From: a virus
Taxonomy: Duplodnaviria; Caudoviricetes
DNA: 64,000 bases
Virus record (IMG/VR): IMGVR_UViG_3300002220_000189
Coordinates: 63,206-127,205 of that record
Direction: 5' to 3' (one strand)
Shown here: piece after piece, positions 1-64,000 of the stretch
Position numbering within the stretch: the first letter of the stretch is position 1
Layout: every line of letters starts with the position of its first letter
Position numbers and translations under genes: made by a program
The notes under the pieces: model-generated
Told to the model about the DNA's origin: nothing
Database searches by the model: none
The model's input: the letters and a program-made list of their open reading frames with translations, nothing else

Positions 1-999
1 GTCATAAATTTTATCGTCAATAAGACGTAAATCTTCTTCTGTTACATCAATATCATTAATTTTCTTTATAATACCATCCATTTCTTTCTTTGATGATATC
101 ATATTACGTTGTTTATCTTTTAATTGAGTTAATTGAAATTTTAATTCATCAGATTTCTTCTCATTATATCTAATTTCTATATTAAGTTCGTGTATTTTGT
201 TGTTTATAACATTAAGTTTTTCATTTGATTTTTCATTGATTTTAGTGTATATATTCAAACCAAACACTCTTTCCAAAAATGCTCTTTTTTTCTGAGTATC
301 CATTTTTAGTATAGGTGTTAAAGTATTGAGATTTGTATGTACTATGGATACAAATGTATTAAAATCAATATCTAATATTTCAGTTTCTAATTGTTTTTGA
401 TATAATCTAACATCAGATAATGGTGGAATTGGATCATTATTACGATATATTTCCAATTTATCAGGTTTTATTCCTCTTATTATAGTAAATATATCGTTAT
501 TTTTTTTAAATCTTATTTTGACTTCACAATTTTTACGATTTTTCCAATTTACTATTTGTTCTTTCTTAACACTTCTATTCAATTTACCAAAAAGTGCAAA
601 TGTAATAGGTTCAAGACATGAAGAATTATGTGAAAGAATACCGTTTGAATAGTACTGTTCTACTTCTTCCACTTGAATATCATATAATGTATATTTTAAC
701 GGAAGTTTATAACATTCTATAACTTGTTCATGGCCTTTTTTAGTTTGAATATTGTTTGATATTTTTAGATTTTTTACAAACACCCAATTACCATATTCAT
801 CTTTTACTCTGTGATCAGGAGAACAGATAAGAGAAAATGATAGTGTTTTCAATAAAAATGATTCTGCATTTTTTTCAATAATTTCACAAGCAATAATTCT
901 TTTATTTCCATATGGCGTATCCACATATATTGATCCGATATGTTCAGGAAATTTTTTGTAAAATTTATAAATTTTAGATATTGTACAGGTTACATTCAT
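1..999 (-). CDS. gp46: Split-intein C fragment (125 aa) fused to the C-terminal part of the gp46/SbcC-like recombination ATPase; runs off the window end
   Basis: Missing from the ORF track. Manual translation from ATG 999 gives MNVTCTISKIYKF...LICSPDHRVKD...LYDIQVEEVEQYYSNGILSHN|SSCLEPITFALFGK...IVNWKNRKNCEV...IRGIKPDKLEIY. The part after HN is typical gp46. Confidence 0.9.
   Translation of the reverse strand, partial: MNVTCTISKIYKFYKKFPEHIGSIYVDTPYGNKRIIACEIIEKNAESFLLKTLSFSLICSPDHRVKDEYGNWVFVKNLKISNNIQTKKGHEQVIECYKLPLKYTLYDIQVEEVEQYYSNGILSHNSSCLEPITFALFGKLNRSVKKEQIVNWKNRKNCEVKIRFKKNNDIFTIIRGIKPDKLEIYRNNDPIPPLSDVRLYQKQLETEILDIDFNTFVSIVHTNLNTLTPILKMDTQKKRAFLERVFGLNIYTKINEKSNEKLNVINNKIHELNIEIRYNEKKSDELKFQLTQLKDKQRNMISSKKEMDGIIKKINDIDVTEEDLRLIDDKIYD
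625..999 (-). mobile_element. C-intein of an atypically split intein
   Basis: Block B-like CSPDH, block F LYDIQV, block G ILSHN followed by Ser(+1). Confidence 0.88.
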
Positions 1000-2053
1000 T
1001 TTCTAGAATAAAATCCTTACATTTTTGAATATTTACTTCTTTAGTATCAGATGACCATATTTCTAAAACTTTAAAGTTTGCACTATTAGCTAGTTCAAGT
1101 TTATGTTTTTGATAGTTATACATTTCTTTAGCCGATTTTCTATTGAAAGGATGTTGCCATTTTTCTAATTTTTCATCATTCCATAATGGGTTTGGATGAA
1201 ATGCCTCTCCATTATATTCTATAATAAGTCTTACAGGATGTAAAATAGTAAAATCATAAAAGTAACATTTTATAGTTCCATCTACATTTTTTCTATTCTC
1301 AAATAATTTAAATTCACCTAATTCATTACATCCGATAAAAATATCAGTTTGTTTGTATTTTCTAGATATAAGCCATTCGTATAATTCAATAAAAATGGTA
1401 AGAGATTCTTGTGAATATAACGAATTTTTCATACCTTTTATCATTGCTGTTTTCCATGATTTATATTTCTTTGTTCCTTCTTCGATACCATATTTCTTGA
1501 TATTATTTTCTAATGAATTGCTACATTTCAAACATCTTTCGGTATATTTCTTTGTTCCTTCTTCGATACCATATTTCCTAACAAAGTTTTCCAATGTTAA
1601 CGCTTTTGATTTATTTATCCTTTCAATTTCTTCTGCTGGTTTAGCTTTTAGAGTTTTCTGCCATTTTTCTTGTCTTTCTTCCCATCGTTTAGTACCTTCT
1701 TTCTTACCATATTTTTCTATACATTTTTTTAAAGTAAAAGTTCTTTGTCTTTCTGATACTTTTTGTTTAGCTTCTTCTTCAGAAAAACCTTTATTTATCC
1801 AATATTCAATATTCATATTATAATATTTTTTATATTTTTGTGGGTTTTCTTTTTTAGTTTTTGATCCTTTTTTACACATTTCTAATATTTTTTGTTTAGC
1901 TTCTTCTTCAGAAAAACCTTTATTTATCCAATATTCAATATTTGTAGGTCTTCTTTTTCTTATTTCAAGAATAGAGTCTTTTTCAGAAAAACCTTTATTT
2001 ATCCAATATTTTATTGAGTATGGTGATATTATATTACCTTTTTCATCTTTCAT
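974..2053 (-). CDS. Free-standing putative homing endonuclease: repeated N-terminal DNA-binding motifs plus a C-terminal Vsr/DUF559-like PD-(D/E)xK domain
   Basis: YWINKGFSE x3 and KYGxEEGTKK repeats; C-terminal FYDF...IIEYNGEAFH...VLEIWSSD; lies between the two intein halves. Confidence 0.75.
   Translation of the reverse strand: MKDEKGNIISPYSIKYWINKGFSEKDSILEIRKRRPTNIEYWINKGFSEEEAKQKILEMCKKGSKTKKENPQKYKKYYNMNIEYWINKGFSEEEAKQKVSERQRTFTLKKCIEKYGKKEGTKRWEERQEKWQKTLKAKPAEEIERINKSKALTLENFVRKYGIEEGTKKYTERCLKCSNSLENNIKKYGIEEGTKKYKSWKTAMIKGMKNSLYSQESLTIFIELYEWLISRKYKQTDIFIGCNELGEFKLFENRKNVDGTIKCYFYDFTILHPVRLIIEYNGEAFHPNPLWNDEKLEKWQHPFNRKSAKEMYNYQKHKLELANSANFKVLEIWSSDTKEVNIQKCKDFILENECNLYNI
1760..1942. 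repeat. 54-bp perfect direct repeat (1760-1813 and 1889-1942), with a partial third copy near 1982-2009
   Basis: tttttgtttagcttcttcttcagaaaaacctttatttatccaatattcaatatt, encoding the NIEYWINKGFSEEEAKQK repeats. Confidence 0.85.
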
Positions 2054-2058
2054 ATGAA

Positions 2059-2066
2059 TATTTATA
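2059..2066 (-). promoter_or_regulatory. T4-type late promoter TATAAATA upstream of the endonuclease
   Basis: Exact TATAAATA 5 nt before ATG 2053. Confidence 0.65.
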
Positions 2067-2083
2067 TAAACGCAATCGGAAAA

Positions 2084-2302
2084 TCATTCACTTTCCAAAA
2101 AAATATTAATAATATTTTCAGGAACAATAACATCTATATTTGTCTCACCATCGACACATTTTCCACTAGAATTACTTCTATTTCTTTCACTATCCATTCC
2201 TAAAATAAGATTAATACCTGGAGTGAATGTTATTTTTTGGGGTATTTTACCATATGATAAGAAATTACGCCATTCTATATCAATCATTTCTATTTTATGC
2301 AT
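2084..2302 (-). CDS. gp46: gp46 N-terminal extein (48 aa) plus 24-aa N-intein
   Basis: WRNFLSYG...NLILG...SNSSGK (gp46 N-terminus, Walker A), then CVDGETNIDV (intein block A), then stop. Confidence 0.9.
   Translation of the reverse strand: MHKIEMIDIEWRNFLSYGKIPQKITFTPGINLILGMDSERNRSNSSGKCVDGETNIDVIVPENIINIFLESE
2087..2158 (-). mobile_element. N-intein of an atypically split intein (24 aa)
   Basis: CVDGETNIDVIVPENIINIFLESE directly after the Walker A GK. Confidence 0.85.
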
Positions 2303-2778
2303 TGATTAAATTTTATATCTCCCAACCATAATTTCTGAAGCCATATTACACCCACTTGTAAACCAAATTTAGGCCATGTTTCGGGTGTATCTATAGGTAA
2401 TATTTCTTTTATACCAAATTTAGCACTTTGAATATCTTTCAATCTTGCTTTCATCCATATTGCATTTATAAGACATAAAAAAACAACATTAGTAGATATT
2501 TCCATACTATGTTGTAAAAATTTTCTAAATTGAGAATATGGTGGATTAGTTATTATCCAGTCTACATTTTCATTAAATTCAAAAAAATCTACACCATCAT
2601 CAATTTCACACCATAATTTTGTACATTCTTTTGGAAATGCATTATAAAAAGCGCCTTGTCCTCTACATGGTTCAAGTATTGTTCCAGTTGGTGAAAAATG
2701 GTCTACTATTTTTTGAGCAACGTCTTCTGGTGTATATATTCTATCATTACCACCTTTTCCTATAAGTGCTCTACTCAT
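2290..2778 (-). CDS. DNA amino-methyltransferase (likely N6-adenine)
   Basis: YTP motif, ILEPCRGQGAF (motif I), ITNPPYS (motif IV). Confidence 0.85.
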   Translation of the reverse strand: MSRALIGKGGNDRIYTPEDVAQKIVDHFSPTGTILEPCRGQGAFYNAFPKECTKLWCEIDDGVDFFEFNENVDWIITNPPYSQFRKFLQHSMEISTNVVFLCLINAIWMKARLKDIQSAKFGIKEILPIDTPETWPKFGLQVGVIWLQKLWLGDIKFNQCIK

Positions 2779-2984
2779 CTATCCTCTATACACATATAAA
2801 TTGTTTCAGGGCTAAATCTCTTATTGCCTAAAAAATCTGTAGTACATTTAATCCAAGTAATAGAAAACGAATGCCCTGTCTTATTTTTTAAATGTTCTTC
2901 AAAAGAGGATGTATCAGGACTATTATTTTCAAACCATTCTTCTAATTCCTCATATGTTCCAAACAGTACAGTTTCTTCTCTCAT
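2775..2984 (-). CDS. Hypothetical protein
   Basis: ORF overlapping its neighbour (ATGA coupling). Confidence 0.55.
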   Translation of the reverse strand: MREETVLFGTYEELEEWFENNSPDTSSFEEHLKNKTGHSFSITWIKCTTDFLGNKRFSPETIYMCIEDR

Positions 2985-2989
2985 ATGAT

Positions 2990-3271
2990 TTATCCTTCTT
3001 CTTTTTGATCTTCATATACACCAAGAATACCATATCCAGCAATATCATTATAAGGACTTTCTCCCAAGGCGTGCTTATCAGTAGCAATCCTAAACAATTT
3101 ATCAATTATTCGTGTAACTGCGAGCATATCTCTATATTTATCTACTGTTACACCATTAGGATATAATATTTCCAATATTTTAGGTGAATTAGCAAAAGAA
3201 TCACCATATTTAGCGTTCTTTTCAGTTACTAAACTACCTATTTCTAATCCTATATCTCTATATGATTTCAT
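2990..3271 (-). CDS. DUF1599-like / nucleotide-modification-associated helical protein
   Basis: EKNAKYGDSF...RIIDKLFRI...ESPYNDIAGYGIL pattern. Confidence 0.65.
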   Translation of the reverse strand: MKSYRDIGLEIGSLVTEKNAKYGDSFANSPKILEILYPNGVTVDKYRDMLAVTRIIDKLFRIATDKHALGESPYNDIAGYGILGVYEDQKEEG

Positions 3272-3735
3272 TCTTCCGCATCTCTCCTTTGTTCATATAT
3301 TTCTGAAGCTAAATTTGCAACTCTTGATGCCCATCTTACATCATCTTTATTAAGCTCTACTTCCTCAGCAAAATCTTCAATATCATGTGGAAGTATTTTA
3401 TATGGATTTTTTTCACTATCAATATCTATAAAAATATGCCTTAATTCGTGTCTTAAAAGTCTAATTTTATCAATTCTTTCAATATTATCCCATACACATT
3501 TATCTAAATAAATAATATATGGAATACCTTCTTCAGCTTCTTCTAGTGTTAAATATTTAATTAAATCATTAGATTTTTGACATCTTCCAAGAATTAATTT
3601 TCCCCCAGATTGTCTTTTTTTCAAGTCAAATAATACTTTAATATCAACATTTCTAAGTGATGGAAAATATTCTCCTTTTATTTCTGATAATAAATCTAAT
3701 ACATCTTGTGTTACCTCTTCAAATCTAATATTCAT
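3268..3735 (-). CDS. Putative phage metallopeptidase
   Basis: LLRHELRHI (HExxH) followed by PHDIEDF. Confidence 0.75.
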   Translation of the reverse strand: MNIRFEEVTQDVLDLLSEIKGEYFPSLRNVDIKVLFDLKKRQSGGKLILGRCQKSNDLIKYLTLEEAEEGIPYIIYLDKCVWDNIERIDKIRLLRHELRHIFIDIDSEKNPYKILPHDIEDFAEEVELNKDDVRWASRVANLASEIYEQRRDAEE

Positions 3736-3740
3736 AATAA

Positions 3741-3959
3741 TTACCTCTTCTTTCCTTTCAATTTTATCATATAACGGTTTCTACCAAGTTTTTTTGAAAT
3801 TTTGTAAATATAACCATCAATTTCTAAAAAATCTCTTAAATTTGGATCGGGTCTTGCTATCTTATGAGATGGCATTAATTCAAAAGGTATTTCTGCCTTT
3901 GCTTCTTCATAATCTTTTTTTTCATCATCAAGCATCTTCTTTTTTTCAATATAATCCAT
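3741..3959 (-). CDS. Hypothetical protein
   Basis: ORF tightly packed in the operon. Confidence 0.55.
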   Translation of the reverse strand: MDYIEKKKMLDDEKKDYEEAKAEIPFELMPSHKIARPDPNLRDFLEIDGYIYKISKKLGRNRYMIKLKGKKR

Positions 3960-3968
3960 AAAAATACA

Positions 3969-4910
3969 TTACTCCTTTATATTGTAATAAAATTTATACC
4001 ATTGTACAAATCTTTCTAACCCTTCATCTATATCTACTTTAGGGGAATATCCAAATTCAGAAACTAATTTATCAACATTAGCTCTCGATTTATTGATTTC
4101 ACCCGGTGGTATTGAAACATATTCTTTTTTACCAGTAATACCTGTCAATTCCTCTAACTTTGTTACAACATAGTTCAAATCGACACTGTTAGTATTTGCT
4201 ATATTATATATTACATATTCTTGTGGTATGTGTAATGTTTCTAAAATCATATCAACAACATCATCAACAAAAGTAAAATTTCGTTCCATTTTTCCATAAC
4301 CATTCATCTTCAATACTTTATTATTATACAATGCATCTGTCCATATGTAAATGGCCATATCGGGTCTTCCCCATTCACCATAAACAGTAAAAAATCTCAA
4401 TCCAGTACACTTTACGTTATATGCGCTACTATATACTCTAGCTTGTAACTCATTATATCTTTTAGTTGCTGCATACATATTAAGAGGATTATCAACATCG
4501 GCATCTTCAATAGATTCTTCTTTACTTTCACCATACACACTGCTACTTGATGCATACACAAAATTTTTCACATTCCACATTCTTGCTCGTTCTAACATGT
4601 GAAATGTTCCCCAACTATTATTATATTCATATATTTTAGGATTTTCTAATGAATATGGTATACCGGCATATGCTCCTAAATGACAAATATAATCTGATTT
4701 TAATGAATGTGGAATAAAATTCTGTACAGGTCCCTCATAAAACATAAATTTATCATAATTATTCAGATTATTTAGTCTTGCATGTTTCAAATTTATATCA
4801 TAATATGTGTTTACACTATCTACACCATTTACTCTTTTACCCATATCTAATAATCTTTTACAAACATGATAACCTATAAAACCGGCAGCGCCTGTAATTA
4901 AATATGTCAT
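3969..4910 (-). CDS. NAD-dependent nucleotide-sugar epimerase (UDP-glucuronate 4-epimerase-like)
   Basis: TGAAGFIG, ASSSSVYG, YAATK, LRFFTVYGEWGRPDMA. Confidence 0.9.
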   Translation of the reverse strand: MTYLITGAAGFIGYHVCKRLLDMGKRVNGVDSVNTYYDINLKHARLNNLNNYDKFMFYEGPVQNFIPHSLKSDYICHLGAYAGIPYSLENPKIYEYNNSWGTFHMLERARMWNVKNFVYASSSSVYGESKEESIEDADVDNPLNMYAATKRYNELQARVYSSAYNVKCTGLRFFTVYGEWGRPDMAIYIWTDALYNNKVLKMNGYGKMERNFTFVDDVVDMILETLHIPQEYVIYNIANTNSVDLNYVVTKLEELTGITGKKEYVSIPPGEINKSRANVDKLVSEFGYSPKVDIDEGLERFVQWYKFYYNIKE

Positions 4911-4926
4911 TATTTTTATCCCTCTC

Positions 4927-5919
4927 TTATTCCTTTAAAATTTTATTAATCATTTGTTTCATTACTGATTTTTTTAAATGTTCTGGTATTTCTATTTTAT
5001 TAATATATTCAAAAAATATATCTTTATGATCCATTATTTTTATATTTTCTATTTCATCAAAATCAGTAACTTTATCTTCTATTATTGAAATACTTGAAAA
5101 ATCAGTATATAATTGTAATGGATTATGAATTCTTATACTTTCAATAATTTTAGTATTTTCATTTATACCATAATCTTTAAGAAATTGTAATTTTACAATA
5201 TTATTTGTTATAATATCACTTTTTATTTCTTGTTCAGAATTTATTATAACATATTGTGGTGCATCAGTAAACGATATAAATTCAATATTATTATCATCAA
5301 AAATATAATAACCTCTATCACTATTAACATCATTAAAAGACATATGATAAGGTGAACCTAAATATATTATATTATTTTTTTTTGTGGGAATATGAAAATG
5401 ACCAGATAAGACTAAATCAAAATTTTTAAAATCGTTTATATTAAAAATTGATTTATTATAAATATGTTTTTCATTAGTATAAAAAGAATTTATTTCAAAA
5501 TGACCAAATAAAAACTTACCACCCTTTTTTAATATTTCAGGCGTAAGTTTTTCCCAAGGTACTAAAGTAATATTATCAATAGTACATGTTTCTCTTATAA
5601 CAGATACATTTTTATATTCTTTAAAAACATCTAATGAAGTGGGATAAACATCTGTTTTATAATATGAATCATGATTACCTATAATAATAATAACATTAAA
5701 ATTTTTCAGCATTTCCATAATATGTATTGTTACAGAAAGAGTTTTAATATTTAATGTTTTTCTATCATCGAACCAATCACCTAAATGGATGATAGTTTTA
5801 ATATTTTTTCTATTACAATTATCTATTATAGATTTAAATAATTTTATTGCTGATTGATGCCATATATCAGAAGATTTATGTATACCTAAATGTGTATCAC
5901 TTATTAATAATTTCTTCAT
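4927..5919 (-). CDS. gp47: Recombination endonuclease subunit (SbcD/Mre11-like)
   Basis: SDTHLG, HLGDWFD, GNHD, GHFE, SGHFH metallophosphoesterase motifs. Confidence 0.92.
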   Translation of the reverse strand: MKKLLISDTHLGIHKSSDIWHQSAIKLFKSIIDNCNRKNIKTIIHLGDWFDDRKTLNIKTLSVTIHIMEMLKNFNVIIIIGNHDSYYKTDVYPTSLDVFKEYKNVSVIRETCTIDNITLVPWEKLTPEILKKGGKFLFGHFEINSFYTNEKHIYNKSIFNINDFKNFDLVLSGHFHIPTKKNNIIYLGSPYHMSFNDVNSDRGYYIFDDNNIEFISFTDAPQYVIINSEQEIKSDIITNNIVKLQFLKDYGINENTKIIESIRIHNPLQLYTDFSSISIIEDKVTDFDEIENIKIMDHKDIFFEYINKIEIPEHLKKSVMKQMINKILKE

Positions 5920-6394
5920 TATTCACAATTTCCTCTTCTACATATAAATCATGCCATCGTTCTTCTTCTACCGGAGCCTTACCAAACGCCGATGAATTTA
6001 ACATTCCTTCATAATCAAGTGATCTGGAAGTATATGTTATTTCATTACTAGATCTAAAATTATCTACAGCATTATAACATACATCTTTAATATAACTATG
6101 TGTATTTTGTTCTTTTATATATAATTTATAAGAATTTTTACAGATTTGTGTGATGTATGCGAATGCATTTCTAGATTTTTCTGGATTAAAATTTTTAAGA
6201 TATTTTATACAGGTTAAAACAGCTTCTCCTACCATATCTTCTCGCCATGTATAACCAACAAAATTACCCTTAAAAGAATAATTATTTGCTAATACTAATA
6301 ACATTTTACCTAATTCTTCTGATACTACACCATTTTCCTTGAATTTTATAACTTCCGTTAGCAAATCTTCATTATTTATATAATTTTTAGCCAA
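5897..6394 (-). CDS. gp55: Late-transcription sigma factor (TTG start)
   Basis: NYINNEDL...NFVGYTWREDM...NFNPEKSRNAFAYITQI; adjacent to gp47 as in T4-like phages. Confidence 0.9.
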   Translation of the reverse strand: MAKNYINNEDLLTEVIKFKENGVVSEELGKMLLVLANNYSFKGNFVGYTWREDMVGEAVLTCIKYLKNFNPEKSRNAFAYITQICKNSYKLYIKEQNTHSYIKDVCYNAVDNFRSSNEITYTSRSLDYEGMLNSSAFGKAPVEEERWHDLYVEEEIVNNEEIINK

Positions 6395-6449
6395 ACTTCA
6401 TAAATCCTCCTAAGCGTAATGCTCGTTTATTAGTAAATCTCTAATAATT

Positions 6450-6478
6450 ATTATAACTTAAATTGTATTATTTGTAAA
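6450..6478 (-). promoter_or_regulatory. Sigma70-type promoter for the gp55-gp47-gp46 operon
   Basis: TTTACA-17 nt-TATAAT on the minus strand, intergenic. Confidence 0.6.
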
Positions 6479-6481
6479 TGT

Positions 6482-6844
6482 TTAAACAACGGACTGGAGT
6501 AGATTATTTTCTACTTGTTTTTTATATAAAGATAGAACATCATTAGATTTAAGATGAAGAATTTTTAATTTTTCATAATTTTTTTTCCTTAATTTAAGTA
6601 TATTAATATCAGAACCCTCATCAATACAAAAATCAAAAAAATATTTACCCTTATATATATTTTTTAATTCTTTATTAAGTGATGAAGGTAATTTTAATAT
6701 TTCTGTAATATTATGTTCTTTAATTATTTTTAATATTATTTCTGAATAAGGGGGTGGCTTATCAACTAACATTAGTGTCAGCATCCTAAATTTATTAGTA
6801 TCTTCGTCAATACCGGAATATGATAAATAATTTAATAATCTCAT
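6482..6844 (-). CDS. Hypothetical protein
   Basis: ORF; N-terminus MRLLNYL resembles that of 26837..27445. Confidence 0.55.
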   Translation of the reverse strand: MRLLNYLSYSGIDEDTNKFRMLTLMLVDKPPPYSEIILKIIKEHNITEILKLPSSLNKELKNIYKGKYFFDFCIDEGSDINILKLRKKNYEKLKILHLKSNDVLSLYKKQVENNLLQSVV

Positions 6845-6846
6845 TT

Positions 6847-7647
6847 TTACTCTGTCGGAATTTCAAAAACTAATTCAACAATTAAACCTTTTGGTGCAGT
6901 ACTACTAACAGCATCTATATGAATACATAAAATATTACCTGTTGTTATATTATCATAGGCAGCGTCTATAACTCCTGGAGTATCCGATGTTCTTGTACTT
7001 ACTTCACCTGATTCAATAGCCATTAATGTTGATAACATTTCATGTGATGTTGTAACATTATATACGCCTATTGTTGTAGATCCTGTTTCGCCGGCAACCA
7101 ATGCTGTTGCAGCTACTCTAATTAAATTCATTCCATTAAATTCATCTGGAACAATATAATAATATTTATTTCCAGTAGTAATATCTGTACTCCATTCAAT
7201 AACTGGTAATTCAATAACTCTTTTTACTGCTGATTCCCATCTATATGCCAATTTATTACTTATTAATTTATTCTTTCCTATTACACTATAATCTGTTTCT
7301 AAAACTGGTTCTGGAGAAATACTAAACTCAATATTATCAATATATCCGTCTGATATAACACCAGGTTTTGACCATTTTATTTTAAGTTTGATACCAGCAT
7401 ATCCATGTCCCGATAAATCACTATCATCAGAAATCCAAAACTCAAAAAAACCATCAGAATTAGTTCTTAATTGTGGATTACCAGTTGATCCAGATCTTTC
7501 ATAATTAATGAATGCTGTTCCACCAATTTCAACATCATATAACCAAACATATGTAGTACTTTCAGACTGCATAACGCTTATAATAGCGGCTTCTATTGGT
7601 TGCCCTTCTTCATTTAACAAATAATGCCAATAATGTACTCTTGCCAT
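6847..7647 (-). CDS. Putative virion structural protein
   Basis: Beta-rich; follows baseplate genes; late promoter upstream. Confidence 0.55.
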   Translation of the reverse strand: MARVHYWHYLLNEEGQPIEAAIISVMQSESTTYVWLYDVEIGGTAFINYERSGSTGNPQLRTNSDGFFEFWISDDSDLSGHGYAGIKLKIKWSKPGVISDGYIDNIEFSISPEPVLETDYSVIGKNKLISNKLAYRWESAVKRVIELPVIEWSTDITTGNKYYYIVPDEFNGMNLIRVAATALVAGETGSTTIGVYNVTTSHEMLSTLMAIESGEVSTRTSDTPGVIDAAYDNITTGNILCIHIDAVSSTAPKGLIVELVFEIPTE

Positions 7648-7667
7648 AATATTTATCCCTCAATTTA

Positions 7668-7675
7668 TATTTATA
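7668..7675 (-). promoter_or_regulatory. Late promoter TATAAATA
   Basis: Exact motif, intergenic. Confidence 0.6.
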
Positions 7676-7681
7676 ATTTAA

Positions 7682-10540
7682 TTACATAATTTTAGCTATT
7701 CTATACCAAATAATCAAAGAAATATTTTCTGGCTTATATATAGGACTACAATATGTATAAAATAATATATCACCTGTAATGCTAAATATACCCATTTCTG
7801 ATATATTATAAGATTGATTATCATTTATATCAACTCTTATATAATAATATTCACCATCTTCTTTATATAAAACTGCATTGAATGTTCCAATAGGAGATTC
7901 TATATCATTTTCTACAGCAGGTTTCCAATTTCTACTACCAGCATTTCCTATTTTTAAGTATGATATTGAACTTATAATTTCATCCATTGTTAATAATCCA
8001 ATACCCACTTCTCGTACAACCGCAATACCTGATCTTTCCTCATTAAATAATAATATACAAACATTATTATCGACAATAGTAATAGATGCTGGATATATAA
8101 CATTATCATTATTATCAAATGCCTGAACTTGAATATTATTTGAATTTAATCCATGATATACATACCATTCTTTTGATGCTTCTGATCTTTCATAAGGAAC
8201 GACCATTGTATGTTTTGTTAATGATAAAAATCCTGTATCTGCTTCAATAAGACTTGCCGATGCTGAAACAGTCGATGACATTGTAACTGATTGTGGAATA
8301 AAAACTTTTTGAGTTTCATATTTAGCTAATTCTAACACATATTGATAGTTATCGCCAAAATTATGAGTAGCCTCCCATTCACTAGAACTTACTGATTGTT
8401 CGTGAGTATAATCAGCAACAGAAATAAAAGCATATCCATTTACTGCTACAGAAAAGGTAACAACTATTGAACTATTTGTTGTAAATTCTATAGTAGATGG
8501 ATAGATTTGTTTTCTATTTGCATCAAAACATTGAATATTCAAATCTTTTGTCCCAAAATTATGTTTTATAATCCATTTAGATAAATTATTTACCGAATTA
8601 AAAATTAAACTATTAGGAAAAGATACTGCAACTGATCTACAACATTGTGAGTATAAATAACCATATTTTGTTGGAAGTTGATATAATGATTTTGTTAATC
8701 CTGTAAAATCTGTTATTGGTGAAATAATTTCATTATAATGTGCAAATTTACATACCGGTCTCATTTCATTCCAATATGATAATAAATCATCCCAAAATTC
8801 TTTTTTTATAATAGCATCAGAATGTAATGGTTCATTAGATAAATCTATTTCTACTCTATAATGTGGAGTTAAACATCCACCACTTATTTCCGGTGAATAT
8901 GTTGGATATAACATAGATGATGTATTACTGAATGTTATTGCTTTACCTTCAGCATTTTCAGTAAAAGTAACTGTATATGACATCGTATCATTGAATTTGA
9001 TACCATCAGGAATTTCTAAATAATCATTATTTACTATTTGAACGAGAGGATACATATCATCTAAATTATGCTCTATATACCATTCTGTACCTGATGAATG
9101 TGTTGTTACTGTTAAATCATCATCCACAATCATAACCGCAACACCTTCCATAGCTTCTGAAAATGTTAATGTTAAATCATCAGTATTTTCATAATATATT
9201 TGATCAGGTATTATTTGTTCATCATTATATATAACCTGAATTATTGGATACTGTTTGCCTAATGCATGGTTTATATTCCATGTTATACTTGGTGTATTTT
9301 GAATATGAATAAATTCCATAGCAGATAATGGTGCTTCAGTACAAATTGCCTTACCTGAAACAACCTCACCAAATGTTGCTTCTATTAAACTAATATCTCT
9401 ATAAAATATTTTACTAGGAATAATTATATTATCTTGATCATCAACAAATTGGCACAATGGATATTTATTATTAAGATTATGTGTCACATCCCATATTAAT
9501 GATGGCGTATTTATATCTATTACAGATCGTGCAATTTCAGAATAATAATATCCATGACCAGCACCTGTTTCTGGAGGAACTTCATTATAATGTGGAAATG
9601 ATGTATAGAGAAAATCTGTAAAATTTTCTAATGGTGTACCTTCTATTTCCCAATTATGCCATCTTTCATATATATTTAATAGATTAGTCGTTCCTTTTGC
9701 TAGAGTATTCCAAATAATATATAATGATGAATATGTTCCTTTTCTTTTTAAATAATATGGTAGATTAGCGACAAATACTCTTTCTGTATCAATGTCCATA
9801 CTATGCTTTGTTGATACATTATACATTAATAATAAGTAATATAGATAATTTGACCACATTTCATATGGATCTGATAAACACAATATATTTTTTAGTGAAT
9901 TATATATTTCAGAATATTGTTTATCAAAAAAAGTTTCTAAAAATATTTGAAGATTTTCAGTTCTATTATTTACAGGAAGTGTATTTAATGCATACTTATA
10001 AATATTATTATAATCTATTACAATTTTATTATTATCTAAAGCAAAAAGTTCACCAAAATATAGATATCTCTTGTTAGTATTTACATACTTAACATATTCA
10101 TCATTATTTTCTATAAATTCATGTAATATTCTATCTATACCAAAATATATTTCAATAGGTGTATTTATTGGATCAGATGAATATTCAATAAGATCTTCTA
10201 AAGTAATTTCAGAACCTCTTATTGCTGTTGCCGGAACGTATTGAAATGTAAATAAAGTACTCTCAAGAAGGCTATTTTCAGAATTTCTTGAAGTTAAAGA
10301 ATACGGTACACCTTTAATTCTATAATAAGGATTATATCCTAAACTATCTGATGATGGCCTTGGATTTTTAAGATAAAGATTTACACCGTAACCACCTCTT
10401 GCACAAATATTAATACCCGAACCAAATATAGACACTCCTCGCAGAGAACCAGTTTTAGCTAGCGAATAATTATATGGTCGTATAGTATTTAAAAAATTTT
10501 CAATAATAAAATATGGAATATCTGAAAATTTACTAGACAT
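7682..10540 (-). CDS. Baseplate wedge protein (gp7-like) with repeated WxxxH(N/G)L modules
   Basis: Downstream of gp6; YLKRKGTYSSL motif; about 6 repeats of W-x-I/V-x-H-N-L...Q. Confidence 0.6.
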   Translation of the reverse strand: MSSKFSDIPYFIIENFLNTIRPYNYSLAKTGSLRGVSIFGSGINICARGGYGVNLYLKNPRPSSDSLGYNPYYRIKGVPYSLTSRNSENSLLESTLFTFQYVPATAIRGSEITLEDLIEYSSDPINTPIEIYFGIDRILHEFIENNDEYVKYVNTNKRYLYFGELFALDNNKIVIDYNNIYKYALNTLPVNNRTENLQIFLETFFDKQYSEIYNSLKNILCLSDPYEMWSNYLYYLLLMYNVSTKHSMDIDTERVFVANLPYYLKRKGTYSSLYIIWNTLAKGTTNLLNIYERWHNWEIEGTPLENFTDFLYTSFPHYNEVPPETGAGHGYYYSEIARSVIDINTPSLIWDVTHNLNNKYPLCQFVDDQDNIIIPSKIFYRDISLIEATFGEVVSGKAICTEAPLSAMEFIHIQNTPSITWNINHALGKQYPIIQVIYNDEQIIPDQIYYENTDDLTLTFSEAMEGVAVMIVDDDLTVTTHSSGTEWYIEHNLDDMYPLVQIVNNDYLEIPDGIKFNDTMSYTVTFTENAEGKAITFSNTSSMLYPTYSPEISGGCLTPHYRVEIDLSNEPLHSDAIIKKEFWDDLLSYWNEMRPVCKFAHYNEIISPITDFTGLTKSLYQLPTKYGYLYSQCCRSVAVSFPNSLIFNSVNNLSKWIIKHNFGTKDLNIQCFDANRKQIYPSTIEFTTNSSIVVTFSVAVNGYAFISVADYTHEQSVSSSEWEATHNFGDNYQYVLELAKYETQKVFIPQSVTMSSTVSASASLIEADTGFLSLTKHTMVVPYERSEASKEWYVYHGLNSNNIQVQAFDNNDNVIYPASITIVDNNVCILLFNEERSGIAVVREVGIGLLTMDEIISSISYLKIGNAGSRNWKPAVENDIESPIGTFNAVLYKEDGEYYYIRVDINDNQSYNISEMGIFSITGDILFYTYCSPIYKPENISLIIWYRIAKIM

Positions 10541-12271
10541 TTATAACTCCTGTATAAAAGTACTATCAAATATTGAAACAGCAGGAAATTGATTATGCCC
10601 TAATTGAATATATCGTAATTTATTATCTCCTGAGTGAGATTCAGAAGTATATACAGGATATTCAGTTGATCCATATTCATTTATAATAACACCGTTTAAA
10701 ACATTTATATCTCTTGGTATTAAAGTTTGTATACCTTTAACATATGAAAACGAATCAGTGGTTGAAATATTAGTAGTATCAAGAATATATTCTATTATAT
10801 TAGTAAATGATATAATTTCATTAAATCTCCTATTACTTGTTTCAAAATAATATTTCAATTTATTACTTACATCATTTGCTACGGTTGAAAATGTATATGT
10901 TCTTTTGATTTTTATACCAAAATCAAAAGAGAAAAATATAATTTCAGGTAAAACAAATTCTTCATATGCACATAGCATTTTTCTTGGTTCTAGATATGTT
11001 GATAAATCAACTTTAAAACTATTAGTAAAATTTATAGGGACATATAATCCACTACCAGATGCTGGTATACTATTGGAACCATCTGCTCCTGAAATGGTTA
11101 TTGTTCCAGTTCCCCAATCAACAGGAATAGTTGAAACATAAACTCTATTATATTCTAACATACTACCTGATGGTGCTATTTCTTGCTCTCCCCATACATT
11201 AGCAACTTGTATATCAGATTTAGCTTCTAAATGAGTTATATAATCATATTTCGTAACATTTCTATATTGAGAATGTATAGCTCCAGTAGATGCTGATTTT
11301 ATATTAGATAGTGTTTCTGGATTTGAACCGCCAACAGCCGCAGATAAATTTGTTACTGACATATATGTATTATTTATATATGATCGTTTTGTTTGATTAT
11401 ATATAAATTCAGTTTCTGGTATTGTAATTAATCCTGATCCTATATTACCATAAGTACCTGCTGATATTAATAAAATAACATTTATAATATCTGTTCCTAA
11501 AGGAACATTTCTAGCTGATGAAAATTCTAAAATATAATTTTTATATTTATTATATCTCATTAAATATAAATTAGATTCATTTTTCAACCCCGATAATTCA
11601 TCATAAAAATCTGATGCTCTATTCCATACTATGTTATTTACACTTAATTCCATAGATGGTGACTGGTCACTTAAATCATCATCATAATCAAAATTATATG
11701 AAGGTAAATAAATTATATTATCTATAATATTATCTCCTGTAAATGTTCCATTATATACGATTCCCTGTCTTATAGGAACTGAAAAGGTATATGTTCCTAA
11801 TGCTGATGTTGGGATAGTTTCTATGGTATCTATTATAGTTGAGAATTGTAATAATGCACCATTTTCATCAACAGATTCATTACCAGTACAGACTATTTGT
11901 TTCCATGCCCCTAATGAAATAGTATCTCCTGGTGATACCCCATTTGTACCACCAGATAACGTAAGTGTTATAGTAAGATCTGTTGAACTTGAAATATAAC
12001 CACGTGGATCATAACCTCTAAGTCGTGATAACATATGAACTGTTTCATATATATCAGCAGTTTCCATATATTGATTCTTTGCTATTTGATTTACATAATA
12101 TGTTGTTAACATTCCAAGATAACACATCATTTCCATTAAAACAGATATGTTAGAACCCTCATAATTATAATCTCTAAATGTCGGATTTACTGCAAGAAGT
12201 TCTTGTAATCTAGACTTCATTGTAGAATAATCCATATCTAAATATTGTGGTGTAAGTATATTATCAGCCAT
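10541..12271 (-). CDS. gp6: Baseplate wedge subunit
   Basis: FRDYNYEGSNISVL, GGSNPET...QYRNVTKYDY, VWG. Confidence 0.88.
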   Translation of the reverse strand: MADNILTPQYLDMDYSTMKSRLQELLAVNPTFRDYNYEGSNISVLMEMMCYLGMLTTYYVNQIAKNQYMETADIYETVHMLSRLRGYDPRGYISSSTDLTITLTLSGGTNGVSPGDTISLGAWKQIVCTGNESVDENGALLQFSTIIDTIETIPTSALGTYTFSVPIRQGIVYNGTFTGDNIIDNIIYLPSYNFDYDDDLSDQSPSMELSVNNIVWNRASDFYDELSGLKNESNLYLMRYNKYKNYILEFSSARNVPLGTDIINVILLISAGTYGNIGSGLITIPETEFIYNQTKRSYINNTYMSVTNLSAAVGGSNPETLSNIKSASTGAIHSQYRNVTKYDYITHLEAKSDIQVANVWGEQEIAPSGSMLEYNRVYVSTIPVDWGTGTITISGADGSNSIPASGSGLYVPINFTNSFKVDLSTYLEPRKMLCAYEEFVLPEIIFFSFDFGIKIKRTYTFSTVANDVSNKLKYYFETSNRRFNEIISFTNIIEYILDTTNISTTDSFSYVKGIQTLIPRDINVLNGVIINEYGSTEYPVYTSESHSGDNKLRYIQLGHNQFPAVSIFDSTFIQEL

Positions 12272-12283
12272 TATTTAAAGCTC

Positions 12284-12679
12284 CTATGTTTGTTTAAGGA
12301 TAAACTTTATGGTTCCTCCACCACCAAGTTCTCCTATTCCTTTTATATGATATGTTATAGTAATTTTATATTGCATATTATCAATATCACCATCTATATT
12401 TACATTATCTAATATTATTCTTGTTTCCCATGCACCTATTTCATTAATGATAGTATTTCCTAATTTCTTAACAGTATATTCATCCATTGGTTCAAATAAT
12501 ATTAAATTTGAATTTGATCCAAATTCTGGCAACATTCTTCTTGAATTTTTAGATGTTGTCAATATATTTGTAATAGAATTCCTAATTGCATTATGATCTA
12601 CATATTTTTTAATATCACCATCAGTTTGCTGATTAAGTTCTATATCTATATCCGAAAATATTGTAAATGTTGATATCAT
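12284..12679 (-). CDS. gp25: Baseplate wedge subunit
   Basis: AIRNSITNILTT...RRMLPEFGS...LFEP...WETRI. Confidence 0.9.
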   Translation of the reverse strand: MISTFTIFSDIDIELNQQTDGDIKKYVDHNAIRNSITNILTTSKNSRRMLPEFGSNSNLILFEPMDEYTVKKLGNTIINEIGAWETRIILDNVNIDGDIDNMQYKITITYHIKGIGELGGGGTIKFILKQT

Positions 12680-12689
12680 AATTTTTACC

Positions 12690-13370
12690 TTATATATATG
12701 GTGTAAATATTGTTATAGAATCTTCATATTTTGTTTTATTAATTTGTGTTAAATTTTTACCAACTGTTAATTTAGAAATCATATCATAAATACCATATGT
12801 TCCTGATGTATCAATAGTTTTATTCAAATAATCATATGTAAAATTAAAGTCTACAATTTTATTTATTATTATTGTATCAGAATCCCATCCAATTCCGTTA
12901 TATTGATATGATAATGTTTTTACAGATTCTAAATTATTAGTAATAATATCACCACTCAATGATATTGTTGTTGTATCATCTGAATAATCTGATGAAACAA
13001 CATTACAAATTTTAATACCATCTATTCCACAATTACATAATATATCAGCATCTACTATAAATATTAATGTTTTATCATCATAACAAGAAAATGATGTATC
13101 ACTAATAAAAGTTAAATCATTTAATATTAAATTATCATATATTTTCCAATCTGTTACATTAGAAATTCCAAAATTATCATATATATAAACATAATCACCT
13201 TTAGCTGGAAGTAATGTTTCAGTAAATTCTGTAGAAATTGTTTCTAATATATTTTCAAAATCATCTGCAATTGATGCCAATTCAGTAATTTGTTCCTGAA
13301 TTTTAGCAATAGAAACAGTTGCATTTTCTATTTTTTGTGGCATACTATTTAAAATATTTTGTATACTCAT
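12690..13370 (-). CDS. Hypothetical baseplate-region protein
   Basis: ORF between the PAAR gene and gp25. Confidence 0.55.
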   Translation of the reverse strand: MSIQNILNSMPQKIENATVSIAKIQEQITELASIADDFENILETISTEFTETLLPAKGDYVYIYDNFGISNVTDWKIYDNLILNDLTFISDTSFSCYDDKTLIFIVDADILCNCGIDGIKICNVVSSDYSDDTTTISLSGDIITNNLESVKTLSYQYNGIGWDSDTIIINKIVDFNFTYDYLNKTIDTSGTYGIYDMISKLTVGKNLTQINKTKYEDSITIFTPYI

Positions 13371-13666
13371 CCTGCAAATACACTCCCTGAACCTGTAATA
13401 AGTACTCCTTTGAATGATCCATCAAATGAATCTCCTATTCTTGCTACTCCTTTACCATTACAAAAAACACTTCCACTACCTGTAATAATTATTCCTACAT
13501 GACCACAAGAACTTAATACAATATCTCCTATTGTTGCTACTCCTTGCCCATTACAAAAAACATTTCCAGAACCTGTAACTATTATTCCTGTTGTATTTAT
13601 AGGCGTTTTATGATCATAACAAGTTCCCGATCCAACATCCCCTATTTTACATAACGATAATCCCAT
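13367..13666 (-). CDS. PAAR-like spike tip protein (gp5.4-like); probable start at 13666 rather than 13711
   Basis: Repeated TGSGxVFCNGxGVAxIGD motifs with Cys/His. Confidence 0.85.
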   Translation of the reverse strand: MGLSLCKIGDVGSGTCYDHKTPINTTGIIVTGSGNVFCNGQGVATIGDIVLSSCGHVGIIITGSGSVFCNGKGVARIGDSFDGSFKGVLITGSGSVFAG

Positions 13667-13674
13667 AATAATCC

Positions 13675-14418
13675 TTAATTTATATTTACTGGAGAGCCTG
13701 AAATAGTACATACCCCACTTGCCGTAACATTTACATTCACTCCTTGAACTGTAATGTCGCTAGAACTTGTTATACTAATATTACCAGTAACATTAACATT
13801 CCAATTACTTTTAAATGTTTCAGTTACATCACCAGTAACATCATCTTTAAATGTACCACCTACTGTTCTTGTTACATTATCTGTTATATTTATAGTTTCA
13901 TTTTTAACTCCAGTAATTTGAATATTCCCGTCTTTATCTATTTCACTCAATGTTCCGGTTTTATGGTAAACTTTAATCCTTTCATTACTTGGCGATGAAT
14001 CAATTTCAATATAATGGCCTGCATGTGTTTCCAAAACAATATTATGTGGATATGTAGAAACTTTTGTATTCCAATCACCTTTCGCTGGAACAGTTGCAAA
14101 ATATCTCGGTTGTAATATATGACCCGATTCAAAAAACACAAAAACATGTGAATTAACTAAAGGAACACTAAATAAACCCTGTCCGGTAATAGAACCTTCT
14201 ATCAAGCTTAAAACAGGTTCTGCCCAAAGTAATTCATCTGTTGGTATACCATCAGTAGATGTTTTTATTTTGTTTTGTGAATGAACGCCAAATACTCGTA
14301 TTTTACATCTTCCTTGTTGCTCAGGATCAAGATTATCTTCTACAATCCCCCTGAAGATGCCATATAACTTCTCTCTGGGTAAAGTCATATCTGAAAATTC
14401 GTTTTTTAGAATAGACAC
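13675..14418 (-). CDS. gp5: Baseplate central spike (OB-fold plus beta-helix, no lysozyme domain)
   Basis: GIVEDNLDPEQQGRCKIRVFGVH...LLWA; GHYIEID...ERIKVYHKTGT. Confidence 0.88.
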   Translation of the reverse strand: MSILKNEFSDMTLPREKLYGIFRGIVEDNLDPEQQGRCKIRVFGVHSQNKIKTSTDGIPTDELLWAEPVLSLIEGSITGQGLFSVPLVNSHVFVFFESGHILQPRYFATVPAKGDWNTKVSTYPHNIVLETHAGHYIEIDSSPSNERIKVYHKTGTLSEIDKDGNIQITGVKNETINITDNVTRTVGGTFKDDVTGDVTETFKSNWNVNVTGNISITSSSDITVQGVNVNVTASGVCTISGSPVNIN

Positions 14419-14450
14419 TATTATATTTCTCCAATTATTATGCCATTTTT

Positions 14451-15686
14451 CTATTTTTTAGGTACTACAATATTATATAATGTGGCCTTATGTAATGCTT
14501 TATTATCAGCATCAGTATAACCTGTTTTTATAGCAACTATTAATTGTCTAAAATATGGCTTTGTTTTACTACTGAATTGATGTGTTATAGATTTTACAAG
14601 GAATTTTCCTTCATATAATTTATGTAATACTTCAGTATCTGAAACACTTTTCCAAGGAATATCTATCATCATTCCAGCATATCTTCTGTCATGTCCTCTT
14701 ACCATCATTAAAACTGCAAATTGTTTTGAATATCTTTTTATAAATTCACCATACGCTATATTTTTCAAAATATTAATATCATTATCACCTTCAAGTGTTA
14801 TTTGAGAATTTTCACTACTAATATCTTGAAATAATGTTTTTTTACCCATCATTGTATATTTAGATATTATTTCAGAATATGTATATGATAAATCTAATAA
14901 AGATTTGGTTTCAAAATCATATCCTAATTTATGTCCACCACTCAAATAAGATAATGATTGATAATTTATTGGTTCAATACTATAAGATAATATTTTATTT
15001 TCTGAATCAACATTATCAGTATCAGTAAATACATATTTAGCAATGGTAGACTCATCTTTTTCAAATTTAGTATTAGTAAATAATGTTTCAATGGTAGTAC
15101 AATTCATTCCTTGTGTATTACTATATAATAAATAACCTGATTTTCCTGATATACTACCGGAAGATCTTTTTAAAAGCCATTTCAACGCTTCTAATGGTGT
15201 CCAATATGCCATATAAAAATATGGTATAATTTCTTTAGGTTCTTCAAAATTTTTAAATTGTGTTATACTACACATATTTTTACATATATCTTTTACAATT
15301 ACAGATATTTTTTTATCTTTCCATGAAATACTATATTTATGTTGAGTTAATGTAAGATGAATAGGTTCAACAAGATACATTTCAATCATGGTCATTGCAC
15401 TTCCTGTTAAAGAAGAGCCCTGATGAATTTTTTTAAAATCATATATTATAAATGTTTTTGTTGTTTCATTTTCACCATATGTTATAGTTACAACTTCATT
15501 TCCTGTAATGGGTAGTTGTTCTATTGAACCAATCCTATCAAAAAACATTAATTTTCCAACCATACAAACTGAAAATATATCTTCGATCATTTCAAATAAA
15601 TGTATGTCTTCATTCCCAATAGATAAATCACCCAAATCAGGAGAAATAATTTTTACTGTAAATTTTCCTTCTTCAGTATCACGCAT
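14451..15686 (-). CDS. Baseplate hub protein (gp27-like)
   Basis: Position between gp53 and gp5; LPITGNE; GKFLVKSITHQF. Confidence 0.6.
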   Translation of the reverse strand: MRDTEEGKFTVKIISPDLGDLSIGNEDIHLFEMIEDIFSVCMVGKLMFFDRIGSIEQLPITGNEVVTITYGENETTKTFIIYDFKKIHQGSSLTGSAMTMIEMYLVEPIHLTLTQHKYSISWKDKKISVIVKDICKNMCSITQFKNFEEPKEIIPYFYMAYWTPLEALKWLLKRSSGSISGKSGYLLYSNTQGMNCTTIETLFTNTKFEKDESTIAKYVFTDTDNVDSENKILSYSIEPINYQSLSYLSGGHKLGYDFETKSLLDLSYTYSEIISKYTMMGKKTLFQDISSENSQITLEGDNDINILKNIAYGEFIKRYSKQFAVLMMVRGHDRRYAGMMIDIPWKSVSDTEVLHKLYEGKFLVKSITHQFSSKTKPYFRQLIVAIKTGYTDADNKALHKATLYNIVVPKK

Positions 15687-15687
15687 C

Positions 15688-16068
15688 TTATTTCTCCGAA
15701 ATATCTCTTATTTCTCTTATAATTAAAGGTATAAATGATTCTCTTAAAACTTTTATATTTTGCCCCGGACCTAATTCTTCAAATGGATTTATTATATTAT
15801 TAGATAGAAATATTATCCACCATAAATTTACATTTTGATATATTGTATATGCTATATTTTCTGAAAATTCATCTTCCTCTGTTTCATATGTAATAAAATT
15901 CATAATATCTAACATAACATCCTCATTGATTGAAAACGATCTAAAAATATTTAAAAAATTATTACCATCATCATCTTGTAAAATATTAAATAATTTAAGA
16001 AACGATACGTTACTTAATCTATGATTAGTTATTTCATAAAAATCTTCGGTTATTCTTTTAGTAGCCAT
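15688..16068 (-). CDS. gp53: Baseplate wedge protein (LysM-like)
   Basis: ENIAYTIYQNVNLWWIIFLSNNIINPF. Confidence 0.8.
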   Translation of the reverse strand: MATKRITEDFYEITNHRLSNVSFLKLFNILQDDDGNNFLNIFRSFSINEDVMLDIMNFITYETEEDEFSENIAYTIYQNVNLWWIIFLSNNIINPFEELGPGQNIKVLRESFIPLIIREIRDISEK

Positions 16069-16079
16069 AATTAATTATC

Positions 16080-17129
16080 CTATATTTTATATGTTAATAT
16101 TCTATCGGGATCAAATACATCATCATATAATGGCATATATTCTGTAACAGAAACCCTCAATTCACAATATGTTGGTAGCCCATTTACCCAAGGACCTTTA
16201 AAAACAGGATTAATTTGTTTTATAATAGCATTTTTCATAAGAAGAAAATCTCCTGGATCAGAATATATTTTAAAAAGATATGGTGGTTCAATTTTTGTAT
16301 TTGCCATTGTTGTTTCACTATCTCCTTTATATTTTGACGGAGATGATAAAAATTGTAAAAATCTTACAGGTTCAACAACATCGGCATATCTATCTTCATA
16401 TGCAAATAGATGAAATATAAATTCATATGATCTTCTTTCCGATGATTTATATGTTAATGGTGTATCTACTCTAGTAAATGGAACTTTACCTCCACCAGTA
16501 GACTGTAATTCACCCGCAATTTGTTTAACTTTTCCAAAAAGATCCTTTCCTAAAGTACCTTTTTGTAATGATTCCATATAACCTTTAAAAGTTTCTTTAC
16601 TCATACCATGTTTTTTTAATACATCACCTAAACCTTGAATTTGTTCCCACCATGATCCACCTAGTCTTGCATACATTTCTGCTGCTTTTGATGATATGGA
16701 TTCATACGATGCCCATTCATGAGATAATGATTCCATAATATCTCTTGGCATAAGAAAGAAAAAGGTATAATTAATTTCCTGATTTGCTTGTACAGGACCT
16801 TGAGAAGCATCAGCATATATAGTACCTATTTTTATACCATCAAAAACCAAATATGTTAAAGTGTTAATATCATCTATTTCTCTAGCAACCACATAACTTG
16901 GTGGTGGACACCAAAATGTAATATTTTGTCTTTTTGTTGAAGATTTTTGAATATCAGGCGGTGTAGGAGTTTTTTTATCTTCAGTAGTCTTTTTTACCAT
17001 TGGTACTTTAGATTTAGCCTTTTTAGATGTAACTACTGATTTAGTTGCTGAACTCACAACTCCTTCTGGCTTTTTCTTGAGATCACTGTCTTGTATCTTA
17101 CTTGCATCAACTAAACCCATTATTCCCAT
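16080..17129 (-). CDS. Baseplate tail-tube cap (gp48-like)
   Basis: ERRSYEFIFHL...PPYLFKI...GLPTYCELRVSVTE. Confidence 0.55.
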   Translation of the reverse strand: MGIMGLVDASKIQDSDLKKKPEGVVSSATKSVVTSKKAKSKVPMVKKTTEDKKTPTPPDIQKSSTKRQNITFWCPPPSYVVAREIDDINTLTYLVFDGIKIGTIYADASQGPVQANQEINYTFFFLMPRDIMESLSHEWASYESISSKAAEMYARLGGSWWEQIQGLGDVLKKHGMSKETFKGYMESLQKGTLGKDLFGKVKQIAGELQSTGGGKVPFTRVDTPLTYKSSERRSYEFIFHLFAYEDRYADVVEPVRFLQFLSSPSKYKGDSETTMANTKIEPPYLFKIYSDPGDFLLMKNAIIKQINPVFKGPWVNGLPTYCELRVSVTEYMPLYDDVFDPDRILTYKI

Positions 17130-17142
17130 AATCTAATTTCCT

Positions 17143-20100
17143 CTATATTGAATTTTGACATATAAGCCACATTAATGGTGAACTTCCTAATATTGATGGT
17201 GATGGTTCTGGAATATTACTTTTTTGAGAAGAATCACTTCCACCACCAGCCATTGCAACATTACTATCTCCTCCAGATATCATTGCATTACTTGCTGCTT
17301 GTTGAATTTCTGGAGTTGGTACAGCATTTTCCATTGCTAATGATTTATCTGCTGATCTTATTGCTTCAGGTGCACCAGAAGTACTCAATATCGGCGGTGT
17401 AGTTTTAGCTTCACTTGGTGTAATTTTAACAGAATCCATTGGACTTATACCCATCATTCCAAACATATCTTTTACTGGAGAAGGAATAGTATCACCGCCT
17501 GTACTCAATATATCTGAAAACATATTATTTACATCTTTACGAAGATCTTCGCCTTTATTTTTTTTCATATTATCTTTTAATGTCTTCATAGCATCTTTTG
17601 AATTAGATATTACATTCAATATATTACCTTTTACCTTTCCACCCATAACATTAGGTGCTACTTTAGAAATAGAGCCAAATATATCAGATATCGGATCACC
17701 TGTTTGTGCTGGTGTAGGTGTAGTAGATCCTAAACCTGCAGAACTTAACATTGACATCATAGCACCAGAAGCTAAAACACCTAAAAGTTCATCGACAATA
17801 GGGGGCATTGCACCAACACCACCTAATAATCCAGCACCTGCTCCCATCAACCCTAACATACTTCCAAAACCAGATTCTGCTCCTGTACCCGATGGTATAC
17901 CAGTACCTTTCCATGCCAAAGTTCCCATCATTCCTGAATTTTTAGTAACTTTATCAATATAATCTGGATTTATTCCTATTTTACCCGCACCTGCATTATA
18001 TGCCGAAATTGCTTTATTCATATCACCGTTTACTCGTTTATCTTTAAGTAAACTAGCTAAATATGCTGTTCCGGCCATTACATTTTGTTCTGGATTGAAA
18101 TAATCTTGCACGCCATATTGTGTTTTCCACATATCATCATATTTTGAATTGAGTTGCATCAAACCGAAACTATTCTCTGGTGGTTTACTTCTAGCCAATG
18201 CATTAAAGTTACTTTCAGTTTGTATAATTCCTCTTATAATACTTTCTGGAACACCATATTTTGCACTTGCTTTTGCAATTATTGCATTTATATCATAATC
18301 CTTTGACATAGAAACTGGTGACATTTGTATATGAACAGGATCTTTTACAGGATATGGTCTATAAAATCCAAACTTAGCTAGCTTATCATCTTTCTCTAAT
18401 TTATTTGCTGTTGCTGCTGGAATATCTATAGCCATACCATAATTATGAAAAGATGTTCCGGGCTGTGCTACACCATATGGATATTTTGATGGATTTGCTT
18501 GTCTTTCAGCATACATTCTTGTTTGTTCTTCTATTGATCTGTATGCAGATGTTACAGGAATATTGCCTACACTATCACTCATCAATTTGAATCTTTGCAT
18601 AAATGCTGGATTCATTCCAGAAAAATCGGGTTTATAACCTGGTGCCGGTCCGTAACCATCTCCAATTTCTCTTCTTCTTGCTTTTATTGGCGGATCACCA
18701 GTTGCATATGCAGCATCATCTTTAAATACAGAAGTCGGATCTTTATATGTTTTATACATACCATAACCAACACCCGCGGCGACAGCAGCTGTCATTGCTG
18801 CAACTCCAGCTGTTCCTAAAGTAAGGCTACCAGCAGTTTTTACTGCTCCCGGTATAATATCTTTTCCACCAGCTCCTGCTAATAATCTTTGTGCAGCAGT
18901 ATTTAAAAGCATTGCAGAATTATCAAGTTTACTAAATATTGAATAAATATAAATAGCTTTAAGTGGAAAAAGTACTAATGAACTAAAAAAATCAAATATT
19001 TTACCCATTACTGGTTGTAATAAATAAAATCCTGAAAATACTAGACCAATTTTTCCGATAAAATCTGATTCATTCCATGCTTTTGTAAAAACTTCCCACA
19101 TCCATTTAGTTAAATCTATACTAGAATCAATTATTTTACCTGCAAGTGCTTTAAGAGAATTAACAATAAGAGTAAATCCCTCACCTTCAACACCAAAATA
19201 CTCTTTAAACCATCCTATAAAGGGAGTGTAAATATAATCCACAAAAAAGTTTTTAAAACTATTCCATATTGACCTTATTTTTTCTCTAGTTTCTTCACTA
19301 TGTTTACCAAGTGCCGCCCATGCAAAAGTTGCCCCACCAACTACAAAAGATATAGTTTTTAAAAGTTTAGATGTTTTTATAAAATTAAATGTTTTGGAAA
19401 TTATTCCCTCACCATCATCATCACCACTTTTCTTTTTTATATATAATTTTTTTAATTGTTCTTTCCATGATCCTCCATATGGATCCCATGATTTTTTTAA
19501 TAAAAATGGTGACATCAACGCCTTCATTTTTTCTACTGGTCTATCCTGTGATTCATAAATACCTTTTAAATATTTTAAATTAAATCTTCTTTCAATAGCT
19601 TCCTTATATGGTGATATTTTTTTACCAAAATAAGTTTTAAATGTTGATTTTAATGTTTTTTTTCCTTCTGGATCAAAAGTTTTAATTACAGATTTTCTTT
19701 CTTTCCATTGAGTAGATAAACTTTTTACTATCTTTTTTAATAATCCTTCTTGTTTTTTTTCACTTATTACTAACTTTTCAGTTTTTTGCAAAATGCTTGT
19801 ATTATCAATACCTTTTTTTATTTTAATATAAGGAGAAGATATAAGGGCACCAATACCTAACATTAATTTAGGAAATATTTTTAATAATGGCTCTAATAAC
19901 ATTTTTCGTAAATAATCACCAGAACTTTTTAATACATTAACAAATGGTTCTACTTCTCTATATAAGTCTCCAAATAATTCTCCAAAAAATTTATTATATA
20001 CTCCTTTTAATGAATCAAATAACCTCTCTGTTTGATATTTAAATTGAGTTGATAATTTTGCAAAGAATAAACCAACATTTGATGATATAATTTTTTTAAA

Positions 20101-20325
20101 TATTGGGCTTTTAGTTAAATCAGTTTTTTTCAATCCACTCATATAATTTTTATATTCTTTTAATCGCATTTGTTCTAAATCAGGCGTTTTAATTGTAGGT
20201 GTTTTGCCTGAAACTCTAGGCATAGATGTAGGATAATCCATGCTATTAACAGTTTTAGCTAAACTCTTTATAGCAAAAGTTAAATCTTTTACCATATCTC
20301 CAGTAATTGGTGCTGAAAACCCCAT
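17143..20325 (-). CDS. Tape-measure/hub-like protein with an M15 peptidase domain and a lytic transglycosylase (SLT) domain
   Basis: SAYRS...SFHNYGMAIDI...DPVHIQ (M15); IIQTESNFN...FGLMQL...AYNAG (SLT); helical and hydrophobic N half. Confidence 0.75.
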   Translation of the reverse strand: MGFSAPITGDMVKDLTFAIKSLAKTVNSMDYPTSMPRVSGKTPTIKTPDLEQMRLKEYKNYMSGLKKTDLTKSPIFKKIISSNVGLFFAKLSTQFKYQTERLFDSLKGVYNKFFGELFGDLYREVEPFVNVLKSSGDYLRKMLLEPLLKIFPKLMLGIGALISSPYIKIKKGIDNTSILQKTEKLVISEKKQEGLLKKIVKSLSTQWKERKSVIKTFDPEGKKTLKSTFKTYFGKKISPYKEAIERRFNLKYLKGIYESQDRPVEKMKALMSPFLLKKSWDPYGGSWKEQLKKLYIKKKSGDDDGEGIISKTFNFIKTSKLLKTISFVVGGATFAWAALGKHSEETREKIRSIWNSFKNFFVDYIYTPFIGWFKEYFGVEGEGFTLIVNSLKALAGKIIDSSIDLTKWMWEVFTKAWNESDFIGKIGLVFSGFYLLQPVMGKIFDFFSSLVLFPLKAIYIYSIFSKLDNSAMLLNTAAQRLLAGAGGKDIIPGAVKTAGSLTLGTAGVAAMTAAVAAGVGYGMYKTYKDPTSVFKDDAAYATGDPPIKARRREIGDGYGPAPGYKPDFSGMNPAFMQRFKLMSDSVGNIPVTSAYRSIEEQTRMYAERQANPSKYPYGVAQPGTSFHNYGMAIDIPAATANKLEKDDKLAKFGFYRPYPVKDPVHIQMSPVSMSKDYDINAIIAKASAKYGVPESIIRGIIQTESNFNALARSKPPENSFGLMQLNSKYDDMWKTQYGVQDYFNPEQNVMAGTAYLASLLKDKRVNGDMNKAISAYNAGAGKIGINPDYIDKVTKNSGMMGTLAWKGTGIPSGTGAESGFGSMLGLMGAGAGLLGGVGAMPPIVDELLGVLASGAMMSMLSSAGLGSTTPTPAQTGDPISDIFGSISKVAPNVMGGKVKGNILNVISNSKDAMKTLKDNMKKNKGEDLRKDVNNMFSDILSTGGDTIPSPVKDMFGMMGISPMDSVKITPSEAKTTPPILSTSGAPEAIRSADKSLAMENAVPTPEIQQAASNAMISGGDSNVAMAGGGSDSSQKSNIPEPSPSILGSSPLMWLICQNSI

Positions 20326-20523
20326 TTATTTCCTCTGTGTTATATTTTTCTTCAATTTTTCATTTTCAACCTGAGTTCTCAAATCTCTTATTATCAAGTT
20401 CAAAAAAGCCTCTCTTTCAAAATCAGCAAGTTCATTACTTTCTTCAATACTTATATTAGCTTTTGTTGCTAAATAATATTGCTCCTCTGTTATGCTATGT
20501 AATGTATTACCAGAACACACCAC
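20326..20523 (-). CDS. Baseplate hub assembly protein (gp51-like)
   Basis: Short ORF after gp26; ELADFEREAFLNL. Confidence 0.55.
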   Translation of the reverse strand: MVCSGNTLHSITEEQYYLATKANISIEESNELADFEREAFLNLIIRDLRTQVENEKLKKNITQRK

Positions 20524-20528
20524 ATAGC

Positions 20529-21386
20529 TTAGGAGAAAAAATTTTCTAACGGAATTTCTTTTCTTTCTTTATGTTCACAGTGAGCACATACAACATCAAA
20601 TGAAAAATCAACACCAAAATCATTATCTTCAAACCATTTTGATATAATTTCAACACTTTTTGATGGAATATTTTCTATCAAATAAATTTTATCATCTAAA
20701 GTTAAATCTGTTTCTTCACCATCTGGTGTTACTATAGATTTTACGGTAACTGCATATGATAATGTTGACTCTTCTATCATTTTTTGGTTTTCTGTTAAGT
20801 CTGGCAGTGTTGATAAGTACTCTTTATATTCTTTTTGTAATTCTCTTGTCAAATATGTTACCCTAATTGATAACTTATCATCAAGTTTTACGATATTTCG
20901 ATCAGATTCTTGTAAAACATCATTTTTTATTTCTTCGTTGTCATCAAGAATTAATTTTCCTCCCTTTTTCATTGGAATTACTTTAGATGTTTTCTTTTTC
21001 TCAACAGGTTTTGCTAATACTTCTTTTGGAAGCTTTTTAACTTCTAATTTAGATAAATTTACTGATTGTGCAGATTGTGATTCGCATTTACTACATCTGG
21101 ATTGAAAAGAATAAGTATTTCCCTTTGTAGCCTTTCTTATTTCTAATAGTAAATAAAATCTGTCTTGAAGATATAATTCACCAACATCAAAATCCTCATC
21201 AATAACACATTCTGAAATAATATTATCTAATGATTTTTCAATACTATCCATATCTTCAGATGTTTCATAAAGAAGTAATCTCTTTATCTGACCTGTTGTG
21301 ATTGGTTTGAAAGTTACTAATTTTCCTGTTCCAGGTAATTCACTTTCAAATTCATAAAAATTTACATATTTCCTAAAATTTGACAT
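20529..21386 (-). CDS. gp26: Baseplate hub subunit
   Basis: LPGTGKLVTFKP...LLLEIR...CSKC...CAHC...LENFF. Confidence 0.8.
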   Translation of the reverse strand: MSNFRKYVNFYEFESELPGTGKLVTFKPITTGQIKRLLLYETSEDMDSIEKSLDNIISECVIDEDFDVGELYLQDRFYLLLEIRKATKGNTYSFQSRCSKCESQSAQSVNLSKLEVKKLPKEVLAKPVEKKKTSKVIPMKKGGKLILDDNEEIKNDVLQESDRNIVKLDDKLSIRVTYLTRELQKEYKEYLSTLPDLTENQKMIEESTLSYAVTVKSIVTPDGEETDLTLDDKIYLIENIPSKSVEIISKWFEDNDFGVDFSFDVVCAHCEHKERKEIPLENFFS

Positions 21387-21404
21387 ATTTTTCCTCCAAC
21401 TTTT

Positions 21405-22172
21405 TTATTTTTTTGTTTTTAATAAGTTCATTACTTCATTTGTAACAATATCAGTACCACCAGCTTGCATAAACCCACCTGCTGCCTGTTTCAACATTTC
21501 AACAATCACGCTTGGTTTATGTTCTGTCACAGTATGGTATTGATATGCAAATGTTACGTCAAATGTTGCGAACTCATTAGAACTGTAATCCAATGCCACT
21601 TGACCAATTTGTTTAGGCCATGCATTATATAATTTATAACAACTTATTTCTTCAGCAGTTTCCATTCCTATCAAATATAATAATTGATCTGACATATATG
21701 TTATTGGTTTTCCATAAGTATTAGTTTGTGGATTATGTATTATTTTTTGCCAGTCATTAAATTTCTTTAATATTTTAGCTTTATGATCTACATAAAATGT
21801 TACAGTCCATTCTGAAAATCTTTGTGTAGATGCTATTTTATATTCTTGACCACACCAAAACGATGATATTTCTTGTATAGTTGATTCTGGTAATTGTGTA
21901 GATTTAACATAATATCCAAAATCATTAGTTCCAGAACTTAATCCTACAAGATCAATACCAGAATTTGCTACTGCTAAACCGCCGGCAATACCTGCCGATG
22001 CAAGACTACCTAAATCTGTTGGTATATTGCCACCGGCCAATGCACCTTGTAAACCTGCTTGAGCAACATTACCAAATCCCGGAAATTGTATTTGAATAAA
22101 AAATAAATACGCTCTTGCATTACCGCCGAGAAATTTTGATCTAAATGAATCTATATCTATATTAAATTTCAT
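21405..22172 (-). CDS. Tail-tube-like protein (gp19/gp54 family paralogue)
   Basis: WTVTFY...YNAWPKQIGQVALDYS...FDVTFAYQY. Confidence 0.75.
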   Translation of the reverse strand: MKFNIDIDSFRSKFLGGNARAYLFFIQIQFPGFGNVAQAGLQGALAGGNIPTDLGSLASAGIAGGLAVANSGIDLVGLSSGTNDFGYYVKSTQLPESTIQEISSFWCGQEYKIASTQRFSEWTVTFYVDHKAKILKKFNDWQKIIHNPQTNTYGKPITYMSDQLLYLIGMETAEEISCYKLYNAWPKQIGQVALDYSSNEFATFDVTFAYQYHTVTEHKPSVIVEMLKQAAGGFMQAGGTDIVTNEVMNLLKTKK

Positions 22173-22789
22173 TAAAACATCCCTGCAATTTTGTTAGTTG
22201 CCTGTTTTATCAAAGATTCTGTAACAGAATCTACTCTACTCACATCAAAATATTGATATGAAAAAGTAACTTCTAGTGTCGCTATTTCACTAGAACCATA
22301 ATCTAATGTTACTTGACTCATTGCCTTAGGCCATGCTCCAAATAATTTATATGTAAAAAAAGATGATCCCTGATAATCAACTAAATGAATTTGTTGATCC
22401 TTCATATAAACATCAGGTAAACTAGTCTCGCATATTTCCATCCAATTAAAAAATCTTTCTACTATTTCACCTTTTTCATCTATATTCATTGTTACTGTCC
22501 AATCTCCATATGATGGATATCCTGCTGTCTTTAAATCAAATTTAGTATATGGTGTTACAACTTCATTCAATCCATATGATGGTAGTATTGTTGATTTTAC
22601 AAGATATGGAAATTTATCTTGTTCGGCACCTAGTCCAAATGTACTCAATACTGTTTGAGCAACAGAAAGCCATCCAGAAGATTCAGGTTTAGTAGGTTCT
22701 GGAAAAGTAAATAATACAAAGAAAAGATATTGTCTGGCACCGCCGAGAAATCTTGTTCTATAACTTTCAATATCAAAAAGTGTTTTCAT
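22172..22789 (-). CDS. Tail-tube-like protein (gp19/gp54 family paralogue)
   Basis: GGARQYLF...GAWPKAMSQVTLDY...VTFSYQY. Confidence 0.75.
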   Translation of the reverse strand: MKTLFDIESYRTRFLGGARQYLFFVLFTFPEPTKPESSGWLSVAQTVLSTFGLGAEQDKFPYLVKSTILPSYGLNEVVTPYTKFDLKTAGYPSYGDWTVTMNIDEKGEIVERFFNWMEICETSLPDVYMKDQQIHLVDYQGSSFFTYKLFGAWPKAMSQVTLDYGSSEIATLEVTFSYQYFDVSRVDSVTESLIKQATNKIAGMF

Positions 22790-22802
22790 TTTCTCCTCAA
22801 AT

Positions 22803-22844
22803 AAAAAGGTCTAAAGAGATTTTTATTTTTCCCTTTAGACCTTT
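22803..22844 (-). terminator. Probable intrinsic terminator after the tail tube gene
   Basis: Inverted repeat aaaggtctaaag/ctttagaccttt with a T-run on the minus strand. Confidence 0.6.
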
Positions 22845-22888
22845 GAGATCCGTCTAGACTAACCATGAGCCTGAGTGGGTTATATAAC

Positions 22889-22896
22889 TATTTATA
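22889..22896 (-). promoter_or_regulatory. Late promoter TATAAATA
   Basis: Exact motif, intergenic. Confidence 0.55.
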
Positions 22897-22913
22897 AAAA
22901 GTTATATAATTTT

Positions 22914-23459
22914 TTATGCAAATGTTGCTTGAACACCATATTTTGCTATATCAACTACATGATAAATATATGTAAATGTTACATCAAACTGAACAACATC
23001 ATTAGCAGAATAATCAAGATTAGCATTACCAACCATTTTTGGCCATGCGCCAAATAATTTATATTTAGTAATTGGTATACCTTCAAGATTTAGAAGTTCT
23101 ATTTGTTGATCCATCATATATTTACTTGGAACTGTATATTTATTAGTTGTTGGATCATGAATTAAAGACGCCCAGTTATGAAACATTTGTTGTATTTTTG
23201 CGTCAATGTCAACATTAAAAGTAACATTCCAATCAGAATATGTATATTTACCAGCAATTTTATAATCAAATCCCTGCCAATTCATCATAATTTCATCTGA
23301 TGATGTTTCAGGTAATGATGCCGTTCTTACCAAATATGTTGCTACTTCGGTATCAGCACCTATTACTCCCGTAGGAAATAATGGTTTAAAATAAAACAAA
23401 TACTGTCGAGCACCGCCCTGAAAATTACTTCTATAACTATCTATATCAAATTTTGGCAT
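22914..23459 (-). CDS. gp19: Tail tube protein
   Basis: Directly downstream of the sheath; GGARQYLF...GAWP...FDVTFTY. Confidence 0.88.
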   Translation of the reverse strand: MPKFDIDSYRSNFQGGARQYLFYFKPLFPTGVIGADTEVATYLVRTASLPETSSDEIMMNWQGFDYKIAGKYTYSDWNVTFNVDIDAKIQQMFHNWASLIHDPTTNKYTVPSKYMMDQQIELLNLEGIPITKYKLFGAWPKMVGNANLDYSANDVVQFDVTFTYIYHVVDIAKYGVQATFA

Positions 23460-23486
23460 ATCTTTTAAAGCCTCCTATTTTATTAC

Positions 23487-25220
23487 TTATACTGCAGTTG
23501 CCAATTCTGTAAAGCTGGCACCTGTTTTTGTTGCTATGAAATTCAGAACGATAAATTCTGCAGCTCTTGTTGGTTTAATATAAATATCACACCATAATTC
23601 ATTTCTATCAATTCGTTCAGGTGTATTATTGGTTTCATTACATACTATCATATAATCATAGATACCTCTTCTTGATTTTACATCTCTCAAGAACGGATCA
23701 ATCATGTTGATAAGTAATAATCTTGTCAAGTCGTCATTAGGTTCAAATAAGAAATATTTTGCAGCTGTTGAAATCGCCTTTTCAAGAACAATGAATAATC
23801 TTCTAACATTAATTCTATTGAAAGCTGATTCTTTATCAAGTTGTGTTTTTTGGCCCCATACAACTTTTCCTTGTCCTGAAAATGATACAATAGGATTAAC
23901 TCCAGCCTTGTAAAGAACATCTCTTTCACCTAATGTTGGATTCCATGCTAATCTTCTAACATTACTTAATAATGCTCTGTTAAGACCTGCTGGCGCAAAC
24001 CAAGGATCTGAAACATCATCTGTATTGACAAATACACCTGCCACATGACCAGATGCTGGAATCCATCTATATTTTCCATTCCATTTATCATATACTTCAA
24101 GCCAATTACCATATAGTGCTGAATAACTTGAATTTAAATTCAGTGTTTCTCTTCTATAAGTTCTCAAATCAGTAGCTTCAGAGCCTCTATTATTTATAAC
24201 ATCAGAATCTAAACAGTCTAGAACAGCTATACAATCTTTTCTTGTTTGGCAAATAGTATCAATATATTCCTTTACAGTTGTTGATTTATTTGAATCTATA
24301 AAGATATTTATATCAATTTCTTCAGGATTTGCATATAAATCCAAATCTGTCATAACAAGAGCATCTGTTACAACATCTAAAGGATCTAAAGCATTATAAT
24401 CAGAACCACCGCCAAAATCCTGATATCCATCTGATGATATTACAATATCACTATTTTTAGCATCTTCACACATAGAAATTCTAATATATTGTGATGTTTG
24501 ATTAATTATTGTTTCACAAAATGTTCTTCTTCCTTGATCATCATATCTGTTTTCCATTGTAGAAACATTAAAATATTCTTTTACAGTATATGCTGTCTCT
24601 CCTTGGTCTTTAACAGATACAACTATAAGAAAATCCTTTGCATCAAGTAACGGACTATCTATAGCTTCAATATCAGTATGTGCTTGTCCGGTTCCACAAC
24701 CAGCACCACCTGATGCTATAGAATTATATGTATTATTATCTGCTACCGCTACTCTTATATTATTTCCCCATGCACCTCTTGATATTGCAATAAGATAAAA
24801 AGGACTTGGTGATGCAACAGCAACTTCTGTTCCAAATTCATCAGGATCTTCACTATCAAAATCAGATAATTTATATGCATTATTAGTTGTAAATGCATCA
24901 AATATAGCATCAGAACCACTTGCAGCTTTTGTTCCTGCAAAAGTTGCTGATACTGGCATTGTTCTTGTACAATATAATGCATTTCCATATCTTAAAAATC
25001 CTGTAGCTGCAAGAACATCTTGATAACAATTTGCTATATTTGTTGGTTTTCCAAAAGTTCCAATAAGATTATTTGTATTTGTTATTAATACTTTCTTTCT
25101 TTCAGGTCCTTTATAAGTATTTCTTAATATAGAAACACCTATTGATGTAGCTACTGCTGGTATTGTTGTAGATAAATCAATTTCATTGACATCCACTATA
25201 GGACTCATGTAAAAAGCCAT
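23487..25220 (-). CDS. gp18: Tail sheath protein
   Basis: PWFAPAGLNR, WGQKT, FNRINVRRLF, FEPND, IYIKPTRAAEFI. Confidence 0.96.
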   Translation of the reverse strand: MAFYMSPIVDVNEIDLSTTIPAVATSIGVSILRNTYKGPERKKVLITNTNNLIGTFGKPTNIANCYQDVLAATGFLRYGNALYCTRTMPVSATFAGTKAASGSDAIFDAFTTNNAYKLSDFDSEDPDEFGTEVAVASPSPFYLIAISRGAWGNNIRVAVADNNTYNSIASGGAGCGTGQAHTDIEAIDSPLLDAKDFLIVVSVKDQGETAYTVKEYFNVSTMENRYDDQGRRTFCETIINQTSQYIRISMCEDAKNSDIVISSDGYQDFGGGSDYNALDPLDVVTDALVMTDLDLYANPEEIDINIFIDSNKSTTVKEYIDTICQTRKDCIAVLDCLDSDVINNRGSEATDLRTYRRETLNLNSSYSALYGNWLEVYDKWNGKYRWIPASGHVAGVFVNTDDVSDPWFAPAGLNRALLSNVRRLAWNPTLGERDVLYKAGVNPIVSFSGQGKVVWGQKTQLDKESAFNRINVRRLFIVLEKAISTAAKYFLFEPNDDLTRLLLINMIDPFLRDVKSRRGIYDYMIVCNETNNTPERIDRNELWCDIYIKPTRAAEFIVLNFIATKTGASFTELATAV

Positions 25221-25281
25221 CGTCTATCTTCCTCCCTATAATCTTTCAAGATTATTTATGTTTATTTCAAACTTCTATATC

Positions 25282-25289
25282 TATTTATA
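25282..25289 (-). promoter_or_regulatory. Late promoter TATAAATA for the sheath gene
   Basis: Exact motif, intergenic. Confidence 0.7.
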
Positions 25290-25335
25290 AAAATAGTTAT
25301 GAATTTTAAATTTATTTGTATTATTTATATTTTTA

Positions 25336-25830
25336 TTATAAAATTTCATATCTATCATAATATAATGTTGCATTACATTCTATATGACTTTCACCGTCTC
25401 TTACTGAAAGTGAAAGTTCTCCTAATGATTGTATCCATACATTTTTAAACATTATAACAACTTTTTCTACATTATAATTATCCATTAATTTTATTGACAT
25501 ATCGACCATATAATCTGCCGGTAATGAAGATGGTTTATCAAAATTATTACATACATATATTAACCATTTATATAATATATGCCAATTAGAAAAATCAGAA
25601 TCTACCATAAATGATACACTTAATGGATCAAAAGACATACCACCATTATGAAATAACATTTTCATTCCTTGCCATGTTGATTCTCCCTGATTTAGAGAAA
25701 TTGCTGGTAAAACTACGCTAAATAAATTTAAGCGAACAACATCCACAGCATCTAATGTTGTTTCTGTTGGTAACATAGGAATTACTAGTTGATATTGTGT
25801 CGCTGTCGCGCGATTTATATTTACTGGCAT
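25336..25830 (-). CDS. Tail tube terminator/completion protein (gp3-like)
   Basis: FDPLSVSFMVDSDFSNWHILYKW...FKNVW. Confidence 0.7.
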   Translation of the reverse strand: MPVNINRATATQYQLVIPMLPTETTLDAVDVVRLNLFSVVLPAISLNQGESTWQGMKMLFHNGGMSFDPLSVSFMVDSDFSNWHILYKWLIYVCNNFDKPSSLPADYMVDMSIKLMDNYNVEKVVIMFKNVWIQSLGELSLSVRDGESHIECNATLYYDRYEIL

Positions 25831-25833
25831 AGT

Positions 25834-26607
25834 TTAATTCTCAAAAATTTCATAATTATATAGTTTTATTGCATCCTCATCTATTTCACGACCTTCTAAA
25901 TACATAGTCTCTGCTGCTGGACTATTAGAACCGGACGTTATTACAGACTCTGTATTTCTATCTGCCCATCCATAATCATTAGTGAAAAATCTTATATTTT
26001 GTGATCCTACTGCACCAAGTTCTGTAGATGGTGTAAATAAATACCCTTGACATATAAATGATGTATCCCATTTTACTACTCTTGCTTCTTCCTCACTCGT
26101 ATCATCAGTCATTACTGGTGAACAACTCTGTAGCACAACTTTTATTTCAAGATATACATCTAACTCAGGGATATGTATTTTTATAAACGCATGTGGTGTA
26201 AAATAAGGTAATATTTGTTCATATATCTGATCAATATCAACCATATGTAATGCCCATATAGTAAGGTTAAATCCAAAATTATATGGAACCATATTTTTTG
26301 CTAATGTTGATATCATTGTCTCATCATTAGTAGAAATCTTTATAGCTTGCTGTCTGTTAGTCATTCTATTAACATCAAAATCAATTCCTGACATAATTAC
26401 TGAGATCATTGGAAGCATTTCTTCATTTCTACCCAATTCTTTTAAAAACATATATGCTTTAGTTTTAGGTCCAAATCTTATAGGAACAACAACTTGTCTT
26501 AATAAAACACCGTTAATGTCATATCTTCCAATCTGAATATCATTGAAAATATCAAGAAATCCGATTATTGTTTTTCTAATTATCTTGTAATAATAATATT
26601 GCCTCAT
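25834..26607 (-). CDS. gp15: Tail sheath stabiliser
   Basis: FNDIQI...VPIRFGPK...LPMIS...VPYNF...QIYEQILPYFTP. Confidence 0.9.
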   Translation of the reverse strand: MRQYYYYKIIRKTIIGFLDIFNDIQIGRYDINGVLLRQVVVPIRFGPKTKAYMFLKELGRNEEMLPMISVIMSGIDFDVNRMTNRQQAIKISTNDETMISTLAKNMVPYNFGFNLTIWALHMVDIDQIYEQILPYFTPHAFIKIHIPELDVYLEIKVVLQSCSPVMTDDTSEEEARVVKWDTSFICQGYLFTPSTELGAVGSQNIRFFTNDYGWADRNTESVITSGSNSPAAETMYLEGREIDEDAIKLYNYEIFEN

Positions 26608-26610
26608 AAA

Positions 26611-26835
26611 TTATTTTTCCTTAAATCCAAGACATTTTCCATCTGCATCCAAAAAAACATCCATACAACCACATTGATATACACCGGGTATAGGACTAAC
26701 ATTAAATTTACATTCACCATTATTACAGGTAAGGCCAACTTTTCTTAATAAACATCCTTGCGGCGTCCATTTCTTACATTCTGTCGCTTCACAAAAATAT
26801 CTACCAAATTCTTTTTTCCAAGTTTTTTCAATCAT
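26611..26835 (-). CDS. Small Cys-rich hypothetical protein
   Basis: 8 Cys in 74 aa. Confidence 0.55.
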   Translation of the reverse strand: MIEKTWKKEFGRYFCEATECKKWTPQGCLLRKVGLTCNNGECKFNVSPIPGVYQCGCMDVFLDADGKCLGFKEK

Positions 26836-26836
26836 T

Positions 26837-27445
26837 TTATTTAACCTTTAAAAATAATATCAATGCTTTGTGATAGTTACCACCGGCATCTTTTTTTGTT
26901 TCAATTTCAGTTTTCTTCTCTATATCAAAATATTTTTCACATTCTTTTATAAAATCATCTTTATTCGCTACTTTATCATCAGTATTACCGCCAATATACA
27001 CATATATAACAGCATTTCCATCATCTGTAAGAACTCTTCTCACCTCTTTTAATGATTTTTTATAATCTGTTGAATGTAATACAGATAATGAATATACGAA
27101 ATCAAATTGTTTATCATTATACTTCAGTTTTTCCGCATCACCAATATCAAATTTAATACGTGATTGTATTGTTTTATTCTGTTTCTTTAAATTATTATTA
27201 GCTAATTTTATAACATCTGCAACAATATCAATTCCTATAACTTTCTTAGAATATTGTGCGAGATAGAATGTATCTATTCCAGCAGCACACCCTATTTCAA
27301 GAACATTATTAAAGTTACCATACTTATTTACAACAGATTTTGTAAGTCTGCTTACTTCTTTATCTACCCAATGATCATCATCGGAATTATAAACATCTTC
27401 CCAAAACTCTTTTTCTGATTCATTGATAAAATTTAATAATCTCAT
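26837..27445 (-). CDS. Class I SAM-dependent methyltransferase
   Basis: VLEIGCAAG, GIDI, GDAEKL...FDFVYS...LH...RVL. Confidence 0.88.
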   Translation of the reverse strand: MRLLNFINESEKEFWEDVYNSDDDHWVDKEVSRLTKSVVNKYGNFNNVLEIGCAAGIDTFYLAQYSKKVIGIDIVADVIKLANNNLKKQNKTIQSRIKFDIGDAEKLKYNDKQFDFVYSLSVLHSTDYKKSLKEVRRVLTDDGNAVIYVYIGGNTDDKVANKDDFIKECEKYFDIEKKTEIETKKDAGGNYHKALILFLKVK

Positions 27446-27486
27446 TTATTTCCCTTTTGGTTTTTCAATTTTCATAAATTACCTTT

Positions 27487-27657
27487 TTATTTTGTTTCTT
27501 CAAATTCAATAATAATTTTATATGGATTTTTTCCTGAATTAAAAGGTGAGTATACTGAACCTGATCTACATTCACCATATACTCTTACTATTTTATATTC
27601 TAATATGAAATTTATTACTTCTTCTGTAAGTTTATCAATTTTTTCTTCAATTTTCAT
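27487..27657 (-). CDS. Hypothetical 56-aa protein (not in the ORF track)
   Basis: MKIEEKIDKLTEEVINF...FEETK; AGGAG ribosome-binding site and late promoter upstream. Confidence 0.55.
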   Translation of the reverse strand: MKIEEKIDKLTEEVINFILEYKIVRVYGECRSGSVYSPFNSGKNPYKIIIEFEETK

Positions 27658-27673
27658 ATTATCTAATCTCCTT

Positions 27674-27681
27674 TATTTATA
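27674..27681 (-). promoter_or_regulatory. Late promoter TATAAATA
   Basis: Exact motif, intergenic. Confidence 0.6.
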
Positions 27682-27721
27682 AAATCATAAACTCAAAATC
27701 GAACCCCATGTCAATAGCACC

Positions 27722-28456
27722 TTAAATATTTCCCATATTGAGAATTTTGAACATCATATCACCAAATAACATCATAAATGCAATACTATATCCATAGATC
27801 GAGCTGTCAACACTATTATCTATCTCTTTATTTTCATCAATCCAAGTATTATCACCATAACCAGTAATACTTGGAGTAGTTGTATCCCAAGGTTGTGTAT
27901 CATCAATATCATAAGATGCCAATCTTGCAGAATCTGATTCTTCTGAAAATCTGTAAGGAATCATATTGAAAACATATACTAAACTCCTATATTGAAAAAT
28001 ACTTGTATCTTGTGCAACGTGAATAATCTCAAATGCTCTACCCGCATCAATAGGATCATCAGTAAAATCCCACGGATACATCGGAATTCTTACCACATCA
28101 CCAACTTTAGGAACCTCAGTTTGACTAACATCCCTTTTATATACTGAACGAGGAATATATGCGATAATAGTATCTTGAGACATAACACCAAACATACTAT
28201 ATACTGTAGGAATTTCACCTATTTCATATATAATTTTTGTTTTTCTAGCCTCTTTATATTCTACATCTTGCTTTTCACCATATAAAGGATCGGATAAAAC
28301 AGATTGATCAGAAATTAAATAATAACATTCTATTCCTGTAATATCTGTATATTCAGTTACGAGATTTTCTCCAAATTGATATTCTGGATTATCAATAATA
28401 TCATAAAATCTCCACATTGGGCGATTCATTCCAGATAACGGTCTTCGGATAGCCAT
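27722..28456 (-). CDS. gp14: Neck protein
   Basis: DPLYGE...FG...PKVGDVV...FEIIHV; follows gp13. Confidence 0.75.
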   Translation of the reverse strand: MAIRRPLSGMNRPMWRFYDIIDNPEYQFGENLVTEYTDITGIECYYLISDQSVLSDPLYGEKQDVEYKEARKTKIIYEIGEIPTVYSMFGVMSQDTIIAYIPRSVYKRDVSQTEVPKVGDVVRIPMYPWDFTDDPIDAGRAFEIIHVAQDTSIFQYRSLVYVFNMIPYRFSEESDSARLASYDIDDTQPWDTTTPSITGYGDNTWIDENKEIDNSVDSSIYGYSIAFMMLFGDMMFKILNMGNI

Positions 28457-28611
28457 TTATTTCTTCCTTTTTGCATTTCTTAATTTTTGTTTATGTTCTT
28501 CAGAAAAAATTCTACCTTTCATTTTTTGCTTAGTTTCTTCAGTATGTTTTTTACCATACATAGGATTTGTTTTCTTGGATCAAGATATACATAAATGTAA
28601 AAATTTATCAT
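28457..28611 (-). pseudogene. Internally deleted GIY-YIG/NUMOD3 homing endonuclease remnant
   Basis: MINFYIYVYLDPRK joined out of frame to NPMYGKKHTEETKQKMKGRIFSEEHKQKL. Confidence 0.7.
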
Positions 28612-28635
28612 AATTCCATAACCATCGAAAAATCC

Positions 28636-29415
28636 TTATCCCACAAAAATTCCCCATCCCTCATATGTTTCTTCATCTCTAAGAGTAACTTCCAATTTTT
28701 CTAATTCTGCTTGACCCTCATTCAATAAATCACTACCATCTAAAGCTAATCCTGTATTACTTCCTACAGCTGTAAAATTAGCAAACTTACTCCTTACTCT
28801 ACCTAATGAAATTTTACTTAATGCTGTTACATAATCTAATATCCAAATATTTCCATATAAATCAGTATTTTCACCTTCTATCATATAAGATCTAATAAGA
28901 ATAAATCCTGGAGAATCATATATAATACCATTTACACTTAATGAGCCTCCAGAAGGGGGAGTAGGTTGAATTTCTAATATATTTGTATATTTATGATATT
29001 TAAAGTTATAAGCATCTACAACATATCTTTTTACAGTTTCTAAAAAATCTCTTGCTATATGGTATGATACTAATGTATAACCAGAACCACCTGCACCTCT
29101 CATTAATAATTGATCATACATTCCCATATTATATAAATAATTTTCCATTGTGAATAATGTATGTATAGATCCTGCTGATCTACTTTCATAACCCAAAACA
29201 TCAACAACACCTTCTGGCATATCATATTCGGTAACACCTGCAGAAAGCATTAAAGTAAAGAAATGTTCTTGTGTTGCATTACCAACCGCCCATTTTATAA
29301 ATTTTTCCCTTGCATAATCAATATTATCATTAATTTGAGAATCATCAAGCTCCACCTTAATCATCGGACTCCCCAAACGGCGTTTAACTTTTTCTACAAG
29401 ATCACTTTTCTTCAT
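28636..29415 (-). CDS. gp13: Neck protein
   Basis: RRLGSPMIKVELDDSQI...WILDYVTALSK...SKF...LDG. Confidence 0.9.
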   Translation of the reverse strand: MKKSDLVEKVKRRLGSPMIKVELDDSQINDNIDYAREKFIKWAVGNATQEHFFTLMLSAGVTEYDMPEGVVDVLGYESRSAGSIHTLFTMENYLYNMGMYDQLLMRGAGGSGYTLVSYHIARDFLETVKRYVVDAYNFKYHKYTNILEIQPTPPSGGSLSVNGIIYDSPGFILIRSYMIEGENTDLYGNIWILDYVTALSKISLGRVRSKFANFTAVGSNTGLALDGSDLLNEGQAELEKLEVTLRDEETYEGWGIFVG

Positions 29416-29435
29416 ATTTTATTCCTTTTATATAT

Positions 29436-32033
29436 TTATGCTCTAAAATCGCCGGATCTTGTCAACCAGTTCCAATCCTCAACAGTCTGTTCAATATCAG
29501 CGATTATTCCCCATACTTCATCTTCTGAGACTCCATCATTTCTATCTCGCTCTCTATCCATTACCGATTTTAATACACCAGTTTCTTCTAATACATCCAT
29601 TTCTGTAAAATATGTTGCCCAATATAATGCAGATATAACATCATCAGGTAAATTTAACCCATAAAATTTACCCTTATCTTCAATAAAAGATGATAAACAC
29701 ATAATAGTTCTTTTATCAACTATTTCTATACAATCATCTTCAATTAATTTTTTCATCAATAAAACAGCTTTCGGTTTAGTAGTTCTTGAAGCCCTTATAC
29801 CTAAATCCACAACTCTACTTCCAGTATTTACAAGACTAACATTTTCATATTCCCACCATAATCTATTTACAACCGCTGATCCTTCTGCATTATTTTCACA
29901 CATTATATGCGCATTATTATAATAGATTGATAATCTATTTATTATTTCCGAAAAAGAATATACATCAGTATAATCATCTTCAAATACAGCAACTTGTTTA
30001 TATTTGATGGGAACTAGAGAAAGTAATTTCAAAATTTGTATAGCCGAATTATTTTCACCAGTACCCTTTGCAGAATCAACACCAATAACATATACACTTC
30101 CAAGTTCTGGTTTTTCATATACAGCCAATCTATCATTCAAATCATACATTAAAGGATTTTCTGTTTTAGTATATAAAATTTCAAGTATATTGGGATCAAT
30201 AACAGTATTAGAAGAACCTAAAAATTGTACGTCATATTCTTGATTAAATCTTTGTAATCCTAAATTAGATATTTGATTTTTAGCCCATTCTTCATCCCTG
30301 CCAGGAACATCTCTCCATGTAGATTTAATAAATTTGAATTCATTTTCATTTCTTTCTGCTTGTGAATATATAGTATGAAATAAATTGTATGTACCATTTG
30401 GTGTAGATATAATAATAATTTTTGATTCCTGTGATGCTGAAATCGTAGGATAATTAGCTGACCAAAATTCTTCAGCAACTGCTTTAGGAACAAATGCAAA
30501 TTCATCCATAACCAATAAATTAAGTGTTCGTCCTCTAAAAGCATCTGCTGATGTTGCAGATACCATAATTTTTGATCCATTATCAAATGAAACAAATGTT
30601 TTTGAATATTCAACAACACCGGGTTTTAACCAAACAGGAAGTTCTTCATACATTTTTTTTATTCTTGAAAGAATGTCTATAGCAGATGTTTGTTTATTAG
30701 ATACAATACCAACTTCTTTATTAGAATTAAAAATGGCATACCATAAAGCATATACTGAAATTACTGATGTATTGTGTGTAGGAATCATTGTTTTACCACA
30801 TAAAAATAATGATTCATCATTATCAACTTTAATACATTTTACAGAAACAGAATCAATTTTTATAATATTTTTAATATAAATTCTTTTATTTTTAGGATGA
30901 TTAAGACATTTTTTTTGTCTATCTAATTTTCTTTTTAATTTAAAAACATCATATTCACATGTTGTAAAAGATAATATAAAATATTTTTCACCTTTAACTA
31001 TTTTATCTCTTTTACGAGATTTTATACCCAAACCTGATAATAGTTCTCTTACATTATCTATAAATAATTCATTTTTTTGATAAAATTCACAACTTCCTCC
31101 AATATCACAATAACCATCCGTATCCATTAATCCTCTTAATAATTCCAATCTTTGATTAATTGATGAATATAAATAATCATTTGGTATATGTTTATTATTA
31201 CAATTATTAATTTTTTTCAAATCTGTTATAAGGTTATATATTGTAAAATATCCTGTTGTTTCCCTTCTTTTATCTGGTCTATATTCAGATATATTATATT
31301 TTTCTATAATATTATCTGATATTTCATTATAATCATCTATATGTGTTGTTATTCTTCCATTTCTCTTATCACCATCACCTAACCAAACACCCAAAACATA
31401 TGGGTCAATTAATAAATTTTTTTCAGAATATTCAATAGCATTATGATAATTTATATAAAATGTTTTTGCTTTATTTTTTGAAATATCATCAACTATTTCC
31501 TTAGTTGTTAATATTTTTTCAAGATGTGTTTGTGTTTTCCCATTAATCATTTTTTTATGATATGAGGAACCAACACACCATAAATGTTCTTCATCTGCTA
31601 TAATTTTCTCACCGTTATCAAATTCAATTTCATAACAATTATGATTATTCATTATATCTGTGATAAATGTAACTTTTGTTCCTTTACCATCTCTACCAAC
31701 TAATAAATCATTAACTTTTATATCACCCATTTTTTTCCAAGTACCATCAAACATTGGTATGGGCGTATCAAGACTTAATGCTTTCCCTGACTGTCTTGAA
31801 AGTAATCCTATAATATATCTATTATTTGTAAGAAGTTCAAGAATCATATTCTGATATGAATATGGTTTAAACTCAACAATGCCCTTATCTGGATGAATTA
31901 CCTTTACATATTTTAAAAAATACCAAATATTATTAGAACAATCCATTAATTCTGAAAAATGTTCTGTAGAATATTCAAATTCTTCACGTGGTCTTTTTAC
32001 ATATTCTGAATATCTAATAGCCATAAAATTCAC
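29436..32033 (-). CDS. gp17: Terminase large subunit with intein
   Basis: SRQSGK|intein|TSV, DEFAFV, IIISTPNG, FNQEY, GVDSAKG; start may be ATG 32024. Confidence 0.95.
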   Translation of the reverse strand: MNFMAIRYSEYVKRPREEFEYSTEHFSELMDCSNNIWYFLKYVKVIHPDKGIVEFKPYSYQNMILELLTNNRYIIGLLSRQSGKALSLDTPIPMFDGTWKKMGDIKVNDLLVGRDGKGTKVTFITDIMNNHNCYEIEFDNGEKIIADEEHLWCVGSSYHKKMINGKTQTHLEKILTTKEIVDDISKNKAKTFYINYHNAIEYSEKNLLIDPYVLGVWLGDGDKRNGRITTHIDDYNEISDNIIEKYNISEYRPDKRRETTGYFTIYNLITDLKKINNCNNKHIPNDYLYSSINQRLELLRGLMDTDGYCDIGGSCEFYQKNELFIDNVRELLSGLGIKSRKRDKIVKGEKYFILSFTTCEYDVFKLKRKLDRQKKCLNHPKNKRIYIKNIIKIDSVSVKCIKVDNDESLFLCGKTMIPTHNTSVISVYALWYAIFNSNKEVGIVSNKQTSAIDILSRIKKMYEELPVWLKPGVVEYSKTFVSFDNGSKIMVSATSADAFRGRTLNLLVMDEFAFVPKAVAEEFWSANYPTISASQESKIIIISTPNGTYNLFHTIYSQAERNENEFKFIKSTWRDVPGRDEEWAKNQISNLGLQRFNQEYDVQFLGSSNTVIDPNILEILYTKTENPLMYDLNDRLAVYEKPELGSVYVIGVDSAKGTGENNSAIQILKLLSLVPIKYKQVAVFEDDYTDVYSFSEIINRLSIYYNNAHIMCENNAEGSAVVNRLWWEYENVSLVNTGSRVVDLGIRASRTTKPKAVLLMKKLIEDDCIEIVDKRTIMCLSSFIEDKGKFYGLNLPDDVISALYWATYFTEMDVLEETGVLKSVMDRERDRNDGVSEDEVWGIIADIEQTVEDWNWLTRSGDFRA
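30771..31781 (-). mobile_element. 337-aa class-3-type intein with LAGLIDADG endonuclease, in the terminase Walker A
   Basis: Starts ALSLDT; ADEEHLW; LGVWLGDG and LRGLMDTDG; VKCIKV; PTHN|T. Confidence 0.9.
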
Positions 32034-32069
32034 CTATTTTAAATTTTGTTATTATTTTTCTTACTCTTA

Positions 32070-32077
32070 TATTTATA
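32070..32077 (-). promoter_or_regulatory. Late promoter TATAAATA for gp17
   Basis: Exact motif, intergenic. Confidence 0.65.
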
Positions 32078-32105
32078 ATTTTTATTCAAATTATATAATA
32101 AAAGC

Positions 32106-32151
32106 AAAAAAATACCCCTATCTAATGTATTTATATAGATAAGGGTATTTT
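32106..32151 (-). terminator. Intrinsic terminator after spoVR, with a TATAAATA (32128-32135) in the loop
   Basis: Arms aaaatacccctatcta/tagataagggtatttt with a T-run on the minus strand. Confidence 0.7.
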
Positions 32152-32169
32152 ACTTAAAAATAAATTATA

Positions 32170-33678
32170 TTAAAATTTTATACTATCCGGTTCTCCTATT
32201 TTAAAATCTTTATTTTTTCCAACAGCTACTAAAATTTCTTTTCCAGACTGTACTGTTTTCAAATATACAGGTTTTCCCCATAAATCTACTATATGAGATA
32301 ATGTTTTAACCATAAATACAGTTTCTAACTGTTGTCCAGAATATTTATGTTCCATAAATAGATGTCCTGAATCTCCAAAATTTCCATTAACTACTTCAAT
32401 TTTTGGAATTCCACTATGTGCAAATGATGAAATAATTATTTTTTTAATATCGTCACAACTATGATCGGTTCTTATATAATCATCATAAAAGGGAGTTTCT
32501 CTTTTTATATAAATATATAAATCTAATTTATCAATAAGATCAGTTGTTAAAAAATCTTGCATAAAAAACCAATCAGTATAAGTTTTCATTACATCCTTAA
32601 CCTTTTCCCATCCTTTCATTTCTTTTGTATCCCATTCTTCACGTTCTCTTATATTTACACATTCATCCCATTCTTTACCATATCTTCCTTTATTCCATCT
32701 ATCTTCAATATCTTCTAACATTTTAGAACCTATAAGATATGGATTCATTGTAAATTTACTATGAGCTTTTACAAGTGAATTACTATAATTAAATTGCCCA
32801 TGCTCACTTGATGTTAATAAATCTTCTTCAAATAGTTTATTACATATTTTTTGATGAATTACAGTTGCAAATCCTTCATTTAAATACTTAGTTTTAATAA
32901 TAGGCCAAAAATATTGTCCTTCAATTCTTAATATTTCAAGAATATCTTTTTGCCAATCATCTAATACTTTTGAATTATCTATTATATACCTCAATATATC
33001 TTCAACAGGTTCTATAGGAGTTTTTTCTTTAAGGCGTTGCCAATATAAATTATTAAAGGTATCAATATCAGAAGCATAATCTTTCTTATTTGAAACCAAA
33101 TCACTATAATCTGATGTATCTGGTTTAAAAATTTGTTTAGTTTGATTGAATATTCTTAATCGTCTTTCATTTTCTGTTTCTTCTTCAAGTGGATTAGAAT
33201 GAAATTGAATTGAATGACCAGCATCAATAATTTTTTCTACAGAATCAATTCCATAAATTCTTTCATATTCATTAAATCTACCATATGCTTCCGTCATTAT
33301 TGCCATTAAATCTCGTCTTGATTTTTGAAACCACTTACTTTCTGTGAACATTGCTATATGACCGTAGACATGTGCCATAACAAGAACTTGAACAGCAAAT
33401 GTATTAGAATTCATTAAATATGCTCTTGGTATATCAGCATTAATAACTACTTCATATGGTAATGAAGGATCTAAATCTTCAAAAATTGTTTTTAATTTTT
33501 CATAATCTCTACCATATTTCCATGAGCTTATATTATTAGGACTTCTATATGCAAGTATTTCTAACATTTTTTCAGGAGGAACAATATCAAATTCAACAGG
33601 TAAACATTTTAAACCCATCTCTTCAATGATTTCTTTTATTCTATCTTCAATTTTTATAAGTCTTTGTAGTTCGTTCAT
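32170..33678 (-). CDS. spoVR: SpoVR/YcgB family protein
   Basis: W.YGRDYE, YEVVIN, AYLM..N, LVMAHVYGH, YFWP..KTKYLNEGFA, NPYLIG. Confidence 0.92.
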   Translation of the reverse strand: MNELQRLIKIEDRIKEIIEEMGLKCLPVEFDIVPPEKMLEILAYRSPNNISSWKYGRDYEKLKTIFEDLDPSLPYEVVINADIPRAYLMNSNTFAVQVLVMAHVYGHIAMFTESKWFQKSRRDLMAIMTEAYGRFNEYERIYGIDSVEKIIDAGHSIQFHSNPLEEETENERRLRIFNQTKQIFKPDTSDYSDLVSNKKDYASDIDTFNNLYWQRLKEKTPIEPVEDILRYIIDNSKVLDDWQKDILEILRIEGQYFWPIIKTKYLNEGFATVIHQKICNKLFEEDLLTSSEHGQFNYSNSLVKAHSKFTMNPYLIGSKMLEDIEDRWNKGRYGKEWDECVNIREREEWDTKEMKGWEKVKDVMKTYTDWFFMQDFLTTDLIDKLDLYIYIKRETPFYDDYIRTDHSCDDIKKIIISSFAHSGIPKIEVVNGNFGDSGHLFMEHKYSGQQLETVFMVKTLSHIVDLWGKPVYLKTVQSGKEILVAVGKNKDFKIGEPDSIKF

Positions 33679-33787
33679 TTTCAGCCTTTCTTTTATTAAT
33701 TATATCATTGTTTTTTTCATTTTCAGTTGGTTCGTGTTCATATATCCAACGATAACAATCATAATATTTCCAAACATCACTCATTGA
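33647..33787 (-). CDS. Small hypothetical protein (start uncertain)
   Basis: 3' part of ORF 33647..33886 (SDVWKYYDCYRWIYEH). Confidence 0.3.
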   Translation of the reverse strand, partial: SMSDVWKYYDCYRWIYEHEPTENEKNNDIINKRKAENERTTKTYKN

Positions 33788-33803
33788 CATAACATTAGCC
33801 TTT

Positions 33804-34052
33804 CTAATCAATATCATCTGAAAATTCAACAAGTTTATTATCATCTGTAAATGAGAAAAATGCTCCTCTGTCTTCATTAGTTTCATTTACATAATAAACT
33901 TCTATTATATTATCATAATAAAAACATTGCCCGAAATACCAATCTGACATATCTTGTAATTTTTCTTCACATATTTTTGCTATAATTGGAAATCTGTTTT
34001 TATATTCTTCTTCTTCATATATTTCTTCTTCATCATATACATTTTTATTCAT
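33804..34052 (-). CDS. Acidic hypothetical protein
   Basis: ORF coupled to the yeaH stop. Confidence 0.55.
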   Translation of the reverse strand: MNKNVYDEEEIYEEEEYKNRFPIIAKICEEKLQDMSDWYFGQCFYYDNIIEVYYVNETNEDRGAFFSFTDDNKLVEFSDDID

Positions 34053-34053
34053 T

Positions 34054-35397
34054 TTATCTCTCCTTTTTGGCGAACAGCAGATGTTTAAGCATTGGATAAA
34101 TATGTGTTTTATTTTTTATTACTCCTGCTAAAAATCTTAATTCATCATTTTTATAAAAATTAATACCAGAATCTGTTGTTATTCTAAAATAAAATTCCTT
34201 TTTAATAGCATCTAATAATGAATGAAAAGATGACAAAGATGACAAAGATGCAGTAGGGGTTGGTATGTCTTCATCTGATTGCGGATTAATTTCACAATAT
34301 CCTAACATATTGATATTTCTTGTAAGCATTTCTTTTATAGATAATATAGTTTTACTTGTATCCCAATCTTCACCATCTGAAATATATATAACATAAACAT
34401 TCCATGCATTCAACGGATATTCAGTATCAATAATATAAGATGCTAAATCAAATGCTGTATAACACATTGTTCCGCCTGATTCTCCTTTACGAAAAAATGT
34501 TTCTTCATCAACAACTTTAGCATCTGTAGTATGTACAATAAATTTTATTTGAACATTATTATATGATTTTTTAAGAAACTCGGACATCCAAAATAACATT
34601 GATCTTGCCATATATTTCTTATCTGTTGTCATTGATCCAGAAGTATCCATCATAGCAATAATTGCAGCATTACTATGATATTCAACTTCAGTCTCTATTT
34701 GTTTATATCTTAAATCATCATCTTCAATAAAAAAACTTCCTAAATCAATACTTTGATCTATTTTATTTTCTTTAATAATTGTTATAGCATCGTTTAAATC
34801 ACCAAATGCTTGAATTAAAGCCTTATGAGCATCACTTTCTAAACATTTAGTTTCTTTCATTATTTCATTAACATATAAAATAGTTCTTTTAATAGTTTCT
34901 TTCAAAGTTCTTTTTTTATGAATTCTAGGAATAATACCAACTTTTGAGATACTTTCAAATTTCCATCCAACTGGAACAAGATGTTCTTTTTTAGTTTTTT
35001 CTTTAATATACGGTAATCCTAAATCCTCAAACATAATATTAATTAAATAATCAAGATCAACTTCTGTTTCCATATAATCATCACCAGGTTGATCACCAGC
35101 ACCTGTAGAATTACCATCTTTTGGTCTACGACTTATAATATCGCCAGAATTTCCTTTACCTTGTCCTATACCACCAGTAATACCATCGCCACCATGACCA
35201 TAAATAAATTTATAATCTTTTAATCCACGAACAGGTATTTTTATAGTTTTTCCATGTTTTCTGGTAATTATTGATTCTTCAGAAATTACATTACGAACAT
35301 TTTTTCTTATATGCTCATCAATTTTTTCTCTATGTCTTTGAGCATCCTTCATGCCTTTTTCAGATAAAGACCAGTCATCCCAATGTTTTATACTCAT
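34054..35397 (-). CDS. yeaH: YeaH/YhbH (DUF444) vWA-domain protein
   Basis: DAQRHREKI, GIGQGKG..GD, DLGLP, DDLRYK, AMMDTSGSM, GESGGT, SDGEDW. Confidence 0.92.
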   Translation of the reverse strand: MSIKHWDDWSLSEKGMKDAQRHREKIDEHIRKNVRNVISEESIITRKHGKTIKIPVRGLKDYKFIYGHGGDGITGGIGQGKGNSGDIISRRPKDGNSTGAGDQPGDDYMETEVDLDYLINIMFEDLGLPYIKEKTKKEHLVPVGWKFESISKVGIIPRIHKKRTLKETIKRTILYVNEIMKETKCLESDAHKALIQAFGDLNDAITIIKENKIDQSIDLGSFFIEDDDLRYKQIETEVEYHSNAAIIAMMDTSGSMTTDKKYMARSMLFWMSEFLKKSYNNVQIKFIVHTTDAKVVDEETFFRKGESGGTMCYTAFDLASYIIDTEYPLNAWNVYVIYISDGEDWDTSKTILSIKEMLTRNINMLGYCEINPQSDEDIPTPTASLSSLSSFHSLLDAIKKEFYFRITTDSGINFYKNDELRFLAGVIKNKTHIYPMLKHLLFAKKER

Positions 35398-35538
35398 ATA
35401 ATTTATTTTCCTTTGCCTGTCTTTTAGTTTTTGTTGGTGAAATATTGCGTTATTTCCTTATTTTATAAGGATTTTCAACTTTATCTCCAATTTCAAATAA
35501 GGGTAGGTTAATGTTCATGCTTTAGCTCTCCTATTGAT

Positions 35539-36189
35539 TTATAGTATATCATTATTTATCATAGATGTAAATAAATCATAATAACTTTTTTCTTTGCCTC
35601 GTATTTCCCTATGGCATTTGAGACATAATGTTATACCATTATTTACATCAAATCTTAATTTTTCATATGTTGAGAATTCTTTTATATGATGTGCTTCTAT
35701 TTTTTTACCTCTTGATTTACACAGAGCACATGTATAATCATCTCTTTCAAAAATGTATTTTCTCCAATCTTTGTATTCTGGACTATTATAAATTTTACCA
35801 TTTTTAGATGTTATACCACCTTTCCATGCAGGATTTTTATCTCCTAAAAATTTTTGTCTTCTAAATTCAGATAGTCGTTTTTGTGTTTCTGGTGGTACTT
35901 TTTTAGGTTTTCCAGTATTTGATATACTTATTTTTTTAGCGGTTTCTTTTGAAATACCATAAATTGAATTACGATATTTTGTATTACATGATAAAGAACA
36001 ACAATTGCCTTTGTTTCCACTACAATAAAAAAATTTTTCATTACATACAATACAAGGTGTTTCGCTTATCAAATAAACTGTCATTGACCAAGGATTTTTG
36101 ATTTTTGGATTATCCTTATACCATTTACCAGTTTTTTCATTGAATCTAAGACATTTTAATCCATTTTCATATTTCATAAAAATAAACAC
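35539..36189 (-). CDS. HNH homing endonuclease with NUMOD-like motifs
   Basis: NPAWKGG...WRKYIFERDDYTCALC...AHHIK...NGITLCLKCH. Confidence 0.88.
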   Translation of the reverse strand: MFIFMKYENGLKCLRFNEKTGKWYKDNPKIKNPWSMTVYLISETPCIVCNEKFFYCSGNKGNCCSLSCNTKYRNSIYGISKETAKKISISNTGKPKKVPPETQKRLSEFRRQKFLGDKNPAWKGGITSKNGKIYNSPEYKDWRKYIFERDDYTCALCKSRGKKIEAHHIKEFSTYEKLRFDVNNGITLCLKCHREIRGKEKSYYDLFTSMINNDIL

Positions 36190-36210
36190 TCCTAAAATTT
36201 CTTCTAAGAG

Positions 36211-36218
36211 TATTTATA
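36211..36218 (-). promoter_or_regulatory. Late promoter TATAAATA upstream of the HNH gene
   Basis: Exact motif, intergenic. Confidence 0.6.
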
Positions 36219-36264
36219 AAAAACTTTTGTAATTGAGATTATGTGAGTTTTTCCTGTGCCTGTT

Positions 36265-38244
36265 TCAACTTTCCTTGCGCAAGATTTCTCCGACAAATGC
36301 TAAAAGAATATTAGCACATTCTTTACAATATCCCTTATCTAGCAATCTATCTATAGCGGTTTCTCGTCTCTTTTTTGATTTATCATCAGTTGCTGACTTA
36401 TCTGCTATAGTAAGAGAAACAACATTTTTTAAATCTGACATTAATTTCTTTTCAATAGCAATTCTTAATGGATCATAATCTTTAAAAGTAAAAGGTAATC
36501 CTTTTTCTAATTGTGTAGATTTATAAACAAATATACCATTTCTAAATTCTGCTTTTGAATTTACAGGAATTCCTATATACTCTTCAATCTGTCTCATTAA
36601 CTTTTCATCAGCATTTGAATATTCACCAGTAATAGAATCAAACACTTTCTCTTTCTTACAAAATGCTGATGCATTCATTAAATAATTTTCAAATAAAGAT
36701 TGTGCTTGTTCTTCATATGCAGACAAAAAGGCCATATTTACTTCTTTTTTTGCAAGTGTTTTATATTCTGAACTCACCGATTCTTTTTCACCAATCAATA
36801 ATCCAATAAATCTTTCTTCATCTTTATCATCAATTCCAACATGATGTTCAAAATTTGTTCTTAAAGCTCTAAGAATATCAATAGGATTTATACATTTTTT
36901 ATCTTCTTTTGTACCTAAAGTAATATTTAATGCATTAATTATAAAACGTGGTGATATACCTGCCATACCTTCACCTTTTTCTCTACCTTCTTTTCTTAAC
37001 ATTTTTACATCAATTTCTTGTTTTCTCATTTCTTCTATAATATCACCATTATAAATTTTCATCTTTTCAACAAGTGAATTAATTCTTGTCGAAGGTGTAA
37101 GTCTTGATAAAACTGCAAATTCGGCAGCTATTCTTAATGTATGTGGCGCAATATGTATATTTTTAAACCCACTTTCTCTTATCATTTTTTCATATATTTT
37201 AATTTCATCTTCAACCCTTACATTCCAAGGAACAAGTATAGGATACATTCTATCTTGTAATGCTTCATTTTTTTTATCTGCTTTAAAAGAATCAAATTCG
37301 GTTTTATTAGTATGACTAATAATTAATGTATCAATATACATTTGCGGAAATCCTGGGGCCTTTATCATTTGTTCTTGTGCTGCAGTAATTAAAACATAGT
37401 GAAATTTAGTATCAGCTTTTAAGATTTCTATATATTCAATCATACCACCATTAGCAATTTGTAATTCACCATTAAACTGATATGCACGTGGATCAGTTTC
37501 TCCAAATCTTGTCATTTTACTCATATTAACACGACCAATTAATTCAGAAATATCTTGACTTTTGGCATCTGAAGGTTGAAATGTTCCAATACCAATTCTT
37601 CGTTGTTCAGAAAATCTAATTTTTTCTATCATAACATCTTCCCATCTTACTTTATGATCTTCCGATGTATATTCATTATCAATAATAAATTGACAATGTG
37701 GGCATAATTTTCCTTCAATTTTTACACCAAGTTGTTCTTCCCAATATTGTCTATCAGATTCAGGAATAAGATGTAATGGTTCTTCATGTATAGGGCAATT
37801 TTTAATTGCATACTTTGGAGTATCATCATTTTCAAGACCTTTTTTTATAAGACTTGAAATTGTACTTTTTCCAGAACTTACAGGACCTATCATAATAAGA
37901 ATTCTTTTACCTGTTTCAGTTCTTCTTGCCGATGCTTTTAAAAATTTCATAATATCATGTAATGGTTCAAGAGTTCCATAAATTTTATTATCAAAAAATT
38001 TATATTTGATAAGATCATCATATCCACTTGATTTTAAAGAAGAATCAACTTCCTCGGTACCATATTTCATTATCATATTATAAATACGACCGGGAGAAAA
38101 ATTAGCTATATCAGGATTTTCTTTTACTAAATATAGATAATCAAGACATGATCCTTCCCAATTTTTAATTCCATTTTTTTCCTTCTGTTCTAAAATTACT
38201 TGCCTGAAATCTTCCATATTTACAATATTAACATTACCCATCAT
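36265..38244 (-). CDS. prkA: PrkA/YeaG family AAA+ ATPase / serine protein kinase
   Basis: GPVSSGKST, CPIHEEPLHLIP, GIGTFQPSD.KSQDISEL.G, DPRAYQFNGEL..ANGG, GISPRF. Confidence 0.95.
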   Translation of the reverse strand: MMGNVNIVNMEDFRQVILEQKEKNGIKNWEGSCLDYLYLVKENPDIANFSPGRIYNMIMKYGTEEVDSSLKSSGYDDLIKYKFFDNKIYGTLEPLHDIMKFLKASARRTETGKRILIMIGPVSSGKSTISSLIKKGLENDDTPKYAIKNCPIHEEPLHLIPESDRQYWEEQLGVKIEGKLCPHCQFIIDNEYTSEDHKVRWEDVMIEKIRFSEQRRIGIGTFQPSDAKSQDISELIGRVNMSKMTRFGETDPRAYQFNGELQIANGGMIEYIEILKADTKFHYVLITAAQEQMIKAPGFPQMYIDTLIISHTNKTEFDSFKADKKNEALQDRMYPILVPWNVRVEDEIKIYEKMIRESGFKNIHIAPHTLRIAAEFAVLSRLTPSTRINSLVEKMKIYNGDIIEEMRKQEIDVKMLRKEGREKGEGMAGISPRFIINALNITLGTKEDKKCINPIDILRALRTNFEHHVGIDDKDEERFIGLLIGEKESVSSEYKTLAKKEVNMAFLSAYEEQAQSLFENYLMNASAFCKKEKVFDSITGEYSNADEKLMRQIEEYIGIPVNSKAEFRNGIFVYKSTQLEKGLPFTFKDYDPLRIAIEKKLMSDLKNVVSLTIADKSATDDKSKKRRETAIDRLLDKGYCKECANILLAFVGEILRKES

Positions 38245-38689
38245 AAAAATTCTCCTTATTTTCTATCATTTTTTTATCTTTTTGTTCTTTTAATAATTTT
38301 AAAAGTGTTTCTCTATCTGTTACAATAATATTTTGATTAACAGTTTTTTCACCTTTTATTCTCATTGATTTTATTTTTAATTCTAACATATCTCTCTTTA
38401 ATTGTAAATTTTCAAAATCAACTGTTTTTTTATGTATTTGTTTAGAAATATCTGAAATAATACCCATCACTTGAGATGATACTTCTACCATTCTTGGTGA
38501 AAAATTACCAGCATTCATTTCTAATATTAATCTATCTAAAAGAGCATTAGCTCTTGCAAGATTTCCTTTTAAAATTTTATCTGTATCATCAATATCAATA
38601 TTGTCAAGATTTTTTTCAATATCAATTTTAAAATCTTCTTTATCAGATTCTATATTAAATTCTTTTGCTAAATTTTCTAAATCAATCAT
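38234..38689 (-). CDS. gp16: Terminase small subunit (gp16-like)
   Basis: SPRMVEV..., TVNQNIIVTDRETLLKLL C-terminal pattern; late promoters upstream. Confidence 0.7.
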   Translation of the reverse strand: MIDLENLAKEFNIESDKEDFKIDIEKNLDNIDIDDTDKILKGNLARANALLDRLILEMNAGNFSPRMVEVSSQVMGIISDISKQIHKKTVDFENLQLKRDMLELKIKSMRIKGEKTVNQNIIVTDRETLLKLLKEQKDKKMIENKENFYDG

Positions 38690-38707
38690 GTATTATATTC
38701 CACTATA

Positions 38708-38725
38708 TATTTATATTTATTTATA
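38708..38725 (-). promoter_or_regulatory. Two tandem late promoters TATAAATA (38708-38715, 38718-38725)
   Basis: Exact motifs. Confidence 0.65.
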
Positions 38726-38727
38726 AT

Positions 38728-38756
38728 AATATACCATATATTATTAATACTGTCAA
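38728..38756 (-). promoter_or_regulatory. Sigma70-type promoter (extended -10)
   Basis: TTGACA-17 nt-TATATT preceded by TG. Confidence 0.6.
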
Positions 38757-38787
38757 CCTATATCTTTTATTCAATTTTAATTTAAAT

Positions 38788-38819
38788 AAAAAAGTCTGGT
38801 TATTTCTAACCAGACTTTT
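38788..38819 (-). terminator. Intrinsic terminator after the major capsid gene
   Basis: aaaagtctggtta-tttc-taaccagactttt perfect hairpin with a T-run. Confidence 0.85.
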
Positions 38820-38853
38820 GATTTACTTGTTTTACTTGAAACCCTCATTCCAA

Positions 38854-40050
38854 TTACGATGGTAAATTGTACACTCCAATTTTTTGGTAGTACAAATTAG
38901 AACCAAAGATGTGTTCATGTAATGCGTATCTGCTCATCAAACCAATAGTTGGATGGAATGATTGTTCAAATACTGTTTTACTTACAAGTAACTGAATATA
39001 TGGTAAATAAATAATACCAGCATCATATTCACTTGGTCCTTTATACCCTACTGTAGCATAATCAGATGCTGCAAATGTGTCTCTATATACAGAAATTCTA
39101 CCATCAAGAGAACCCATTTTTGATACTCCTGCTACAAGAACATTAGTATCATTTTCTACAGGCCATACAACAAATGATGAAAGACTTTCAAGTGCTGCAC
39201 ATACATTAGGTGAACAAACAACAAAATTGCCCGCTCCTCTTCTTGTCAATACTGCAATTCTCTGTGCTTTTCTAATAATCATATTGTATAATGTTCTGTA
39301 TTTTTCTGACTGCCATCTACCATCTGCATCTGTTGGGCTATCATAATCCCATGAACTTGATACTGCAACTGTGTTCATTTTATTTACAATCTCACGATCA
39401 ATTTCTGCCGTAATTTCATATGCTAAAATGTCCATCATTTCTTCTTCAAGATCAAGACCATGCATTGCCTTTAAATCTTGTGCTACTTCTAATGACCATC
39501 TACTTCTCAATTTTCTGGTTTTTGCTTCAACTTGTGCTTTTTCAATAGTCAAATTTACTTCACTGATAGCGGTTCCTGAACCAACACCAAGACCGATATC
39601 GCCTGTTACATTAGAACCTCTAATTTCACCAGCTGATGTTACAAGACCTACACCTGTTGTTGCTCCACCCGCATCACCTGTATACCCCTGATCTACAGTA
39701 TTATATCCAAGTTCTACATTTGAAGATGAATTATAAGTCTGACCTGCTCTAAATCTAAGAGCGAATGCCAATCCTACAGGTCCTGTCATAGGCTGAACAC
39801 CAACAATCTGATGTGCAATCAATTCAGGAAATGTTCTTCGTACCATTGGAATAGCAATCTGATGAAAATCACCCGATGTTGCATAACCCGAATTACCTCT
39901 ACCGATTTCACTGTAATTACCGGTTTCTGTTAAATATTTACTCTCATTTTCTAACATAAGAGCGGTTGATTTTTCAATCTTTTTATTAGTGATTTTCTTG
40001 CCTTCTCCAAGAATCTCACCCCATTTGTCAACCAAAGTTTTTAAATCCAT
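38854..40050 (-). CDS. gp23: Major capsid protein
   Basis: GVQPMTGPVGLAFALR, KTRKLRSRWSLEVAQDLKAMHGLD, YKGPSEYDAG. Confidence 0.97.
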   Translation of the reverse strand: MDLKTLVDKWGEILGEGKKITNKKIEKSTALMLENESKYLTETGNYSEIGRGNSGYATSGDFHQIAIPMVRRTFPELIAHQIVGVQPMTGPVGLAFALRFRAGQTYNSSSNVELGYNTVDQGYTGDAGGATTGVGLVTSAGEIRGSNVTGDIGLGVGSGTAISEVNLTIEKAQVEAKTRKLRSRWSLEVAQDLKAMHGLDLEEEMMDILAYEITAEIDREIVNKMNTVAVSSSWDYDSPTDADGRWQSEKYRTLYNMIIRKAQRIAVLTRRGAGNFVVCSPNVCAALESLSSFVVWPVENDTNVLVAGVSKMGSLDGRISVYRDTFAASDYATVGYKGPSEYDAGIIYLPYIQLLVSKTVFEQSFHPTIGLMSRYALHEHIFGSNLYYQKIGVYNLPS

Positions 40051-40080
40051 TTTTATAAATTCCTCCTAATAATTTCTGCC

Positions 40081-40998
40081 TTAAAATTTATTCTCTTTTA
40101 AAATCTGTTTCCAGCGTTCCATTTGTTTCTTGAAAGGATCTGTATTTTCTTCTACTTCTTCTGGTTCTTGTGCATTACCAGCAACACCTTCTGCAGCAAC
40201 TTCCATCGCACCCTCACCATCAGTTTTTGCTGGATCTACTGATGCTACAGCATCTTCCATTTTTGCACCACATTTAGGACAAACCATTGTTCCTTCTGCA
40301 CCCTGTGCTGTATATATAGCACCACATGCATCACAAATATTTACATTTGTTGCACCTTCTGCTTCTGGTTCTTCTGATCCAGGTGCTACTTCTTCTAATA
40401 CAATACCGTCAACAACATACTTAAATTTTCTATCAATTTCACCTTTATCGGTTATATCACCAAGAATATTTAAAACTTTTATTCTTTTTGATTCTGTTAA
40501 ACCATCACATTTCTTTCTAAGATAAAGATTTGCGGCAAGTTCTTTAGCATCTGATTCAAGTTCCATCTTTTTACCAGTAAGTTCATTTACTTCTTTTTTA
40601 AGATTCAAAATTTCTTCTTTTGCTTCTTTCAAAAGACTTTTTACTTCATCATCAAGTACACCCTCATCAATAGCTAAACGAACTTTAAACTGCTCAATAA
40701 GTTCATCATACAATTCTCCCTTACGAGCATATTTTAATACCTTTTCTGGAATTTCAAGTTCTTCATCAAGAACAGAATCAACAAAACTTGAAAATTTTGA
40801 TGTAATATCACCCTTATAATCTTCAAATTTCTTTTCAAAATCTGCAACAAGAAGTTCTTTTTCTTCAGCTAAAAGACTATCTGCTCTTTCTCTTGCCTTC
40901 ACATCTATTATTTCATTCAATTTTTCTTTAAGTGAAGATTGCTGTGATTCATCAAGTCTCTCAACACCTAAAAGTTTCATGATTTCATCTAATTTCAT
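40081..40998 (-). CDS. gp22: Prohead core scaffold protein with a zinc-ribbon insert
   Basis: Acidic coiled coil upstream of gp23; GLTESK; CDAC...CPKC. Confidence 0.8.
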   Translation of the reverse strand: MKLDEIMKLLGVERLDESQQSSLKEKLNEIIDVKARERADSLLAEEKELLVADFEKKFEDYKGDITSKFSSFVDSVLDEELEIPEKVLKYARKGELYDELIEQFKVRLAIDEGVLDDEVKSLLKEAKEEILNLKKEVNELTGKKMELESDAKELAANLYLRKKCDGLTESKRIKVLNILGDITDKGEIDRKFKYVVDGIVLEEVAPGSEEPEAEGATNVNICDACGAIYTAQGAEGTMVCPKCGAKMEDAVASVDPAKTDGEGAMEVAAEGVAGNAQEPEEVEENTDPFKKQMERWKQILKENKF

Positions 40999-41028
40999 TT
41001 ACTTATAATCCTCCTAGATTAATTATTA

Positions 41029-41463
41029 TTATTTAGATTTTTTTGTTGGTTTTTTACTTTTTTTCGTTTTTCCTTCAAAAATAAGGGGTTTTCGTTTATA
41101 TAGTTTTTTATTATCAGCAATAGTTATATCATTTTCATCATAACCATATAAATCTTCATCTCCAATCTCTGGAATAGCTTCTGGTGATTCAGGTGATAAT
41201 GGTCCATCACTAACATCATCTGTTTCTGGCTCCATTATATAATCATCTACTGGAAGTTCATCAATATCATTTTCTATAATAGTAAAATTAGATGATATAA
41301 TTCTATCCTTCAATGCAATCTGATCTTCATCCAAATAATCATCATCAAGACTATTCAAAAGCTCCATAACATCAGCATTTAAATCACTAACTTCTGATTG
41401 CTCTTTTATTAATTTTTTCTTATTTCTGGATAAAAATTCATCAATTTTACTAGTAATATTCAT
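41029..41463 (-). CDS. Acidic hypothetical protein, possible head component
   Basis: In the head operon; MNITSKIDEFL. Confidence 0.55.
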   Translation of the reverse strand: MNITSKIDEFLSRNKKKLIKEQSEVSDLNADVMELLNSLDDDYLDEDQIALKDRIISSNFTIIENDIDELPVDDYIMEPETDDVSDGPLSPESPEAIPEIGDEDLYGYDENDITIADNKKLYKRKPLIFEGKTKKSKKPTKKSK

Positions 41464-41508
41464 CTTTTAATTCTCCTAAAGAATGTAAGTTTTCTAATAA
41501 TTAAAATA

Positions 41509-41760
41509 TTAAGATTTAGAATTTTTCTTCATCATATTAATTATTTCAGTTCCGATATCATTCACTAAACCAACTAACTTCTGAATATCTTTAGCAACAT
41601 AACTCCATATCTCTGTTCCTCTTTTAGAATCATACTGTCTAGTTAATTTCCACATTCTATCAAATTGACTATCTAGTCCAGAGAAAATTTTCTCAAAATT
41701 TTCTAATTCTTTATTATCAGTTGCTTCACCAAGATATTTGTCAATCTTGTTCTCAATCAT
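41509..41760 (-). CDS. Hypothetical protein, possible internal head protein
   Basis: MIENKIDKYLGEA. Confidence 0.55.
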   Translation of the reverse strand: MIENKIDKYLGEATDNKELENFEKIFSGLDSQFDRMWKLTRQYDSKRGTEIWSYVAKDIQKLVGLVNDIGTEIINMMKKNSKS

Positions 41761-42383
41761 TATAATGACCTCTCAATATTTTCCAATACTTGCCATACAT
41801 GCTTATGGTAGATATCCTTCACTTCTTTCATATCAATTTCTGGTTCTTCAATAATTTTCTTATTTGAACCATTTTTTATTTCAAAATCTTGTCCTTCATA
41901 TATTCCTTTCACCCAACTTGGATGATTTGATGGATCTGTTACTAAATCCCAAGTAATCAAATGAAAATCCTCATTTACATAATAATCAACTTCATTTACT
42001 GTTCCTAGTCCCCTACTTGAAATACCTAAATTACCTTCTCTGATAAGAACTTTAGCATTTCTACCACTATCAGTATCTACAACCTTAGCCCTTCCTTCAA
42101 GGTTATTTTCGTCATGCCATGATAATTGTTCAATAAGAATAGCAATTTTATCTGGATTCACTTCAGGTGTAGGCGGATGGCCAAGTTCACCCCAAAGACA
42201 TTTATTTTTAACTTTTTCCATAATTTTATTAACTTCTCTATTTAAGATATTTTTTTTATATCTTCTACCATTATTATTCATAATTTCGGCAGAACTAAAA
42301 ATACCATCTATATAAAGATTGCCAGATTCGCTTTCTTTAACCTGAACATTATGTGATAACTCCGTAATAAGCTTTAATCTCAT
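41760..42383 (-). CDS. gp21: Prohead core protease
   Basis: GIF...NNNGRRY, GELGHP, LGISSRGLG, DLVTDPS. Confidence 0.95.
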   Translation of the reverse strand: MRLKLITELSHNVQVKESESGNLYIDGIFSSAEIMNNNGRRYKKNILNREVNKIMEKVKNKCLWGELGHPPTPEVNPDKIAILIEQLSWHDENNLEGRAKVVDTDSGRNAKVLIREGNLGISSRGLGTVNEVDYYVNEDFHLITWDLVTDPSNHPSWVKGIYEGQDFEIKNGSNKKIIEEPEIDMKEVKDIYHKHVWQVLENIERSL

Positions 42384-42404
42384 TTTATTTTATCCTCTAT
42401 TATT

Positions 42405-42719
42405 TTAGTCTGTTTCTGATACACCAGAACCAAATCTACTAGTATAGGCGTCAGCAACAGCTTTCCATATAATTTTAGATTTTAATGGAAAATTTGTTAC
42501 AAGTGATGAAAGCATATCAAAAGCTTCCTGATATTTTTGTGGTGTATTAGCTCTTTCAAACTTATATTGAATTCTTCTCATTCCAGTAGTTAAACTTGCC
42601 ATAGAACTAGCATCACCAGATGACATATCCAACTCTTTTAAGTATTTCTTAATAACTGTTTTATCTCCAGATTTAAATTTTTTCAAATCTTCTTCATTTA
42701 AAGATCCTATATACTTCAT
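42405..42719 (-). CDS. Hypothetical prohead-region protein
   Basis: Between portal and protease. Confidence 0.55.
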   Translation of the reverse strand: MKYIGSLNEEDLKKFKSGDKTVIKKYLKELDMSSGDASSMASLTTGMRRIQYKFERANTPQKYQEAFDMLSSLVTNFPLKSKIIWKAVADAYTSRFGSGVSETD

Positions 42720-42739
42720 TTATATACTCCTCCTATTTC

Positions 42740-42958
42740 TTATGCATTTAATTTTTTATTAATAACATCTTCTGTTTTTGTTTTAGAAACAGGTTGATCA
42801 ATAATGTCTTTTTGTAAACCAAGTTTATTTTTCAAAAATTCATTCTTAGCTTTAAGAATTTGTCCTCTTAATTTTTCTTTGGCACTAAGAAAATCATCAT
42901 CTTCAAAAAAATCTAACGCTGATTTTATTTCTTTCTCATCCATATCAAATGCCTCCAC
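42740..42958 (-). CDS. Prohead core protein (gp67-like by position)
   Basis: Short ORF after the portal; late promoter upstream. Confidence 0.45.
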   Translation of the reverse strand: MEAFDMDEKEIKSALDFFEDDDFLSAKEKLRGQILKAKNEFLKNKLGLQKDIIDQPVSKTKTEDVINKKLNA

Positions 42959-42965
42959 ACATTTT

Positions 42966-42973
42966 TATTTATA
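42966..42973 (-). promoter_or_regulatory. Late promoter TATAAATA
   Basis: Exact motif, intergenic. Confidence 0.6.
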
Positions 42974-43025
42974 AAATTCTGTAATTATAATAATTTTATT
43001 ACATTTATTATATTATATAATACTT

Positions 43026-45770
43026 TTATTGAACCATATTCATTAAATCTTCTTCTGTCATTTCAGATTCTCCATTTTCACTACCAGCACCTATATTTCC
43101 ACTATTAGCTTCTGCGAATTCATCATTAGTAGTCAATAAATATTGTTTATCTTTCTTAAATCCTGCTTTATTATCCTTTAAATCCAAATCAGTCCATTTT
43201 AAATATCGTTTTATTAAATAATATTTAGAAAACTCTGCATTATTAGATAATGCATTATAATTATTAAATGATTGTTCTAAAAATGCCTGTTCCATAGATT
43301 GTCTATAGTGGGAAGGTGGGGTCATTTTTAATTCAAAACTTCCTTTATTTAATTTATACTGTTTTTTTAAACCTTTAAATTCCAAATGTAATAAAAATAA
43401 ATCTTCAAATTCTCTACAGAATATGTTTTGTTGTCTTTCAAGAAATTTAGCCCATTTTATTTCATCTCTTGTTATTTGACCAGCATTAGATCCACCAAAA
43501 ACTATATTAGCAGATTGCCCTTCACTTTGTTGTTCTACTCTTGACATAGGATATTTTAATGCTCTATAAAGTTTTTTAGCGAAATAATATACATCATCAA
43601 GTTCAGTAAACCCTTTTACATTACCACCAACAGCCTCAATACTTGAACCTCTACCATCACTTGATGTTGGCAAAAAGAAATTTTCCAAAATACTATTACT
43701 GGCAAAGGATAATTTTGCGCCTTTAAAAGATATTGCGAAATTATGATTTCCCTCTACTTCAATACAACCACAGTCATCTCTTTCATCCAAATATTCAATT
43801 CTTACTACTCTATGATTCATATATCCTGCAAAATTCATTCTGAAATCAACATAATCATCAAACCCCATTTCATCAACCATTCGTAACAATATTCCTTTGT
43901 TTAAATGATCAAATTGTTTATTATTAATACATTGATCTTTATTCAATTCTTCCAAATAACCCATAAATTGTTCATTATTACTCAATACTTTCAATAATTT
44001 ATCTCTTGAACATGAACCAGATTCAATAAAAATATCACACATCATTTTAATAGCTGTTTCATCAATCAAAAATGATTTCTTTTTGCTAAAATTAGTTCTA
44101 TTCTCTTCATTTGAAAACCATTCAGTCTTATGTTTTCTAGCAGCCTCTTTTTGTCTTTCTCTTACTTCTGGTATATTGAGAACTTCCAGCATTTTTGCTG
44201 CTTTGTTTTGTATAATATTGGTTTTTGTAACCCATTCGGAATGTTTTTTTCTATATTCAGGATCTTTAAACATCTTTTTAACATTTTCACCATGCATGTG
44301 ATGGTGTTCTTCGTTTGTCATAATTTGTAAATTATCCGGTGAATTATTAAATCTATCAAAATTTTTGTGATGAACTATACCACTATATTTACCATAAATA
44401 TTATTTGCAACAACTCTATGTGTAAATCTCCATTTATCATCTGATGGTGTATATACTTGCTCATACTCAACTTTCTTAGTACCCATAAAACCCATTCTAG
44501 TATATAATGGCATCAATGCAGTACCCTCCTGTAACATATCAGCTCTACATTCACTACCATCTCTAAGAATAAATTTATGATCTGGTGTAGTATCAATAAA
44601 TGCACCATTATCATAATGAACCCTAACCATTTGTTCATTAGGACGCGTTATCATTGCTCTCTTTATTTTACCCGGTTCAATGTTATGTGTTTCTTTATTT
44701 ACGGTATATACCCAATGTTCCTTTCCTTCATTATGTTCCTTAATAATTTCATCTAATGTAAGAAATCTACCATCTAATAAAGGAATTTCTGTATCATGTC
44801 TAATACAAAGAACTTCTGGTTCTTGTGTAAGATTACCAGTTGTAGGATCATATGATTGCTTTTTAATAAATTTTGTTTTGATTTTCTCAACAAATTTCAT
44901 GGCCTTATCACGTGGCATGTTACCAGTATCAATCTTGAAAACTAATCTTTCTGGTGAACGAACAATTCTGTAAATAATTACAGATGTTTCTAATAATTTT
45001 AATTGATTATATGGAACTTTAGCCTTTTCAAGAAATCCAAGTACATCATATCTTGTAACACCATATAAACCATAATTAATATATCCTATTTGTGCTGGTT
45101 CAAATATAATTATTTTTCCTTTATTTTGCTCAGCCTCTGCTCTGCTACTAGGTTTTTTAGAACTTTGTGTCAAATATTGATAAAATGTTGTAATCTTACC
45201 TGTTTTTGGATCATATTCTATATCCATAGTTTCTGAAGGTAATTTTTTAATATTTGCAATTCCATCTCTATTATTTATACTTAATATTCTTTCATAATAT
45301 AATCTACCATCTACTAAAAATGTTCTGAACAAATCCCAAATTTTATTATCTATATCAAGTCTATTATAAAAAAGTTCATTAAATTCACTATGTAAAATAT
45401 TAGTAATATTCTCATTTCTACTAAGTGTTTCGTCCCTAATATCAAGAATAAATGTACCATCGTCTGTACTATCTATTTGTGTAGCTTCATTACATGCATC
45501 TTCAATAATATCGGCTATTTCTGGAGCATCGGCCATACTTCTGTACGTCATAATTTTATTAACTTCATTTTGATGCATTTTATTAATGTAGCGATTATAA
45601 AATTTATTAAGTGTAAGTGTACCTACTTGGCCATATCCTTCAAGAAAGGCCAGATCGTCAATACCTTCACCACCTGGATCTCCTTTGGTAAGTTTACTAC
45701 CAGCTTTATTCTCAAAAGCTTTTATCGCTTCATCAATTCTTTTATTGAAATACTTATCAAACCACGCCAT
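43026..45770 (-). CDS. gp20: Portal protein with intein
   Basis: YRSMA..PEI, VDGRLYY, NQLKLLE.SVIIYRIVRSPERLVFKIDTGNMP, LYRALKYP.SR, ITRDEIKW. Confidence 0.95.
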   Translation of the reverse strand: MAWFDKYFNKRIDEAIKAFENKAGSKLTKGDPGGEGIDDLAFLEGYGQVGTLTLNKFYNRYINKMHQNEVNKIMTYRSMADAPEIADIIEDACNEATQIDSTDDGTFILDIRDETLSRNENITNILHSEFNELFYNRLDIDNKIWDLFRTFLVDGRLYYERILSINNRDGIANIKKLPSETMDIEYDPKTGKITTFYQYLTQSSKKPSSRAEAEQNKGKIIIFEPAQIGYINYGLYGVTRYDVLGFLEKAKVPYNQLKLLETSVIIYRIVRSPERLVFKIDTGNMPRDKAMKFVEKIKTKFIKKQSYDPTTGNLTQEPEVLCIRHDTEIPLLDGRFLTLDEIIKEHNEGKEHWVYTVNKETHNIEPGKIKRAMITRPNEQMVRVHYDNGAFIDTTPDHKFILRDGSECRADMLQEGTALMPLYTRMGFMGTKKVEYEQVYTPSDDKWRFTHRVVANNIYGKYSGIVHHKNFDRFNNSPDNLQIMTNEEHHHMHGENVKKMFKDPEYRKKHSEWVTKTNIIQNKAAKMLEVLNIPEVRERQKEAARKHKTEWFSNEENRTNFSKKKSFLIDETAIKMMCDIFIESGSCSRDKLLKVLSNNEQFMGYLEELNKDQCINNKQFDHLNKGILLRMVDEMGFDDYVDFRMNFAGYMNHRVVRIEYLDERDDCGCIEVEGNHNFAISFKGAKLSFASNSILENFFLPTSSDGRGSSIEAVGGNVKGFTELDDVYYFAKKLYRALKYPMSRVEQQSEGQSANIVFGGSNAGQITRDEIKWAKFLERQQNIFCREFEDLFLLHLEFKGLKKQYKLNKGSFELKMTPPSHYRQSMEQAFLEQSFNNYNALSNNAEFSKYYLIKRYLKWTDLDLKDNKAGFKKDKQYLLTTNDEFAEANSGNIGAGSENGESEMTEEDLMNMVQ
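43695..44807 (-). mobile_element. 371-aa intein with HNH endonuclease in the portal
   Basis: EVL|CIRHDTEIPLLDG; TTPDHKF; VHHKNFDRFNNSPDNL; GCIEVEGNHNF...FASN|SILENFFLP. Confidence 0.9.
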
Positions 45771-45790
45771 TTATTTTTCCTCTATATATT
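45742..45790. repeat. 49-bp perfect direct repeat, copy 1 (portal RBS and first codons)
   Basis: ttattgaaatacttatcaaaccacgccatttatttttcctctatatatt, identical at 48647-48695. Confidence 0.92.
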
Positions 45791-46368
45791 TTAATTCTTT
45801 CATCAAATACAGTTGTCAAAATTGTTGATATTTTAATTTCTGGACGCCAAAAATAAATGGATTTTAACCCAGCTTTCAATTTTAAACACCCCATAAATTG
45901 ATAAAGATGATCATATTCTTCCCAAACCATTGGTAAAAAAAGAGATTTATATGACATATATTCAAATATTACACCGTGATATGGTGGGTATATAATATTT
46001 ACTAAATCTGATTCGTTTATCCCGTAATATTCTTTAATATGTGTAATAATATTTATAACAATTTTTACTTTGTCAGTATTTTTCTCCAATAATTTACAGT
46101 ATCGTATATCTCGAAATGCGGCCAATTTGGTAGATAATATAATACCATCATATACCGACATTTTTTTATCAAAAATATTACCCATGCATCCCATTATCAT
46201 ATTATTACTATTATAAATAGTCGAATATACTGGATAATCTATAGAACTTAGATATTCATCTTTAGGTATCTCTATAGAGTTATCAAATTCATTCTTCAAA
46301 GATGCCTTAGCAATATTTATAATATTCGTTTCATTTATCATATTCTTTTCATTTATCATATTATTCAA
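45757..46368 (-). CDS. AMMECR1-domain protein
   Basis: MGCMG...AAFRDIRY...HGVI...SLFLPMVWEE...LKLKAGL. Confidence 0.8.
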   Translation of the reverse strand: MNNMINEKNMINETNIINIAKASLKNEFDNSIEIPKDEYLSSIDYPVYSTIYNSNNMIMGCMGNIFDKKMSVYDGIILSTKLAAFRDIRYCKLLEKNTDKVKIVINIITHIKEYYGINESDLVNIIYPPYHGVIFEYMSYKSLFLPMVWEEYDHLYQFMGCLKLKAGLKSIYFWRPEIKISTILTTVFDERIKIYRGKINGVV

Positions 46369-47935
46369 TTATTTCAAATAAATATAAAAACCCATCATGT
46401 GAAGTAAAATATAATCTATTTTCATCAATTATAGGAAATGTTTTAATGCACCTATCGGTTTTATATGACCATAATTTTTCACCATTTTCAACAGATATAG
46501 CATAAATTGAACCACTATTACAGCCTATAAATACAATATTTTTATATAATGCTGAACCACCAACAATAACATCATCTAATGATGTTATCCAAAGAATATT
46601 ACCCTCGAAATCTACTTTGAACACTTTATGAGAATCTGTTCCAATAATTATACCATCCTCTAAAATTGTAGGTGTAAATCGTATCTGCCTTCCAAGTCTT
46701 TTACACCATATTTTACTACCAGTATTGATATCTAAACAATATAAATAACCATCAAAAGAAGAAGCAAAAACAAATTTTTGTGAAATTATTATATTCTTTA
46801 CAGGACCTCCTGTTTTATAAATCCATTTTGATAATCCATTTACAATGTATACATTATATACACATCCATCATTAGAGCCAACTATTATGGTATTTTTGTA
46901 AGCCAAAGGATTACAAGGTATTGGTCCTTCTGTTTTAAATTCCCAGTTTACATCCCATGAATCCTTCTCTAAACTCAACATACTACCCACAAAATCACCA
47001 TTTTTTCTATAATACTCTGTTGGAATAATAATACTCTTATCTGTTATTATAGAAGAACCATGTATTTGATGGATTATTTTTTTTGATTTCATTTCTTTTG
47101 TTTGAATAGAATATCTATATAAATGTCCTGAATAAGATCCAAAATATATATCTTTATCATGAAATACAGGACACGATCTAGCACCTCTCAGATGAAAATC
47201 TAAATCATATTCTTTTAATACAGTACCTTTATTTTTATCAATAATACAAAATGTTGATCGATCTGTCGGTAAATATATATTATTATCTATAATCATCACT
47301 TTTGGTTGAATAGTATCATCAATAGGATTATTTATCATTATTTTCCATATTAACTTAATATTTAATTTAAGTAATACGGGATTAAACTTCATACCTAGTT
47401 CATTCAAATCATATTCATATTCAAAATTTATATTACTATTTTTAAACTTCTCATGCCCATCTCTTAAAAAGTTAATAAGAAAACAACATCCTACAATGTT
47501 AGAGTTTATTTGATCAATATAATTGTAAGCTAATTCACATGAATATCCTGAATTAAGAATATCATCCACTATAACAACTCTATCATGTAACATTGGTAAA
47601 TATCCACTATATATTTTTCTTGTACCATATTCTTTTCTATTTTTATGAAAGATACATATTTTCATATCTTCATAATTATCGTCTATTGCCGCATCTATTA
47701 TAGATAATGCAAGTGGCGTTCCTGCAAAATCTAACCCCATAATGACAGTTGGTTCATATTTTTTAATTCTATTCCATAACAAAATTCCCATATATTTTCT
47801 ACATTTTGTTTTCAAAGATATTTCTCTAATATCAAAAATCCATCTTATAGGATTTTTATTTCTCCCATATCCCTGCCCCACCTTCAATGCAGTATTTAAT
47901 AATTCCTTTTTTACATATTCTCTTATATTATACAT
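46361..47935 (-). CDS. Type I phosphoribosyltransferase (PyrE-like) fused to a PQQ/BamB-like beta-propeller
   Basis: RKEYGT, VVIVDDILNSGYS (PRPP loop); repeated GSxDGxxYxxxxxxGxxxW blades. Confidence 0.82.
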   Translation of the reverse strand: MYNIREYVKKELLNTALKVGQGYGRNKNPIRWIFDIREISLKTKCRKYMGILLWNRIKKYEPTVIMGLDFAGTPLALSIIDAAIDDNYEDMKICIFHKNRKEYGTRKIYSGYLPMLHDRVVIVDDILNSGYSCELAYNYIDQINSNIVGCCFLINFLRDGHEKFKNSNINFEYEYDLNELGMKFNPVLLKLNIKLIWKIMINNPIDDTIQPKVMIIDNNIYLPTDRSTFCIIDKNKGTVLKEYDLDFHLRGARSCPVFHDKDIYFGSYSGHLYRYSIQTKEMKSKKIIHQIHGSSIITDKSIIIPTEYYRKNGDFVGSMLSLEKDSWDVNWEFKTEGPIPCNPLAYKNTIIVGSNDGCVYNVYIVNGLSKWIYKTGGPVKNIIISQKFVFASSFDGYLYCLDINTGSKIWCKRLGRQIRFTPTILEDGIIIGTDSHKVFKVDFEGNILWITSLDDVIVGGSALYKNIVFIGCNSGSIYAISVENGEKLWSYKTDRCIKTFPIIDENRLYFTSHDGFLYLFEIIE

Positions 47936-48630
47936 TATTTTATTTCCATATGATATGAATATATTTCATCTATAGATTGTAATTCTTGTAGATCGTTTTT
48001 TATGTTATTTACAACTTGTTTAGCCTTTATTATTGCAGTATAATATACATAATGTTTTATTATCATTTTCAAAACTTTTGTAAAATCATCTACAAATATT
48101 TTAAACTCAGGAATTAATCCTGAGATATCAAATTTGTCTAATGAATGATAAAAATAAAAAATATTCTGGAAACTATCAAATTCACAAATGGGGATTGATT
48201 TTATAATGATATTTTCTATTTCTTCAATAGAATATTCTTTGTTAGACAATTTAATAATTCGTAAAGCCATATCCCTATCATTATGCAACGTAATTTGTTT
48301 CCAGATTGGGAATTCATCAAGAATAATTTTATTAATTTTATTGTTATAAACTAAATTTTTTATTTTACAAAAATCTTCCACTTCAATAACAAATAACCAT
48401 TTATTATCCTTTTTAATGAAACATGGTATTTTTTTCAAATATTCTGAATATTGTTCTATAAAATTAGCATTAGTATAATTTGATATAAATTCATCATTAT
48501 AATTTATAACTTCATTCTCACTTATAATAACATCATAGATTGTATCGTGTATTGTAATTGCGTCTTTTGAAAAATCCATCAAAAAACATTTTTTTGAATT
48601 AACATCATATAACAATTTAAAATATTTCAT
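47935..48630 (-). CDS. Hypothetical protein with weak resemblance to tail-fibre assembly proteins
   Basis: IILDEFPIWKQ...IKNDLQELQSIDEI. Confidence 0.45.
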   Translation of the reverse strand: MKYFKLLYDVNSKKCFLMDFSKDAITIHDTIYDVIISENEVINYNDEFISNYTNANFIEQYSEYLKKIPCFIKKDNKWLFVIEVEDFCKIKNLVYNNKINKIILDEFPIWKQITLHNDRDMALRIIKLSNKEYSIEEIENIIIKSIPICEFDSFQNIFYFYHSLDKFDISGLIPEFKIFVDDFTKVLKMIIKHYVYYTAIIKAKQVVNNIKNDLQELQSIDEIYSYHMEIK

Positions 48631-48646
48631 CTATTAAATCCCTCCA

Positions 48647-48695
48647 TTATTGAAATACTTATCAAACCACGCCATTTATTTTTCCTCTATATATT
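48647..48695. repeat. 49-bp perfect direct repeat, copy 2
   Basis: Identical to 45742-45790; creates mini-ORF MAWFDKYFNNGGI*. Confidence 0.92.
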
Positions 48696-48996
48696 GTAAA
48701 TTATTTTCTAATTGTTCTATTTTTCTTCTTTCTATTTCATTTACTATACCAGAAAATACATTCATAACCTTATTAGATTCATTTCTTTGTTCTTCATTAG
48801 CTTGTTGAACACCTAAAAGTCTAATTTCAAGATTACGCATCATCAATATAAGTCTTCTCGGAGAACAATCTTTAACAAGTTTCGGATCACCTTCTAATGG
48901 CTGCCACCATCCTTCTACATAATTAGGACAATTACTAGGATCACCTCCTAAAAGTTCTAAAAATTTACATTCTTTAGCATTACAAGTATTTTCCAT
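48676..48996 (-). CDS. Hypothetical protein (Cys-containing N-terminus, coiled-coil C-terminus)
   Basis: ORF with RBS. Confidence 0.6.
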   Translation of the reverse strand: MENTCNAKECKFLELLGGDPSNCPNYVEGWWQPLEGDPKLVKDCSPRRLILMMRNLEIRLLGVQQANEEQRNESNKVMNVFSGIVNEIERRKIEQLENNLQYIEEK

Positions 48997-49011
48997 ATTT
49001 ACCTCACATTA

Positions 49012-50472
49012 TTAATTTTTAACACAAATTATTCCTATATTAGCTCTTGGCCTCCATGTTGCAACTGTTGCATTATTTCCAGTAAATCCTGTTCCAGCTG
49101 ATCCTGTTATACCGTGATTATGTGGTTGACTACCACCTGTATAGCCTGTCTGTGGATAAGAATAAGATGACCAAGTATGTGTTCCAGCTGGTCCAGAACT
49201 CGAAGAATATCCAAGAAAAGTATAAGAATGTGCATGACTTGGCATCTGAGCTATCGTCAAAGTCAAATCTTGAGTTGTGTGAGTATGGCTCGGTCCTGTG
49301 TGTGCATGATCAGGCTGTGTCCATGTTCCTCCTTTGTTACCGCCTGCAACATCATATGCATTAGATCCACCTTTCACAGCAAGAACAGTGTCAGCTTCAG
49401 CAACAGTATCTATTGTCCATCCAGTAGGTGCAACATTCTGATAAAACCATGCCTTTGTTCCAGAAGGTAAATCACCAGCATCAACATATGTCTTAATAGC
49501 AGATTCTGATGCTAATTTAGTTGATGATGAACCTAAAGTAGTAGAAATTGCAGTTCCTGAAACACTACCATTGATAGTTGCTGAATTGATTATTGGACTT
49601 GTTAATGTTTTATTAGTAAATGTTAATGTAAGTGTTGGATTTGTCCAATAATCTACATATGACTTTATAGCATATTGAGTTGCTATTTTTGTTGTTGATG
49701 GTCCTGAACCACCTAAGTTAGTATCATTATCGACAGCAGTTCCTGTTATAGAAGTATTGATTGTTGGTGATCCGATAGTTCCACCATCTATTATTGGTGC
49801 TGTCAATGTCTTATTTGTAAGTGTCTGTGTATTTGTTGTACCTACTACAGCACCTGTTGCACCGTGAACAACAGTAAGTGCCGCATGTGATACATCAATA
49901 TAAGTCTTGACTGCCTTTTGTGTGGAAACCTTTGTATCTACTGGGCTTCCGCCACCCATAGCCGTATCTGTTGAAATTGCAGTACTTGCTGCAAATGAAG
50001 TTAAAACAATGTTAGTAAGTGTTGTTGCATCCATTGTTCCACTATTGATTGTAGGTGCTGTCAATGTCTTATTTGTAAGTGTCTGTGTATTTGTTGTACC
50101 TACTACAGCACCTGTTGCACCGTGAACAACAGTAAGTGCCGCATGTGATACATCAATATAAGTCTTGACTGCCTTTTGTGTGGAAATTCTACTATCTGAA
50201 TTAGCCGCTAATGTTCCATCAGCATCTAACATTACACCAGCTTTTAATGTATTACCACCTGTTCCATTCCATTGTGGTACATAATTATCAGTACTTGTTC
50301 CAGGTCCAAACATATTACTTACTGATTTCCATCCCACATTATCAGCATAATATATTAAATCATCACTCGTATTATATACTATGCGGCCTTCAAATGATGC
50401 CTGCCAAGTAGGTAATCCGGATACTCTTTGTATCCATAATGGGCCTTTAGAATCTATTTCATGAAATTCCAT
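49012..50472 (-). CDS. Tail fibre / virion structural protein
   Basis: Thr/Gly-rich; TQKAVKTY and QTLTNKTLT repeats; collar-like APTGW; LTIAQMPSHAH...QPHNH. Confidence 0.8.
   Translation of the reverse strand: MEFHEIDSKGPLWIQRVSGLPTWQASFEGRIVYNTSDDLIYYADNVGWKSVSNMFGPGTSTDNYVPQWNGTGGNTLKAGVMLDADGTLAANSDSRISTQKAVKTYIDVSHAALTVVHGATGAVVGTTNTQTLTNKTLTAPTINSGTMDATTLTNIVLTSFAASTAISTDTAMGGGSPVDTKVSTQKAVKTYIDVSHAALTVVHGATGAVVGTTNTQTLTNKTLTAPIIDGGTIGSPTINTSITGTAVDNDTNLGGSGPSTTKIATQYAIKSYVDYWTNPTLTLTFTNKTLTSPIINSATINGSVSGTAISTTLGSSSTKLASESAIKTYVDAGDLPSGTKAWFYQNVAPTGWTIDTVAEADTVLAVKGGSNAYDVAGGNKGGTWTQPDHAHTGPSHTHTTQDLTLTIAQMPSHAHSYTFLGYSSSSGPAGTHTWSSYSYPQTGYTGGSQPHNHGITGSAGTGFTGNNATVATWRPRANIGIICVKN
49796..50186. 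repeat. 133-bp perfect direct repeat (49796-49928 and 50054-50186) inside the fibre gene
   Basis: Identical nucleotide block encoding STQKAVKTYID...NKTLTAP. Confidence 0.88.
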
Positions 50473-50488
50473 ATTTTGAAAACTCCTA

Positions 50489-50908
50489 TTATAATATTAA
50501 ACCAATAACAATACCAACCACAATAATACCAAAGGCTTTAAGTATCTCATTTTGTAAACTTGGTTTAGCATCTTTTACTCTCTGGTCACATATTTTTTGT
50601 GCATCATTAATTAATTGTTTTTGTTCCTTGATAGTTCTTTCGGAAATATCAATCTTTTCAGATGTCAATATTTCTTTTTCTTTCAAACTTTCTATAATTT
50701 TCATTTGCTCTATATTTTCTTTTTTGATCTCTACTAGTATATCATTTACTATTCTACATTGATCTAACTCAACTATCATATCTCTTGCTGTTTCTGCTGA
50801 AAAGCATATTTTATCTTCAGCAAAAACTGAAAAACTAGTTAATAGTAGGATAACCAAGCTTATCAAAACGATCTTTAATTTCTTTTGTTGTAATAGGTTT
50901 TTGAACAT
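50489..50908 (-). CDS. Membrane protein (signal peptide, coiled coil, C-terminal TM); possible spanin partner
   Basis: Hydrophobic N- and C-terminal segments; overlaps the upstream gene. Confidence 0.45.
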   Translation of the reverse strand: MFKNLLQQKKLKIVLISLVILLLTSFSVFAEDKICFSAETARDMIVELDQCRIVNDILVEIKKENIEQMKIIESLKEKEILTSEKIDISERTIKEQKQLINDAQKICDQRVKDAKPSLQNEILKAFGIIVVGIVIGLIL

Positions 50909-51176
50909 TTTGTTTTTGTGCCTCCAACTTTTTTACTGTTACATTGATATCTTTTAGTATCTTTTCAGATGCTAAAATTCTATCATTCAAAATTTTTATT
51001 TTTTCATCCCTTATTTTTATATCAGCTTCATATTTTTCAGTAATTCTAATACTTTCTCTTCTTAAATAATCATCCAATACACTTTGCCTTGGAAATGAAT
51101 TAGCAATCCAAGAAACAACAACTAATACTAAAACAGAACCTAATATAATTAATGGAATTTTATATGCTTCTAACAT
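50835..51176 (-). CDS. Membrane-anchored coiled-coil protein (i-spanin-like)
   Basis: N-terminal TM plus coiled coil; late promoter upstream. Confidence 0.45.
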   Translation of the reverse strand: MLEAYKIPLIILGSVLVLVVVSWIANSFPRQSVLDDYLRRESIRITEKYEADIKIRDEKIKILNDRILASEKILKDINVTVKKLEAQKQNVQKPITTKEIKDRFDKLGYPTIN

Positions 51177-51195
51177 ATTAAAATACCTCTCTTAC

Positions 51196-51203
51196 TATTT
51201 ATA
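51196..51203 (-). promoter_or_regulatory. Late promoter TATAAATA
   Basis: Exact motif, intergenic. Confidence 0.6.
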
Positions 51204-51213
51204 TAAATGTAAA

Positions 51214-54200
51214 TCATATTCCATATTTTTCTTCTATCTGTTTTATTATATACTCTGGTGTGATACTTAATGTGCAGATAAAGTTTTTATTTTTTGGGCA
51301 CCAGAACCAATTTCCTCTATCAAACACTATATTATGATCATTAAAACAACCATGACATACATCAGTATTTATTATTCTTAAACAATCTTGCATTTCATGA
51401 TATGGTAAAGTCAATCCTGAAATCATTACTGTAGGAACTCCTAATGCCCATGCCAGCCATGTAGGACCTGAACTAATACCTATAAATAATTCAGAATGTG
51501 CTATATTAGTAATTGTTTTTTCAAGTGGTTTACCCGTTCTGTCAATAATATTCCTTAATTTTGTTCCATCTCTATTGATAACCATTACTTTATAACCCTT
51601 TTTATTATAATGATTTACAATCTGTTGCCATCCTTGAGAATAATTATAATATTTTGCCTGTAATGTAGAATGTTCAGCAATTGTTATATACTTTTCTTTT
51701 ATCGGTCTATCACCACTTACCACTAATTTAGGTTTTACTTCATGGTATTCAAGACCTAATATGTCACTTGCTGCTTGTTGTAATGGTATCAATCTCCAAT
51801 TATTTTTATTTCTATCATAGTTATTATCAGTAACACCCACAGAATATATTGCATGAATATAATCTAAACTCGTTCCGGGATTTATAAAAGTTAAATTAGG
51901 GTAACTATCTTTATCAAACATACGATTATGATGTGTTGATAAATATACCTTACAATTATGTTTTTTCTGGAATATATCAGCATAAGGCATCCATGCAACA
52001 GTATCACCTAACTGTTCACTATCCAATTCAATTATGACATTTTTATTTCTCAAATCAAAATTATAATCTGATATAATCTGATTATTAGAATGTCGTGTAA
52101 CTTGCACATTCCAATTTGTATAATATTGCCTACCATGAGCTACCCATGATGTACCATCTACTTTAATATTATCTTCATATACAAGAAATTTTGTATCATT
52201 ATCAATAAATTTTACATTGAATGTATCACTACTATATCCTGATATTTCACATCTTATTCCTCTATGAAATAAATGATTTATAGAAATATCTTCTTTTTTA
52301 TATTCACTTATTTGAGGTTCTTTTTTTGCTGACAAAATATTGAATATAATATGTCTATAGTAACAATTAAACGAATATCCTGAAAAATATTGTGATATCA
52401 AATTAGAATATATATTGTGCATCATACTAACACTAGTTTCTACATTTGGGAATTTTGATGCCAATCCTTCAAAATAATATACAACAATTTCTTTATATTC
52501 TTTATCTTTATAAAATCCTATTACTTTTTTTAGAAAATCAATATCTTTATCTGCATATATTAATATATAATCAAAATCATCATTAAATTCATTTATTCTC
52601 AAATCATAATCAAAATACAATTTTTTGAGTTCCGTAAAATCTCTATCTTCATTAATTGTAAATAAACCTATCTTGGTATATGGATCAGTATTCAACTCAC
52701 TCAATAAAAATGTGTTTGCTTCCTCATAAATCTTTTCATAATAATCTAATACGGTACCTTTTGGAATATCCTTTCTTTCAATACATATTTGATTTATATT
52801 CTTATGTTGTTTCCATTCTTCATCCGATAATGCTCTATGTGATATACCAGATAATCTTTTTCTGTAATTATACAAATTTCTCTTTATATTCAAATGATTA
52901 CCGTGTTCAGGTAGGATTGAAAAATGTAAACAGTCATTATTACATCCGCCATTATATTCATTTACAAAGAAATCAAGACCATCAATATTTTTATAACATC
53001 TTAAATGGCCCCAAATATGAAGGCTCTTCAATCCCCATAATTCTTCATGTGTATATGTTCTCCCTTCAAGAAAAGCGCCATAATTACCCTGAAATGACAT
53101 ACAACTCGGATTTAATATTCCACCATTAAATGTTTCATTATATGACACATTATCACATGACATTGATACAATATTATCATCTTTATATTCATTCAAAAGT
53201 CTATTATAAACTTCTAAAGCTCTTAAATTTACAACATCATCAGCATCAACTGTTATGATATAATCACATTCTGGAGAAATAAATCTTTGTGGTTGCCAGA
53301 ACATTTCCTTTTTGAAATTCTGTTTCACATAAATCATTTTAGAATATTTCTTACAGTAATACATCAACTTTTCTTTCGTATTATCCGTACTATCGTCATC
53401 TGTAACAAACCATACCCAATTTGTATAAGTCTGATTTATTACACTTTCTATAGTTTCGTCCATTACATCTGACACATTATAGAAAGTTGTGTTTATACCG
53501 AATTTGAACTTTATACTTTTATCAAACATAGATAATAACATATTAGAATCTTTATCAATATTACCAAATAACCAATGTATATTAGGATCGTCTCCAAAAT
53601 TTGTTCTTATAGTTTCAATATCAGAACATAAACAAGGAATATCATAACTTAGCGCTTCTTTCAAACTTATAGGATTGAGTTCTGCTTTAGACGGTAAAAT
53701 ATGAACATCAGCAATATTCAAGAAACTATCAACATCATCTCTTTCACCCCATAGAATACAATTCAGAGGTTTTTTAGGAAGTATTTTAGACCAATAATCT
53801 TTAAAATTATCTGCCATATTTCCTATAAAATGAAATTGAAAATTTTTATCCTCTAACATTTCAGCAATTTTGAAGGTATATCCCTGATTTTTATTCTCTG
53901 TAAACAATCCAACCTGAACTACATGAATTTTCTTCGGATCTAACTTTAATTTTTTTAAGTAAAAATCCTTATCCTGTTTCTTTTTAGGAGGTGCATATTC
54001 ATATAATTCCTTGTTTATATCAATAGCTCTATACGTTTTGAAATGATGTTTATTACAAAATACAAATTTGTCTGGTATAAATTGCTTATCTTTCGGATCA
54101 TATGTTGATGTATGTGACGTTTCATGAATAAAGTAATTTCTGAAACAACTATATATTTCCTTTTGTATATTTTCTGATAATGCCCAAAATAAGGTAGGTT

Positions 54201-56379
54201 CTTCCTGTAAATGTAGAATATCAGGCTTAAATTGATTAATTTCTTCAAGTAGTTTCTTATTATCTTCATATACTGCAATAAAATTCTTACCTAAAATTCT
54301 TATCATTTCATTTCTCTGAACAACATATGCGTCTCCAGAATACGAATTTTCTATAACAGCAACATTCAATCCTTTTTGAACATCATCTTTTATTTTCTCT
54401 AACACATATTTTGGCATACCACCAGTAGAAACATGAGGTAATAAATACATTACCTTATTAAGATTAATAAATTTTTTATTCAATAAATAAATAACATATA
54501 ATTTTACTTTTGTTGAACCACCACTTTTATAATATACATAAAAATCATCTGTTTTAAATTTCTTTATATAATCATCAATATTTTCACTAAATTCTAAATG
54601 TAATTCCATAACAACTTTTTTTACTCTATTCTTTATTATTTCAATATTTTCATCTTCAAATAAAAATACCTCAGCTCCTTCACAATCAATCTTTACCAAA
54701 TCAATAATTTCATCATTATATTCATTACATATATCTTCAAATGATATTGTAGTAGTAGTTACAGTATTTCCTTCTATTTCATTATATATTTTTTCTTTGA
54801 ATATTGTTTGTGCGCCGGAGTCTGCTGTTGTTGAAATATAAAAATCAATCTCATCACCTGAAGTAGAAAATAATGCTTTATTGATTATCTTCATTTTATC
54901 AAGATTATTTTTATTCAATATCATATTAAATTCATTTAATCTATTATCCGGTTCAATACAAATAAGATTTTCTACATTATTATGAAATGCCAGTAATGCA
55001 AAAAATCCAATATTAGAGCCTATATCAATACAATTTTTTACATTTTCAAATAATTTGGGTTTATAATACATTTCATCAATAAAAATTTCTTGATATATAT
55101 ACCAAGGAACATCTCTTATTTTATCTAAATCGTCTGATGTTAAATGTTTCAAATAACTACTTATTGGATATAACGTCTGAACATCAAATATCTGTTCATC
55201 ATATTCATTAGCAATACTAATTTTTATCTTAATCTTCTTAAAAAATAATGCTAATACATATGCAAAAAATATCCCAGATGGTCCTCCTAAGTGTATAATA
55301 TTATCACATATTTGAACATCACCATCTTTCTCTGATATACCATAAAGTTCTAAACGAATTTCACCACCCTTAAAAACTTCTAATGTAACTTTATGATTTT
55401 CAGTTTTATCATGTTTAAACAAATTTACTTTATTTCCAATCATTTCATTTCCTTTTAATATATAAGTCTTTACTAACTCATACTGCTCATCTGTAACTCT
55501 ACCATGTAAAAATTTTATATTATCTATATCTTGCTTTGCAGGAATTTTACAAAAATCATCCCAAAAATATCCTTTATCTTTGGGATGTGTATAACAATAA
55601 ATAAATTTCATAAAATCTTCTTTTGAAGTCATTTTATCATAAACATTTATCCAAGGCAAATTAATAGATATTTGCTTTAAATTATCATTTTTTCCATATT
55701 TCCATAATATAACATTTAATATTGTTTCATCATTGAATGCTGCATAATCTTTCCAGTTATTGATTATTCTCTTGTCATAACATAATTCTTCCCATTCCTT
55801 CAAAATATCTTTACAATTATTATTGAATAAGATTATATTCGATTGTTTGTAATTTTTCCTTATCTCAAAAGGTAATCCTAATAACTTAAATAATGGCGCC
55901 TCTAAACATCTTGTAATATCAAATACTTTATCATCTATCCAAGGATTGCCCTTACCATTATATATCATAAATTCATGAATATTTTCTCCTAATAATGGAT
56001 AATCGGTAAGTCTTGTCTTAAAATTAAATACATCATCACTTCTTTTAGTAGCAAGACAATCACCATCAACAAAACAATATGTATGATCCCCATTTTTAAG
56101 AACTTCATTACATATTTTAGATTTTATAAACAGCATATTAGCCCTTACTGTTTCTGTATTACCAAGGATTTTGCGGTCACTATCGGTATTTCTTTCAAAT
56201 TGTTTTATATTGAAGTTATATCTGATTGGAATTACATTCTTGAATTTTGATTTATAGGTAAAATTGATAGTATAATAATATACCATTTTGTTAGAAAACA
56301 TTATTAGTGTTTCAAACAACTTTTCCATTACTGGTAAATAATTTTTATCACTATGCACAACATAACAATCCATACACAT
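51214..56379 (-). CDS. Multidomain glycosylation enzyme: GT-A-like + FkbM methyltransferase + GT4 + GT2 + autotransporter O-heptosyltransferase-like
   Basis: FVDGD...FNDETILN; IDIGSNIG...KIDCEGAE; STGGMP...KNQ...ELNPISLKEA; VTDDDSTD...DADD; DSEQLGDTVAWMPY...IGISSG..WLAWA...CHGC...C...C. Confidence 0.82.
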   Translation of the reverse strand: MCMDCYVVHSDKNYLPVMEKLFETLIMFSNKMVYYYTINFTYKSKFKNVIPIRYNFNIKQFERNTDSDRKILGNTETVRANMLFIKSKICNEVLKNGDHTYCFVDGDCLATKRSDDVFNFKTRLTDYPLLGENIHEFMIYNGKGNPWIDDKVFDITRCLEAPLFKLLGLPFEIRKNYKQSNIILFNNNCKDILKEWEELCYDKRIINNWKDYAAFNDETILNVILWKYGKNDNLKQISINLPWINVYDKMTSKEDFMKFIYCYTHPKDKGYFWDDFCKIPAKQDIDNIKFLHGRVTDEQYELVKTYILKGNEMIGNKVNLFKHDKTENHKVTLEVFKGGEIRLELYGISEKDGDVQICDNIIHLGGPSGIFFAYVLALFFKKIKIKISIANEYDEQIFDVQTLYPISSYLKHLTSDDLDKIRDVPWYIYQEIFIDEMYYKPKLFENVKNCIDIGSNIGFFALLAFHNNVENLICIEPDNRLNEFNMILNKNNLDKMKIINKALFSTSGDEIDFYISTTADSGAQTIFKEKIYNEIEGNTVTTTTISFEDICNEYNDEIIDLVKIDCEGAEVFLFEDENIEIIKNRVKKVVMELHLEFSENIDDYIKKFKTDDFYVYYKSGGSTKVKLYVIYLLNKKFINLNKVMYLLPHVSTGGMPKYVLEKIKDDVQKGLNVAVIENSYSGDAYVVQRNEMIRILGKNFIAVYEDNKKLLEEINQFKPDILHLQEEPTLFWALSENIQKEIYSCFRNYFIHETSHTSTYDPKDKQFIPDKFVFCNKHHFKTYRAIDINKELYEYAPPKKKQDKDFYLKKLKLDPKKIHVVQVGLFTENKNQGYTFKIAEMLEDKNFQFHFIGNMADNFKDYWSKILPKKPLNCILWGERDDVDSFLNIADVHILPSKAELNPISLKEALSYDIPCLCSDIETIRTNFGDDPNIHWLFGNIDKDSNMLLSMFDKSIKFKFGINTTFYNVSDVMDETIESVINQTYTNWVWFVTDDDSTDNTKEKLMYYCKKYSKMIYVKQNFKKEMFWQPQRFISPECDYIITVDADDVVNLRALEVYNRLLNEYKDDNIVSMSCDNVSYNETFNGGILNPSCMSFQGNYGAFLEGRTYTHEELWGLKSLHIWGHLRCYKNIDGLDFFVNEYNGGCNNDCLHFSILPEHGNHLNIKRNLYNYRKRLSGISHRALSDEEWKQHKNINQICIERKDIPKGTVLDYYEKIYEEANTFLLSELNTDPYTKIGLFTINEDRDFTELKKLYFDYDLRINEFNDDFDYILIYADKDIDFLKKVIGFYKDKEYKEIVVYYFEGLASKFPNVETSVSMMHNIYSNLISQYFSGYSFNCYYRHIIFNILSAKKEPQISEYKKEDISINHLFHRGIRCEISGYSSDTFNVKFIDNDTKFLVYEDNIKVDGTSWVAHGRQYYTNWNVQVTRHSNNQIISDYNFDLRNKNVIIELDSEQLGDTVAWMPYADIFQKKHNCKVYLSTHHNRMFDKDSYPNLTFINPGTSLDYIHAIYSVGVTDNNYDRNKNNWRLIPLQQAASDILGLEYHEVKPKLVVSGDRPIKEKYITIAEHSTLQAKYYNYSQGWQQIVNHYNKKGYKVMVINRDGTKLRNIIDRTGKPLEKTITNIAHSELFIGISSGPTWLAWALGVPTVMISGLTLPYHEMQDCLRIINTDVCHGCFNDHNIVFDRGNWFWCPKNKNFICTLSITPEYIIKQIEEKYGI

Positions 56380-56418
56380 ATTCTCCTACTTTTTTAAATT
56401 GATTGTTTTAAATTATTT

Positions 56419-57675
56419 TTAAATCCGTAATTTTAGATTTTCGGAAATACCATTGAGTATTCTGAGTATTTCATTTGAACCACTAATATTTCGTATTTTT
56501 GTATTTATTATATTATACATTTCATAATTCAATAGAAATTGCTCTTTATTCAACAATAACATATAATATATCATATCTTTCCATACTCTTGGGATATTCA
56601 TAGAATTTTCAAACTGTCTTACTTCAGTATTTGTTTCCATATAATTTTTATCTTTATCGAATTTTTTAAAACTACTATTTGTTAGGGTTAGCCATCGTAA
56701 TGAAAATTCGATATTGTTATAATCTTTAATTTTATCAATAAATTTATCAAAACTTCTGATATCATCATCAATCAAATTATCCCATCCTAGTATTATAGAC
56801 AAATATACATTACATCCAGAATCTAATAAATATTTTAGTGTTTTTAAATATTCTTCTAATGTAATACCCTTTTTCATATACATTAACATTCTATCTGATA
56901 AAAATTCACCGCCAATTCTAAAACATAATCTTTGAGGGGTTTTAATTTCGTGAAAAAAAGATTTTAATTCTGTAATTTTATTACCACTTGCCCTCCAATA
57001 AAATGTGTGGTATATATTAGACTTTTCATTTATTATAGGAAGTAACAATTTGATATCTTCGGGAAGCATATCGGGTGAAGTATAATATGCAGTAAGTTTA
57101 TTATCTATATTTGGTATATTAGAATATGTATATACTGTATCACCTAAAAAAATGGGTGAAGAACAAAATATACATTTTCCCCAAAAACATGGCTTATTAA
57201 ACGATACTGAAAATAAAATATCAGAATTTGAAATATTATTTGGTATTTTTAACCCCCATTCTCTTTCATCATAGTTCTTAAAAATACTTCTAAGATTATC
57301 TATAACAATTTTAAAATTTTTTCTTTGTGGTAATAATAATGGATTCACAAATGCGTGAAATAAATATGCTGCTGGACCGCCAACAATAAAATCAACATCA
57401 GGTAATTCTAATGATGCTAAATATACATATACAGGCTCCATTTCAAAAATACATGAAACATACACCTTATCTGTGTTATATCTCTTAATGCTTTCTACTA
57501 ATATATTTTTAGGTATTGTTGGGTCCCACTTATCCATTACATATTTTTTATTGGCATTAACTGGAATCTGTATTAAATTTTCACATAAATTATATACTGT
57601 AGAAAATCCGTTGCTCAAATATATAGTGTCTTTATCGAGAGAATTATTATATCCTTCTACAAATAATTCTTTCAT
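56419..57675 (-). CDS. Radical SAM protein, cobalamin-binding-like architecture
   Basis: FIVGGP upstream of CFWGKCIFC; GGEFLSDRML..MKKG. Confidence 0.75.
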   Translation of the reverse strand: MKELFVEGYNNSLDKDTIYLSNGFSTVYNLCENLIQIPVNANKKYVMDKWDPTIPKNILVESIKRYNTDKVYVSCIFEMEPVYVYLASLELPDVDFIVGGPAAYLFHAFVNPLLLPQRKNFKIVIDNLRSIFKNYDEREWGLKIPNNISNSDILFSVSFNKPCFWGKCIFCSSPIFLGDTVYTYSNIPNIDNKLTAYYTSPDMLPEDIKLLLPIINEKSNIYHTFYWRASGNKITELKSFFHEIKTPQRLCFRIGGEFLSDRMLMYMKKGITLEEYLKTLKYLLDSGCNVYLSIILGWDNLIDDDIRSFDKFIDKIKDYNNIEFSLRWLTLTNSSFKKFDKDKNYMETNTEVRQFENSMNIPRVWKDMIYYMLLLNKEQFLLNYEMYNIINTKIRNISGSNEILRILNGISENLKLRI

Positions 57676-57676
57676 A

Positions 57677-58636
57677 TTATCCCCCTAAAATCAAATTAAT
57701 AAATTCATTTTTGAACGCATTATAATCAAATTTCAAATTAACGAATTTAGATATTTGTTCAGAAAGATTAGTATAATCTGGATTTTCTTTTAATAATTCT
57801 TCAATATTAATCAAAAAATCATCTACTTTATTACAACCAAAATAAAGACCTTCGGCCCAATCTATCCATGATGTATCAAATGATGTAGAATCTCTATCAT
57901 TAACAACCAATGGTATACAACCACAAAAAATAGCTTGTAATAATGACCAATTAAAGGGCTCCCATCCATTATGTGGTAAAACATAATATTTATATTCGTT
58001 AAATATTGATGAAACCATATTTAAAGGCACCTTATTCTTATATAATATATATTTATTGCTAAGAACTAACTTTCTGTATTTATCATCAACTTGTATAGGA
58101 AACCCCCCATAACAATCAATATAGAATTTATTCTTTTCAATAAATTCTTCTGAAAATTTATGTGGGGCTAAAGAACCAAGATAAAGTAATTCTTTTTTTC
58201 TCATATTCCAAGGTATCATTATTTTATATATTGAGGGATCAGTTGGTATATAAAATATTCTTATATTATCTGATGAAAACTTGAAATTATAATTGATAAT
58301 TATAATTAAATCAAAATATTTATAAATTATATCATTTATTTGACCACCATGAAAAATAAGTATCAATTTTGTGCTTGGTTTTACCGCTTTATATTCAATG
58401 GCAGAAATAATCAAATTATCAAAAGAATCATTGATTATAATCATTTCGGGTGCTATATCTTCTATTTTATTGAATAATTCAGTAACATTATATTGTTTAT
58501 TAATTTCTACTTTATCAATTTCATCACATTCGGCCATCCAATCAGAAAAAATATTACCTATATAACCTACTGAACAATCTAAATCATAATTAAGATATAC
58601 AATCTTCCTTTTTTTCATCTTTTTTATCATCCTCAT
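57677..58636 (-). CDS. Glycosyltransferase (GT4/GT-B-like)
   Basis: LLYLGSL.PHK...YYVLP...EPFNWSLLQAIFCGCIPLV. Confidence 0.7.
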   Translation of the reverse strand: MRMIKKMKKRKIVYLNYDLDCSVGYIGNIFSDWMAECDEIDKVEINKQYNVTELFNKIEDIAPEMIIINDSFDNLIISAIEYKAVKPSTKLILIFHGGQINDIIYKYFDLIIIINYNFKFSSDNIRIFYIPTDPSIYKIMIPWNMRKKELLYLGSLAPHKFSEEFIEKNKFYIDCYGGFPIQVDDKYRKLVLSNKYILYKNKVPLNMVSSIFNEYKYYVLPHNGWEPFNWSLLQAIFCGCIPLVVNDRDSTSFDTSWIDWAEGLYFGCNKVDDFLINIEELLKENPDYTNLSEQISKFVNLKFDYNAFKNEFINLILGG

Positions 58637-59117
58637 CTAAAAATTTTAGATAATATTTACTGATTTCAAATATTTGTGAATGGTGATTTTCTATGTGTTT
58701 CATTCTCTCAATTAAAACTAATATATTGGTTACCAATTCTATTGATGTTAAATGAAGTTTGAAGTATCTCTCAATAAGAACAATATCTTGTTTAATATCA
58801 TCATCTTGATATACAAGATTATTCCAATTATATAACAATAAGATATATGAATTTACAAACATTGAAAGTTTATCATCTATTGGTAAATTAAGAAAACATT
58901 TACCCAATAGTTTGATCGTATTTTTTATTCTATGTATTAATTTACCTTCGTCATCTGGATATATAATATCTAAACTTTCAATATTTTTTATATAATTATC
59001 ACTAACGTAATTGGCAACATCAACAAAATCTATAAATTCAGGTCCGCAAAATTCTATTAAGTTATAAGGTGGACTAGATATAACAACATCTCTATTTTTT
59101 ATAATTTCTTCTATCAT
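58590..59117 (-). CDS. Hypothetical protein in the radical SAM cluster
   Basis: ORF overlapping both neighbours. Confidence 0.55.
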   Translation of the reverse strand: MIEEIIKNRDVVISSPPYNLIEFCGPEFIDFVDVANYVSDNYIKNIESLDIIYPDDEGKLIHRIKNTIKLLGKCFLNLPIDDKLSMFVNSYILLLYNWNNLVYQDDDIKQDIVLIERYFKLHLTSIELVTNILVLIERMKHIENHHSQIFEISKYYLKFLDEDDKKDEKKEDCIS

Positions 59118-60379
59118 AATAAACCCTCTCTTTCATAAAAAACTATTGATCTATTTTTATTTACATCAAGTTGTGGCATTAAAAATTTTAATACATCATT
59201 TTTATGCAAAAATCTTAAAATGGTGAATACTTTAACATGATACAATCTACACACCGAAGGTATAGGTAAAAACATATTACCTGTTGTTTCATATTGAGAA
59301 CCAAGACATCCAAAAGAGCAAAAATGTTTTATTAAGCATTTTTCACAATATGGTATATTATGTATTTTCATTGCATTCATCGCTAAAAATAATTCTACAT
59401 TCTTTTCCTTTATTCCTGTCAATGTTTTACCATCGGTTTCATATTCATATAATAAGAATTTATCGTATTTAAGTCGATGACATGGATATGTTTTCAAGTC
59501 TATTACACCAATCTGATGTACAGATTGTGCGCTGCATGTTAAACCCGACATATGTTCTATAAAAATTTTAGAGATAGTGTCGACATCCCTAATTAATTTT
59601 TCAGCATATTTTTCACCATTTCCACTATTATTTAATCCATATTCCATTAAAAACTTTAAGAATTTAATATAATGTATTAAATGTTCTTTCTTCCAACCTG
59701 CATTACGTACTTCTAAATATGAAAGATTTGTAATATCAATATTATATTGTAAAAGCATCTCCATAAACCAAAGATGATTCTGTATAGAACATTCTATACC
59801 ATTAAAGTATATCATTGGATGAAGTCCATAATGTAAATATTTATGTGATTTAAACAGTTCATGATAAAAATCATCTGTATACATATTACCATTTCTCAAT
59901 GGCCTGTTATTATTATCCATATATTTACCATCTATTGATGCACTTAATTTAATATCTACATTATTCTTTTTACCTAACTCTATTAAATCAAAAACTTTTT
60001 GTTTTCTTTTTTCATCAAATATAAAAGACACTGCAGTTGGAATAGAAATGAAGAAATTTTTTTGCACTTTATTTTCTATTATATATTGTATCACATTATA
60101 AGAATAATCCTTCATCAATAATTCCCCACCAAATAAACACAATGAAGGACTATACGAATTTTCATTCAACCAATTTATAATTATTTCAACATTCTTCAAT
60201 ATACTACTTTCACTATAAATATCTTTAGTGTACTTTTTCCCAACATTATTGATATAGCAATATGTACACTTATGATCACACGAATAATCAAAATTTAATT
60301 GTAATAAATTATGATTTCTATTAGAATTTTCCGGAGTCCATTTTCTACGATATCTTTTCAAAACATTTTCTATTATCAT
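59114..60379 (-). CDS. Radical SAM enzyme with SPASM domain
   Basis: CDHKCTYC, FGGE, SIDG; C...PCHR...CEKCLIKHFCSFGC...C. Confidence 0.9.
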   Translation of the reverse strand: MIIENVLKRYRRKWTPENSNRNHNLLQLNFDYSCDHKCTYCYINNVGKKYTKDIYSESSILKNVEIIINWLNENSYSPSLCLFGGELLMKDYSYNVIQYIIENKVQKNFFISIPTAVSFIFDEKRKQKVFDLIELGKKNNVDIKLSASIDGKYMDNNNRPLRNGNMYTDDFYHELFKSHKYLHYGLHPMIYFNGIECSIQNHLWFMEMLLQYNIDITNLSYLEVRNAGWKKEHLIHYIKFLKFLMEYGLNNSGNGEKYAEKLIRDVDTISKIFIEHMSGLTCSAQSVHQIGVIDLKTYPCHRLKYDKFLLYEYETDGKTLTGIKEKNVELFLAMNAMKIHNIPYCEKCLIKHFCSFGCLGSQYETTGNMFLPIPSVCRLYHVKVFTILRFLHKNDVLKFLMPQLDVNKNRSIVFYEREGLL

Positions 60380-60383
60380 GATA

Positions 60384-61577
60384 TTATATTCCCTTTATCT
60401 TCTCAAAATATCCATTACCTAAAAGTAATATAATAGATACAGGAATTAAAAATTCTGAGGTTGTCAACACCAAAAACTCTGATATGCAATACATAACTGC
60501 TTTAATAAAAATTGCTAATAATAATGCATTGTTTATATCTTTATATTCTGATAATATTTGCCCATTATCAGCTAATTCTTTTATTAGACATAAATTAGTA
60601 TTTAAATATAACATATTGAAATGATGATAACTAAAGCCCTTATATTTATATAGTTCCATACTAATGTGGGTTTCATTATCTTTAGGCTCTGTAAATAATC
60701 TATGACATAAATAAATGCTATTATTATCTATAGCTACTGATGACTTACCTGAAGAACAAGTATACCTAAAAATATTATCTATATGATATAAATCATTCAA
60801 TATATTCTTAAAACTACGTTTATATGGAATACCCAATTTTGAATTATTGAATATATCAGCAAAAGCAGATAATAATTCACCATCTTCTTTAGTATACTTA
60901 TATGATAAATCAAATGTAGGATGTGGGATTATATCTATTATAATATTTTTCCCTATATCTTTATATCTCTTACTTAACATATCAAAAAAACATAAATATT
61001 CTTGCATACTATTAGAAGTTTCCACAAAATATTTTATATTATTAATGTTAAAAGTTACTTTATTTCTCAATTTTATATTTTTAATTGATAAATCTATATT
61101 TTCTAAAAAATTATATAGAATTTCTAATCCCTTCAAAACTTTCTGATGTGTTCCTCTTCCACGATTTAAGTCAGTATTATATTCATCACCATCTATAGAA
61201 AATTGGATATCCAAATTTACACGACCTTTGGCTAAATCAACTTTATTCAAAGTTTCTATAAATTGTATTATTTTTTCTACTTTGGTTAAATTTGTTGAAA
61301 ATAATATAGTATCTAATTTAGGAAATTTTTTGAGAAGAATGTTTAAATAATTTGAAAGGTAATCTAAATTATAAGAAGGTTCTGCACCCCATAAAGATAA
61401 CGATGTAAATTCTAAATTTAATTCACTCAGTCTATCAATAAAATCACCAGATTTAATAAAATCTTCTATTGATTTGCAAATAAAATCTTTGTTATAATAG
61501 CAATAATTACAATTTAAATTACATTTTTCTGAAAAAAACAGGCCAACATTTAAAGTATCCATAAACATCCTATACAA
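60384..61577 (-). CDS. Radical SAM enzyme with a truncated (twitch-like) auxiliary domain
   Basis: CNLNCNYC, WGAEP, STN, QFSIDG; CSSG...LCHR. Confidence 0.88.
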   Translation of the reverse strand: MYRMFMDTLNVGLFFSEKCNLNCNYCYYNKDFICKSIEDFIKSGDFIDRLSELNLEFTSLSLWGAEPSYNLDYLSNYLNILLKKFPKLDTILFSTNLTKVEKIIQFIETLNKVDLAKGRVNLDIQFSIDGDEYNTDLNRGRGTHQKVLKGLEILYNFLENIDLSIKNIKLRNKVTFNINNIKYFVETSNSMQEYLCFFDMLSKRYKDIGKNIIIDIIPHPTFDLSYKYTKEDGELLSAFADIFNNSKLGIPYKRSFKNILNDLYHIDNIFRYTCSSGKSSVAIDNNSIYLCHRLFTEPKDNETHISMELYKYKGFSYHHFNMLYLNTNLCLIKELADNGQILSEYKDINNALLLAIFIKAVMYCISEFLVLTTSEFLIPVSIILLLGNGYFEKIKGI

Positions 61578-62646
61578 TCATAAAATCACTTATTTTTTTC
61601 TTACCAGTAATAATCGCTGTTAAATCTCCATTGGAAATATAAGTGATATTTTTGGCAAAAACATTTTTATGGATGGTTAAATCAGATCCCTTTATTTCCA
61701 CCATATCTGTTTCTTCAAAACCCACTAAAATACTTTCAACACATGAAGTTGTATAATCATAAGTAACATTATAAACATTTAATAACGCAAGATTGTTATT
61801 TATATCCTCATCGGTGGCAGATTTCCCGGTAATTATATTTTTAAATCTTACTTCATATTGTAGACCAATCGAATTTTCTTCTTTTAATAAAATTAAAGAA
61901 TCTATAAACTTTAATATTTTATCTTTAGATTCTTTTTTAATATTGAATGAATACTTTCCTACTCCTAAAAAATTTTCTACTATGTGTTCAGAATTATATA
62001 AATCTCTAATATAAAATCGTGTCATTGATCTATATGAATCTAAATATTTTGAAAATAAATTATATGCATTTTCACCACATCGTATCAATATATCCTCACC
62101 TATAAGATTCATAGAACTTCTAAAAAAATCAATATGATAATTACACTGATCTAGAATCTCAGTCTTTATAATATATAATCTTTCTAATTGTTTAAATGGA
62201 TAAATATATTCTCTTAGAAACACATTCCCATATATATTTTTTTCCAGAACTGATGTACAAACACCATCCTCATTTGCTTGTTCTATAAGTTCATCAAAAG
62301 CTGTTTTACCTTCTATATAGTAAAGTAATTTATTATTATAACATTTATTACTAATGAAACGATCATCTATTATAATAACATCAAATAGAGAATACTCCTC
62401 TTGTACTAAATATCTTTTTAAAACAGAGAAGGATGTAATAGATTCCTCGATCTCAGTAGTAATAACACCTATAATAAAATCATATTTTTGTAATAATTTT
62501 AATGCTATAAAATCTTTATTATACCCTTGTATATTTTTATAATCCAATATATTATATAGCATAACTGCTATTTTACAATTTATTGGTAAAGATTTATATA
62601 TATTATCTAACTCATCTATTGAATATATTATTTTAGTTTTTTTCAT
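61570..62646 (-). CDS. Hypothetical protein in the radical SAM cluster
   Basis: 358-aa ORF with an AGGAG RBS; no motif recognised. Confidence 0.6.
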   Translation of the reverse strand: MKKTKIIYSIDELDNIYKSLPINCKIAVMLYNILDYKNIQGYNKDFIALKLLQKYDFIIGVITTEIEESITSFSVLKRYLVQEEYSLFDVIIIDDRFISNKCYNNKLLYYIEGKTAFDELIEQANEDGVCTSVLEKNIYGNVFLREYIYPFKQLERLYIIKTEILDQCNYHIDFFRSSMNLIGEDILIRCGENAYNLFSKYLDSYRSMTRFYIRDLYNSEHIVENFLGVGKYSFNIKKESKDKILKFIDSLILLKEENSIGLQYEVRFKNIITGKSATDEDINNNLALLNVYNVTYDYTTSCVESILVGFEETDMVEIKGSDLTIHKNVFAKNITYISNGDLTAIITGKKKISDFMIV

Positions 62647-62660
62647 TATATAATCTCCTT

Positions 62661-62846
62661 CTATGCGACATAGCTACCATTATGTGTTGATGAATAATTA
62701 TAATTTGAACCATAATATGTTCCATAATGTGTTTGACAATATGTAATATTATTATTTAGCCAATCAGACGCAGTTCTAACTTCATTTATATCACTATACT
62801 CTACATTTGTATATTGTGTTATACTTTGAGCCCATGAATATCCCAT
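62661..62846 (-). CDS. Small Tyr/His/Ser-rich protein, candidate radical SAM substrate
   Basis: WAQSITQYT...INEVRTASD...CQTHYGTYYGSNYNYSSTH. Confidence 0.7.
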   Translation of the reverse strand: MGYSWAQSITQYTNVEYSDINEVRTASDWLNNNITYCQTHYGTYYGSNYNYSSTHNGSYVA

Positions 62847-62868
62847 AATTTAATCAAACTCCTATTAA

Positions 62869-63198
62869 CTAACCATCTCCACCACTATATGAACAATAAC
62901 CATACCACGCTGTTGACATATGTGTAGATCTGTAAGAGGAATAATATATATAATGTGTAGAACATACAGTTACACACAGATTTCTTCTATCATACGCCTC
63001 ATCATACGCTGTTCTAAATTGTGTTAAAATTGTACTGTTAACCGATGTACTGTATTGTGTCGGTAATGTATAACTACCTGCACTTAAATCAGTTCTAGAT
63101 CTTAAATCATTAATATTTGAAGATATCTCAGGATATACATCTGCCTTTACAGATGCAGTATATTGTGTGATAGATTTAGTCCATGTTGTATATGCCAT
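62869..63198 (-). CDS. Small Tyr/His/Ser/Cys-rich protein, paralogue of 62661..62846, candidate radical SAM substrate
   Basis: WTKSITQYT...INDLR...FRTAYD...CSTHYIYYSSYRSTHMSTAWYGYC. Confidence 0.7.
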   Translation of the reverse strand: MAYTTWTKSITQYTASVKADVYPEISSNINDLRSRTDLSAGSYTLPTQYSTSVNSTILTQFRTAYDEAYDRRNLCVTVCSTHYIYYSSYRSTHMSTAWYGYCSYSGGDG

Positions 63199-63224
63199 AC
63201 CACTTATTTTCCCCTCTCATCAAC

Positions 63225-63238
63225 TATTTATATTTATA
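63225..63238 (-). promoter_or_regulatory. Two overlapping late promoters TATAAATA heading the radical SAM cluster
   Basis: tatttata at 63225-63232 and 63231-63238. Confidence 0.65.
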
Positions 63239-63257
63239 AATAAATATGTAAACTTAT

Positions 63258-64000
63258 TTATTTTATTTTTATCCAATGTCTATCATTTACTTCAATATCA
63301 TTCCAGAATTTTTTATATTCTTTTTTGATATATGTACCAATAATTCTTTCTGGATAATGTATAACATCTACTCTCACCATTTCTGTAAGTTCTCCGTCAA
63401 CCGTACAAGTCAATGGTGTACCTGTTTCATATATATTATCAACATATGCTAAAACATATCCAGCAACAGAAATGGGAATTTGTTTTTTATGCCCTTTGTT
63501 ACCCACACCAAAACCATATGTATCTGTTGCTATGCCTAATATTCCCTTTTCACAATATTCTCTTGATTTTCTTACCATACCATTATCATAAATATATGCT
63601 TTACCATATTCAATATCCAGCATATCATTATCAGTTTCAAAATAATCTGCTATATCATTATAAACGGCATTATATACTTTACCAGAACTTAATCTACCAT
63701 GAGTATTTGGTGTTTGTTCAGGAGCATTTTGACTTGAATGCCACATAATAACAAGATTTTGATCGGCACCATTTTTAAAATAAAATTGTGAATTATCATC
63801 TACACCATCAGAAGCTGTTGTTGATGCTGTAAATGTTGATGCACCAGCTAAAACTGCTGATGTGCCAGAACTTCCTGATGTGCCAGAACTTCCTGATGTT
63901 CCTGAACTGCCTGATTCACCCGATGTTCCTGAACTGCCCGATGTTCCTGAACTGCCCGATGTTCCTGAACTGCCTGATGTGCCAGAACTTCCAGAACTTC
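63258..64000 (-). CDS. C-terminal part of a fibre-like protein with G-(S/T)-S repeats and an intramolecular chaperone/auto-cleavage (peptidase G2-like) domain; starts beyond the window
   Basis: Frame stays open upstream of 63746 to the window end; VYNAVYNDIADYF...GILGIATDTYG...PISVAGYV. Confidence 0.75.
   Translation of the reverse strand, partial: SSGSSGTSGSSGTSGSSGTSGSSGTSGESGSSGTSGSSGTSGSSGTSAVLAGASTFTASTTASDGVDDNSQFYFKNGADQNLVIMWHSSQNAPEQTPNTHGRLSSGKVYNAVYNDIADYFETDNDMLDIEYGKAYIYDNGMVRKSREYCEKGILGIATDTYGFGVGNKGHKKQIPISVAGYVLAYVDNIYETGTPLTCTVDGELTEMVRVDVIHYPERIIGTYIKKEYKKFWNDIEVNDRHWIKIK
63858..64000 (-). repeat. Collagen-like Gly-X-Ser tandem repeat (GSSGTS)n
   Basis: 9/18-bp periodic sequence translating to SSGSSGTSGSSGTSGSSGTSGSSGTSGESG... 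Confidence 0.9.

Follow-up and report, generated by a model that had tools for sequence, protein, structure and literature searches.

How could a working ATPase be obtained from a gp46 gene that is broken in the middle of its Walker A motif, as it is at one end of this window (the whole 64,000-nt stretch of DNA that was analysed)? The answer we consider very probable, judging from the sequence, is that the gene is cut there by an atypically split intein with an endonuclease gene between its halves, and that the two gp46 products are trans-spliced into one protein. All coordinates below are positions in the window, and the gp46 locus lies on the minus strand.

The first piece is an ORF of 72 codons plus a TGA (2302..2084, minus strand; ORF list and sequence). 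It comprises a 48-aa N-extein (2159..2302), ending in the Walker A residues SNSSGK, and a 24-aa IntN, CVDGETNIDVIVPENIINIFLESE (2087..2158), with Cys1, block A, and a short helix-forming stretch, after which the TGA follows at 2084-2086. The initial annotation had given this ORF as ending in SNSSGK, a Cys-first IntN and a stop, which is exact. It had also pointed to an ORF from 999, absent from the called genes, as the carrier of the remaining intein blocks up to SHN, and here too the reading holds: the ORF encodes a 125-aa IntC (625..999, minus strand) with block B SPDH, block F LYDIQV, and block G YYSNGILSHN, and then continues with Ser+1 into the gp46 C-extein, SSCLEPITFALFGK (1..624, minus strand). 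Its start is fixed at the ATG at 999, there being a stop one codon upstream. The C-extein runs 1442 nt beyond the window start and is 688 aa in all, which gives the ORF a full length of 813 aa (L001:2499..58). The gap between the halves is filled by a free-standing gene for a putative, Vsr-like homing endonuclease of 359 aa (974..2053, minus strand), which leaves 30 nt upstream and overlaps the IntC ORF by 26 nt.

Two translation units are thus present, the first ended by the TGA at 2086-2084 and the second opened by the ATG at 999, and both signals are conserved in relatives. The sequence comes from a metagenomic viral contig, which CheckV rates as 60% complete, and a chimeric assembly or a false stop could in principle imitate a fractured gene. 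Since the same arrangement of two ORFs, with its stop, gap, and start, recurs in dozens of independent viral contigs from many samples, the layout is evidently not due to chance, and the probability of an assembly or sequencing artefact is negligible.

The interrupted protein is, as judged from homology and motifs, gp46, the Rad50/SbcC-type ATPase of the gp46/gp47 recombination nuclease of an uncultured T4-like phage. The 72-aa product matches the SbcC-like PHROG 77 (E 3e-4), its N-extein aligns to the N-terminus of KVP40 gp46, and a profile built on the ORF recovers its counterparts at over 50 related loci. The 813-aa ORF carries a CPTC zinc hook, an LSGGE signature motif, an FDE Walker B motif, and a conserved His (H-loop). 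Searched with tblastn against 2,659 phage records, the C-extein ORF matches the annotated gp46 of many phages; no Pfam match was obtained for the window's C-extein at 1e-3. Conceptual removal of the intein restores the conserved Walker A motif of gp46, as had been proposed for the joined halves: the joined exteins, SNSSGK-SSCLEPITFALFGK, align without a gap, across the junction, to TNGAGKSTYIEAICFALYGK of KVP40 gp46 (E 1e-30). The gene of the partner subunit, the gp47 (Mre11/SbcD-like) nuclease, is found on the same strand at 4927..5919 (Pfam Metallophos, 1.3e-11), separated from gp46 by six other ORFs.

By sequence and by a modelled relative, the intein is of class 1 and atypically split, of the S2 type. 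In PMC13014065, the atypical S2 split is defined by a short IntN (15–37 aa) that holds block A only and by a break after helix α1 and before block B (the properties of AceL-TerL, GOS-TerL, VidaL, and Cat are given here second-hand, after that paper and PMC10189870). The gp46 intein is split in the same loop, with 24 aa and block A only in its IntN. Cys1 directly follows GK, and Cys1 and Thr6 are invariant in 23 aligned split alleles, as are His63 of block B (SPDH, IntC residues 60–63), D107, H124, and N125, while the +1 residue is always Ser or Thr. In this copy the Thr of the TxxH motif is replaced by Ser. A Ser1 subclade also exists among the gp46 split alleles, outside the 23 Cys1 alleles aligned.

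The initial annotation had proposed a comparison with intein profiles, which succeeded against the PDB and less so against Pfam. The IntC family profile matches at least 30 solved inteins, among them VidaL (2e-13), CatC (9e-13), and gp41-1 (2e-11), whereas the Pfam matches of IntC (PT-HINT and Intein_splicing) are weak and fall below the curated thresholds. The AlphaFold model of a contiguous relative (L035, modelled in place of the window's copy) shows the HINT fold with a pLDDT of 83.6; its best PDB match is VidaL (E 2e-10), and it also matches NrdJ-1, gp41-1, and Npu DnaB. The model has a helix at residues 20–27 and its next strand at 37–39; the loop joining the two is where the relatives are split.

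Pairing of the halves is predicted by a model of the complex of IntN (40 aa) and IntC (140 aa), which scores 0.79, against 0.00 for the best of three controls; the mark applied to this score is attained by 58 of the 80 solved complexes tried and by 2 of the 110 mismatched ones. At least 88% of the contacts recur between runs, the partner pLDDT is at least 66, and the modelled IntN touches IntC at residues 1–13 and 23–27 and at blocks B, F, and G. Since similar complexes have been solved (6dsl and 6vgv), the pass may echo known structures, and the model shows likeness rather than binding. The charges given earlier for the two halves, an acidic IntN and a basic start of IntC, are right in sign (net −6 for IntN, +2 for the first 30 residues of IntC and also for the whole IntC), but the contrast is modest and the argument for electrostatic pairing drawn from it is weak.

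Association is all that such a complex model addresses, and the gp46 pieces might assemble non-covalently, through the intein halves or other contacts, without any splicing, as in the NrdA/mobE case of Aeromonas phage Aeh1; phage enzymes that function in fragments without ligation are known (PMC3045599). Here, however, the P-loop is interrupted between its Lys and its Ser, and assembly without ligation would leave 149 intein residues lodged in the ATP site. Moreover, the residues needed for splicing only (Cys1, the block B His, the terminal His-Asn, and Ser/Thr+1) are invariant family-wide, which is more than simple docking would demand, and we consider assembly without splicing quite improbable.

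The protein encoded between the halves has an N-terminal part built of repeated YWINKGFSEEEAK and KYGxEEGTKKY modules and a C-terminal part with a Vsr/DUF559-like nuclease core, YDF...IIEYNGxxxH...LEIW, of which D267, E279, G282, and H286 are invariant in 13 homologues from the same gp46 gap. With the endonuclease profile, the top three PDB matches are all Vsr endonuclease, but only at E 0.28–0.37; relatives match DUF559 at 1e-4 to 7e-3, and the protein itself matches PHROG 22677 (function unknown) at 2e-13, with no Pfam match for this copy. A free-standing ORF enclosed by the intein halves and read in their direction is a hallmark of fractured genes, and homologues of this one occupy the same gap in at least 12 loci. 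Group I introns of recA also house Vsr-like endonuclease genes (PMC2677866), so the interval could be pictured as an intron (group I or II) with the endonuclease ORF inside it, removed at the RNA level to give a contiguous intein or gene. Against this, only 30 nt of the gap lie outside the endonuclease ORF, and relatives conserve the IntN stop and the IntC ATG even where the gap shrinks to 27 nt, a length impossible for an intron. No Rfam family was found in positions 1–3500 at E ≤ 1, on which the intron reading was dropped; we give it a very slim chance.

As to expression, an AAGGA is present at 1018-1014, within the 3' end of the endonuclease gene and 14 nt before the IntC ATG; the spacing is long, so the C-terminal half may need translational coupling to the endonuclease ORF. 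A candidate octamer of the T4 late-promoter consensus, TATAAATA, lies at 2059..2066 (minus strand), 5 nt upstream of the endonuclease ATG, and in the nearest relatives (L005, L008, and L009) the octamer directly follows the IntN stop codon. The window has 46 copies where 31.8 are expected, a mild enrichment, so the single match is weak evidence and is taken as a lead. A scan of positions 1–3000 for sigma-70 promoters and terminators gave matches at or below the shuffle expectation.

In IMG/VR, about 36 distinct gp46 alleles have the break in this same intein loop, whether a nuclease gene is present or not: about 27 have a gap of 0.9–1.5 kb with a nuclease ORF, and about 8–9 a gap of only 27–355 nt. 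The same gp46 site also holds about five contiguous mini-inteins of 147–158 aa and one canonical (conventionally) split allele, and all of these states are inserted at GK|C/S. Such elements had been regarded as rare in the initial annotation; with about 36 distinct split alleles in IMG/VR alone, the gp46 split intein is evidently not rare in nature. Among GenBank phages, relatives of IntC were found in terminase genes only, none in gp46, and no cultured phage carried the element.

The nuclease genes in the gp46 gap are of several types (Vsr-like, GIY-YIG, and a 512-aa type of no known family), and the contiguous alleles, the S2-split alleles with a nuclease, those with a remnant of a nuclease leader, and the canonical split are interleaved in the tree. 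We tentatively suggest, at somewhat less than even confidence, that unrelated free-standing endonuclease genes may land time and again in the loop after helix α1, where their repeated invasion and loss would let atypically split inteins arise and persist, and that the gp46 allele series may be a natural record of this cycle.

In 11 pairs of split alleles, dN/dS ranges within 0.07–0.46 for IntN and 0.06–0.27 for IntC, values which indicate that both intein halves are kept by selection after the split. These values are drawn from other clades of the family, as the window's intein is only ~50–55% identical to its nearest relatives, and the window's own allele might belong to a dead gene, inactivated by the endonuclease insertion in a phage that does without gp46 or uses the host SbcCD; the lack of a Pfam match for its C-extein fits such decay. 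Yet all three ORFs are intact, as are the catalytic intein residues, the C-extein retains the zinc hook, signature motif, Walker B, and H-loop, the gp47 partner gene is present, and the same layout is under purifying selection in many lineages. A dead gene is in our view unlikely.

The fractured gp46 with its 24-aa IntN and 125-aa IntC, as originally proposed, is supported by the motifs, by the profile and fold matches, and by selection in relatives, and a trans-spliced gp46 is the reading we prefer. The order of events that we infer is as follows. A mini-intein would have invaded gp46 between the Lys and the Ser of Walker A (GK|S), and a free-standing Vsr-like homing endonuclease gene would then have entered the intein loop after the first helix (S2), breaking gp46 into two cistrons. 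The 72-aa product (N-extein and IntN) and the 813-aa product (IntC and C-extein) would pair via the intein halves and rebuild the HINT fold, and class 1 protein trans-splicing, employing Cys1, the block B His, the block F Asp, the terminal His-Asn, and Ser+1, would release the intein pieces and yield a 736-aa gp46 with an intact P-loop.

In the literature covered, from which most subscription journals are missing so that absence is not proof, no description was found of an intein with gp46, SbcC, or Rad50. What is new is the host protein, gp46, for a known kind of element; the mechanism is not new. Natural split inteins with an IntN short enough for synthesis are few according to PMC13014065 (AceL TerL, GOS TerL, VidaL, and PolB16), and the gp46 family, which is large and diverse, with IntN fragments of 23–33 aa and the Ser1 subclade included, supplies many new candidates for protein engineering. 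For phage biology, the essential recombination ATPase of many uncultured T4-like and jumbo phages probably must be ligated after translation, and annotation pipelines that label the 72-aa ORF hypothetical would miss the split intein. For intein evolution, a single site holds contiguous, atypically split, and conventionally split alleles side by side, so that the way in which endonuclease genes create split inteins can be tested directly.

The locus resembles the fractured genes described, mainly in phages, by Dassa, London, Stoddard, Schueler-Furman and Pietrokovski in 2009 (PMC2677866), in which a free-standing endonuclease gene, with control elements of its own, is likewise flanked by the two genes of a split intein; all lie on one strand and their frames overlap. 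Half of those loci carry Vsr-like endonucleases. Their hosts differ, including DnaE, NrdA, NrdJ, DNA ligase, IMPDH, and terminase, and gp46, SbcC, and Rad50 are nowhere mentioned in that text, which does contain an SbcD-like locus with a Vsr-like insert and no intein. The putative endonuclease of the gp46 gap shares with the Vsr-like, I-Bth0305I-type enzymes (PMC2677866, PMC3239194) a C-terminal core, D...E.xG...H...W, alignable with E. coli Vsr, a kinship that is weak by its top PDB match (Vsr, E 0.3), together with a repeat-rich N-terminal part and the placement of its gene within a split intein. In Aeh1, too, a phage enzyme gene is fractured by a free-standing endonuclease gene, but NrdA has no intein and reassembles non-covalently (PMC3045599), whereas gp46 retains the complete set of residues for intein chemistry.

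Among solved inteins, VidaL (PDB 6vgv; Burton et al. 2020, cited after PMC13014065) is the best match in both sequence and fold, and is also naturally atypically split and metagenomic; it is split after strand β2 (S1) with a 16-aa IntN, one element earlier than the gp46 intein (S2, 24 aa), and in a different host. A parallel in design is given by AceL-TerL and GOS-TerL (Thiel 2014 and Bachmann & Mootz 2015, cited after PMC13014065; consensus Cat, PDB 6dsl), which are atypically split. Like the gp46 intein, they are naturally split class 1 inteins of uncultured phages with an IntN of ~25 aa, a split after the first helix (S2), and an IntC of more than 100 aa, placed within the P-loop region of a phage ATPase. 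Kinship in sequence extends from the CatC match given above to TerL proteins with a long IntC (E 1e-4). They differ in that their host is the large terminase, while the copy described here resides in gp46/Rad50, with a 125-aa IntC, Cys1, and Ser+1.

Three consecutive minus-strand ORFs occupy the left end of the window, which covers the right half of an IMG/VR viral contig of 127 kb (27% G+C, CheckV completeness 60%). The first (2302..2084) encodes 48 residues ending SNSSGK, which correspond to the gp46/SbcC N-terminus of phages (PHROG 77), followed by 24 residues starting from Cys and a TGA stop. A 359-aa ORF (2053..974) starts 30 nt beyond it, and its last 26 nt are overlapped, in a different frame, by an 813-aa ORF that begins at ATG 999 and runs past the window edge; no earlier start is available to the latter, because a stop lies one codon upstream. 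Three intein blocks lie in residues 1-125 of the 813-aa product: SPDH (block B), LYDIQV (block F) and YYSNGILSHN (block G). The initial annotation, which described a gp46 start with a 24-aa N-terminal intein fragment (IntN) and a 125-aa C-terminal fragment (IntC) ending SHN, is correct in all that it states of the sequence. The C-extein begins SSCLEPITFALFGK and shows the features of a Rad50-type ATPase: a CPTC zinc hook, an LSGGE signature, Walker B and an H-loop. Joined in silico, the exteins give a 736-aa protein that aligns to KVP40 gp46 without gaps over the junction (GK/SS versus GKST, E 1e-30), as expected from the proposed restoration of GKSS in Walker A. The possibility that the gp46 gene is dead is contradicted by the intact state of all three ORFs and of their motifs.

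The gp47 gene (Mre11-like, Metallophos) lies at 5919..4927 on the minus strand. Genes 47 and 46 lie side by side, or almost so, in T4 and KVP40, whereas here other minus-strand genes intervene: an NAD-dependent epimerase/dehydratase (3969-4910), a putative phage metallopeptidase (3268-3735) and small ORFs (within 2990-4910). Directly upstream of the gp46 N-terminal ORF, and overlapping its start, is a 162-aa minus-strand ORF (2290-2778) with an NPPY motif and a sub-threshold match to an EcoRI-type adenine methyltransferase.

Pfam gave only sub-threshold matches for the intein (PT-HINT and Intein_splicing), but a profile made from 23 IntC sequences gave strong PDB matches to solved inteins: VidaL (6vgv, 2e-13), CatC, the consensus of the atypical TerL inteins (6dsl_B, 9e-13), gp41-1 (2e-11) and NrdJ-1 (6e-9). 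The AlphaFold model (pLDDT 83.6), which was made of L035, a contiguous relative, rather than of the window copy, shows the HINT fold, with VidaL as the best PDB match (E 2e-10, TM 0.72). In this model (Cys1 is residue 7) a loop separates a strand (13-17) and a helix (20-27) from the next strand (37-39), and it is within this loop that the split alleles stop and resume. According to PMC13014065, this is the S2 position at which AceL-TerL and GOS-TerL are also split, while VidaL and PolB16 are cut at S1, one element before it; the 24-aa IntN falls inside the 15-37 aa range given there for natural atypical split inteins.

Cys1 and Thr6 of IntN, and His63 (block B), Asp107 (block F), His124 and Asn125 of IntC, are invariant in the aligned family, and position +1 is Ser or Thr throughout; class 1 splicing uses these residues for its chemistry. 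A non-covalent assembly of the gp46 halves, like that of Aeh1 NrdA (PMC3045599), would leave 149 residues within the P-loop and the invariant splicing residues unexplained. Association of the two intein fragments is predicted by a complex model (input as alignments of IntN plus 16 extein residues and of IntC plus 15), which scored 0.79 against 0.00 for the best of 3 controls; 58 of 80 solved complexes and 2 of 110 mismatched pairs attained that mark. The runs share at least 88% of contacts (partner pLDDT at least 66), and the modelled IntN touches blocks B, F and G of IntC besides contacting, through strand pairing, its residues 1-13 and 23-27. Since similar split-intein complexes have been solved (6dsl, 6vgv), this pass may reflect memory of those structures and shows likeness, not binding. 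Of the charge pairing suggested earlier, the acidic IntN (-6) stands, but the positive charge of IntC is slight (+2 in the first 30 residues and +2 overall).

Of 48 proteins returned by a search with the IntC region, about 42 are SbcC-like; the majority open with an IntC of 115-126 aa, some are contiguous (e.g. P0004, 881 aa), three have an IntC of only ~38 aa, and three are long-IntC terminases. Scanning IMG/VR with a pattern gave 79 loci, and a profile built from the 72-aa ORF detects an ORF of N-extein and IntN upstream in nearly all gp46 loci. Because the arrangement recurs in many contigs, an assembly artefact is excluded. Counted as distinct gp46 alleles from these loci, about 27 are split at S2 with a nuclease gene in the gap (0.9-1.5 kb), about 8-9 are split at S2 without it (gap 27-355 nt), about 5 are contiguous mini-inteins (147-158 aa), and one is a canonical split (99 + 44 aa). 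Removal of the gap interval at the RNA level is unlikely: it has no Rfam family match, the 359-aa ORF fills it, and stop and start are kept in relatives with a gap of just 27 nt. Insertion is at GK/C or GK/S in all classified gp46 alleles, including a Ser1 subclade (GK/SV or GK/SL; L017, L018, L021, L022, L025, L031, L041) with an IntN of 53-58 aa. In the maximum-likelihood tree the allele states are interleaved, also inside well-supported shallow clades. The nuclease-less L033 retains ~40 nt homologous to the nuclease-gene leader of its close relative L039; therefore the split state outlasted the nuclease gene in L033.

Both fragments appear to be under constraint. By the Nei-Gojobori method, dN/dS across 11 split-allele pairs spans 0.07-0.46 in IntN and 0.06-0.27 in IntC; the two pairs with the least saturation (IntC dS about 0.5) give 0.15-0.20 for IntN and 0.08-0.09 for IntC. 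Thus IntN and IntC have been maintained after the split, which is hard to explain unless both are functional. This evidence is at the family level, because even the best relative of the window allele is only 55% identical.

Related inteins, contiguous (L075, 193 aa) and atypically split (L082, IntN 56 aa, IntC 138 aa, gap 108 nt), are found in a DnaB-like helicase (L064-L082) at GGGK/C ... SHN/SW. In some relatives (L028, L034; proteins P0010, P0039) Mre11-like (Metallophos) and Rad50-like genes make up a single 1000-1260-aa reading frame, an Mre11-Rad50 fusion with a contiguous intein inside. The genome of the window carries, outside it, a second intein, which is contiguous and includes a LAGLIDADG endonuclease domain (G000:C1:22486-25938, plus strand; locus L084:87-3539), hosted by a ribonucleotide reductase (Ribonuc_red_lgC + TSCPD) and ending in the block G motif VANGFITHN/T.

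The 359-aa ORF in the gap was aligned with 12 homologues from the same gap of other loci (30-52% identity). D267, E279, G282 and H286 are invariant in the core YDF...IIEYNGxxxH...W, and the N-terminal part includes short repeated modules. The top three PDB matches of the gap-ORF profile are to Vsr endonuclease over the catalytic region (E about 0.3), and relatives touch DUF559, so that the ORF is placed only tentatively in a Vsr-like family. The gp46 gap of L023 holds a GIY-YIG gene, and those of the L017 type (512 aa), L020 and L038 hold ORFs without a known family; therefore several nuclease families use the same loop. Most members of the Ser1 subclade have in the gap a 512-519-aa ORF without Pfam family, beginning within the IntN coding region, and L025 has a 365-aa Vsr-like ORF in its place.

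The octamer TATAAATA, the T4 late-promoter consensus, lies 5 nt upstream of the nuclease ATG in the window and immediately adjoins the IntN stop in the nearest relatives, which suggests a cassette-borne late promoter, although the octamer is common in the A+T-rich DNA here. A conserved leader, TTACCTTTTTGGTTA...GGTTATATTTAT, forms the first 45 nt after the IntN stop, before the Vsr-like nuclease gene (L039, L044, L049-L060, L063), and resembles a cassette-borne promoter; its remnant persists in L033. At the other end, AAGGA is located 14 nt upstream of the IntC ATG, within the codons for the conserved KCK(D/E)F at the 3' end of the nuclease gene, and IntC may be translationally coupled to the nuclease.

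Among GenBank phages, relatives were found in terminase genes only and none in gp46. The literature searched, with subscription journals mostly outside it, contains no description of gp46, SbcC or Rad50 as an intein host of this kind and no pairing of "split intein" with "SbcC"; within that scope, what is new is the host protein. The gp46 split intein is solid, widespread and possibly useful in protein ligation, and its mechanism is unsurprising. Mechanism and gene layout are already known: the layout is that of the fractured genes described in Dassa 2009, and the split site is of the atypical kind known in AceL/GOS TerL, VidaL and PolB16.

Follow-up and report, generated by a model that had tools for sequence, protein, structure and literature searches.

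The gene block described here is the cellular prkA-yeaH-spoVR module in a genuine and intact phage version, which forms an accessory cassette immediately following the small terminase gene. The block lies in a 64,000-nucleotide stretch of viral DNA (IMGVR_UViG_3300002220_000189:63206-127205, referred to here as the window), whose source record is a metagenomic contig rated 60% complete. All three genes of the module, together with a gene for an HNH endonuclease and an 82-aa open reading frame (ORF), are on the minus strand between the small and large terminase genes:

29436-32033, minus strand: large terminase gene (terL), 865 aa, with Terminase_6N and a Hint/LAGLIDADG intein; downstream flank
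32170-33678, minus strand: spoVR/ycgB, 502 aa; Pfam SpoVR (PF04293, 1.3e-86) and SpoVR_C (PF24755, 4.4e-08)
33804-34052, minus strand: 82-aa acidic ORF, directly 3' of yeaH and before spoVR
34054-35397, minus strand: yeaH/yhbH, 447 aa; Pfam DUF444 (PF04285, 3.3e-90)
35539-36189, minus strand: free-standing HNH homing-endonuclease gene, 216 aa, between prkA and yeaH
36265-38244, minus strand: prkA/yeaG-type AAA+ ATPase gene, 659 aa; Pfam AAA_PrkA (PF08298, 1.2e-108) and PrkA C-terminal domain (PF06798, 1.4e-67)
38234-38689, minus strand: gp16-like small terminase gene (terS), 151 aa; opens the unit

The initial annotation of this DNA had described a full-length trio with intact motifs in cellular gene order, lodged between the two terminase genes. 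The Pfam matches and the presence of the Walker A and MIDAS motifs bear out the first of these points, and the order prkA-yeaH-spoVR is indeed that of Bacillota operons. The position between the terminase genes also holds, with a TerS-like gene of 151 aa on one side and a Terminase_6N-containing TerL (8.4e-14) on the other. As in the cellular operon, the three genes stand together on one strand and are putatively cotranscribed. They do not form an unbroken set; the initial annotation missed the HNH gene in the prkA/yeaH gap and the 82-aa ORF in the yeaH/spoVR gap. The reported 11-nt overlap of prkA with the gp16-like gene is confirmed, with the prkA start at 38244 and the end of the gp16-like ORF at 38234 (sequence, ATGATGGGTAA) and an AAGGAG ribosome-binding site upstream.

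The product of the upstream gene is TerS-like, of the gp16 type. It has no Pfam match, and its match to phrog_445 is weak (E 1.5e-4) and the sole match to that family in the 127-kb record; orthologues match phrog_445 in 17 of 25 cases (best E, 5e-8) and directly precede terL in relatives that do not carry the trio. The trio is missing from close relatives that share the gp23/terS/terL/gp13 module, and no PrkA domain was found anywhere in related contigs of up to 235,765 bp, the longest of which is rated 98% complete. In these trio-less relatives, that longest contig included, terS adjoins terL; the trio is therefore an accessory cassette and not a part of the packaging apparatus.

Compared with the cellular prkA(yeaG/spdA)-yeaH(yhbH)-spoVR(ycgB) module of E. 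coli, B. subtilis, and many other bacteria and archaea, the phage copy encodes the same three Pfam families at full length and keeps the Walker A motif, the MIDAS motif, and most invariant residues. Among well-kept alignment columns (≥93% conserved outside the window's clade), the window retains 110 of 130 in PrkA, 51 of 66 in YeaH, and 47 of 66 in SpoVR. The differences are its location in the genome of a lytic-type T4-like phage, the interrupting HNH gene, clade-fixed substitutions at near-invariant positions, and its place behind late-promoter motifs with apparent coupling to terS, whereas the cellular module is under RpoS, NtrC, or sporulation sigma factors.

Transcription signals, distribution, and inheritance

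The signals that surround the block, all on the minus strand, are as follows:

38790-38819: intrinsic-terminator-like hairpin with U-run, immediately 3' of the gene for the major capsid protein gp23; bounds the unit upstream
38708-38756: promoter region 5' of terS, with a sigma70-like site and two T4-late-type TATAAATA motifs
38728-38756: near-consensus sigma70-like site, TTGACA-17-TATATT with TG, upstream of terS
38708-38715 and 38718-38725: the two T4-late-type TATAAATA motifs, upstream of terS
32102-32155: intrinsic-terminator-like hairpin with U-run, after spoVR; downstream end of the unit
32070-32077: late-promoter-like TATAAATA motif, ahead of terL

In RNA folding, the hairpin at 38790-38819 (also found in the terminator scan) reached −18.1 kcal/mol (z, −6.7) and the one at 32102-32155 reached −20.8 kcal/mol (z, −4.7), with 0 of 200 shuffles as good in either case. 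A hairpin with a T-tail recurs 3' of gp23 in 19 of 30 relatives and 3' of spoVR in 20 of 37; it is seen 3' of terS in 0 of 22 and 3' of yeaH in 0 of 40, and a hairpin lies 3' of prkA in 12 of 38. Of 21 relatives, 12 have the TATAAATA motif ahead of their terS orthologue, versus 3.6% of background 150-nt windows, while the sigma70-like site was found there in none. The conserved upstream signal is thus a T4-type late motif, not one for host stress or sporulation control (RpoS, NtrC/sigma54, or sigmaE). These patterns suggest that terS, prkA, yeaH, and spoVR form one terminator-bracketed transcription unit in which T4-type late promoters probably account for most of the expression and translation of prkA is coupled to that of terS.

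Among related phages surveyed at the terS/terL position, some 55 independent contigs of IMG/VR show the same arrangement, and PrkA at 66 to 80% identity is found in over 120 protein clusters from metagenomes. GC content is uniform across the block (0.26 to 0.28) and the same as in the remaining phage sequence. A chimeric assembly, raised as a possibility in the initial annotation, is ruled out by the repeated arrangement and the even GC content. Phylogenies against cellular homologues, likewise proposed there, placed the window's clade as monophyletic with 100% support in the PrkA, YeaH, and SpoVR trees, on a long stem and with the same basal member (L086) in each. An IQ-TREE mixture-model tree repeated this monophyly and grouped the clade with Limnochordales-like Bacillota at 100%, and it is these bacteria that have the closest cellular PrkA subtype (42 to 44% identity). 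Monophyly in all three protein trees fits one old capture of the whole operon by a large clade of uncultured, low-GC, T4-like phages, followed by vertical inheritance.

Purifying selection on the trio is as strong as on the major capsid protein: dN/dS is 0.02 to 0.08 for PrkA, 0.02 to 0.12 for YeaH, and 0.05 to 0.11 for SpoVR (0.02 to 0.12 for the trio as a whole), compared with 0.055 to 0.12 for gp23. Across the clade, PrkA is 61 to 75% identical and gp23 56 to 78%.

The trio had been encountered in phages before, so that the prior documentation named in the initial annotation as a ground for refutation does exist in part. It is annotated in the Thermus phages phiYS40, TMA, and YS40_Isch (as "serine kinase," "SpoVR," and "conserved bacterial protein") and in the Ralstonia jumbo phage RsoM2USA (ORF30, ORF29, and ORF28), and in marine viromes spoVR reportedly ranks among the abundant viral genes (PMC8940887); for the uncultured clade studied here, we found no paper. 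The phiYS40-type phages and RsoM2USA are likewise large lytic myoviruses with the three genes close together, but their PrkA proteins are 27 to 35% identical to that of the window, their genomic contexts differ, and the order in phiYS40 is yeaH-spoVR-x-prkA. Their trios come from other PrkA subtypes, with RsoM2USA grouping with E. coli YeaG, and look like independent captures in lineages other than that of the window. A second IMG/VR group (L058-L082) has three intact genes in the order yeaH-spoVR-prkA, with PrkA 36 to 38% identical to the window's; at least two members, contigs of 172 kb and 123 kb, also have a gene for a capsid protein of the Gp23 family, and the trio of this group is not beside capsid or terminase genes. 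In the trees, this group interleaves with contigs binned as Bdellovibrionota, Legionellales, or Methylococcaceae. Because one record in the group (361 kb) carries a provirus flag, a viral identity cannot be taken as certain for every member. The trio also occurs in phage records over 590 kb. Taken together, other large phages appear to have captured the trio repeatedly, in other contexts and from other PrkA subtypes.

Protein domains and the predicted SpoVR fold

In PrkA, the match to the AAA+ domain spans profile positions 2 to 356 of 358 and that to the C-terminal domain spans 1 to 255 of 255, while PDB entry 9xip ("serine protein kinase") matches query residues 26 to 655 (E 1.3e-124). The Walker A motif, G120-P-V-S-S-G-K126-S127, is intact and conserved in alignments. 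Among the changes fixed in the phage clade at positions near-invariant elsewhere are H51P and R610S. YeaH is a vWA-type protein with a complete MIDAS motif (DxSxS...T...D), the residues of which (D251-x-S253-G-S255, T310, and D341) are invariant in 39 sequences. In SpoVR, H103, H107, E148, E268, H275, D369, and H444 are invariant; the window differs at 19 of 66 near-invariant columns, mostly clade-wide, and the clade-fixed changes include H52S, D109A, and H300N. In view of the clade-fixed changes in SpoVR and PrkA, the activity of the phage trio may differ from that of the cellular one.

AlphaFold2 models of SpoVR had pLDDT values of 89.4 and 88.6. When the model of residues 1 to 388 was searched with VIA-align, all 50 of the listed top matches had a zincin fold (Z, 6.3 to 12.1), with about 165 to 200 residues aligned at an rmsd of 3.4 to 5 Å; Z scores of 8 to 12 are middling for helical models. 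The best match was the DUF885 structure 3o0y (Z, 12.1; rmsd, 3.4 Å; 185 residues aligned), and others included M1 aminopeptidases (Z, about 10) and thermolysin (Z, 8.0). The modeled topology runs from three strands to a helix with an i/i+4 histidine pair and then to a helix with an invariant glutamate. Since a Foldseek search of the PDB with the SpoVR model gave no significant match, support is moderate for the predicted zincin-like fold of the N-terminal 388 residues, with H103-x3-H107 and E148.

The catalytic glutamate of HExxH is absent from SpoVR, which reads H103-V-Y-G-H107 in the window (family consensus, AHVxGH); the invariant E148 lies on the next helix pair after H103/H107. With H-x3-H lacking this glutamate, SpoVR would be zincin-like in fold but not a canonical zincin, and H103, H107, and E148 may be the counterpart of the zincin metal site. 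The predicted domain thus resembles the catalytic domains of gluzincin metallopeptidases, but a peptidase role for SpoVR is putative.

Proposed function and alternatives

We favor a role for the trio in late-infection bulk turnover of host proteins, a reading to which we give an even chance of being correct. This proposal draws on 2022 and 2026 papers on PrkA/YeaG proteolysis and on the zincin-like predicted fold of SpoVR. B. subtilis PrkA showed ATP-dependent casein degradation, and its Walker A mutant lost sporulation function (PMC9512850). E. coli YeaG, renamed SpdA, is needed for a largely nonspecific, starvation-induced degradation of cytoplasmic proteins that is a source of amino acids and ATP; what these E. 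coli data establish is a dependence of bulk proteolysis on YeaG, and they do not identify YeaG as the protease itself (PMC13684143). B. anthracis PrkA had negligible protease and kinase activity in vitro (PMC13001217), and PrkA as a protease in its own right is disputed. The yeaG, yeaH, and ycgB genes are cofit (r > 0.7) in six bacteria (bioRxiv 10.1101/072470).

In the proposed mechanism, PrkA would be the Lon-related AAA+ motor of an ATP-driven protein-turnover machine, YeaH its vWA/MIDAS adaptor, and SpoVR its zincin-fold component, acting as a peptidase or as a regulator that resembles one. The AAA+ domain of PrkA was related to Lon by Zhang et al. (PMC9512850); unlike Lon-type AAA+ proteases, the trio has its ATPase and its putative peptidase-like part on different polypeptides. 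Produced at a late stage of infection, such a machine would either trigger or itself perform a starvation-type bulk breakdown of host cytoplasmic proteins. The amino acids and energy so gained would go into building large virions where hosts are nutrient-poor and slow growing, a protein-level counterpart to the degradation of host DNA for nucleotides by phages. The placement behind terS and the putative translational coupling are compatible with a role tied to virion production; solely late expression, which leaves little time for recycling, counts against turnover. More tentatively, and with rather more doubt than trust, large phages of several lineages may have repeatedly captured a complete three-part proteolytic machine, with PrkA as motor, YeaH as adaptor, and SpoVR as a noncanonical zincin peptidase, that converts the host proteome to amino acids and energy for making virions. 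If so, phage metabolic takeover would gain a new class, and the still unsolved mechanism of the cellular YeaG/SpdA pathway could be approached independently through phage genomes.

The initial annotation had offered two options: manipulation of host dormancy or stress, or a MoxR/vWA-like chaperone for head assembly or packaging. A host-directed role is the better supported of the two, although as protein turnover rather than control of dormancy or sporulation, given the conserved late promoter signal, the proteolysis reports (PMC13684143 and PMC9512850), and a family that is not sporulation specific and is widespread in nonsporulating bacteria. It is unlikely, in our view, that the trio is a kinase-like signaling module that resets the stress, stationary-phase, or dormancy program without bulk proteolysis, for example by blocking dormancy or keeping a starving cell competent. 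PrkA/YeaG has long been called a serine kinase, the cofitness study put forward a signaling pathway (bioRxiv 10.1101/072470), and viral spoVR was so read in oxygen-minimum-zone viromes (PMC8940887), but studies of PrkA from B. subtilis and B. anthracis failed to reproduce a kinase activity (PMC9512850 and PMC13001217). Mutant phenotypes vary by species, as expected of a regulator. The near-consensus sigma70-like promoter of the window could allow the early expression expected of a host-state switch, yet relatives lack it and keep the late motif.

We consider it improbable that the trio acts late on phage proteins, whether in quality control, disassembly of scaffold or aberrant proheads, or terminase loading or recycling. 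Pairs of AAA+ and vWA proteins, such as MoxR systems, are known maturation chaperones. The terS-terL position is fixed in about 55 contigs, prkA overlaps terS and is putatively cotranscribed with it from late promoters, and the YS40_Isch trio is also within about 4 kb of terL. Against this, relatives with the same head and packaging genes do without the trio, RsoM2USA and the second IMG/VR group carry it far from packaging or capsid genes, and the gp23-terL interval also accepts unrelated inserts (an HNH gene and, in L150, one for adenylosuccinate synthase). The trio proteins have no N termini of the capsid-targeting type. PrkA matched only the two PrkA families in Pfam at E ≤ 0.01 and no MoxR family, so that, with a vWA partner present, the likeness to MoxR-vWA pairs is one of general architecture; the chaperone suggestion is disfavored.

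Although the genes are of cellular type and the contig is incomplete, misassembled bacterial DNA or a recently gained, functionless gene set is refuted as far as sequence data reach by the independent contigs and protein clusters, the phage-like GC content, the long-stemmed monophyletic clade, and the low dN/dS, and we regard it as practically eliminated.

Inserted genes and inteins

The HNH gene matches Pfam HNH (1.4e-06) and HNH families in PHROGs; an orthologue occupies the same prkA/yeaH site in about 9 relatives (35 to 60% identity) and is missing in others. The 82-aa ORF had no Pfam or PHROG match, and tblastn against the related loci likewise gave nothing, so it may or may not be a true gene. 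TerL of the window carries an intein (LAGLIDADG_3, 8.8e-08; Hom_end_hint), and most relatives lack residues ~89 to 409 of this protein. The PrkA of the window contains no intein. In relatives, LAGLIDADG inteins are inserted in frame in each of the trio genes, where they sit at the best-conserved motifs: within the PrkA Walker A motif (GK|S), beside the MIDAS threonine of YeaH, and beside H275 of SpoVR.

Organization and integrity of the trio locus

The source record is linear, 127,205 bp in length, and rated 60% complete; the window represents its 3′ half and has a GC content of ∼27% throughout. The initial annotation placed full-length prkA (yeaG/spdA), yeaH (yhbH, DUF444), and spoVR (ycgB) genes between the small and large terminase genes (terS and terL), and the identity and position of this trio were confirmed by Pfam and phrog_445 (small terminase) assignments. 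To this description, we add an HNH endonuclease gene between prkA and yeaH and an acidic open reading frame (ORF) after yeaH. The genes surrounding the trio are all located on the minus strand.

Features of the trio locus (window coordinates, strand, identity, and basis of assignment)
43026-45770, minus: T4-type portal with HNH intein (intein splicing domain and HNH); Pfam
41760-42383, minus: gp21-type prohead protease; Pfam
40081-40998, minus: T4-type scaffold protein; Pfam
38854-40050, minus: gp23 major capsid protein; Pfam
38234-38689, minus: terS-like gene, 151 aa; phrog_445
36265-38244, minus: PrkA; Pfam AAA_PrkA (1.2e-108) and PrkA C-terminal domain (1.4e-67)
35539-36189, minus: HNH endonuclease; Pfam
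34054-35397, minus: DUF444/YeaH; Pfam (3.3e-90)
33804-34052, minus: highly acidic 82-aa ORF, starting one base past the yeaH stop codon
32170-33678, minus: SpoVR and SpoVR_C; Pfam (1.3e-86 and 4.4e-08)
29436-32033, minus: large terminase with Hint/LAGLIDADG intein; Pfam
Beyond terL, minus: neck, gp15, sheath, and tube genes; Pfam

The 151-aa terS-like gene gave zero Pfam matches. It is the sole phrog_445 match in the whole record, hits to this family were also obtained with 17 of its 25 orthologues (best E value, 5e-8), and its orthologues adjoin terL upstream in relatives without the trio. The 11-nt overlap between terS and prkA that had been noted from the sequence (ATGATGGGTAA) is present, with an AAGGAG ribosome-binding site. 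The 82-aa ORF has no relative at any related locus. Inteins are present in two proteins of this phage, the large terminase and the portal.

Gene integrity was gauged using columns conserved at ≥93% in 69 to 77 homologues from outside the window's clade. The window copies keep 110 of 130 such columns in PrkA, 51 of 66 in YeaH, and 47 of 66 in SpoVR. Consistent with the intact motifs claimed in the initial annotation, PrkA retains its Walker A motif and YeaH its MIDAS residues (D251, S253, S255, T310, and D341). The window PrkA also matches a solved "serine protein kinase" (PDB entry 9xip; E value, 1.3e-124), an entry for which we found no describing publication. At otherwise near-invariant positions, some changes are fixed clade-wide in the phages, for example H51P, D523M, and R610S in PrkA and H52S, D109A, and H300N in SpoVR, which suggests that function or partners have diverged to some extent. 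For closely related pairs, dN/dS values (Nei-Gojobori) were 0.02 to 0.08 for PrkA, 0.02 to 0.12 for YeaH, and 0.05 to 0.11 for SpoVR, with 0.055 to 0.12 for gp23, and the clade-wide conservation of PrkA equals that of the capsid protein. The trio is kept under capsid-level selection in this deep T4-like phage clade.

Among relatives, in-frame inteins with LAGLIDADG endonucleases occur in all three trio genes (L055:6752-12397, L055:14623-18537, L029:12456-15065, L018:5506-8061, and L052:7736-11149, given as contig and position), with a maximum of three in PrkA, two in SpoVR, and one in YeaH. A single contig combines the maxima for PrkA (three inteins, giving a frame of 1,882 aa) and SpoVR (two). 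Insertions coincide with the most conserved motifs: after K126 (Walker A), K228, K276, and H311 in PrkA; after E306, beside the MIDAS threonine, in YeaH; and after I79 and at ∼273/274, beside H275, in SpoVR. Homing inteins persist where only their precise loss is tolerated, and the location of these inteins is one more indication that active PrkA, YeaH, and SpoVR are needed by the phage. To our knowledge, inteins have not been reported in any of the three families.

Strong hairpins with a U-run follow gp23 (z, -6.7) and spoVR (z, -4.7). Hairpins follow gp23 in 19/30 relatives and spoVR in 20/37, and none was found after terS (0/22) or yeaH (0/40). The T4 late-promoter motif TATAAATA occurs 46 times in the window versus 31.8 expected; among relatives, 12 of 21 have it upstream of terS (background, 3.6%), and it is hardly ever found immediately ahead of prkA, yeaH, or spoVR. 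Based on this distribution of hairpins and late motifs, terS-prkA-yeaH-spoVR most likely constitutes a single late operon, separate from terL. Early expression from a near-consensus sigma70-like site upstream of terS in the window was considered and rejected, as the site is present in 0/21 relatives and promoter-like sites occur in the region no more often than in shuffled sequence (96 versus 88.7). A terminator-like hairpin lies directly after prkA in 12/38 relatives, where yeaH and spoVR might consequently be expressed at a lower level than prkA.

Distribution and origin of the phage trio

A scan of IMG/VR retrieved 93 contigs with PrkA relatives, ∼55 of which share the arrangement scaffold-gp23-terS-prkA-(HNH)-yeaH-spoVR-terL-gp13-like-gp14-like; the position described in the initial annotation thus recurs in related phages. 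In a protein database, PrkA proteins 66 to 80% identical to that of the window make up >120 clusters (defined at 90% identity) and lie on contigs of up to 270 kb. The closest relative, L150, is a 219-kb contig with the same layout (PrkA, 79% identical; gp23, 90% identical). In L150, four additional genes, among them one for adenylosuccinate synthase, lie between yeaH and spoVR (14226-16178), an interval that is a hot spot for gene addition. No close cultured phage was found by nucleotide search or capsid-protein identity: the 6-kb block gave zero matches against 50,697 phage records, and the best capsid-protein identity to any cultured phage is about 37 to 38%.

The nearest cellular PrkA proteins, 42 to 44% identical, come from Limnochordales-like Bacillota metagenome-assembled genomes (MAGs), whose operons have the same prkA-yeaH-spoVR order as the phage. 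In FastTree trees of PrkA, YeaH, and SpoVR, the window's clade forms a single branch with 100% support in each, and contig L086 is basal to it in all three. When 38 PrkA sequences were analyzed with an IQ-TREE mixture model, the clade was again monophyletic (100%) and grouped with the Limnochordales-like set (100%); a Thermus phage and a Dehalococcoidia sequence join this group as long, unreliable branches. The simplest account would be that this phage clade captured the whole operon once, long ago. The initial annotation had expected a phylogeny against cellular homologues to suggest the host as well, but on that point the trees are silent. Attempts to infer the host were set aside: no tRNA genes were found in the window, the nearest cellular PrkA is too distant, and MAG labels are inconsistent. 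Public labels on clade contigs L084, L085, and L086 and on proteins P0096 and P0102 name Pirellulales, Shapirobacteria, and Hodarchaeales, which probably reflects binning error and is no evidence on the host.

A gp23-based scan identified relatives without the trio. In contigs L157 (gp23, 76% identical; 3889-9474) and L166 (72%), terL comes immediately after terS, and throughout a subclade with gp23 57 to 60% identical, the trio is absent near the head genes. Five contigs of this subclade lack a PrkA domain, one of which is 235,765 bp and rated 98% complete. T4-like relatives in which terS adjoins terL comprise L157, L166, L185 to L190, and L201. The head and packaging module therefore works in phages that lack the trio. 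On the gp23 tree, trio presence and absence require at least three changes. The TerL proteins of trio-less phages are only 40 to 47% identical to that of the window, versus 55 to 63% for carriers, which suggests that the packaging region recombined between lineages; such recombination, rather than simple loss, may explain the nested cases. The gp23-terL interval also takes unrelated inserts.

A phage-borne prkA-yeaH-spoVR set is not itself new. PrkA is present in 17 phage records, including Thermus phages phiYS40, TMA, MN1, Lalka, and phiLo, Ralstonia jumbo phage RsoM2USA, Enterobacter phage LAU1, and four uncultured phages of ∼600 kb. As in the window, yeaH-like, SpoVR, and "serine kinase" genes are grouped in Thermus phage YS40_Isch, and RsoM2USA carries prkA, an unnamed YeaH-matching gene, and spoVR. 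The trio was already annotated in these cultured phages, none of which is a close relative. The RsoM2USA paper lists the genes under signalling and replication without discussion, PHROGs has one family per trio protein (each labelled "unknown function"), and oxygen-minimum-zone viromes contained viral spoVR in greater abundance than any other "sporulation" gene (PMC8940887). A second IMG/VR group differs in having the order yeaH-spoVR-prkA and 36 to 38% identity; in at least two of its contigs, gp23 is also present, far removed from the trio. This group (L058 to L082, L110, L122, L124, L127, and L128) mixes "viral" contigs with others binned as Bdellovibrionota, Legionellales, Methylococcaceae, and Luteolibacter. 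One of its records (361 kb) carries a provirus flag, and the members of the group may not all be viral. The scatter of trio versions over the PrkA tree argues that phages captured the trio several times independently. What the window's clade adds are trio-less relatives, inteins in all three genes, a probable late operon with terS, and a structural prediction for SpoVR.

Possible functions of the trio

In bacteria, prkA-yeaH-spoVR is among the most widespread gene sets of still unknown mechanism. The cellular genes are cofit in six bacteria (bioRxiv 10.1101/072470), and links to ATP-dependent proteolysis and to bulk degradation in starved Escherichia coli date only from 2022 to 2026. Casein is degraded in an ATP-dependent manner by Bacillus subtilis PrkA, an ATPase that showed no kinase activity (PMC9512850). 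In E. coli, YeaG is required during carbon starvation for a largely nonspecific degradation of cytoplasmic proteins, which feeds stress-protein synthesis and survival (PMC13684143). Bacillus anthracis PrkA has negligible protease activity in vitro (PMC13001217), and the protease of the cellular module may therefore be a partner of PrkA.

Capsid-level selection, trio-less sister phages, and unrelated captures together argue that the module is directly useful to a virus assembling hundreds of large particles. On our best reading, with chances that we consider evenly balanced, the phage would produce the trio late in infection to power a starvation-type turnover of host proteins that serves its own synthesis. 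A role in signalling host state is unlikely. We rate as lower still the chance of a helper whose targets are head or packaging proteins of the phage itself: relatives with the same module lack the trio and the interval accepts unrelated inserts, both of which weigh against a structural or packaging role. The functional interpretation in the initial annotation, which offered manipulation of host state or such a head-assembly role, is thus supported only in part. An explanation outside those considered is a shade less probable again. An artefact or neutral passenger can be dismissed with near certainty, as an arrangement shared by ∼55 contigs contradicts the chimeric assembly that had been raised as a concern. 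Two further candidates were rejected: PADLOC defence models gave no meaningful match for the three proteins (an anti-defence role), and the N termini of PrkA, YeaH, and SpoVR are unlike MRxNxYLxE-type leaders (capsid targeting as internal proteins). For complementation, reconstitution, and structural studies, the phage copies make the system available in a compact form that is independent of the host, and related phage pairs with and without the trio provide a clean natural comparison.

Predicted fold of SpoVR

The AlphaFold2 model of SpoVR has a pLDDT of 89.4 (88.6 for the N-domain alone, residues 1 to 388). Foldseek retrieved no significant match to the model in the PDB, and SpoVR was likewise without matches when PDB sequences were searched by profile, when 39 members were scanned against Pfam at permissive settings, and in a protein atlas. 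With VIA-align, the best 50 matches to the N-domain were all zincin-fold proteins (Z values: DUF885, 12.1; M1 aminopeptidases, ∼10; lugdulysin, 9.4; thermolysin, 8.0). The model contains three strands, a helix with invariant H103-x3-H107, and a later helix with invariant E148. This layout is that of gluzincins, apart from a valine in place of the catalytic glutamate in the HExxH motif. We treat the predicted zincin-like fold as a lead, the Z values being middling for a helical protein; on this model, SpoVR may be a noncanonical peptidase or a peptidase-like regulator. The prediction supplies specific mutational targets (H103, H107, and E148) and applies to the whole SpoVR/YcgB family, beyond the phage copy.

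Follow-up and report, generated by a model that had tools for sequence, protein, structure and literature searches.

Does a phage carry, among its late structural genes, the enzymes to modify small proteins of its own? The question is raised by an uncultured T4-like phage in which, at 56419-63238 on the minus strand of the 64,000-nucleotide stretch of DNA that we analysed (hereafter the window), two small proteins, here called Leads, stand in one gene row with three radical SAM (rSAM) enzymes. An earlier note on this DNA had listed these genes along with the motifs CNLNCNYC, CDHKCTYC, CxxCx5CxxxC and CFWGKCIFC, and every listed ORF, Cys motif and spacing was found (Table 1), with intergenic distances of -47 to +39 nt across the eight ORFs from 56419 to 63198. 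The tandem promoters that it placed before both small ORFs held up in part, such that two overlapping copies of TATAAATA precede the 109-aa ORF and no separate copy precedes the 61-aa ORF. Because this octamer occurs 46 times in the window against 32 expected at 27% GC (1.4-fold), the pair is only suggestive of a late promoter for the 109-aa gene. The 358-aa hypothetical protein, formerly counted as a cassette member, turned out to be unique to this phage: Pfam, NCBIfam and PHROG gave no match, none of the related loci has a homologue, and the atlas matches score too low to be useful. The 1721-aa protein may, judging by its domains, be an additional tailoring enzyme; a similar giant glycosyltransferase/methyltransferase lies close to the cassette of one other locus (L011).

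Table 1. Features of the cassette and its surroundings, in window positions.
Feature	Position	Strand	Remarks
Tail-fibre-like gene	63258..64000	-	Cut by contig end; Pfam Collagen and PHROG tail-fibre matches
Two overlapping TATAAATA (T4-late-promoter-like)	63225..63238	-	About 27 nt upstream of the 109-aa start
Long Lead, 109 aa	62869..63198	-	Two N-terminal W-motif modules, then Cys/Tyr/Ser-rich tail; Lead HMM E 5e-08
Short Lead, 61 aa	62661..62846	-	One N-terminal module, junction Cys (YCQTHY), Tyr/Ser/Asn/Gly tail; Lead HMM E 2e-14
358-aa protein, function unassigned	61570..62646	-	Peculiar to this phage
rSAM A, 397 aa	60384..61577	-	CNLNCNYC; C274, C291 and C364 also invariant
rSAM B, 421 aa	59114..60379	-	CDHKCTYC and CxxCx5CxxxC; full 7-Cys SPASM domain
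H175, 175 aa	58590..59117	-	Helical protein; NWN and PPAFELS-HYL motifs
Putative accessory GT1-type glycosyltransferase, 319 aa	57677..58636	-	PF00534 sub-threshold
Putative accessory third rSAM, 418 aa	56419..57675	-	CFWGKCIFC; invariant Cx4Cx2C
1721-aa multidomain protein	51214..56379	-	GT4/GT1, GT2, FkbM methyltransferase, GT9-like (Pfam); directly downstream of third rSAM

Comparison with other phages revealed a conserved set, consisting of a fibre that ends in a FibC domain, two paralogous Leads, rSAM A, rSAM B and H175, which recurs in dozens of other large phages; the count is about 60 metagenomic loci, with several duplicates among them. Homologues of rSAM B with 27-39% identity were found at 43 IMG/VR loci, on 16 MAG contigs and on several Logan/ENA/NCBI contigs, and rSAM A adjoins every one of them. 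Proteins matching the Lead profile directly flank the rSAM pair, mostly as one long and one short gene, in 29 of the first 49 sources scanned, and the profile-negative loci hold repeat proteins of like composition or Lead-like genes a few kb off (L034, L054, L030). The reverse search, starting from the Lead profile, gave two loci with enough flanking DNA (L075 and L076), and both read Lead-Lead-A-B-H175, so that the co-occurrence of small ORFs and rSAM pair that the earlier note had proposed to check is seen across dozens of phages from both search directions. We found no published description of a phage cassette of Lead, rSAM A and rSAM B in the literature.

The Leads form a large family, with 708 protein clusters at 50% identity in the Lead profile search and lengths of 61-404 aa (75-404 aa among the matches listed in the reverse search). 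The 109-aa and 61-aa proteins align weakly with each other (E about 0.03-0.1); a single family profile matches both, and they are therefore true paralogues, as had been proposed. A homologue of the 109-aa protein lies at L011:1941-2348 (E 3e-10), and neither Lead matches Pfam, including PF27846, or NCBIfam. Their conserved N-module of about 35 aa (MxFxW...I..D.xE.R...D...DN) is followed within 12 residues by a Cys in 92% of 182 Leads, with x-[TSA]-[HDY]-[NYD] after it, and the near-invariant junction motif reads C-x-[ST]-[HD]-[NYD]. The Cys site resembles the Cys-X3-Asp sites of PapB-type enzymes. Beyond it extends a fast-evolving tail of D/S/T/N/Y/G-rich repeats with a period of 4 or 8, of the form (Y/H/V)-(D/N)-(S/T)-x, in which Y, D, N, V or H occupies the second position of the period-4 register, and we know of no characterised rSAM chemistry on such units. 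The tails hold about two Cys on average; aromatic-X-S/T motifs occur in them, not universally, and some members, that of L021 among them, have few aromatic residues. The presumed substrates are not short aromatic peptides; they form a family of proteins whose long repeats are acidic and made up of Ser, Thr, Asn and Tyr. Between close phages the N-module retains 78-89% identity, compared with 76% for the enzymes and 49-52% for the tail, and this conserved module with its divergent tail reads as a leader/core pattern. In the AF2 model of the 61-aa Lead, residues 1-35 have a pLDDT of about 90, with an extended segment and a helix (17-37), and the tail is disordered.

Evaluating the enzymes further, Pfam or NCBIfam radical SAM models match all three, and only rSAM A exceeds the PF04055 cut-off (36.9 against 29.5 bits); rSAM B falls below it at 20.5 bits and is above the cut-off for Fer4_12 (24.3 against 22). 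The CxxxCxxC motif and the three further Cys of rSAM A are conserved in 32 homologues, and because these extra Cys number only three, we read the domain as twitch-like rather than SPASM, a reading that fits one auxiliary cluster. In rSAM B, C34/38/41 and C282, C300, C345, C348, C354, C358 and C377 are invariant among 14 homologues, which bears out the SPASM domain claimed for it; TIGR04085 scores just below its cut-off (23.6 against 27) with all seven Cys kept, a C-terminal motif known for holding two auxiliary 4Fe-4S clusters. Both enzymes have peptide or protein maturases as their nearest named families (PapB, HxsB/HxsC, QhpD, SCIFF and, in the PDB, CteB), in agreement with the maturase-like character first ascribed to them, and all of these matches lie far below the curated cut-offs. 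Sub-threshold NCBIfam matches were PapB (3.7e-13) and HxsC (5.7e-5) for rSAM A, and PapB (1.4e-18), HxsB (9.5e-11), QhpD (1.4e-10) and the SPASM domain for rSAM B, whose closest solved structure is CteB (5WGG, 1.9e-10); against the equivalog cut-off of 340 bits for PapB (NF047865), rSAM B scores 67 bits and rSAM A 49. The RRE domain that the earlier note had suggested looking for did not turn up, Pfam and NCBIfam giving no RRE family match, and since the cluster motifs begin at residue 19 in A and 34 in B, neither enzyme has room for an N-terminal RRE.

The leader/core pattern and the maturase-like enzymes would suit a classical RiPP, in which a host or unlinked protease cuts off the N-module and cell lysis frees the modified tail as a bioactive, diffusible peptide, for instance an antibacterial, a signalling molecule or a superinfection-exclusion factor. 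Lysis would make an exporter unnecessary, and a Hint-like self-cleaving domain after the tail in some Leads indicates that such proteins do get processed. We nonetheless regard this as unlikely, given tails of up to about 350 aa, one member whose two N-modules are separated by an inserted LamG lectin-type domain, the position of the genes in a late structural operon straight after a fibre gene, and the lack of a conserved protease or RiPP-type exporter across the roughly 60 loci, which extends to the family what the earlier note had said of transporters and leader peptidases here. Compared with canonical RiPP systems, then, the cassette has the conserved-leader/variable-core precursor adjacent to its enzymes and differs in having neither a PqqD-like RRE nor a conserved leader peptidase or exporter. 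TatA/TatC occur in L075 only, and an ABC importer-like set is confined to L011.

The fibre gene upstream encodes collagen-type G-x-x repeats and then a C-terminal FibC domain of about 160 aa, apparently of the phi29 gp12 autochaperone type. The FibC profile matches the phi29 pre-neck appendage gp12 weakly (E 3.9e-4; residues 689-743). The 55 aligned residues make up only some third of the domain and span the known self-cleavage site, with an invariant Asp; the domain has no Pfam match. The resemblance to the C-terminal autochaperone of gp12 (PDB 3GQH, 6QZ9) comes here from that sequence match and is limited to the upstream fibre. In 29 of the 49 sources scanned first, window included, a FibC gene immediately precedes the cassette, in line with the location among fibre genes noted before. 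This synteny, together with the glycosyltransferase genes and the giant multi-glycosyltransferase protein close by, invites a different assignment, namely that the rSAM pair targets the fibre protein, a glycan, a lipid or a cofactor, and that the Leads are unmodified accessory fibre proteins sharing the operon, such as mini-fibres, adhesins or assembly factors. A W...helix motif common among phage fibre proteins, and seen in the L023 fibre, is similar to the N-module, which may accordingly be no leader but a structural element for trimerisation or attachment, and the acidic 8-mer repeats could fold by themselves as a Ca-binding beta-roll or fibre shaft without cross-links. Such a target seems improbable to us, however, as the Leads are the nearest and most constant neighbours of A and B, even lying between them in L016, L017 and L021, while in many loci the fibre is missing or distant; moreover, the best matches are peptide-modifying SPASM enzymes rather than sugar or cofactor enzymes, and structure offers no evident reason for a near-invariant Cys at the junction.

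Three further proteins accompany the pair. H175 (about 170 aa) occurs in 33 of the 49 sources, always with an rSAM gene adjacent, and L016, L017 and L021 carry two H175 genes, one after each rSAM. Its AF2 model (pLDDT 85) is all-helical with no beta sheet, and searches returned no specific fold match and no NCBIfam match. Glycosyltransferases of the same family as the 319-aa one also occur in four other cassettes (L026, L028, L051 and L076), and in L075 the enzyme forms a fusion with rSAM A. The fusion strengthens the link proposed for the glycosyltransferase, which we take to be an accessory gene of the cassette. The third rSAM is rare, being found in only 3 other loci, with relatives near the cassette only in L011 (two copies) and L016; it scores 23.9 bits with PF04055, below the cut-off, and has a variant Cx4Cx2C motif. 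Class-B families match 12 of 18 and 8 of 18 of its members, all far below cut-off, and PDB profile matches are to RimO, ELP3 and OxsB, such that it appears to resemble class-B rSAMs. The former description of it as a B12-type methylating enzyme gained no support: neither it nor 14 homologues match the PF02310 B12-binding domain, and with its rarity and unusual motif, methylation is a guess.

Among known systems, the closest in design are CrpC/CrpA of Methanococcus voltae and QhpD/QhpC of QHNDH, in which SPASM rSAMs form thioether cross-links in whole proteins, CrpA and CrpB having a common N-terminus (PMC13692751). The likeness lies in a SPASM rSAM beside repeat-rich protein substrates, in two paralogues with a common N-terminus, and in a product that would remain protein with no dedicated protease or exporter known. 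Here, by contrast, the tails are Cys-poor (about 2), acidic and Ser/Thr/Asn/Tyr-rich, two rSAMs come with a new helical partner and without an RRE, the genes belong to the tail-fibre operon of a phage, and scores fall far below the family cut-offs. The uncharacterised His-Xaa-Ser system of Haft and Basu (repeat protein HxsA, SPASM rSAM HxsB, rSAM HxsC and HxsD; PMC9062424) likewise combines a repeat protein of aromatic-X-Ser period, a SPASM and non-SPASM rSAM pair and a small extra protein. Against its models (TIGR03977/03978/03979/03976), however, rSAM B reaches 41 bits for HxsB (cut-off 370) and rSAM A 22 for HxsC (268), the Leads and H175 match no NCBIfam model, including HxsD, and the repeat unit, (Y/H/V)-(D/N)-(S/T)-x, differs from H-x-S. 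The CXXX-repeat rSAM cassettes (TIGR04114/TIGR04115, PF27846) also pair a phage rSAM/SPASM with small repeat proteins in a fibre module, but the Leads lack CXXX repeats and PF27846, the rSAM subfamilies differ and H175 is additional. In L014 a CXXX-repeat-type cassette lies beside a Lead-type one.

Repeated action on a tail has precedent in the rSAM/SPASM enzymes of triceptides, or three-residue cyclophanes (XyeB, YhhB, HaaB and HtkB), which act repeatedly on aromatic-X-X (PMC11499958), and many Lead tails have Tyr or His every four residues (Y-D-S, Y-N-S, H-D-S). Matches to XyeB (TIGR04496) and YhhB (NF041707) are slight, though (E 4e-4 to 0.05; 12-19 bits against cut-offs of 445-450), many Lead units have Val or Asp in place of the aromatic residue, and the tails are far longer than known cores. 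An iterative chemistry other than cross-linking, be it L-to-D epimerisation or some carbon chemistry, of the cyclopropylglycine or another type, acting on Val, Ile or Tyr, would turn the disordered tail into a protease-resistant rod. It recalls TvgB, which turns the Val of repeated TVGG units into cyclopropylglycine (PMC9062424), as many tails contain T-V-D-S/T-V-N-A units and position 2 of the register varies as described. This variant of the cross-linking reading, indistinguishable from it in silico, strikes us as quite unlikely, the NCBIfam search having found no specific similarity to TvgB or epimerases.

On balance, we lean towards the two rSAMs cross-linking the Leads, which would remain proteins associated with the fibre or virion. 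From the observed gene content, motifs, synteny and family conservation pattern, we infer substrates, chemistry, a role for H175 and a virion location for the Lead system, such that a late-operon cassette in the tail-fibre module would yield post-translationally cross-linked small proteins. The two Lead paralogues would be the substrates and the N-module their recognition handle, with rSAM A and rSAM B abstracting tail hydrogens to install intramolecular cross-links. The likeliest are a ranthionine-type thioether that starts from the junction Cys and, along the repeat units, recurring side-chain cross-links or some other radical modification. Against this reading, thioethers cannot account for long repeats in such Cys-poor tails. 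H175 would serve as the enzyme partner replacing the RRE domain, and the GT1 and the third rSAM probably contribute further tailoring in this phage. The product probably stays a protein, as neither protease nor exporter is conserved, and would decorate or cap the adjacent fibre or virion. Because the same gene set recurs in dozens of large phages, these phages probably modify a small protein of their own with natural-product-style chemistry.

The window, at 64 kb, makes up the end of an IMG/VR virus contig of 127 kb that is ~60% complete; its GC content is ~27% and all its genes are on the minus strand. PHROG matches to portal, major head protein, large terminase, tail sheath and lytic tail protein identify its structural region as that of a T4-like myovirus, and its DNA was found solely in sequencing runs labelled hydrocarbon metagenome, from one study, with no RNA run listed among them. 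The ORFs and motifs named in the earlier note are all present, and Pfam and NCBIfam confirmed the enzyme classes of the cassette genes. Transcription runs from a collagen-repeat fibre gene through the 109-aa and 61-aa ORFs (the paralogous Lead proteins), a 358-aa ORF, radical SAM enzymes rSAM A (cluster motif CNLNCNYC) and rSAM B (CDHKCTYC plus CxxCx5CxxxC) and a 175-aa ORF (H175) to a GT1-like glycosyltransferase, a third rSAM (CFWGKCIFC) and a 1721-aa multi-GT/FkbM protein, which possibly assembles a glycan on some virion protein. Two overlapping copies of TATAAATA do lie upstream of the 109-aa gene, but the late promoter proposed there is only suggestive because the AT-rich DNA of the window contains this motif often (46 observed vs 32 expected). 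The 358-aa gene had no homologue in the related loci and no usable match in an Atlas search, and by these comparisons is unique to the window's phage.

Coordinates of the cassette, its neighbours and features of related metagenomic phage loci (L numbers); G000 is the window's whole source contig
Feature	Position	Strand	Description
Collagen-repeat fibre gene	window 63258-64000	minus	Truncated by contig end
ORFs and motifs of the earlier note	window 56419-63238	minus	
1721-aa protein	window 51214-56379	minus	GT4/GT1, GT2, FkbM methyltransferase and GT9-like domain in one chain; directly 3' of cassette
Portal ORF, 914 aa	window 43026-45770	minus	HNH endonuclease segment (~residues 436-574) between portal-homologous parts (PHROG)
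Three large genes between terminase genes	window 32170-38244	minus	Match PHROG unknown-function families; one additionally matches a family labelled sporulation protein
Radical-SAM-like ORFs (n=3)	G000:C1:36215-36712, 42352-42633, 47242-47559		Upstream of window, same contig
Lead protein P0094	L031:4920-6125		LamG/concanavalin-like lectin domain (PF13385, 2.9e-16) inserted between two N-modules
Lead protein with Hint/intein-like domain	L011:1103-1939		
ABC set	L011:8842-11448 (234-kb contig)		NMT1-type binding protein, ABC permease and ABC ATPase between cassette and giant GT/MT gene; a SPRY-domain protein follows this stretch
TatC and TatA genes	L075:258-1244		Immediately upstream of Lead genes
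rSAM A/GT1 fusion, 834 aa	L075:2612-5116		Both Pfam domains above cut-off
Separate rSAM with CXXX-repeat target (PF27846)	L014:3960-6301		145-kb phage, TAG=Gln recoded; 2-4 kb upstream of A-B-H175 cassette
MetK (SAM synthetase) gene	L014:11946-13028		Directly after A-B-H175 cassette

Searching for relatives of the cassette, we obtained no DNA or protein match to the region, rSAM B or the 109-aa protein in the GenBank phage collection. Metagenomic collections contained rSAM B homologues at 27-39% identity with the gene order repeated around them, and scanning IMG/VR with a profile recovered 43 loci. Species-representative genomes, scanned with profile A4, added 16 loci, all on MAG contigs, which we read as mis-binned phage DNA because their assigned taxa are scattered (Woesearchaeota, CPR groups, Thermoplasmata, Omnitrophota) and some of the contigs are identical to contigs of viral records. 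Comparison with HMMs built from the window proteins revealed a constant core of rSAM A, rSAM B and a ~170-aa helical H175, usually adjoined by two small Lead proteins that share their N-terminus with the 109-aa and 61-aa ORFs, and very often accompanied by a fibre gene ending in FibC, the domain that also forms the C-terminus of the window's fibre. Arrangements vary, with Lead genes positioned after H175 in L012, L048 and L076, and with an A-H175-Lead-Lead-B-H175 order in L016, L017 and L021 that gives each rSAM its own H175 copy. Among loci lacking a Lead-HMM match beside the core, L034 and L054 have genes for compositionally matching repeat proteins immediately before rSAM A, L030 has three Lead-like genes 5 kb downstream, and others are truncated at contig ends or use an alternative genetic code. 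Some ORFs open only under a reassigned stop codon (TGA in L033, L035 and L057; TAG in L014, L039, L046 and L050), such that the cassette spans phages with alternative genetic codes.

The reverse search, started from A3, a profile of the Lead N-terminus, covered 1.84 billion representatives and matched 708 clusters (E <= 1e-3), and every one of the 150 listed is small (75-404 aa). Two of four clusters looked up had enough flanking DNA, and both (L075, L076) carry the full cassette. The earlier note had named rSAM homologues occurring without the small ORFs as a refutation of its RiPP-like system; because the search from the Lead side also recovers the full cassette, that refutation does not arise, and the Lead proteins stand beside the rSAM pair in both search directions. 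Judged from these scans, the cassette is widespread in uncultured large phages. In L014 it stands side by side with a cassette of the CXXX-repeat type, from which it differs in its Cys-poor putative substrates, its rSAM subfamilies and its possession of H175.

Evaluating the two enzymes further, we found that rSAM B homologues conserve the cluster motif together with the complete set of seven SPASM cysteines, and those of rSAM A the cluster motif plus three additional invariant cysteines. Their closest named families are peptide or protein maturases, led by PapB (1.4e-18 for B, 3.7e-13 for A) and including nif11-type maturase, HxsB, HxsC, QhpD and SCIFF, every match lying far below the family cut-off; the closest solved relative is CteB, and phmmer found no match for rSAM A among PDB sequences. 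An N-terminal RRE would not fit into either enzyme. The confident model of H175 (pLDDT 85) is a helical bundle for which Foldseek returned no match at E <= 0.001 and the Atlas search no usable one, and its best VIA match, a jumbo-phage helical protein at Z 9.7, falls inside the noise range for helical bundles. As modelled, H175 is thus without a specific structural relative among the fold searches.

The Lead proteins combine a conserved head with a fast-evolving tail, identity between close phages being 78-89% for the N-module, ~76% for the enzymes and 49-52% for the tails. In alignment the N-module reads M-x-(F/Y)-x-W, ~10 residues, then D-x-x-E-(I/L)-R-x-x-x-D-x-x-x-D-N, with two copies in the long paralogue and one in the short, a pattern that the window pair also fits. 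AF2 placed residues 1-35 of the 61-aa protein with confidence, an extended segment here packing against a helix; the tail is disordered in the model. A cysteine follows the N-module within 12 residues in 168 of 182 Lead proteins, in the motif C-x-[TSA]-[HDY]-[NYD]-[SA]-[TS]. The low-complexity tail beyond (median 88 aa, up to ~350 aa) contains only ~2 cysteines, is composed largely of S (13%), D (12%), Y (10%), N (10%), T (9%) and G (9%), and shows autocorrelation peaks at 4, 8 and 12 residues. None of eight Lead or repeat proteins taken from other loci fell into a relevant NCBIfam family. Profile support was weak or absent for the tails being glycosylation substrates akin to staphylococcal SD repeats or RTX-like Ca-binding rolls, possibilities that we retain within an unlikely rival reading in which the rSAM pair would act on something else and the Lead proteins would be unmodified accessory fibre proteins. 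The LamG insertion in P0094, a long Lead protein, gives a hint of adhesin-like carbohydrate binding. In L011, P0113 and P0164 the repeat tail is followed at once by a Hint/intein-like domain that starts at a cysteine (CFPAGIKIL-type), which suggests self-cleavage or a thioester-mediated transfer of the putatively modified tail's C-terminus. The Pfam matches of this domain are sub-threshold (E ~4e-4 to 3e-3), but its position is recurrent.

For the upstream fibre, the FibC profile aligns with the phi29 gp12 pre-neck appendage protein (E 3.9e-4) in precisely the part responsible for self-cleavage and autochaperone function, so that this gene probably encodes a fibre trimer from which a C-terminal chaperone is shed; Pfam gave no match on FibC members. 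We also considered whether the N-module heads the fibre itself, an idea left unsupported at the HMM level because the Lead HMM had no significant match in FibC fibre proteins, although the L023 and L025 fibres do show a similar W-T...N motif.

Concerning accessory tailoring, the cassette glycosyltransferase family is present in five other cassettes and rSAM A is fused to a GT1 glycosyltransferase in L075, so that in some phages glycosylation is linked with the pathway. The earlier note had proposed that three rSAM enzymes, one of them B12-type, act on the small proteins; the recurrent linkage of Lead proteins with the rSAM pair and the maturase relatives of that pair support the proposal in part. 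The third rSAM has an invariant Cx4Cx2C motif, resembles class-B enzymes only weakly, has no detectable B12-binding domain and is a neighbour of the cassette at just three further loci.

On the simplest account, rSAM A and rSAM B have the Lead proteins as substrates and would modify them in a RiPP-like manner at the level of small proteins. The cassette is a candidate for a novel form of RiPP-like protein modification by rSAM enzymes, an interpretation that is partly supported. From sequence we infer the modification chemistry, the function of H175 and the location of the product. The junction motif C-x-[TSA]-[HDY]-[NYD] suggests a candidate ranthionine-type thioether, and the periodicity of the tail a candidate iterative reaction on its repeat units, comparable to that of TvgB on TVGG repeats (PMC9062424) or of triceptide synthases on aromatic-X-X motifs (PMC11499958). 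As to the fate of the product, a protein that would stay associated with the fibre or virion is favoured over a released peptide on four grounds: neither a protease nor an exporter is conserved, the genes lie in a late structural setting, one Lead protein carries the LamG insertion, and the tails are large.

Taken jointly, these features allow a tentative and on balance doubtful reading, in which large phages of anoxic habitats would possess an undescribed RiPP-like pathway that builds a radical-SAM cross-link ladder, by novel chemistry, on the Cys-poor (Y/H/V)-(D/N)-(S/T)-x repeats of hypervariable small proteins. H175 would substitute for the RRE as substrate-handling partner, the products would join the tail fibre or virion surface, and the fast-evolving tail would be a host-recognition or protective element, placing natural-product chemistry in the service of virion architecture.

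The known settings of radical-SAM peptide maturases are cellular pathways to natural products and cofactors. To our knowledge, radical-SAM modification of whole proteins has only a few examples, namely QHNDH, MCR and CrpA (2026). CrpC/CrpA, for which such modification has been demonstrated, and QHNDH, for which it is known (PMC13692751), are precedents for what the Lead proteins would undergo. A full-text literature search gave no account of phage rSAM/SPASM cassettes with repeat proteins. If true, our reading would add a large phage-specific family with at least 708 substrate clusters. The recognition module and helper protein would be new, the chemistry probably so, and all would belong to the part of the virion that serves host recognition. 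Comprising five small genes, the cassette is a testable system that could answer how SPASM enzymes act on Cys-poor repeats, how substrates are recognized without an RRE, and whether phages chemically harden or diversify their fibre-associated proteins.

Follow-up and report, generated by a model that had tools for sequence, protein, structure and literature searches.

Two paired small proteins encoded beside a fibre gene and two radical-SAM genes in an uncultured phage: candidate substrates of a phage-borne protein-maturation cassette

Introduction

Two short open reading frames, here called A and B, lie between a collagen-like fibre gene and two radical-SAM genes in a 64,000-nucleotide stretch of tailed-phage DNA (record IMGVR_UViG_3300002220_000189, positions 63,206 to 127,205; hereafter the window). 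A first-pass annotation made from the sequence read both proteins as a recognition leader followed by a core that carries modifications. This raises the question of whether A and B are ordinary phage genes or are modified by the enzymes encoded next to them, and, if modified, whether the product is a free peptide or a protein. Here we present a description of A and B, of their gene neighbourhood and of the family to which they belong, together with a comparison with characterised systems.

The small proteins A and B

Both frames translate exactly as given in the first-pass annotation, and about 12 nt 5' of each ATG stands a GAGGGG or AGGAG element that resembles a Shine-Dalgarno sequence. The features, all on the minus strand, are:

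62869..63198, minus: small protein A, the long form of 109 aa, with two head modules and a tail; open reading frame, with relatives and with orthologues adjoining radical-SAM pairs
63079..63198, minus: first copy of the head module (M-A-Y-T-T-W..ITQYTASV..NINDLR), in A residues 1-40, from the alignment with B 1-28
62974..63078, minus: second copy of the head module (PTQYSTSV..FRTAYD..), in A residues 41-75, the last of which is the near-invariant Cys at the junction
62872..62973, minus: A residues 76-109, Ser/Thr/Tyr/His-rich tail (VTVC STHY ... SGGDG)
62901..62904, minus: two polymorphic bases, Tyr99Asn and Gly100Ser in the A tail, from comparison with sister contigs
62661..62846, minus: small protein B, the short form of 61 aa, with a single head module and a tail; open reading frame
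62736..62846, minus: head module in B residues 1-37, with the junction Cys37 as its last residue, from family alignments
62664..62735, minus: B residues 38-61, tail (QTHY GTYY GSNY NYS STHN GSYV A)

Judged by sequence comparison, A and B are real paralogues. In BLASTP, residues 1-28 of B match A 1-37 (E 2e-4), and residues 10-55 of B match A 47-93 (E 3e-4); because B matches both halves of the A head, that head is internally duplicated, which bears out the earlier proposal of a doubled leader (ITQYTASV and PTQYSTSV) in the longer protein. The other head motifs pointed out at that stage are likewise present in both proteins, namely the W-x-x-SITQYT start (TWTKSITQYT in A, SWAQSITQYT in B), IN(D/E)xR (NINDLR and DINEVR) and RTAxD (RTAYD and RTASD). 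A core beginning with CxTHY and containing a second STH had also been described; the motifs are as stated (CSTHY...STHM in A, CQTHY...STHN in B), but homology places the head/tail junction of A at Cys75, four residues before the proposed core start, with two Cys-led units, CVTV and then CSTH. The junction of B is at Cys37. The tails contain three cysteines in A and one in B. With its 61 aa, B falls in the size range of classical peptide precursors, an observation that speaks against reading it as a substrate protein.

The AlphaFold2 model of A has a pLDDT of 78-87 over head residues 21-70, with a helix at 21-35, and below 50 in the tail, for which disorder is predicted; in this model the head is a foldable strand-plus-helix repeat module of about 37 aa. 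Compared by fold with BFVD and the PDB, the A model had no match at E<=0.001. An Atlas structure search placed the A head near a phage cluster (TM 0.71) of which 23% of the members carry PF27846, a match that is a lead only. A, B and the helper protein described below had no match in Pfam, PHROGs or NCBIfam, and neither A nor B showed a signal peptide or a peptidoglycan-binding domain.

Over about 10 kb, and repeats aside, the window differs from the sister contigs L077-L079 only at the bases underlying Tyr99Asn and Gly100Ser. Precisely these two bases are given as N in contig L077, and the same two codons translate to X in L080. A protein identical to B is encoded on five contigs from other samples.

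The gene cassette

On the 3' side of B, the same strand encodes enzymes and further proteins as follows:

61570..62646, minus: 358-aa protein, specific to this phage lineage
60384..61577, minus: rSAM1, radical-SAM enzyme, CX3CX2C at residues 19-26 (Pfam Radical_SAM 5e-9)
59114..60379, minus: rSAM2, radical-SAM/SPASM enzyme, CX3CX2C at residues 34-41 and seven conserved auxiliary Cys
58590..59117, minus: helper, 175 aa, all-helical (AlphaFold2 pLDDT 90, six helices)
57677..58636, minus: GT-B (GT1/GT4-like) glycosyltransferase, in 25 cassette loci
56419..57675, minus: accessory B12-type radical-SAM-like enzyme (weak matches)
51214..56379, minus: 1721-aa multi-domain protein with GT4/GT1, FkbM methyltransferase, GT2 and GT9-like domains

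Beyond its CX3CX2C motif rSAM1 has only three further conserved Cys and is classed from sequence as twitch-like; its orthologues, 27-30% identical, occur in all cassettes. In rSAM2 the residues C34/38/41, C282, C300, C345, C348, C354, C358 and C377 are invariant in five orthologues and conform to the SPASM pattern C..C..CX2CX5CX3C..C, with a TIGR04085 score of 23.6 against a cut-off of 27 bits. PapB is the best-matching family model (1.4e-18), HxsB matches at 9.5e-11, and nif11-type, QhpD and SCIFF models also match; the best PDB match is CteB (5wgg, E 2.7e-4). An N-terminal RRE would have no room in rSAM1, where the motif starts at residue 19, or in rSAM2, where it starts at residue 34, and no RRE or other known recognition domain is recognisable in rSAM1, in rSAM2 or in the all-helical, strandless helper. 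The helper (about 165 aa in the family) follows a radical-SAM gene in 53 loci; its model yielded generic helical-bundle matches only (Foldseek E>0.3; VIA Z<=9.1, below the meaningful level for helical bundles).

The glycosyltransferase orthologue of L017 passes the Pfam cut-off (33.1 vs 26.4 bits). The B12-type enzyme is absent from other cassettes and is probably part of glycan tailoring; in L013 a B12-type radical-SAM domain forms a fusion with GT2 and GT1-like domains. For the 358-aa protein there was no family match, no relative in other cassettes or viral contigs, and only Atlas matches below 0.9. No conserved protease or exporter gene was found in the cassette.

Five widely differing phages share the short form, the long form, rSAM1, rSAM2 and the helper, with 20-37% identity for each. 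Adjacency was assessed without bias on contigs found through similarity to the small proteins, and a radical-SAM pair adjoined the small protein in all five that were sufficiently long. The median gap between a small protein and the nearest radical-SAM gene is 14.5 nt (54 loci), and this proximity holds under changes of gene order: the small proteins follow the enzymes in L017 and L020-22, and lie between two radical-SAM-helper pairs in L018, L019 and L027.

Fibre gene and promoter context

Upstream of A, the window contains:

63258..64000, minus: collagen-like (GSSGTS)n fibre gene, 3' part (collagen match)
63258..63746, minus: Peptidase_G2-type self-cleaving intramolecular chaperone domain, the last 162 aa of the fibre
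63225..63238, minus: two overlapping TATAAATA motifs, 27-40 nt upstream of A, which match the late-promoter consensus of the T4 type

The fibre gene is complete in L078, where it spans 5155-6285 and encodes 376 aa. Its C-terminal domain has profile matches to the phi29 gp12 chains 6qz9 (E 2.3e-4) and 3gqh (E 4.9e-4); Peptidase_G2 (PF11962) was identified in four of 15 orthologues (best 6.5e-8), and the copy in the window had no direct Pfam match. In 29 loci a gp12-type chaperone domain ends the gene immediately upstream of the small proteins, and collagen-like fibres are missing from many loci. A role of this domain as the docking site of A and B was considered and dropped: in phi29 gp12 the chaperone domain is removed on maturation, and the domain therefore cannot itself hold A and B. 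The TATAAATA motif occurs at 46 sites in the window, where 31.8 +/- 4.9 are expected, and the assignment is a consensus match only.

The protein family

A and B belong to a previously undescribed family that is present in dozens of wild phages. Profile searches returned about 85 distinct relatives, all metagenomic and none from a cultured phage. Among 1.8 billion representatives A has four true relatives (E 4e-6 to 6e-4), and B matches the short forms of L015, L011, L013 and L007 at 3e-15 to 5e-6. A word-based search with A alone retrieved A itself only, and 50,697 GenBank phage records held no match to the 8-kb region (megablast) or to rSAM2 and A (tblastn). The HMMER hit P0002 was rejected as a low-complexity false match. 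The loci L002-L005 were set aside too, their match being limited to the radical-SAM cluster motif.

Short and long forms nearly always co-occur. Among 56 distinct loci fetched through rSAM2 the pair is present in 36; several of the remaining 20 are truncated at a contig end or have broken genes. Seventeen of the 56 lack a family member, an observation that counts against the substrate-protein reading; in some of them its place is taken by unrelated Cys/Phe-rich or HxsA3-like proteins.

Comparison of the collected homologues confirmed the expected contrast between a conserved N-terminal module and a variable tail: in diverged pairs the heads are 72-95% identical, the SPASM enzymes 55-76% and the tails 28-50%. 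Heads are thus conserved at least as well as the enzymes, and tails evolve faster. P0004 and P0007, for example, share 88 of their first 89 residues and have tails of 39 and 128 aa. M1, W6 and E24 are invariant across 34 long forms, and R62, D66 and C75 of A are conserved in at least 90%. Uniform conservation, folding as ordinary domains and occurrence without radical-SAM neighbours, which the first-pass annotation had named as findings that would count against its proposal, do not apply to the relatives. Large secreted enzymes also carry tandem copies of the head module at their ends, and the module occurs after Laminin_G_3 lectin domains as well. Tail length ranges from 20 to 316 aa, with about 450 aa in L039; a folding head and tails of 316 aa or more speak for a protein product.

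The tail unit of the family is about four residues, x-[Ser/Thr]-[His/Tyr/Val/Asn]-[Asn/Tyr/Asp]. The conserved elements are Ser/Thr at every fourth residue (autocorrelation +0.28 at lags 4, 8 and 12, vs -0.01 in shuffles) and C-x-[ST]-H at the junction; in many relatives Val, Asn or Asp occupies the aromatic position of the units that the first-pass annotation had put forward as possible sites of cyclophane-type cross-links. The four-residue spacing of aromatics proposed from the two proteins holds for B (His/Tyr lag-4 autocorrelation 0.65, P=0.0006 vs shuffles) and for the family (i to i+4 spacing, z=15), but in the A tail alone it is not significant (P 0.1-0.46). Enriched motifs are [ST]H (z=14.6) and H-x-[ST] (z=11.1). 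The N-x-S/T sequons (z=10.4) were dropped as a conserved feature, since they follow from the repeat unit and are not independent evidence. The tails are not basic, and their description as Cys-rich does not hold, Cys making up 1.2% of tail residues family-wide.

Comparison with known systems

The closest characterised analogue of the cassette is the bacterial HXS anti-phage system (HxsA-D; TIGR03976-03979, NF038309), in which HxsB, HxsC and HxsD mature the His-x-Ser effector HxsA (Li et al. 2026, PMC13128918). HXS comprises two radical-SAM enzymes and the small partner HxsD, the N-terminal part of HxsA is processed and is needed for maturation, and 99.7% of the systems are from Pseudomonadota (PMC13128918). 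Both systems have two adjacent radical-SAM enzymes, one of the SPASM type, a small protein partnering a radical-SAM enzyme, a known or candidate substrate with His-x-Ser/Thr-type repeats and, as far as A and B would follow HxsA, a modified protein rather than a small peptide as the product. Unlike HXS, the A/B cassette is encoded in the fibre module of uncultured phages of about 27% GC, it has paired candidate substrates with another head module and no peptidoglycan-binding domain, the period-4 tails are rich in Tyr, Thr and Asn and are not basic, the helper is not recognisably HxsD, and a glycosyltransferase is often present. The scores of rSAM2 against HxsB (TIGR03978; 41.1 bits, cut-off 370) and of rSAM1 against HxsC (TIGR03977; 22.1 bits, cut-off 267.9) are far below the cut-offs, and A, B and the helper were not recognised by the NCBIfam models of HxsA-type effectors and HxsD. 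Only in L076 does a true HxsB (499.8 bits) stand, together with an HxsA3-like protein (27 bits, cut-off 65), beside the enzymes of the cassette.

With the PapB/freyrasin and CteB/SCIFF (5WGG) maturases rSAM2 shares the CX3CX2C motif and a full 7-Cys SPASM domain, at scores of 67.2 bits against PapB (cut-off 340) and 34.2 against SCIFF (cut-off 425). In contrast to ranthipeptide and sactipeptide systems, the candidate substrates have one to three Cys, of which the junction Cys alone is conserved, and no RRE was found. Triceptide (three-residue cyclophane) synthases such as HaaB, HtkB and YhhB act on His/Tyr motifs (PMC11499958), and the tails of A and B contain many His/Tyr-x-x units; the YhhB model matches weakly, however (18-19 bits, cut-off 445), which does not place the enzymes in the YhhB/XyeB/GrrM group, the period of the family is four rather than three, and the aromatic position is not conserved across it. 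The CXXX-repeat radical-SAM target system (TIGR04114-04119; PF27846), common in phages, likewise combines period-4 repeat tails with a radical-SAM/SPASM enzyme, but its repeated residue is Cys and not Ser/Thr followed by His/Tyr, and the enzymes of the window had no TIGR04115 or TIGR04119 match at E<=0.01. In Methanococcus voltae the SPASM enzyme CrpC, which has a predicted RRE, cross-links the protein-sized, Cys-rich substrate CrpA encoded alongside, introducing thioether links in an archaeal, cellular system (PMC13692751). A and B resemble CrpA, at the level of genes alone, as protein-sized candidate substrates encoded beside a SPASM enzyme, and differ in that their tails are not Cys-rich, no RRE was found and the system is phage-borne.

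As with T4-type gp38 and phi29 gp12, the genes of A and B stand directly 3' of a fibre gene; the upstream fibre ends in a gp12-type self-cleaving domain, and a conserved attachment-type head with a hypervariable distal part is also seen in fibre-tip adhesins. Similarity of A and B to gp38 was found neither in sequence nor in fold, and we know of no fibre adhesin with dedicated modifying enzymes. With regard to RiPP precursors, A and B have the conserved N-terminal part, the variable C-terminal core and the modifying enzyme encoded alongside, and a leader-binding domain was not found.

Discussion

A and B are probably enzyme-modified proteins and not ordinary genes, because an undescribed family with a conserved head and a fast-evolving tail adjoins two radical-SAM genes and a tail-fibre gene. 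With moderate confidence, on the strength of sequence and gene order, we take the two to be substrate proteins of a phage-borne radical-SAM protein-maturation cassette that is likely fibre-associated. The head would dock A and B to the twitch-like rSAM1, the SPASM enzyme rSAM2 and the helical helper, the link between enzymes and candidate substrates being synteny; the enzymes may modify the junction motif C-x-[ST]-H, the repeated tail units or both; and the glycosyltransferase, where present as here, could glycosylate the periodic Ser/Thr. If the head is retained, the product would be a pair of modified proteins rather than a free short peptide, and the pair would most likely work with the tail-fibre apparatus encoded upstream, e.g., as a variable fibre-tip or adhesin element. 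HXS and CrpC/CrpA provide precedents in which radical-SAM enzymes mature proteins.

An alternative is a classical two-peptide RiPP, in which the heads would be leaders cut by a host or other protease and the cross-linked tails would be freed at lysis to act as antibacterials or signals. The leader/core conservation pattern, the peptide maturases among the best family matches of rSAM2, the 61 residues of B and the presence of two substrates with two radical-SAM enzymes, as in the two-peptide, two-radical-SAM sactibiotic thuricin CD, would all suit such a system, and phage lysis would make an exporter unneeded. We nevertheless regard it as unlikely: many members have tails of 100-450 aa, and the cassette always lies inside the fibre module. 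Since large secreted proteins and lectin fusions carry the head too, and since no protease, exporter or RRE was found, we favour a modified protein, probably associated with the fibre, over a free peptide. The original leader/core reading stands in its conservation contrast and strict radical-SAM adjacency, but does not fit the foldable, widely used head, the long tails and the missing processing functions.

Given the likeness to HXS, the matured His-rich proteins might also be envelope effectors that block the DNA entry of competing phages or disturb an HXS-type defence of the host. The parts list agrees (two radical-SAM enzymes, a small helper and a His-x-Ser/Thr repeat substrate), H-x-[ST] is enriched, and L076 joins a true HxsB and an HxsA3-like protein to the cassette enzymes; we consider this quite unlikely, however, in view of the low Hxs model scores, the lack of a detected signal peptide or peptidoglycan-binding domain, the non-basic tails, the taxonomic confinement of HXS, and the late-type promoter motif and position among fibre genes, exclusion genes usually being early. 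It is improbable that A and B are unmodified fibre chaperones or adhesins while the radical-SAM enzymes act on the collagen-like fibre or on a glycan. Their genes do occupy the usual site of such proteins, which are commonly encoded directly after the fibre gene (T4 gp38, P2/Mu Tfa), and glycan genes cluster nearby; against this, the small proteins and radical-SAM genes stay adjacent through rearrangement of gene order, many loci have no collagen-like fibre, and low-complexity, periodic tails predicted to be disordered would be difficult to account for if they were left unmodified.

If the enzymes act on the tails of the substrate proteins, the cassette would represent a widespread and unstudied virus-encoded radical-SAM protein maturation, tied to the host-recognition module and with a new substrate motif, Ser/Thr-His/Tyr at period four. 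More tentatively, phages may in this way build an enzymatically hardened, sugar-coated and variable fibre tip whose specificity shifts by repeat turnover; in this scheme, which we put forward as possible, a short and a long protein would dock as a pair via the shared head, and two radical-SAM enzymes, often with a glycosyltransferase, would modify the tails. To our knowledge, such construction of a host-contact element has not been described for any virus. The likeness to HXS implies that both sides of the phage-host conflict may use the same type of machinery, and the family provides about 85 natural substrate variants with matched enzyme pairs for enzymology.

Organization of the gene set

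On comparative evidence, the two small proteins A (long form) and B (short form) of this phage genome are probably substrates of the pair of radical SAM (rSAM) enzymes encoded beside them. The source record of 127 kb is approximately 60% complete according to CheckV; the window, its final 64 kb, has a GC content of about 27% and carries almost all genes on the minus strand. From upstream to downstream the region reads:

63258..64000, minus: collagen-like (GSSGTS)n fibre gene upstream of A, extending beyond the contig end
62869..63198, minus: A, 109-aa ORF
62661..62846, minus: B, 61-aa ORF
61570-62646, minus: 358-aa protein, downstream of A and B, preceding rSAM1
60384..61577, minus: rSAM1, radical SAM enzyme, 397 aa
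59114..60379, minus: rSAM2, radical SAM/SPASM enzyme, 421 aa
58590..59117, minus: helper, 175-aa protein
downstream of the helper, minus: GT1-like glycosyltransferase
next downstream, minus: B12-type rSAM-like protein
next downstream, minus: 1721-aa multi-glycosyltransferase

A and B are each preceded by a Shine-Dalgarno-like sequence, and two TATAAATA motifs, which match the T4-type late-promoter consensus only, lie 27-40 nt upstream of A. Five unrelated phages compared by BLASTP have six genes in common, namely the short form, the long form, rSAM1 (27-30% identity), rSAM2 (34-37%), a helper of about 165 aa (22-32%) and a GT-B glycosyltransferase (32-37%). The 358-aa protein, the B12-rSAM and the 1721-aa protein are lineage-specific; the first had no family match and no relative in any other cassette (A/B, both rSAMs and helper).

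Sequence family of the small proteins

The motifs listed for A and B in the first-pass annotation (W-x-x-SITQYT, IN(D/E)xR, RTAxD and a tail starting CxTHY) were all found as written in the translated ORFs. The duplicated leader it suggested for A is real, because B aligns with both halves of the N-terminal part of A (E 2e-4 and 3e-4); the head module of about 37 aa is thus present twice in A and once in B. A word-indexed search with A returned only A itself, whereas scanning 1.8 billion representatives in full with HMMER gave four true relatives, and a profile built on these found 20. Loci were then retrieved with an rSAM2 profile (A2; 45 viral, 15 MAG), and searching them brought the family to 97 distinct sequences, 85 of which, those with a definable head/tail junction, were used for the head and tail analyses. 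Several of the MAG contigs are probably binned phage DNA, since they match IMG/VR viral contigs exactly or contain phage families. No family relative was found among cultured phages in GenBank.

Long-form heads measure 70-97 aa and short-form heads 30-46 aa; tails span 20-316 aa, with a tail of about 450 aa in the protein of locus L039. M1 and W6 are invariant, and R62, D66 and the junction Cys (C75 in A, C37 in B) are conserved in at least 90%, the junction consensus being D-x-N-Y-C-x-[T/S]-H-[N/Y]-x-[T/S]-[Y/H/V]. Tails consist largely of Ser (13%), Thr (12%), Asp (11%), Asn (11%), Tyr (11%) and His (7%). They show a clear family-wide period of four: Ser/Thr autocorrelation reaches +0.28 at lags 4, 8 and 12 and drops to about -0.3 at lags 2, 6 and 10 (shuffles -0.01), with enrichment of aromatic i to i+4 (z=15), [ST]H (z=14.6) and H-x-[ST] (z=11.1). 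The four-residue spacing proposed for both individual tails is significant in B (P=0.0006) but not in A. An AlphaFold2 model of A (34 sequences) has helices at residues 21-35 and 55-89, with pLDDT 78-87 for residues 21-70 and below 50 for the tail; structure searches with it gave no relative.

Two family tails (L018:5555-6112 and L041:284-1075) terminate in SD[IR]RLKK[DN]I[VM]YI, a sequence presumably similar to the beginning of S74-type intramolecular chaperone domains. P0028, a short-form member of 313 aa, has a Hint domain (PF05203, 2.2e-6) after the tail, beginning CFPAGTKVLM, which could activate or transfer the tail C-terminus.

Conservation of head, enzymes and tail

Of the proposed conserved N-terminal module with a variable Cys-rich tail, the contrast in conservation held, the head being far better conserved, but the tails contain just 1.2% Cys. 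In diverged locus pairs head conservation equals or exceeds that of the enzymes, with the tail far behind (head, rSAM2 and tail identity 95%, 76% and 50% for L070/L068; 82%, 71% and 29% for L012/L028; 72%, 55% and 28% for L030/L032). Relatives P0004 and P0007 are identical at 88 of 89 N-terminal residues and have tails of 39 and 128 aa, respectively, owing to repeat expansion. Over about 10 kb, the window and its sister contigs (same phage, other samples) differ outside repeats at only two bases, 62901 and 62904 (L077:8945 and 8949; L078:6639 and 6643), changing Tyr99-Gly100 of the A tail to Asn-Ser. In L077 exactly these bases are N, and the same two codons of L080 translate to X. This polymorphism, a single case, agrees with tail hypervariability.

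Locus composition and upstream fibre gene

Among 56 distinct rSAM2-derived loci, 36 encode a pair of family members, three encode one and 17 none; several of the latter have truncation or broken genes, and others have Cys/Phe-rich or HxsA3-like proteins in place of family members. Of these loci, 53 encode the helper and 25 the glycosyltransferase. In L018, L019 and L027 a separate helper paralogue comes after each rSAM, suggesting a physical pairing of helper and rSAM. The most divergent rSAM2 clades have a gene for an unrelated small protein ahead of the enzymes, one with a Cys/Phe-rich tail in L055:5051-5599 and one of 72 aa containing His, Tyr, Asn and Cys in L059:5434-5652. The rSAM genes of L040, L043, L050, L053, L058 and L075 are split into several pieces under table 11, perhaps because of another genetic code, frameshifts or assembly errors.

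The upstream fibre closes with 162 aa (63258..63746) that share 58% identity with the C-terminus of the protein preceding the small proteins in L015, and in 29 loci the gene upstream of the small proteins terminates in this domain (proteins of 300-1136 aa). Its profile matches the chaperone domain of the phi29 gp12 pre-neck appendage (6qz9, 3gqh), and four orthologues match Peptidase_G2; the cassette thus directly follows a fibre/spike gene of the self-cleaving-chaperone type. Fibre chaperones and adhesins are usually encoded directly after the fibre gene. Beyond the window's end, L078:1841-6285 has four paralogous collagen-like (GSSGTS)n fibre genes in tandem before A; in the fourth gene, covered in full, a ..DDNSQ..WHS.. 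stretch precedes the chaperone domain, and of the three genes before it the two covered to this point run into the same stretch. Glycan genes recur near the cassette: GT9 in L007, a B12-rSAM/GT2/GT1 fusion with sugar-nucleotide genes in L013, and the 1721-aa protein in the window.

Enzymes and helper

rSAM2 has CX3CX2C at residues 34-41 and seven more invariant Cys in a SPASM pattern; its best family matches are PapB (1.4e-18), nif11-type, HxsB (9.5e-11) and QhpD, all well under cut-off, and CteB is its best solved relative. rSAM1 carries CX3CX2C at residues 19-26 but otherwise only three conserved Cys, and CX2CX5CX3C is absent, from which we infer one auxiliary cluster of the twitch kind. Both enzymes offer too little room for an N-terminal RRE. 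The helper as a winged-helix RRE was ruled out, its predicted fold being six helices (pLDDT 90); this model gave no meaningful structural matches. In L044:6389-8206 (also L045, L047 and L048) a mini-intein-like insert (CFPAGTMIR...VLVHN) within the CX3CX2C motif extends rSAM2 to 605 aa.

Comparison with known systems and interpretation

In HXS, characterised in 2026, HxsB and HxsC are rSAM enzymes, HxsD binds HxsC, and HxsA carries five His-x-Ser repeats; HxsA undergoes N-terminal processing and a mass increase of 8 Da within an SHRSS motif and, once matured, acts from the periplasm, blocking phage DNA entry (PMC13128918). The cassette has the same parts list and its tails are enriched in H-x-[ST], but all Hxs model scores of window proteins are well below cut-off. 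HXS is the closest known system, and by analogy the cassette would work similarly, yet it is not a member; an HXS-like envelope effector is quite unlikely. A Saccharibacteria MAG contig (L076:1784-8702) carries HxsB, a TPR-like protein and an HxsA3-like repeat protein together with rSAM1, rSAM2 and helper, and may represent a cellular hybrid between both systems; the repeat protein, which precedes the rSAM pair, combines an HxsA3-like N-terminus (27 bits) with a Cys/Ser/Asp/Tyr/His tail including CSTH, and the true HxsB (499.8 bits) lies 2 kb upstream. CrpC/CrpA provides a second precedent for a SPASM enzyme on a protein-sized substrate (PMC13692751).

That A and B form a classical free two-peptide RiPP is unlikely, if somewhat less so than the HXS-like effector: the head does not behave as a disposable leader usually does. 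Among longer proteins, large secreted enzymes (beta-helix/heparinase, reprolysin-like peptidase, GH44; P0025-P0027, P0029, P0030) carry it terminally in two to three tandem copies with no tail following, in the pattern ..TDPTL..G.t.IKA.HI.ELRTAID..R...GL.. of about 37 aa, over which Pfam matched nothing; in L031, L074 and P0024 it lies directly behind a Laminin_G_3 lectin domain and is followed by a tail. In the Atlas the nearest neighbours of the head are three all-viral clusters of 66-84-aa proteins (score 0.92-0.94); by structure it falls near a phage cluster partly carrying the CXXX-repeat target family, a lead only. Least probable is that A and B are unmodified accessory proteins: the small proteins adjoin the enzymes despite variable gene order. 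In an unbiased test the rSAM pair was adjacent in 5/5 contigs reached via the small protein rather than via an enzyme.

As candidate chemistry for A and B as rSAM substrates, a PapB-like rSAM2 would link the junction Cys to a nearby Thr or His, and rSAM1 would modify the repeat units iteratively. Cyclophane formation, raised earlier for the aromatic units, is possible in A and B but cannot be the reaction of the whole family, since Val, Asn or Asp often occupies the aromatic position. The fuller reading, with about even chances, is that A and B are rSAM substrates whose product would be a modified protein working with the fibre apparatus of the phage.
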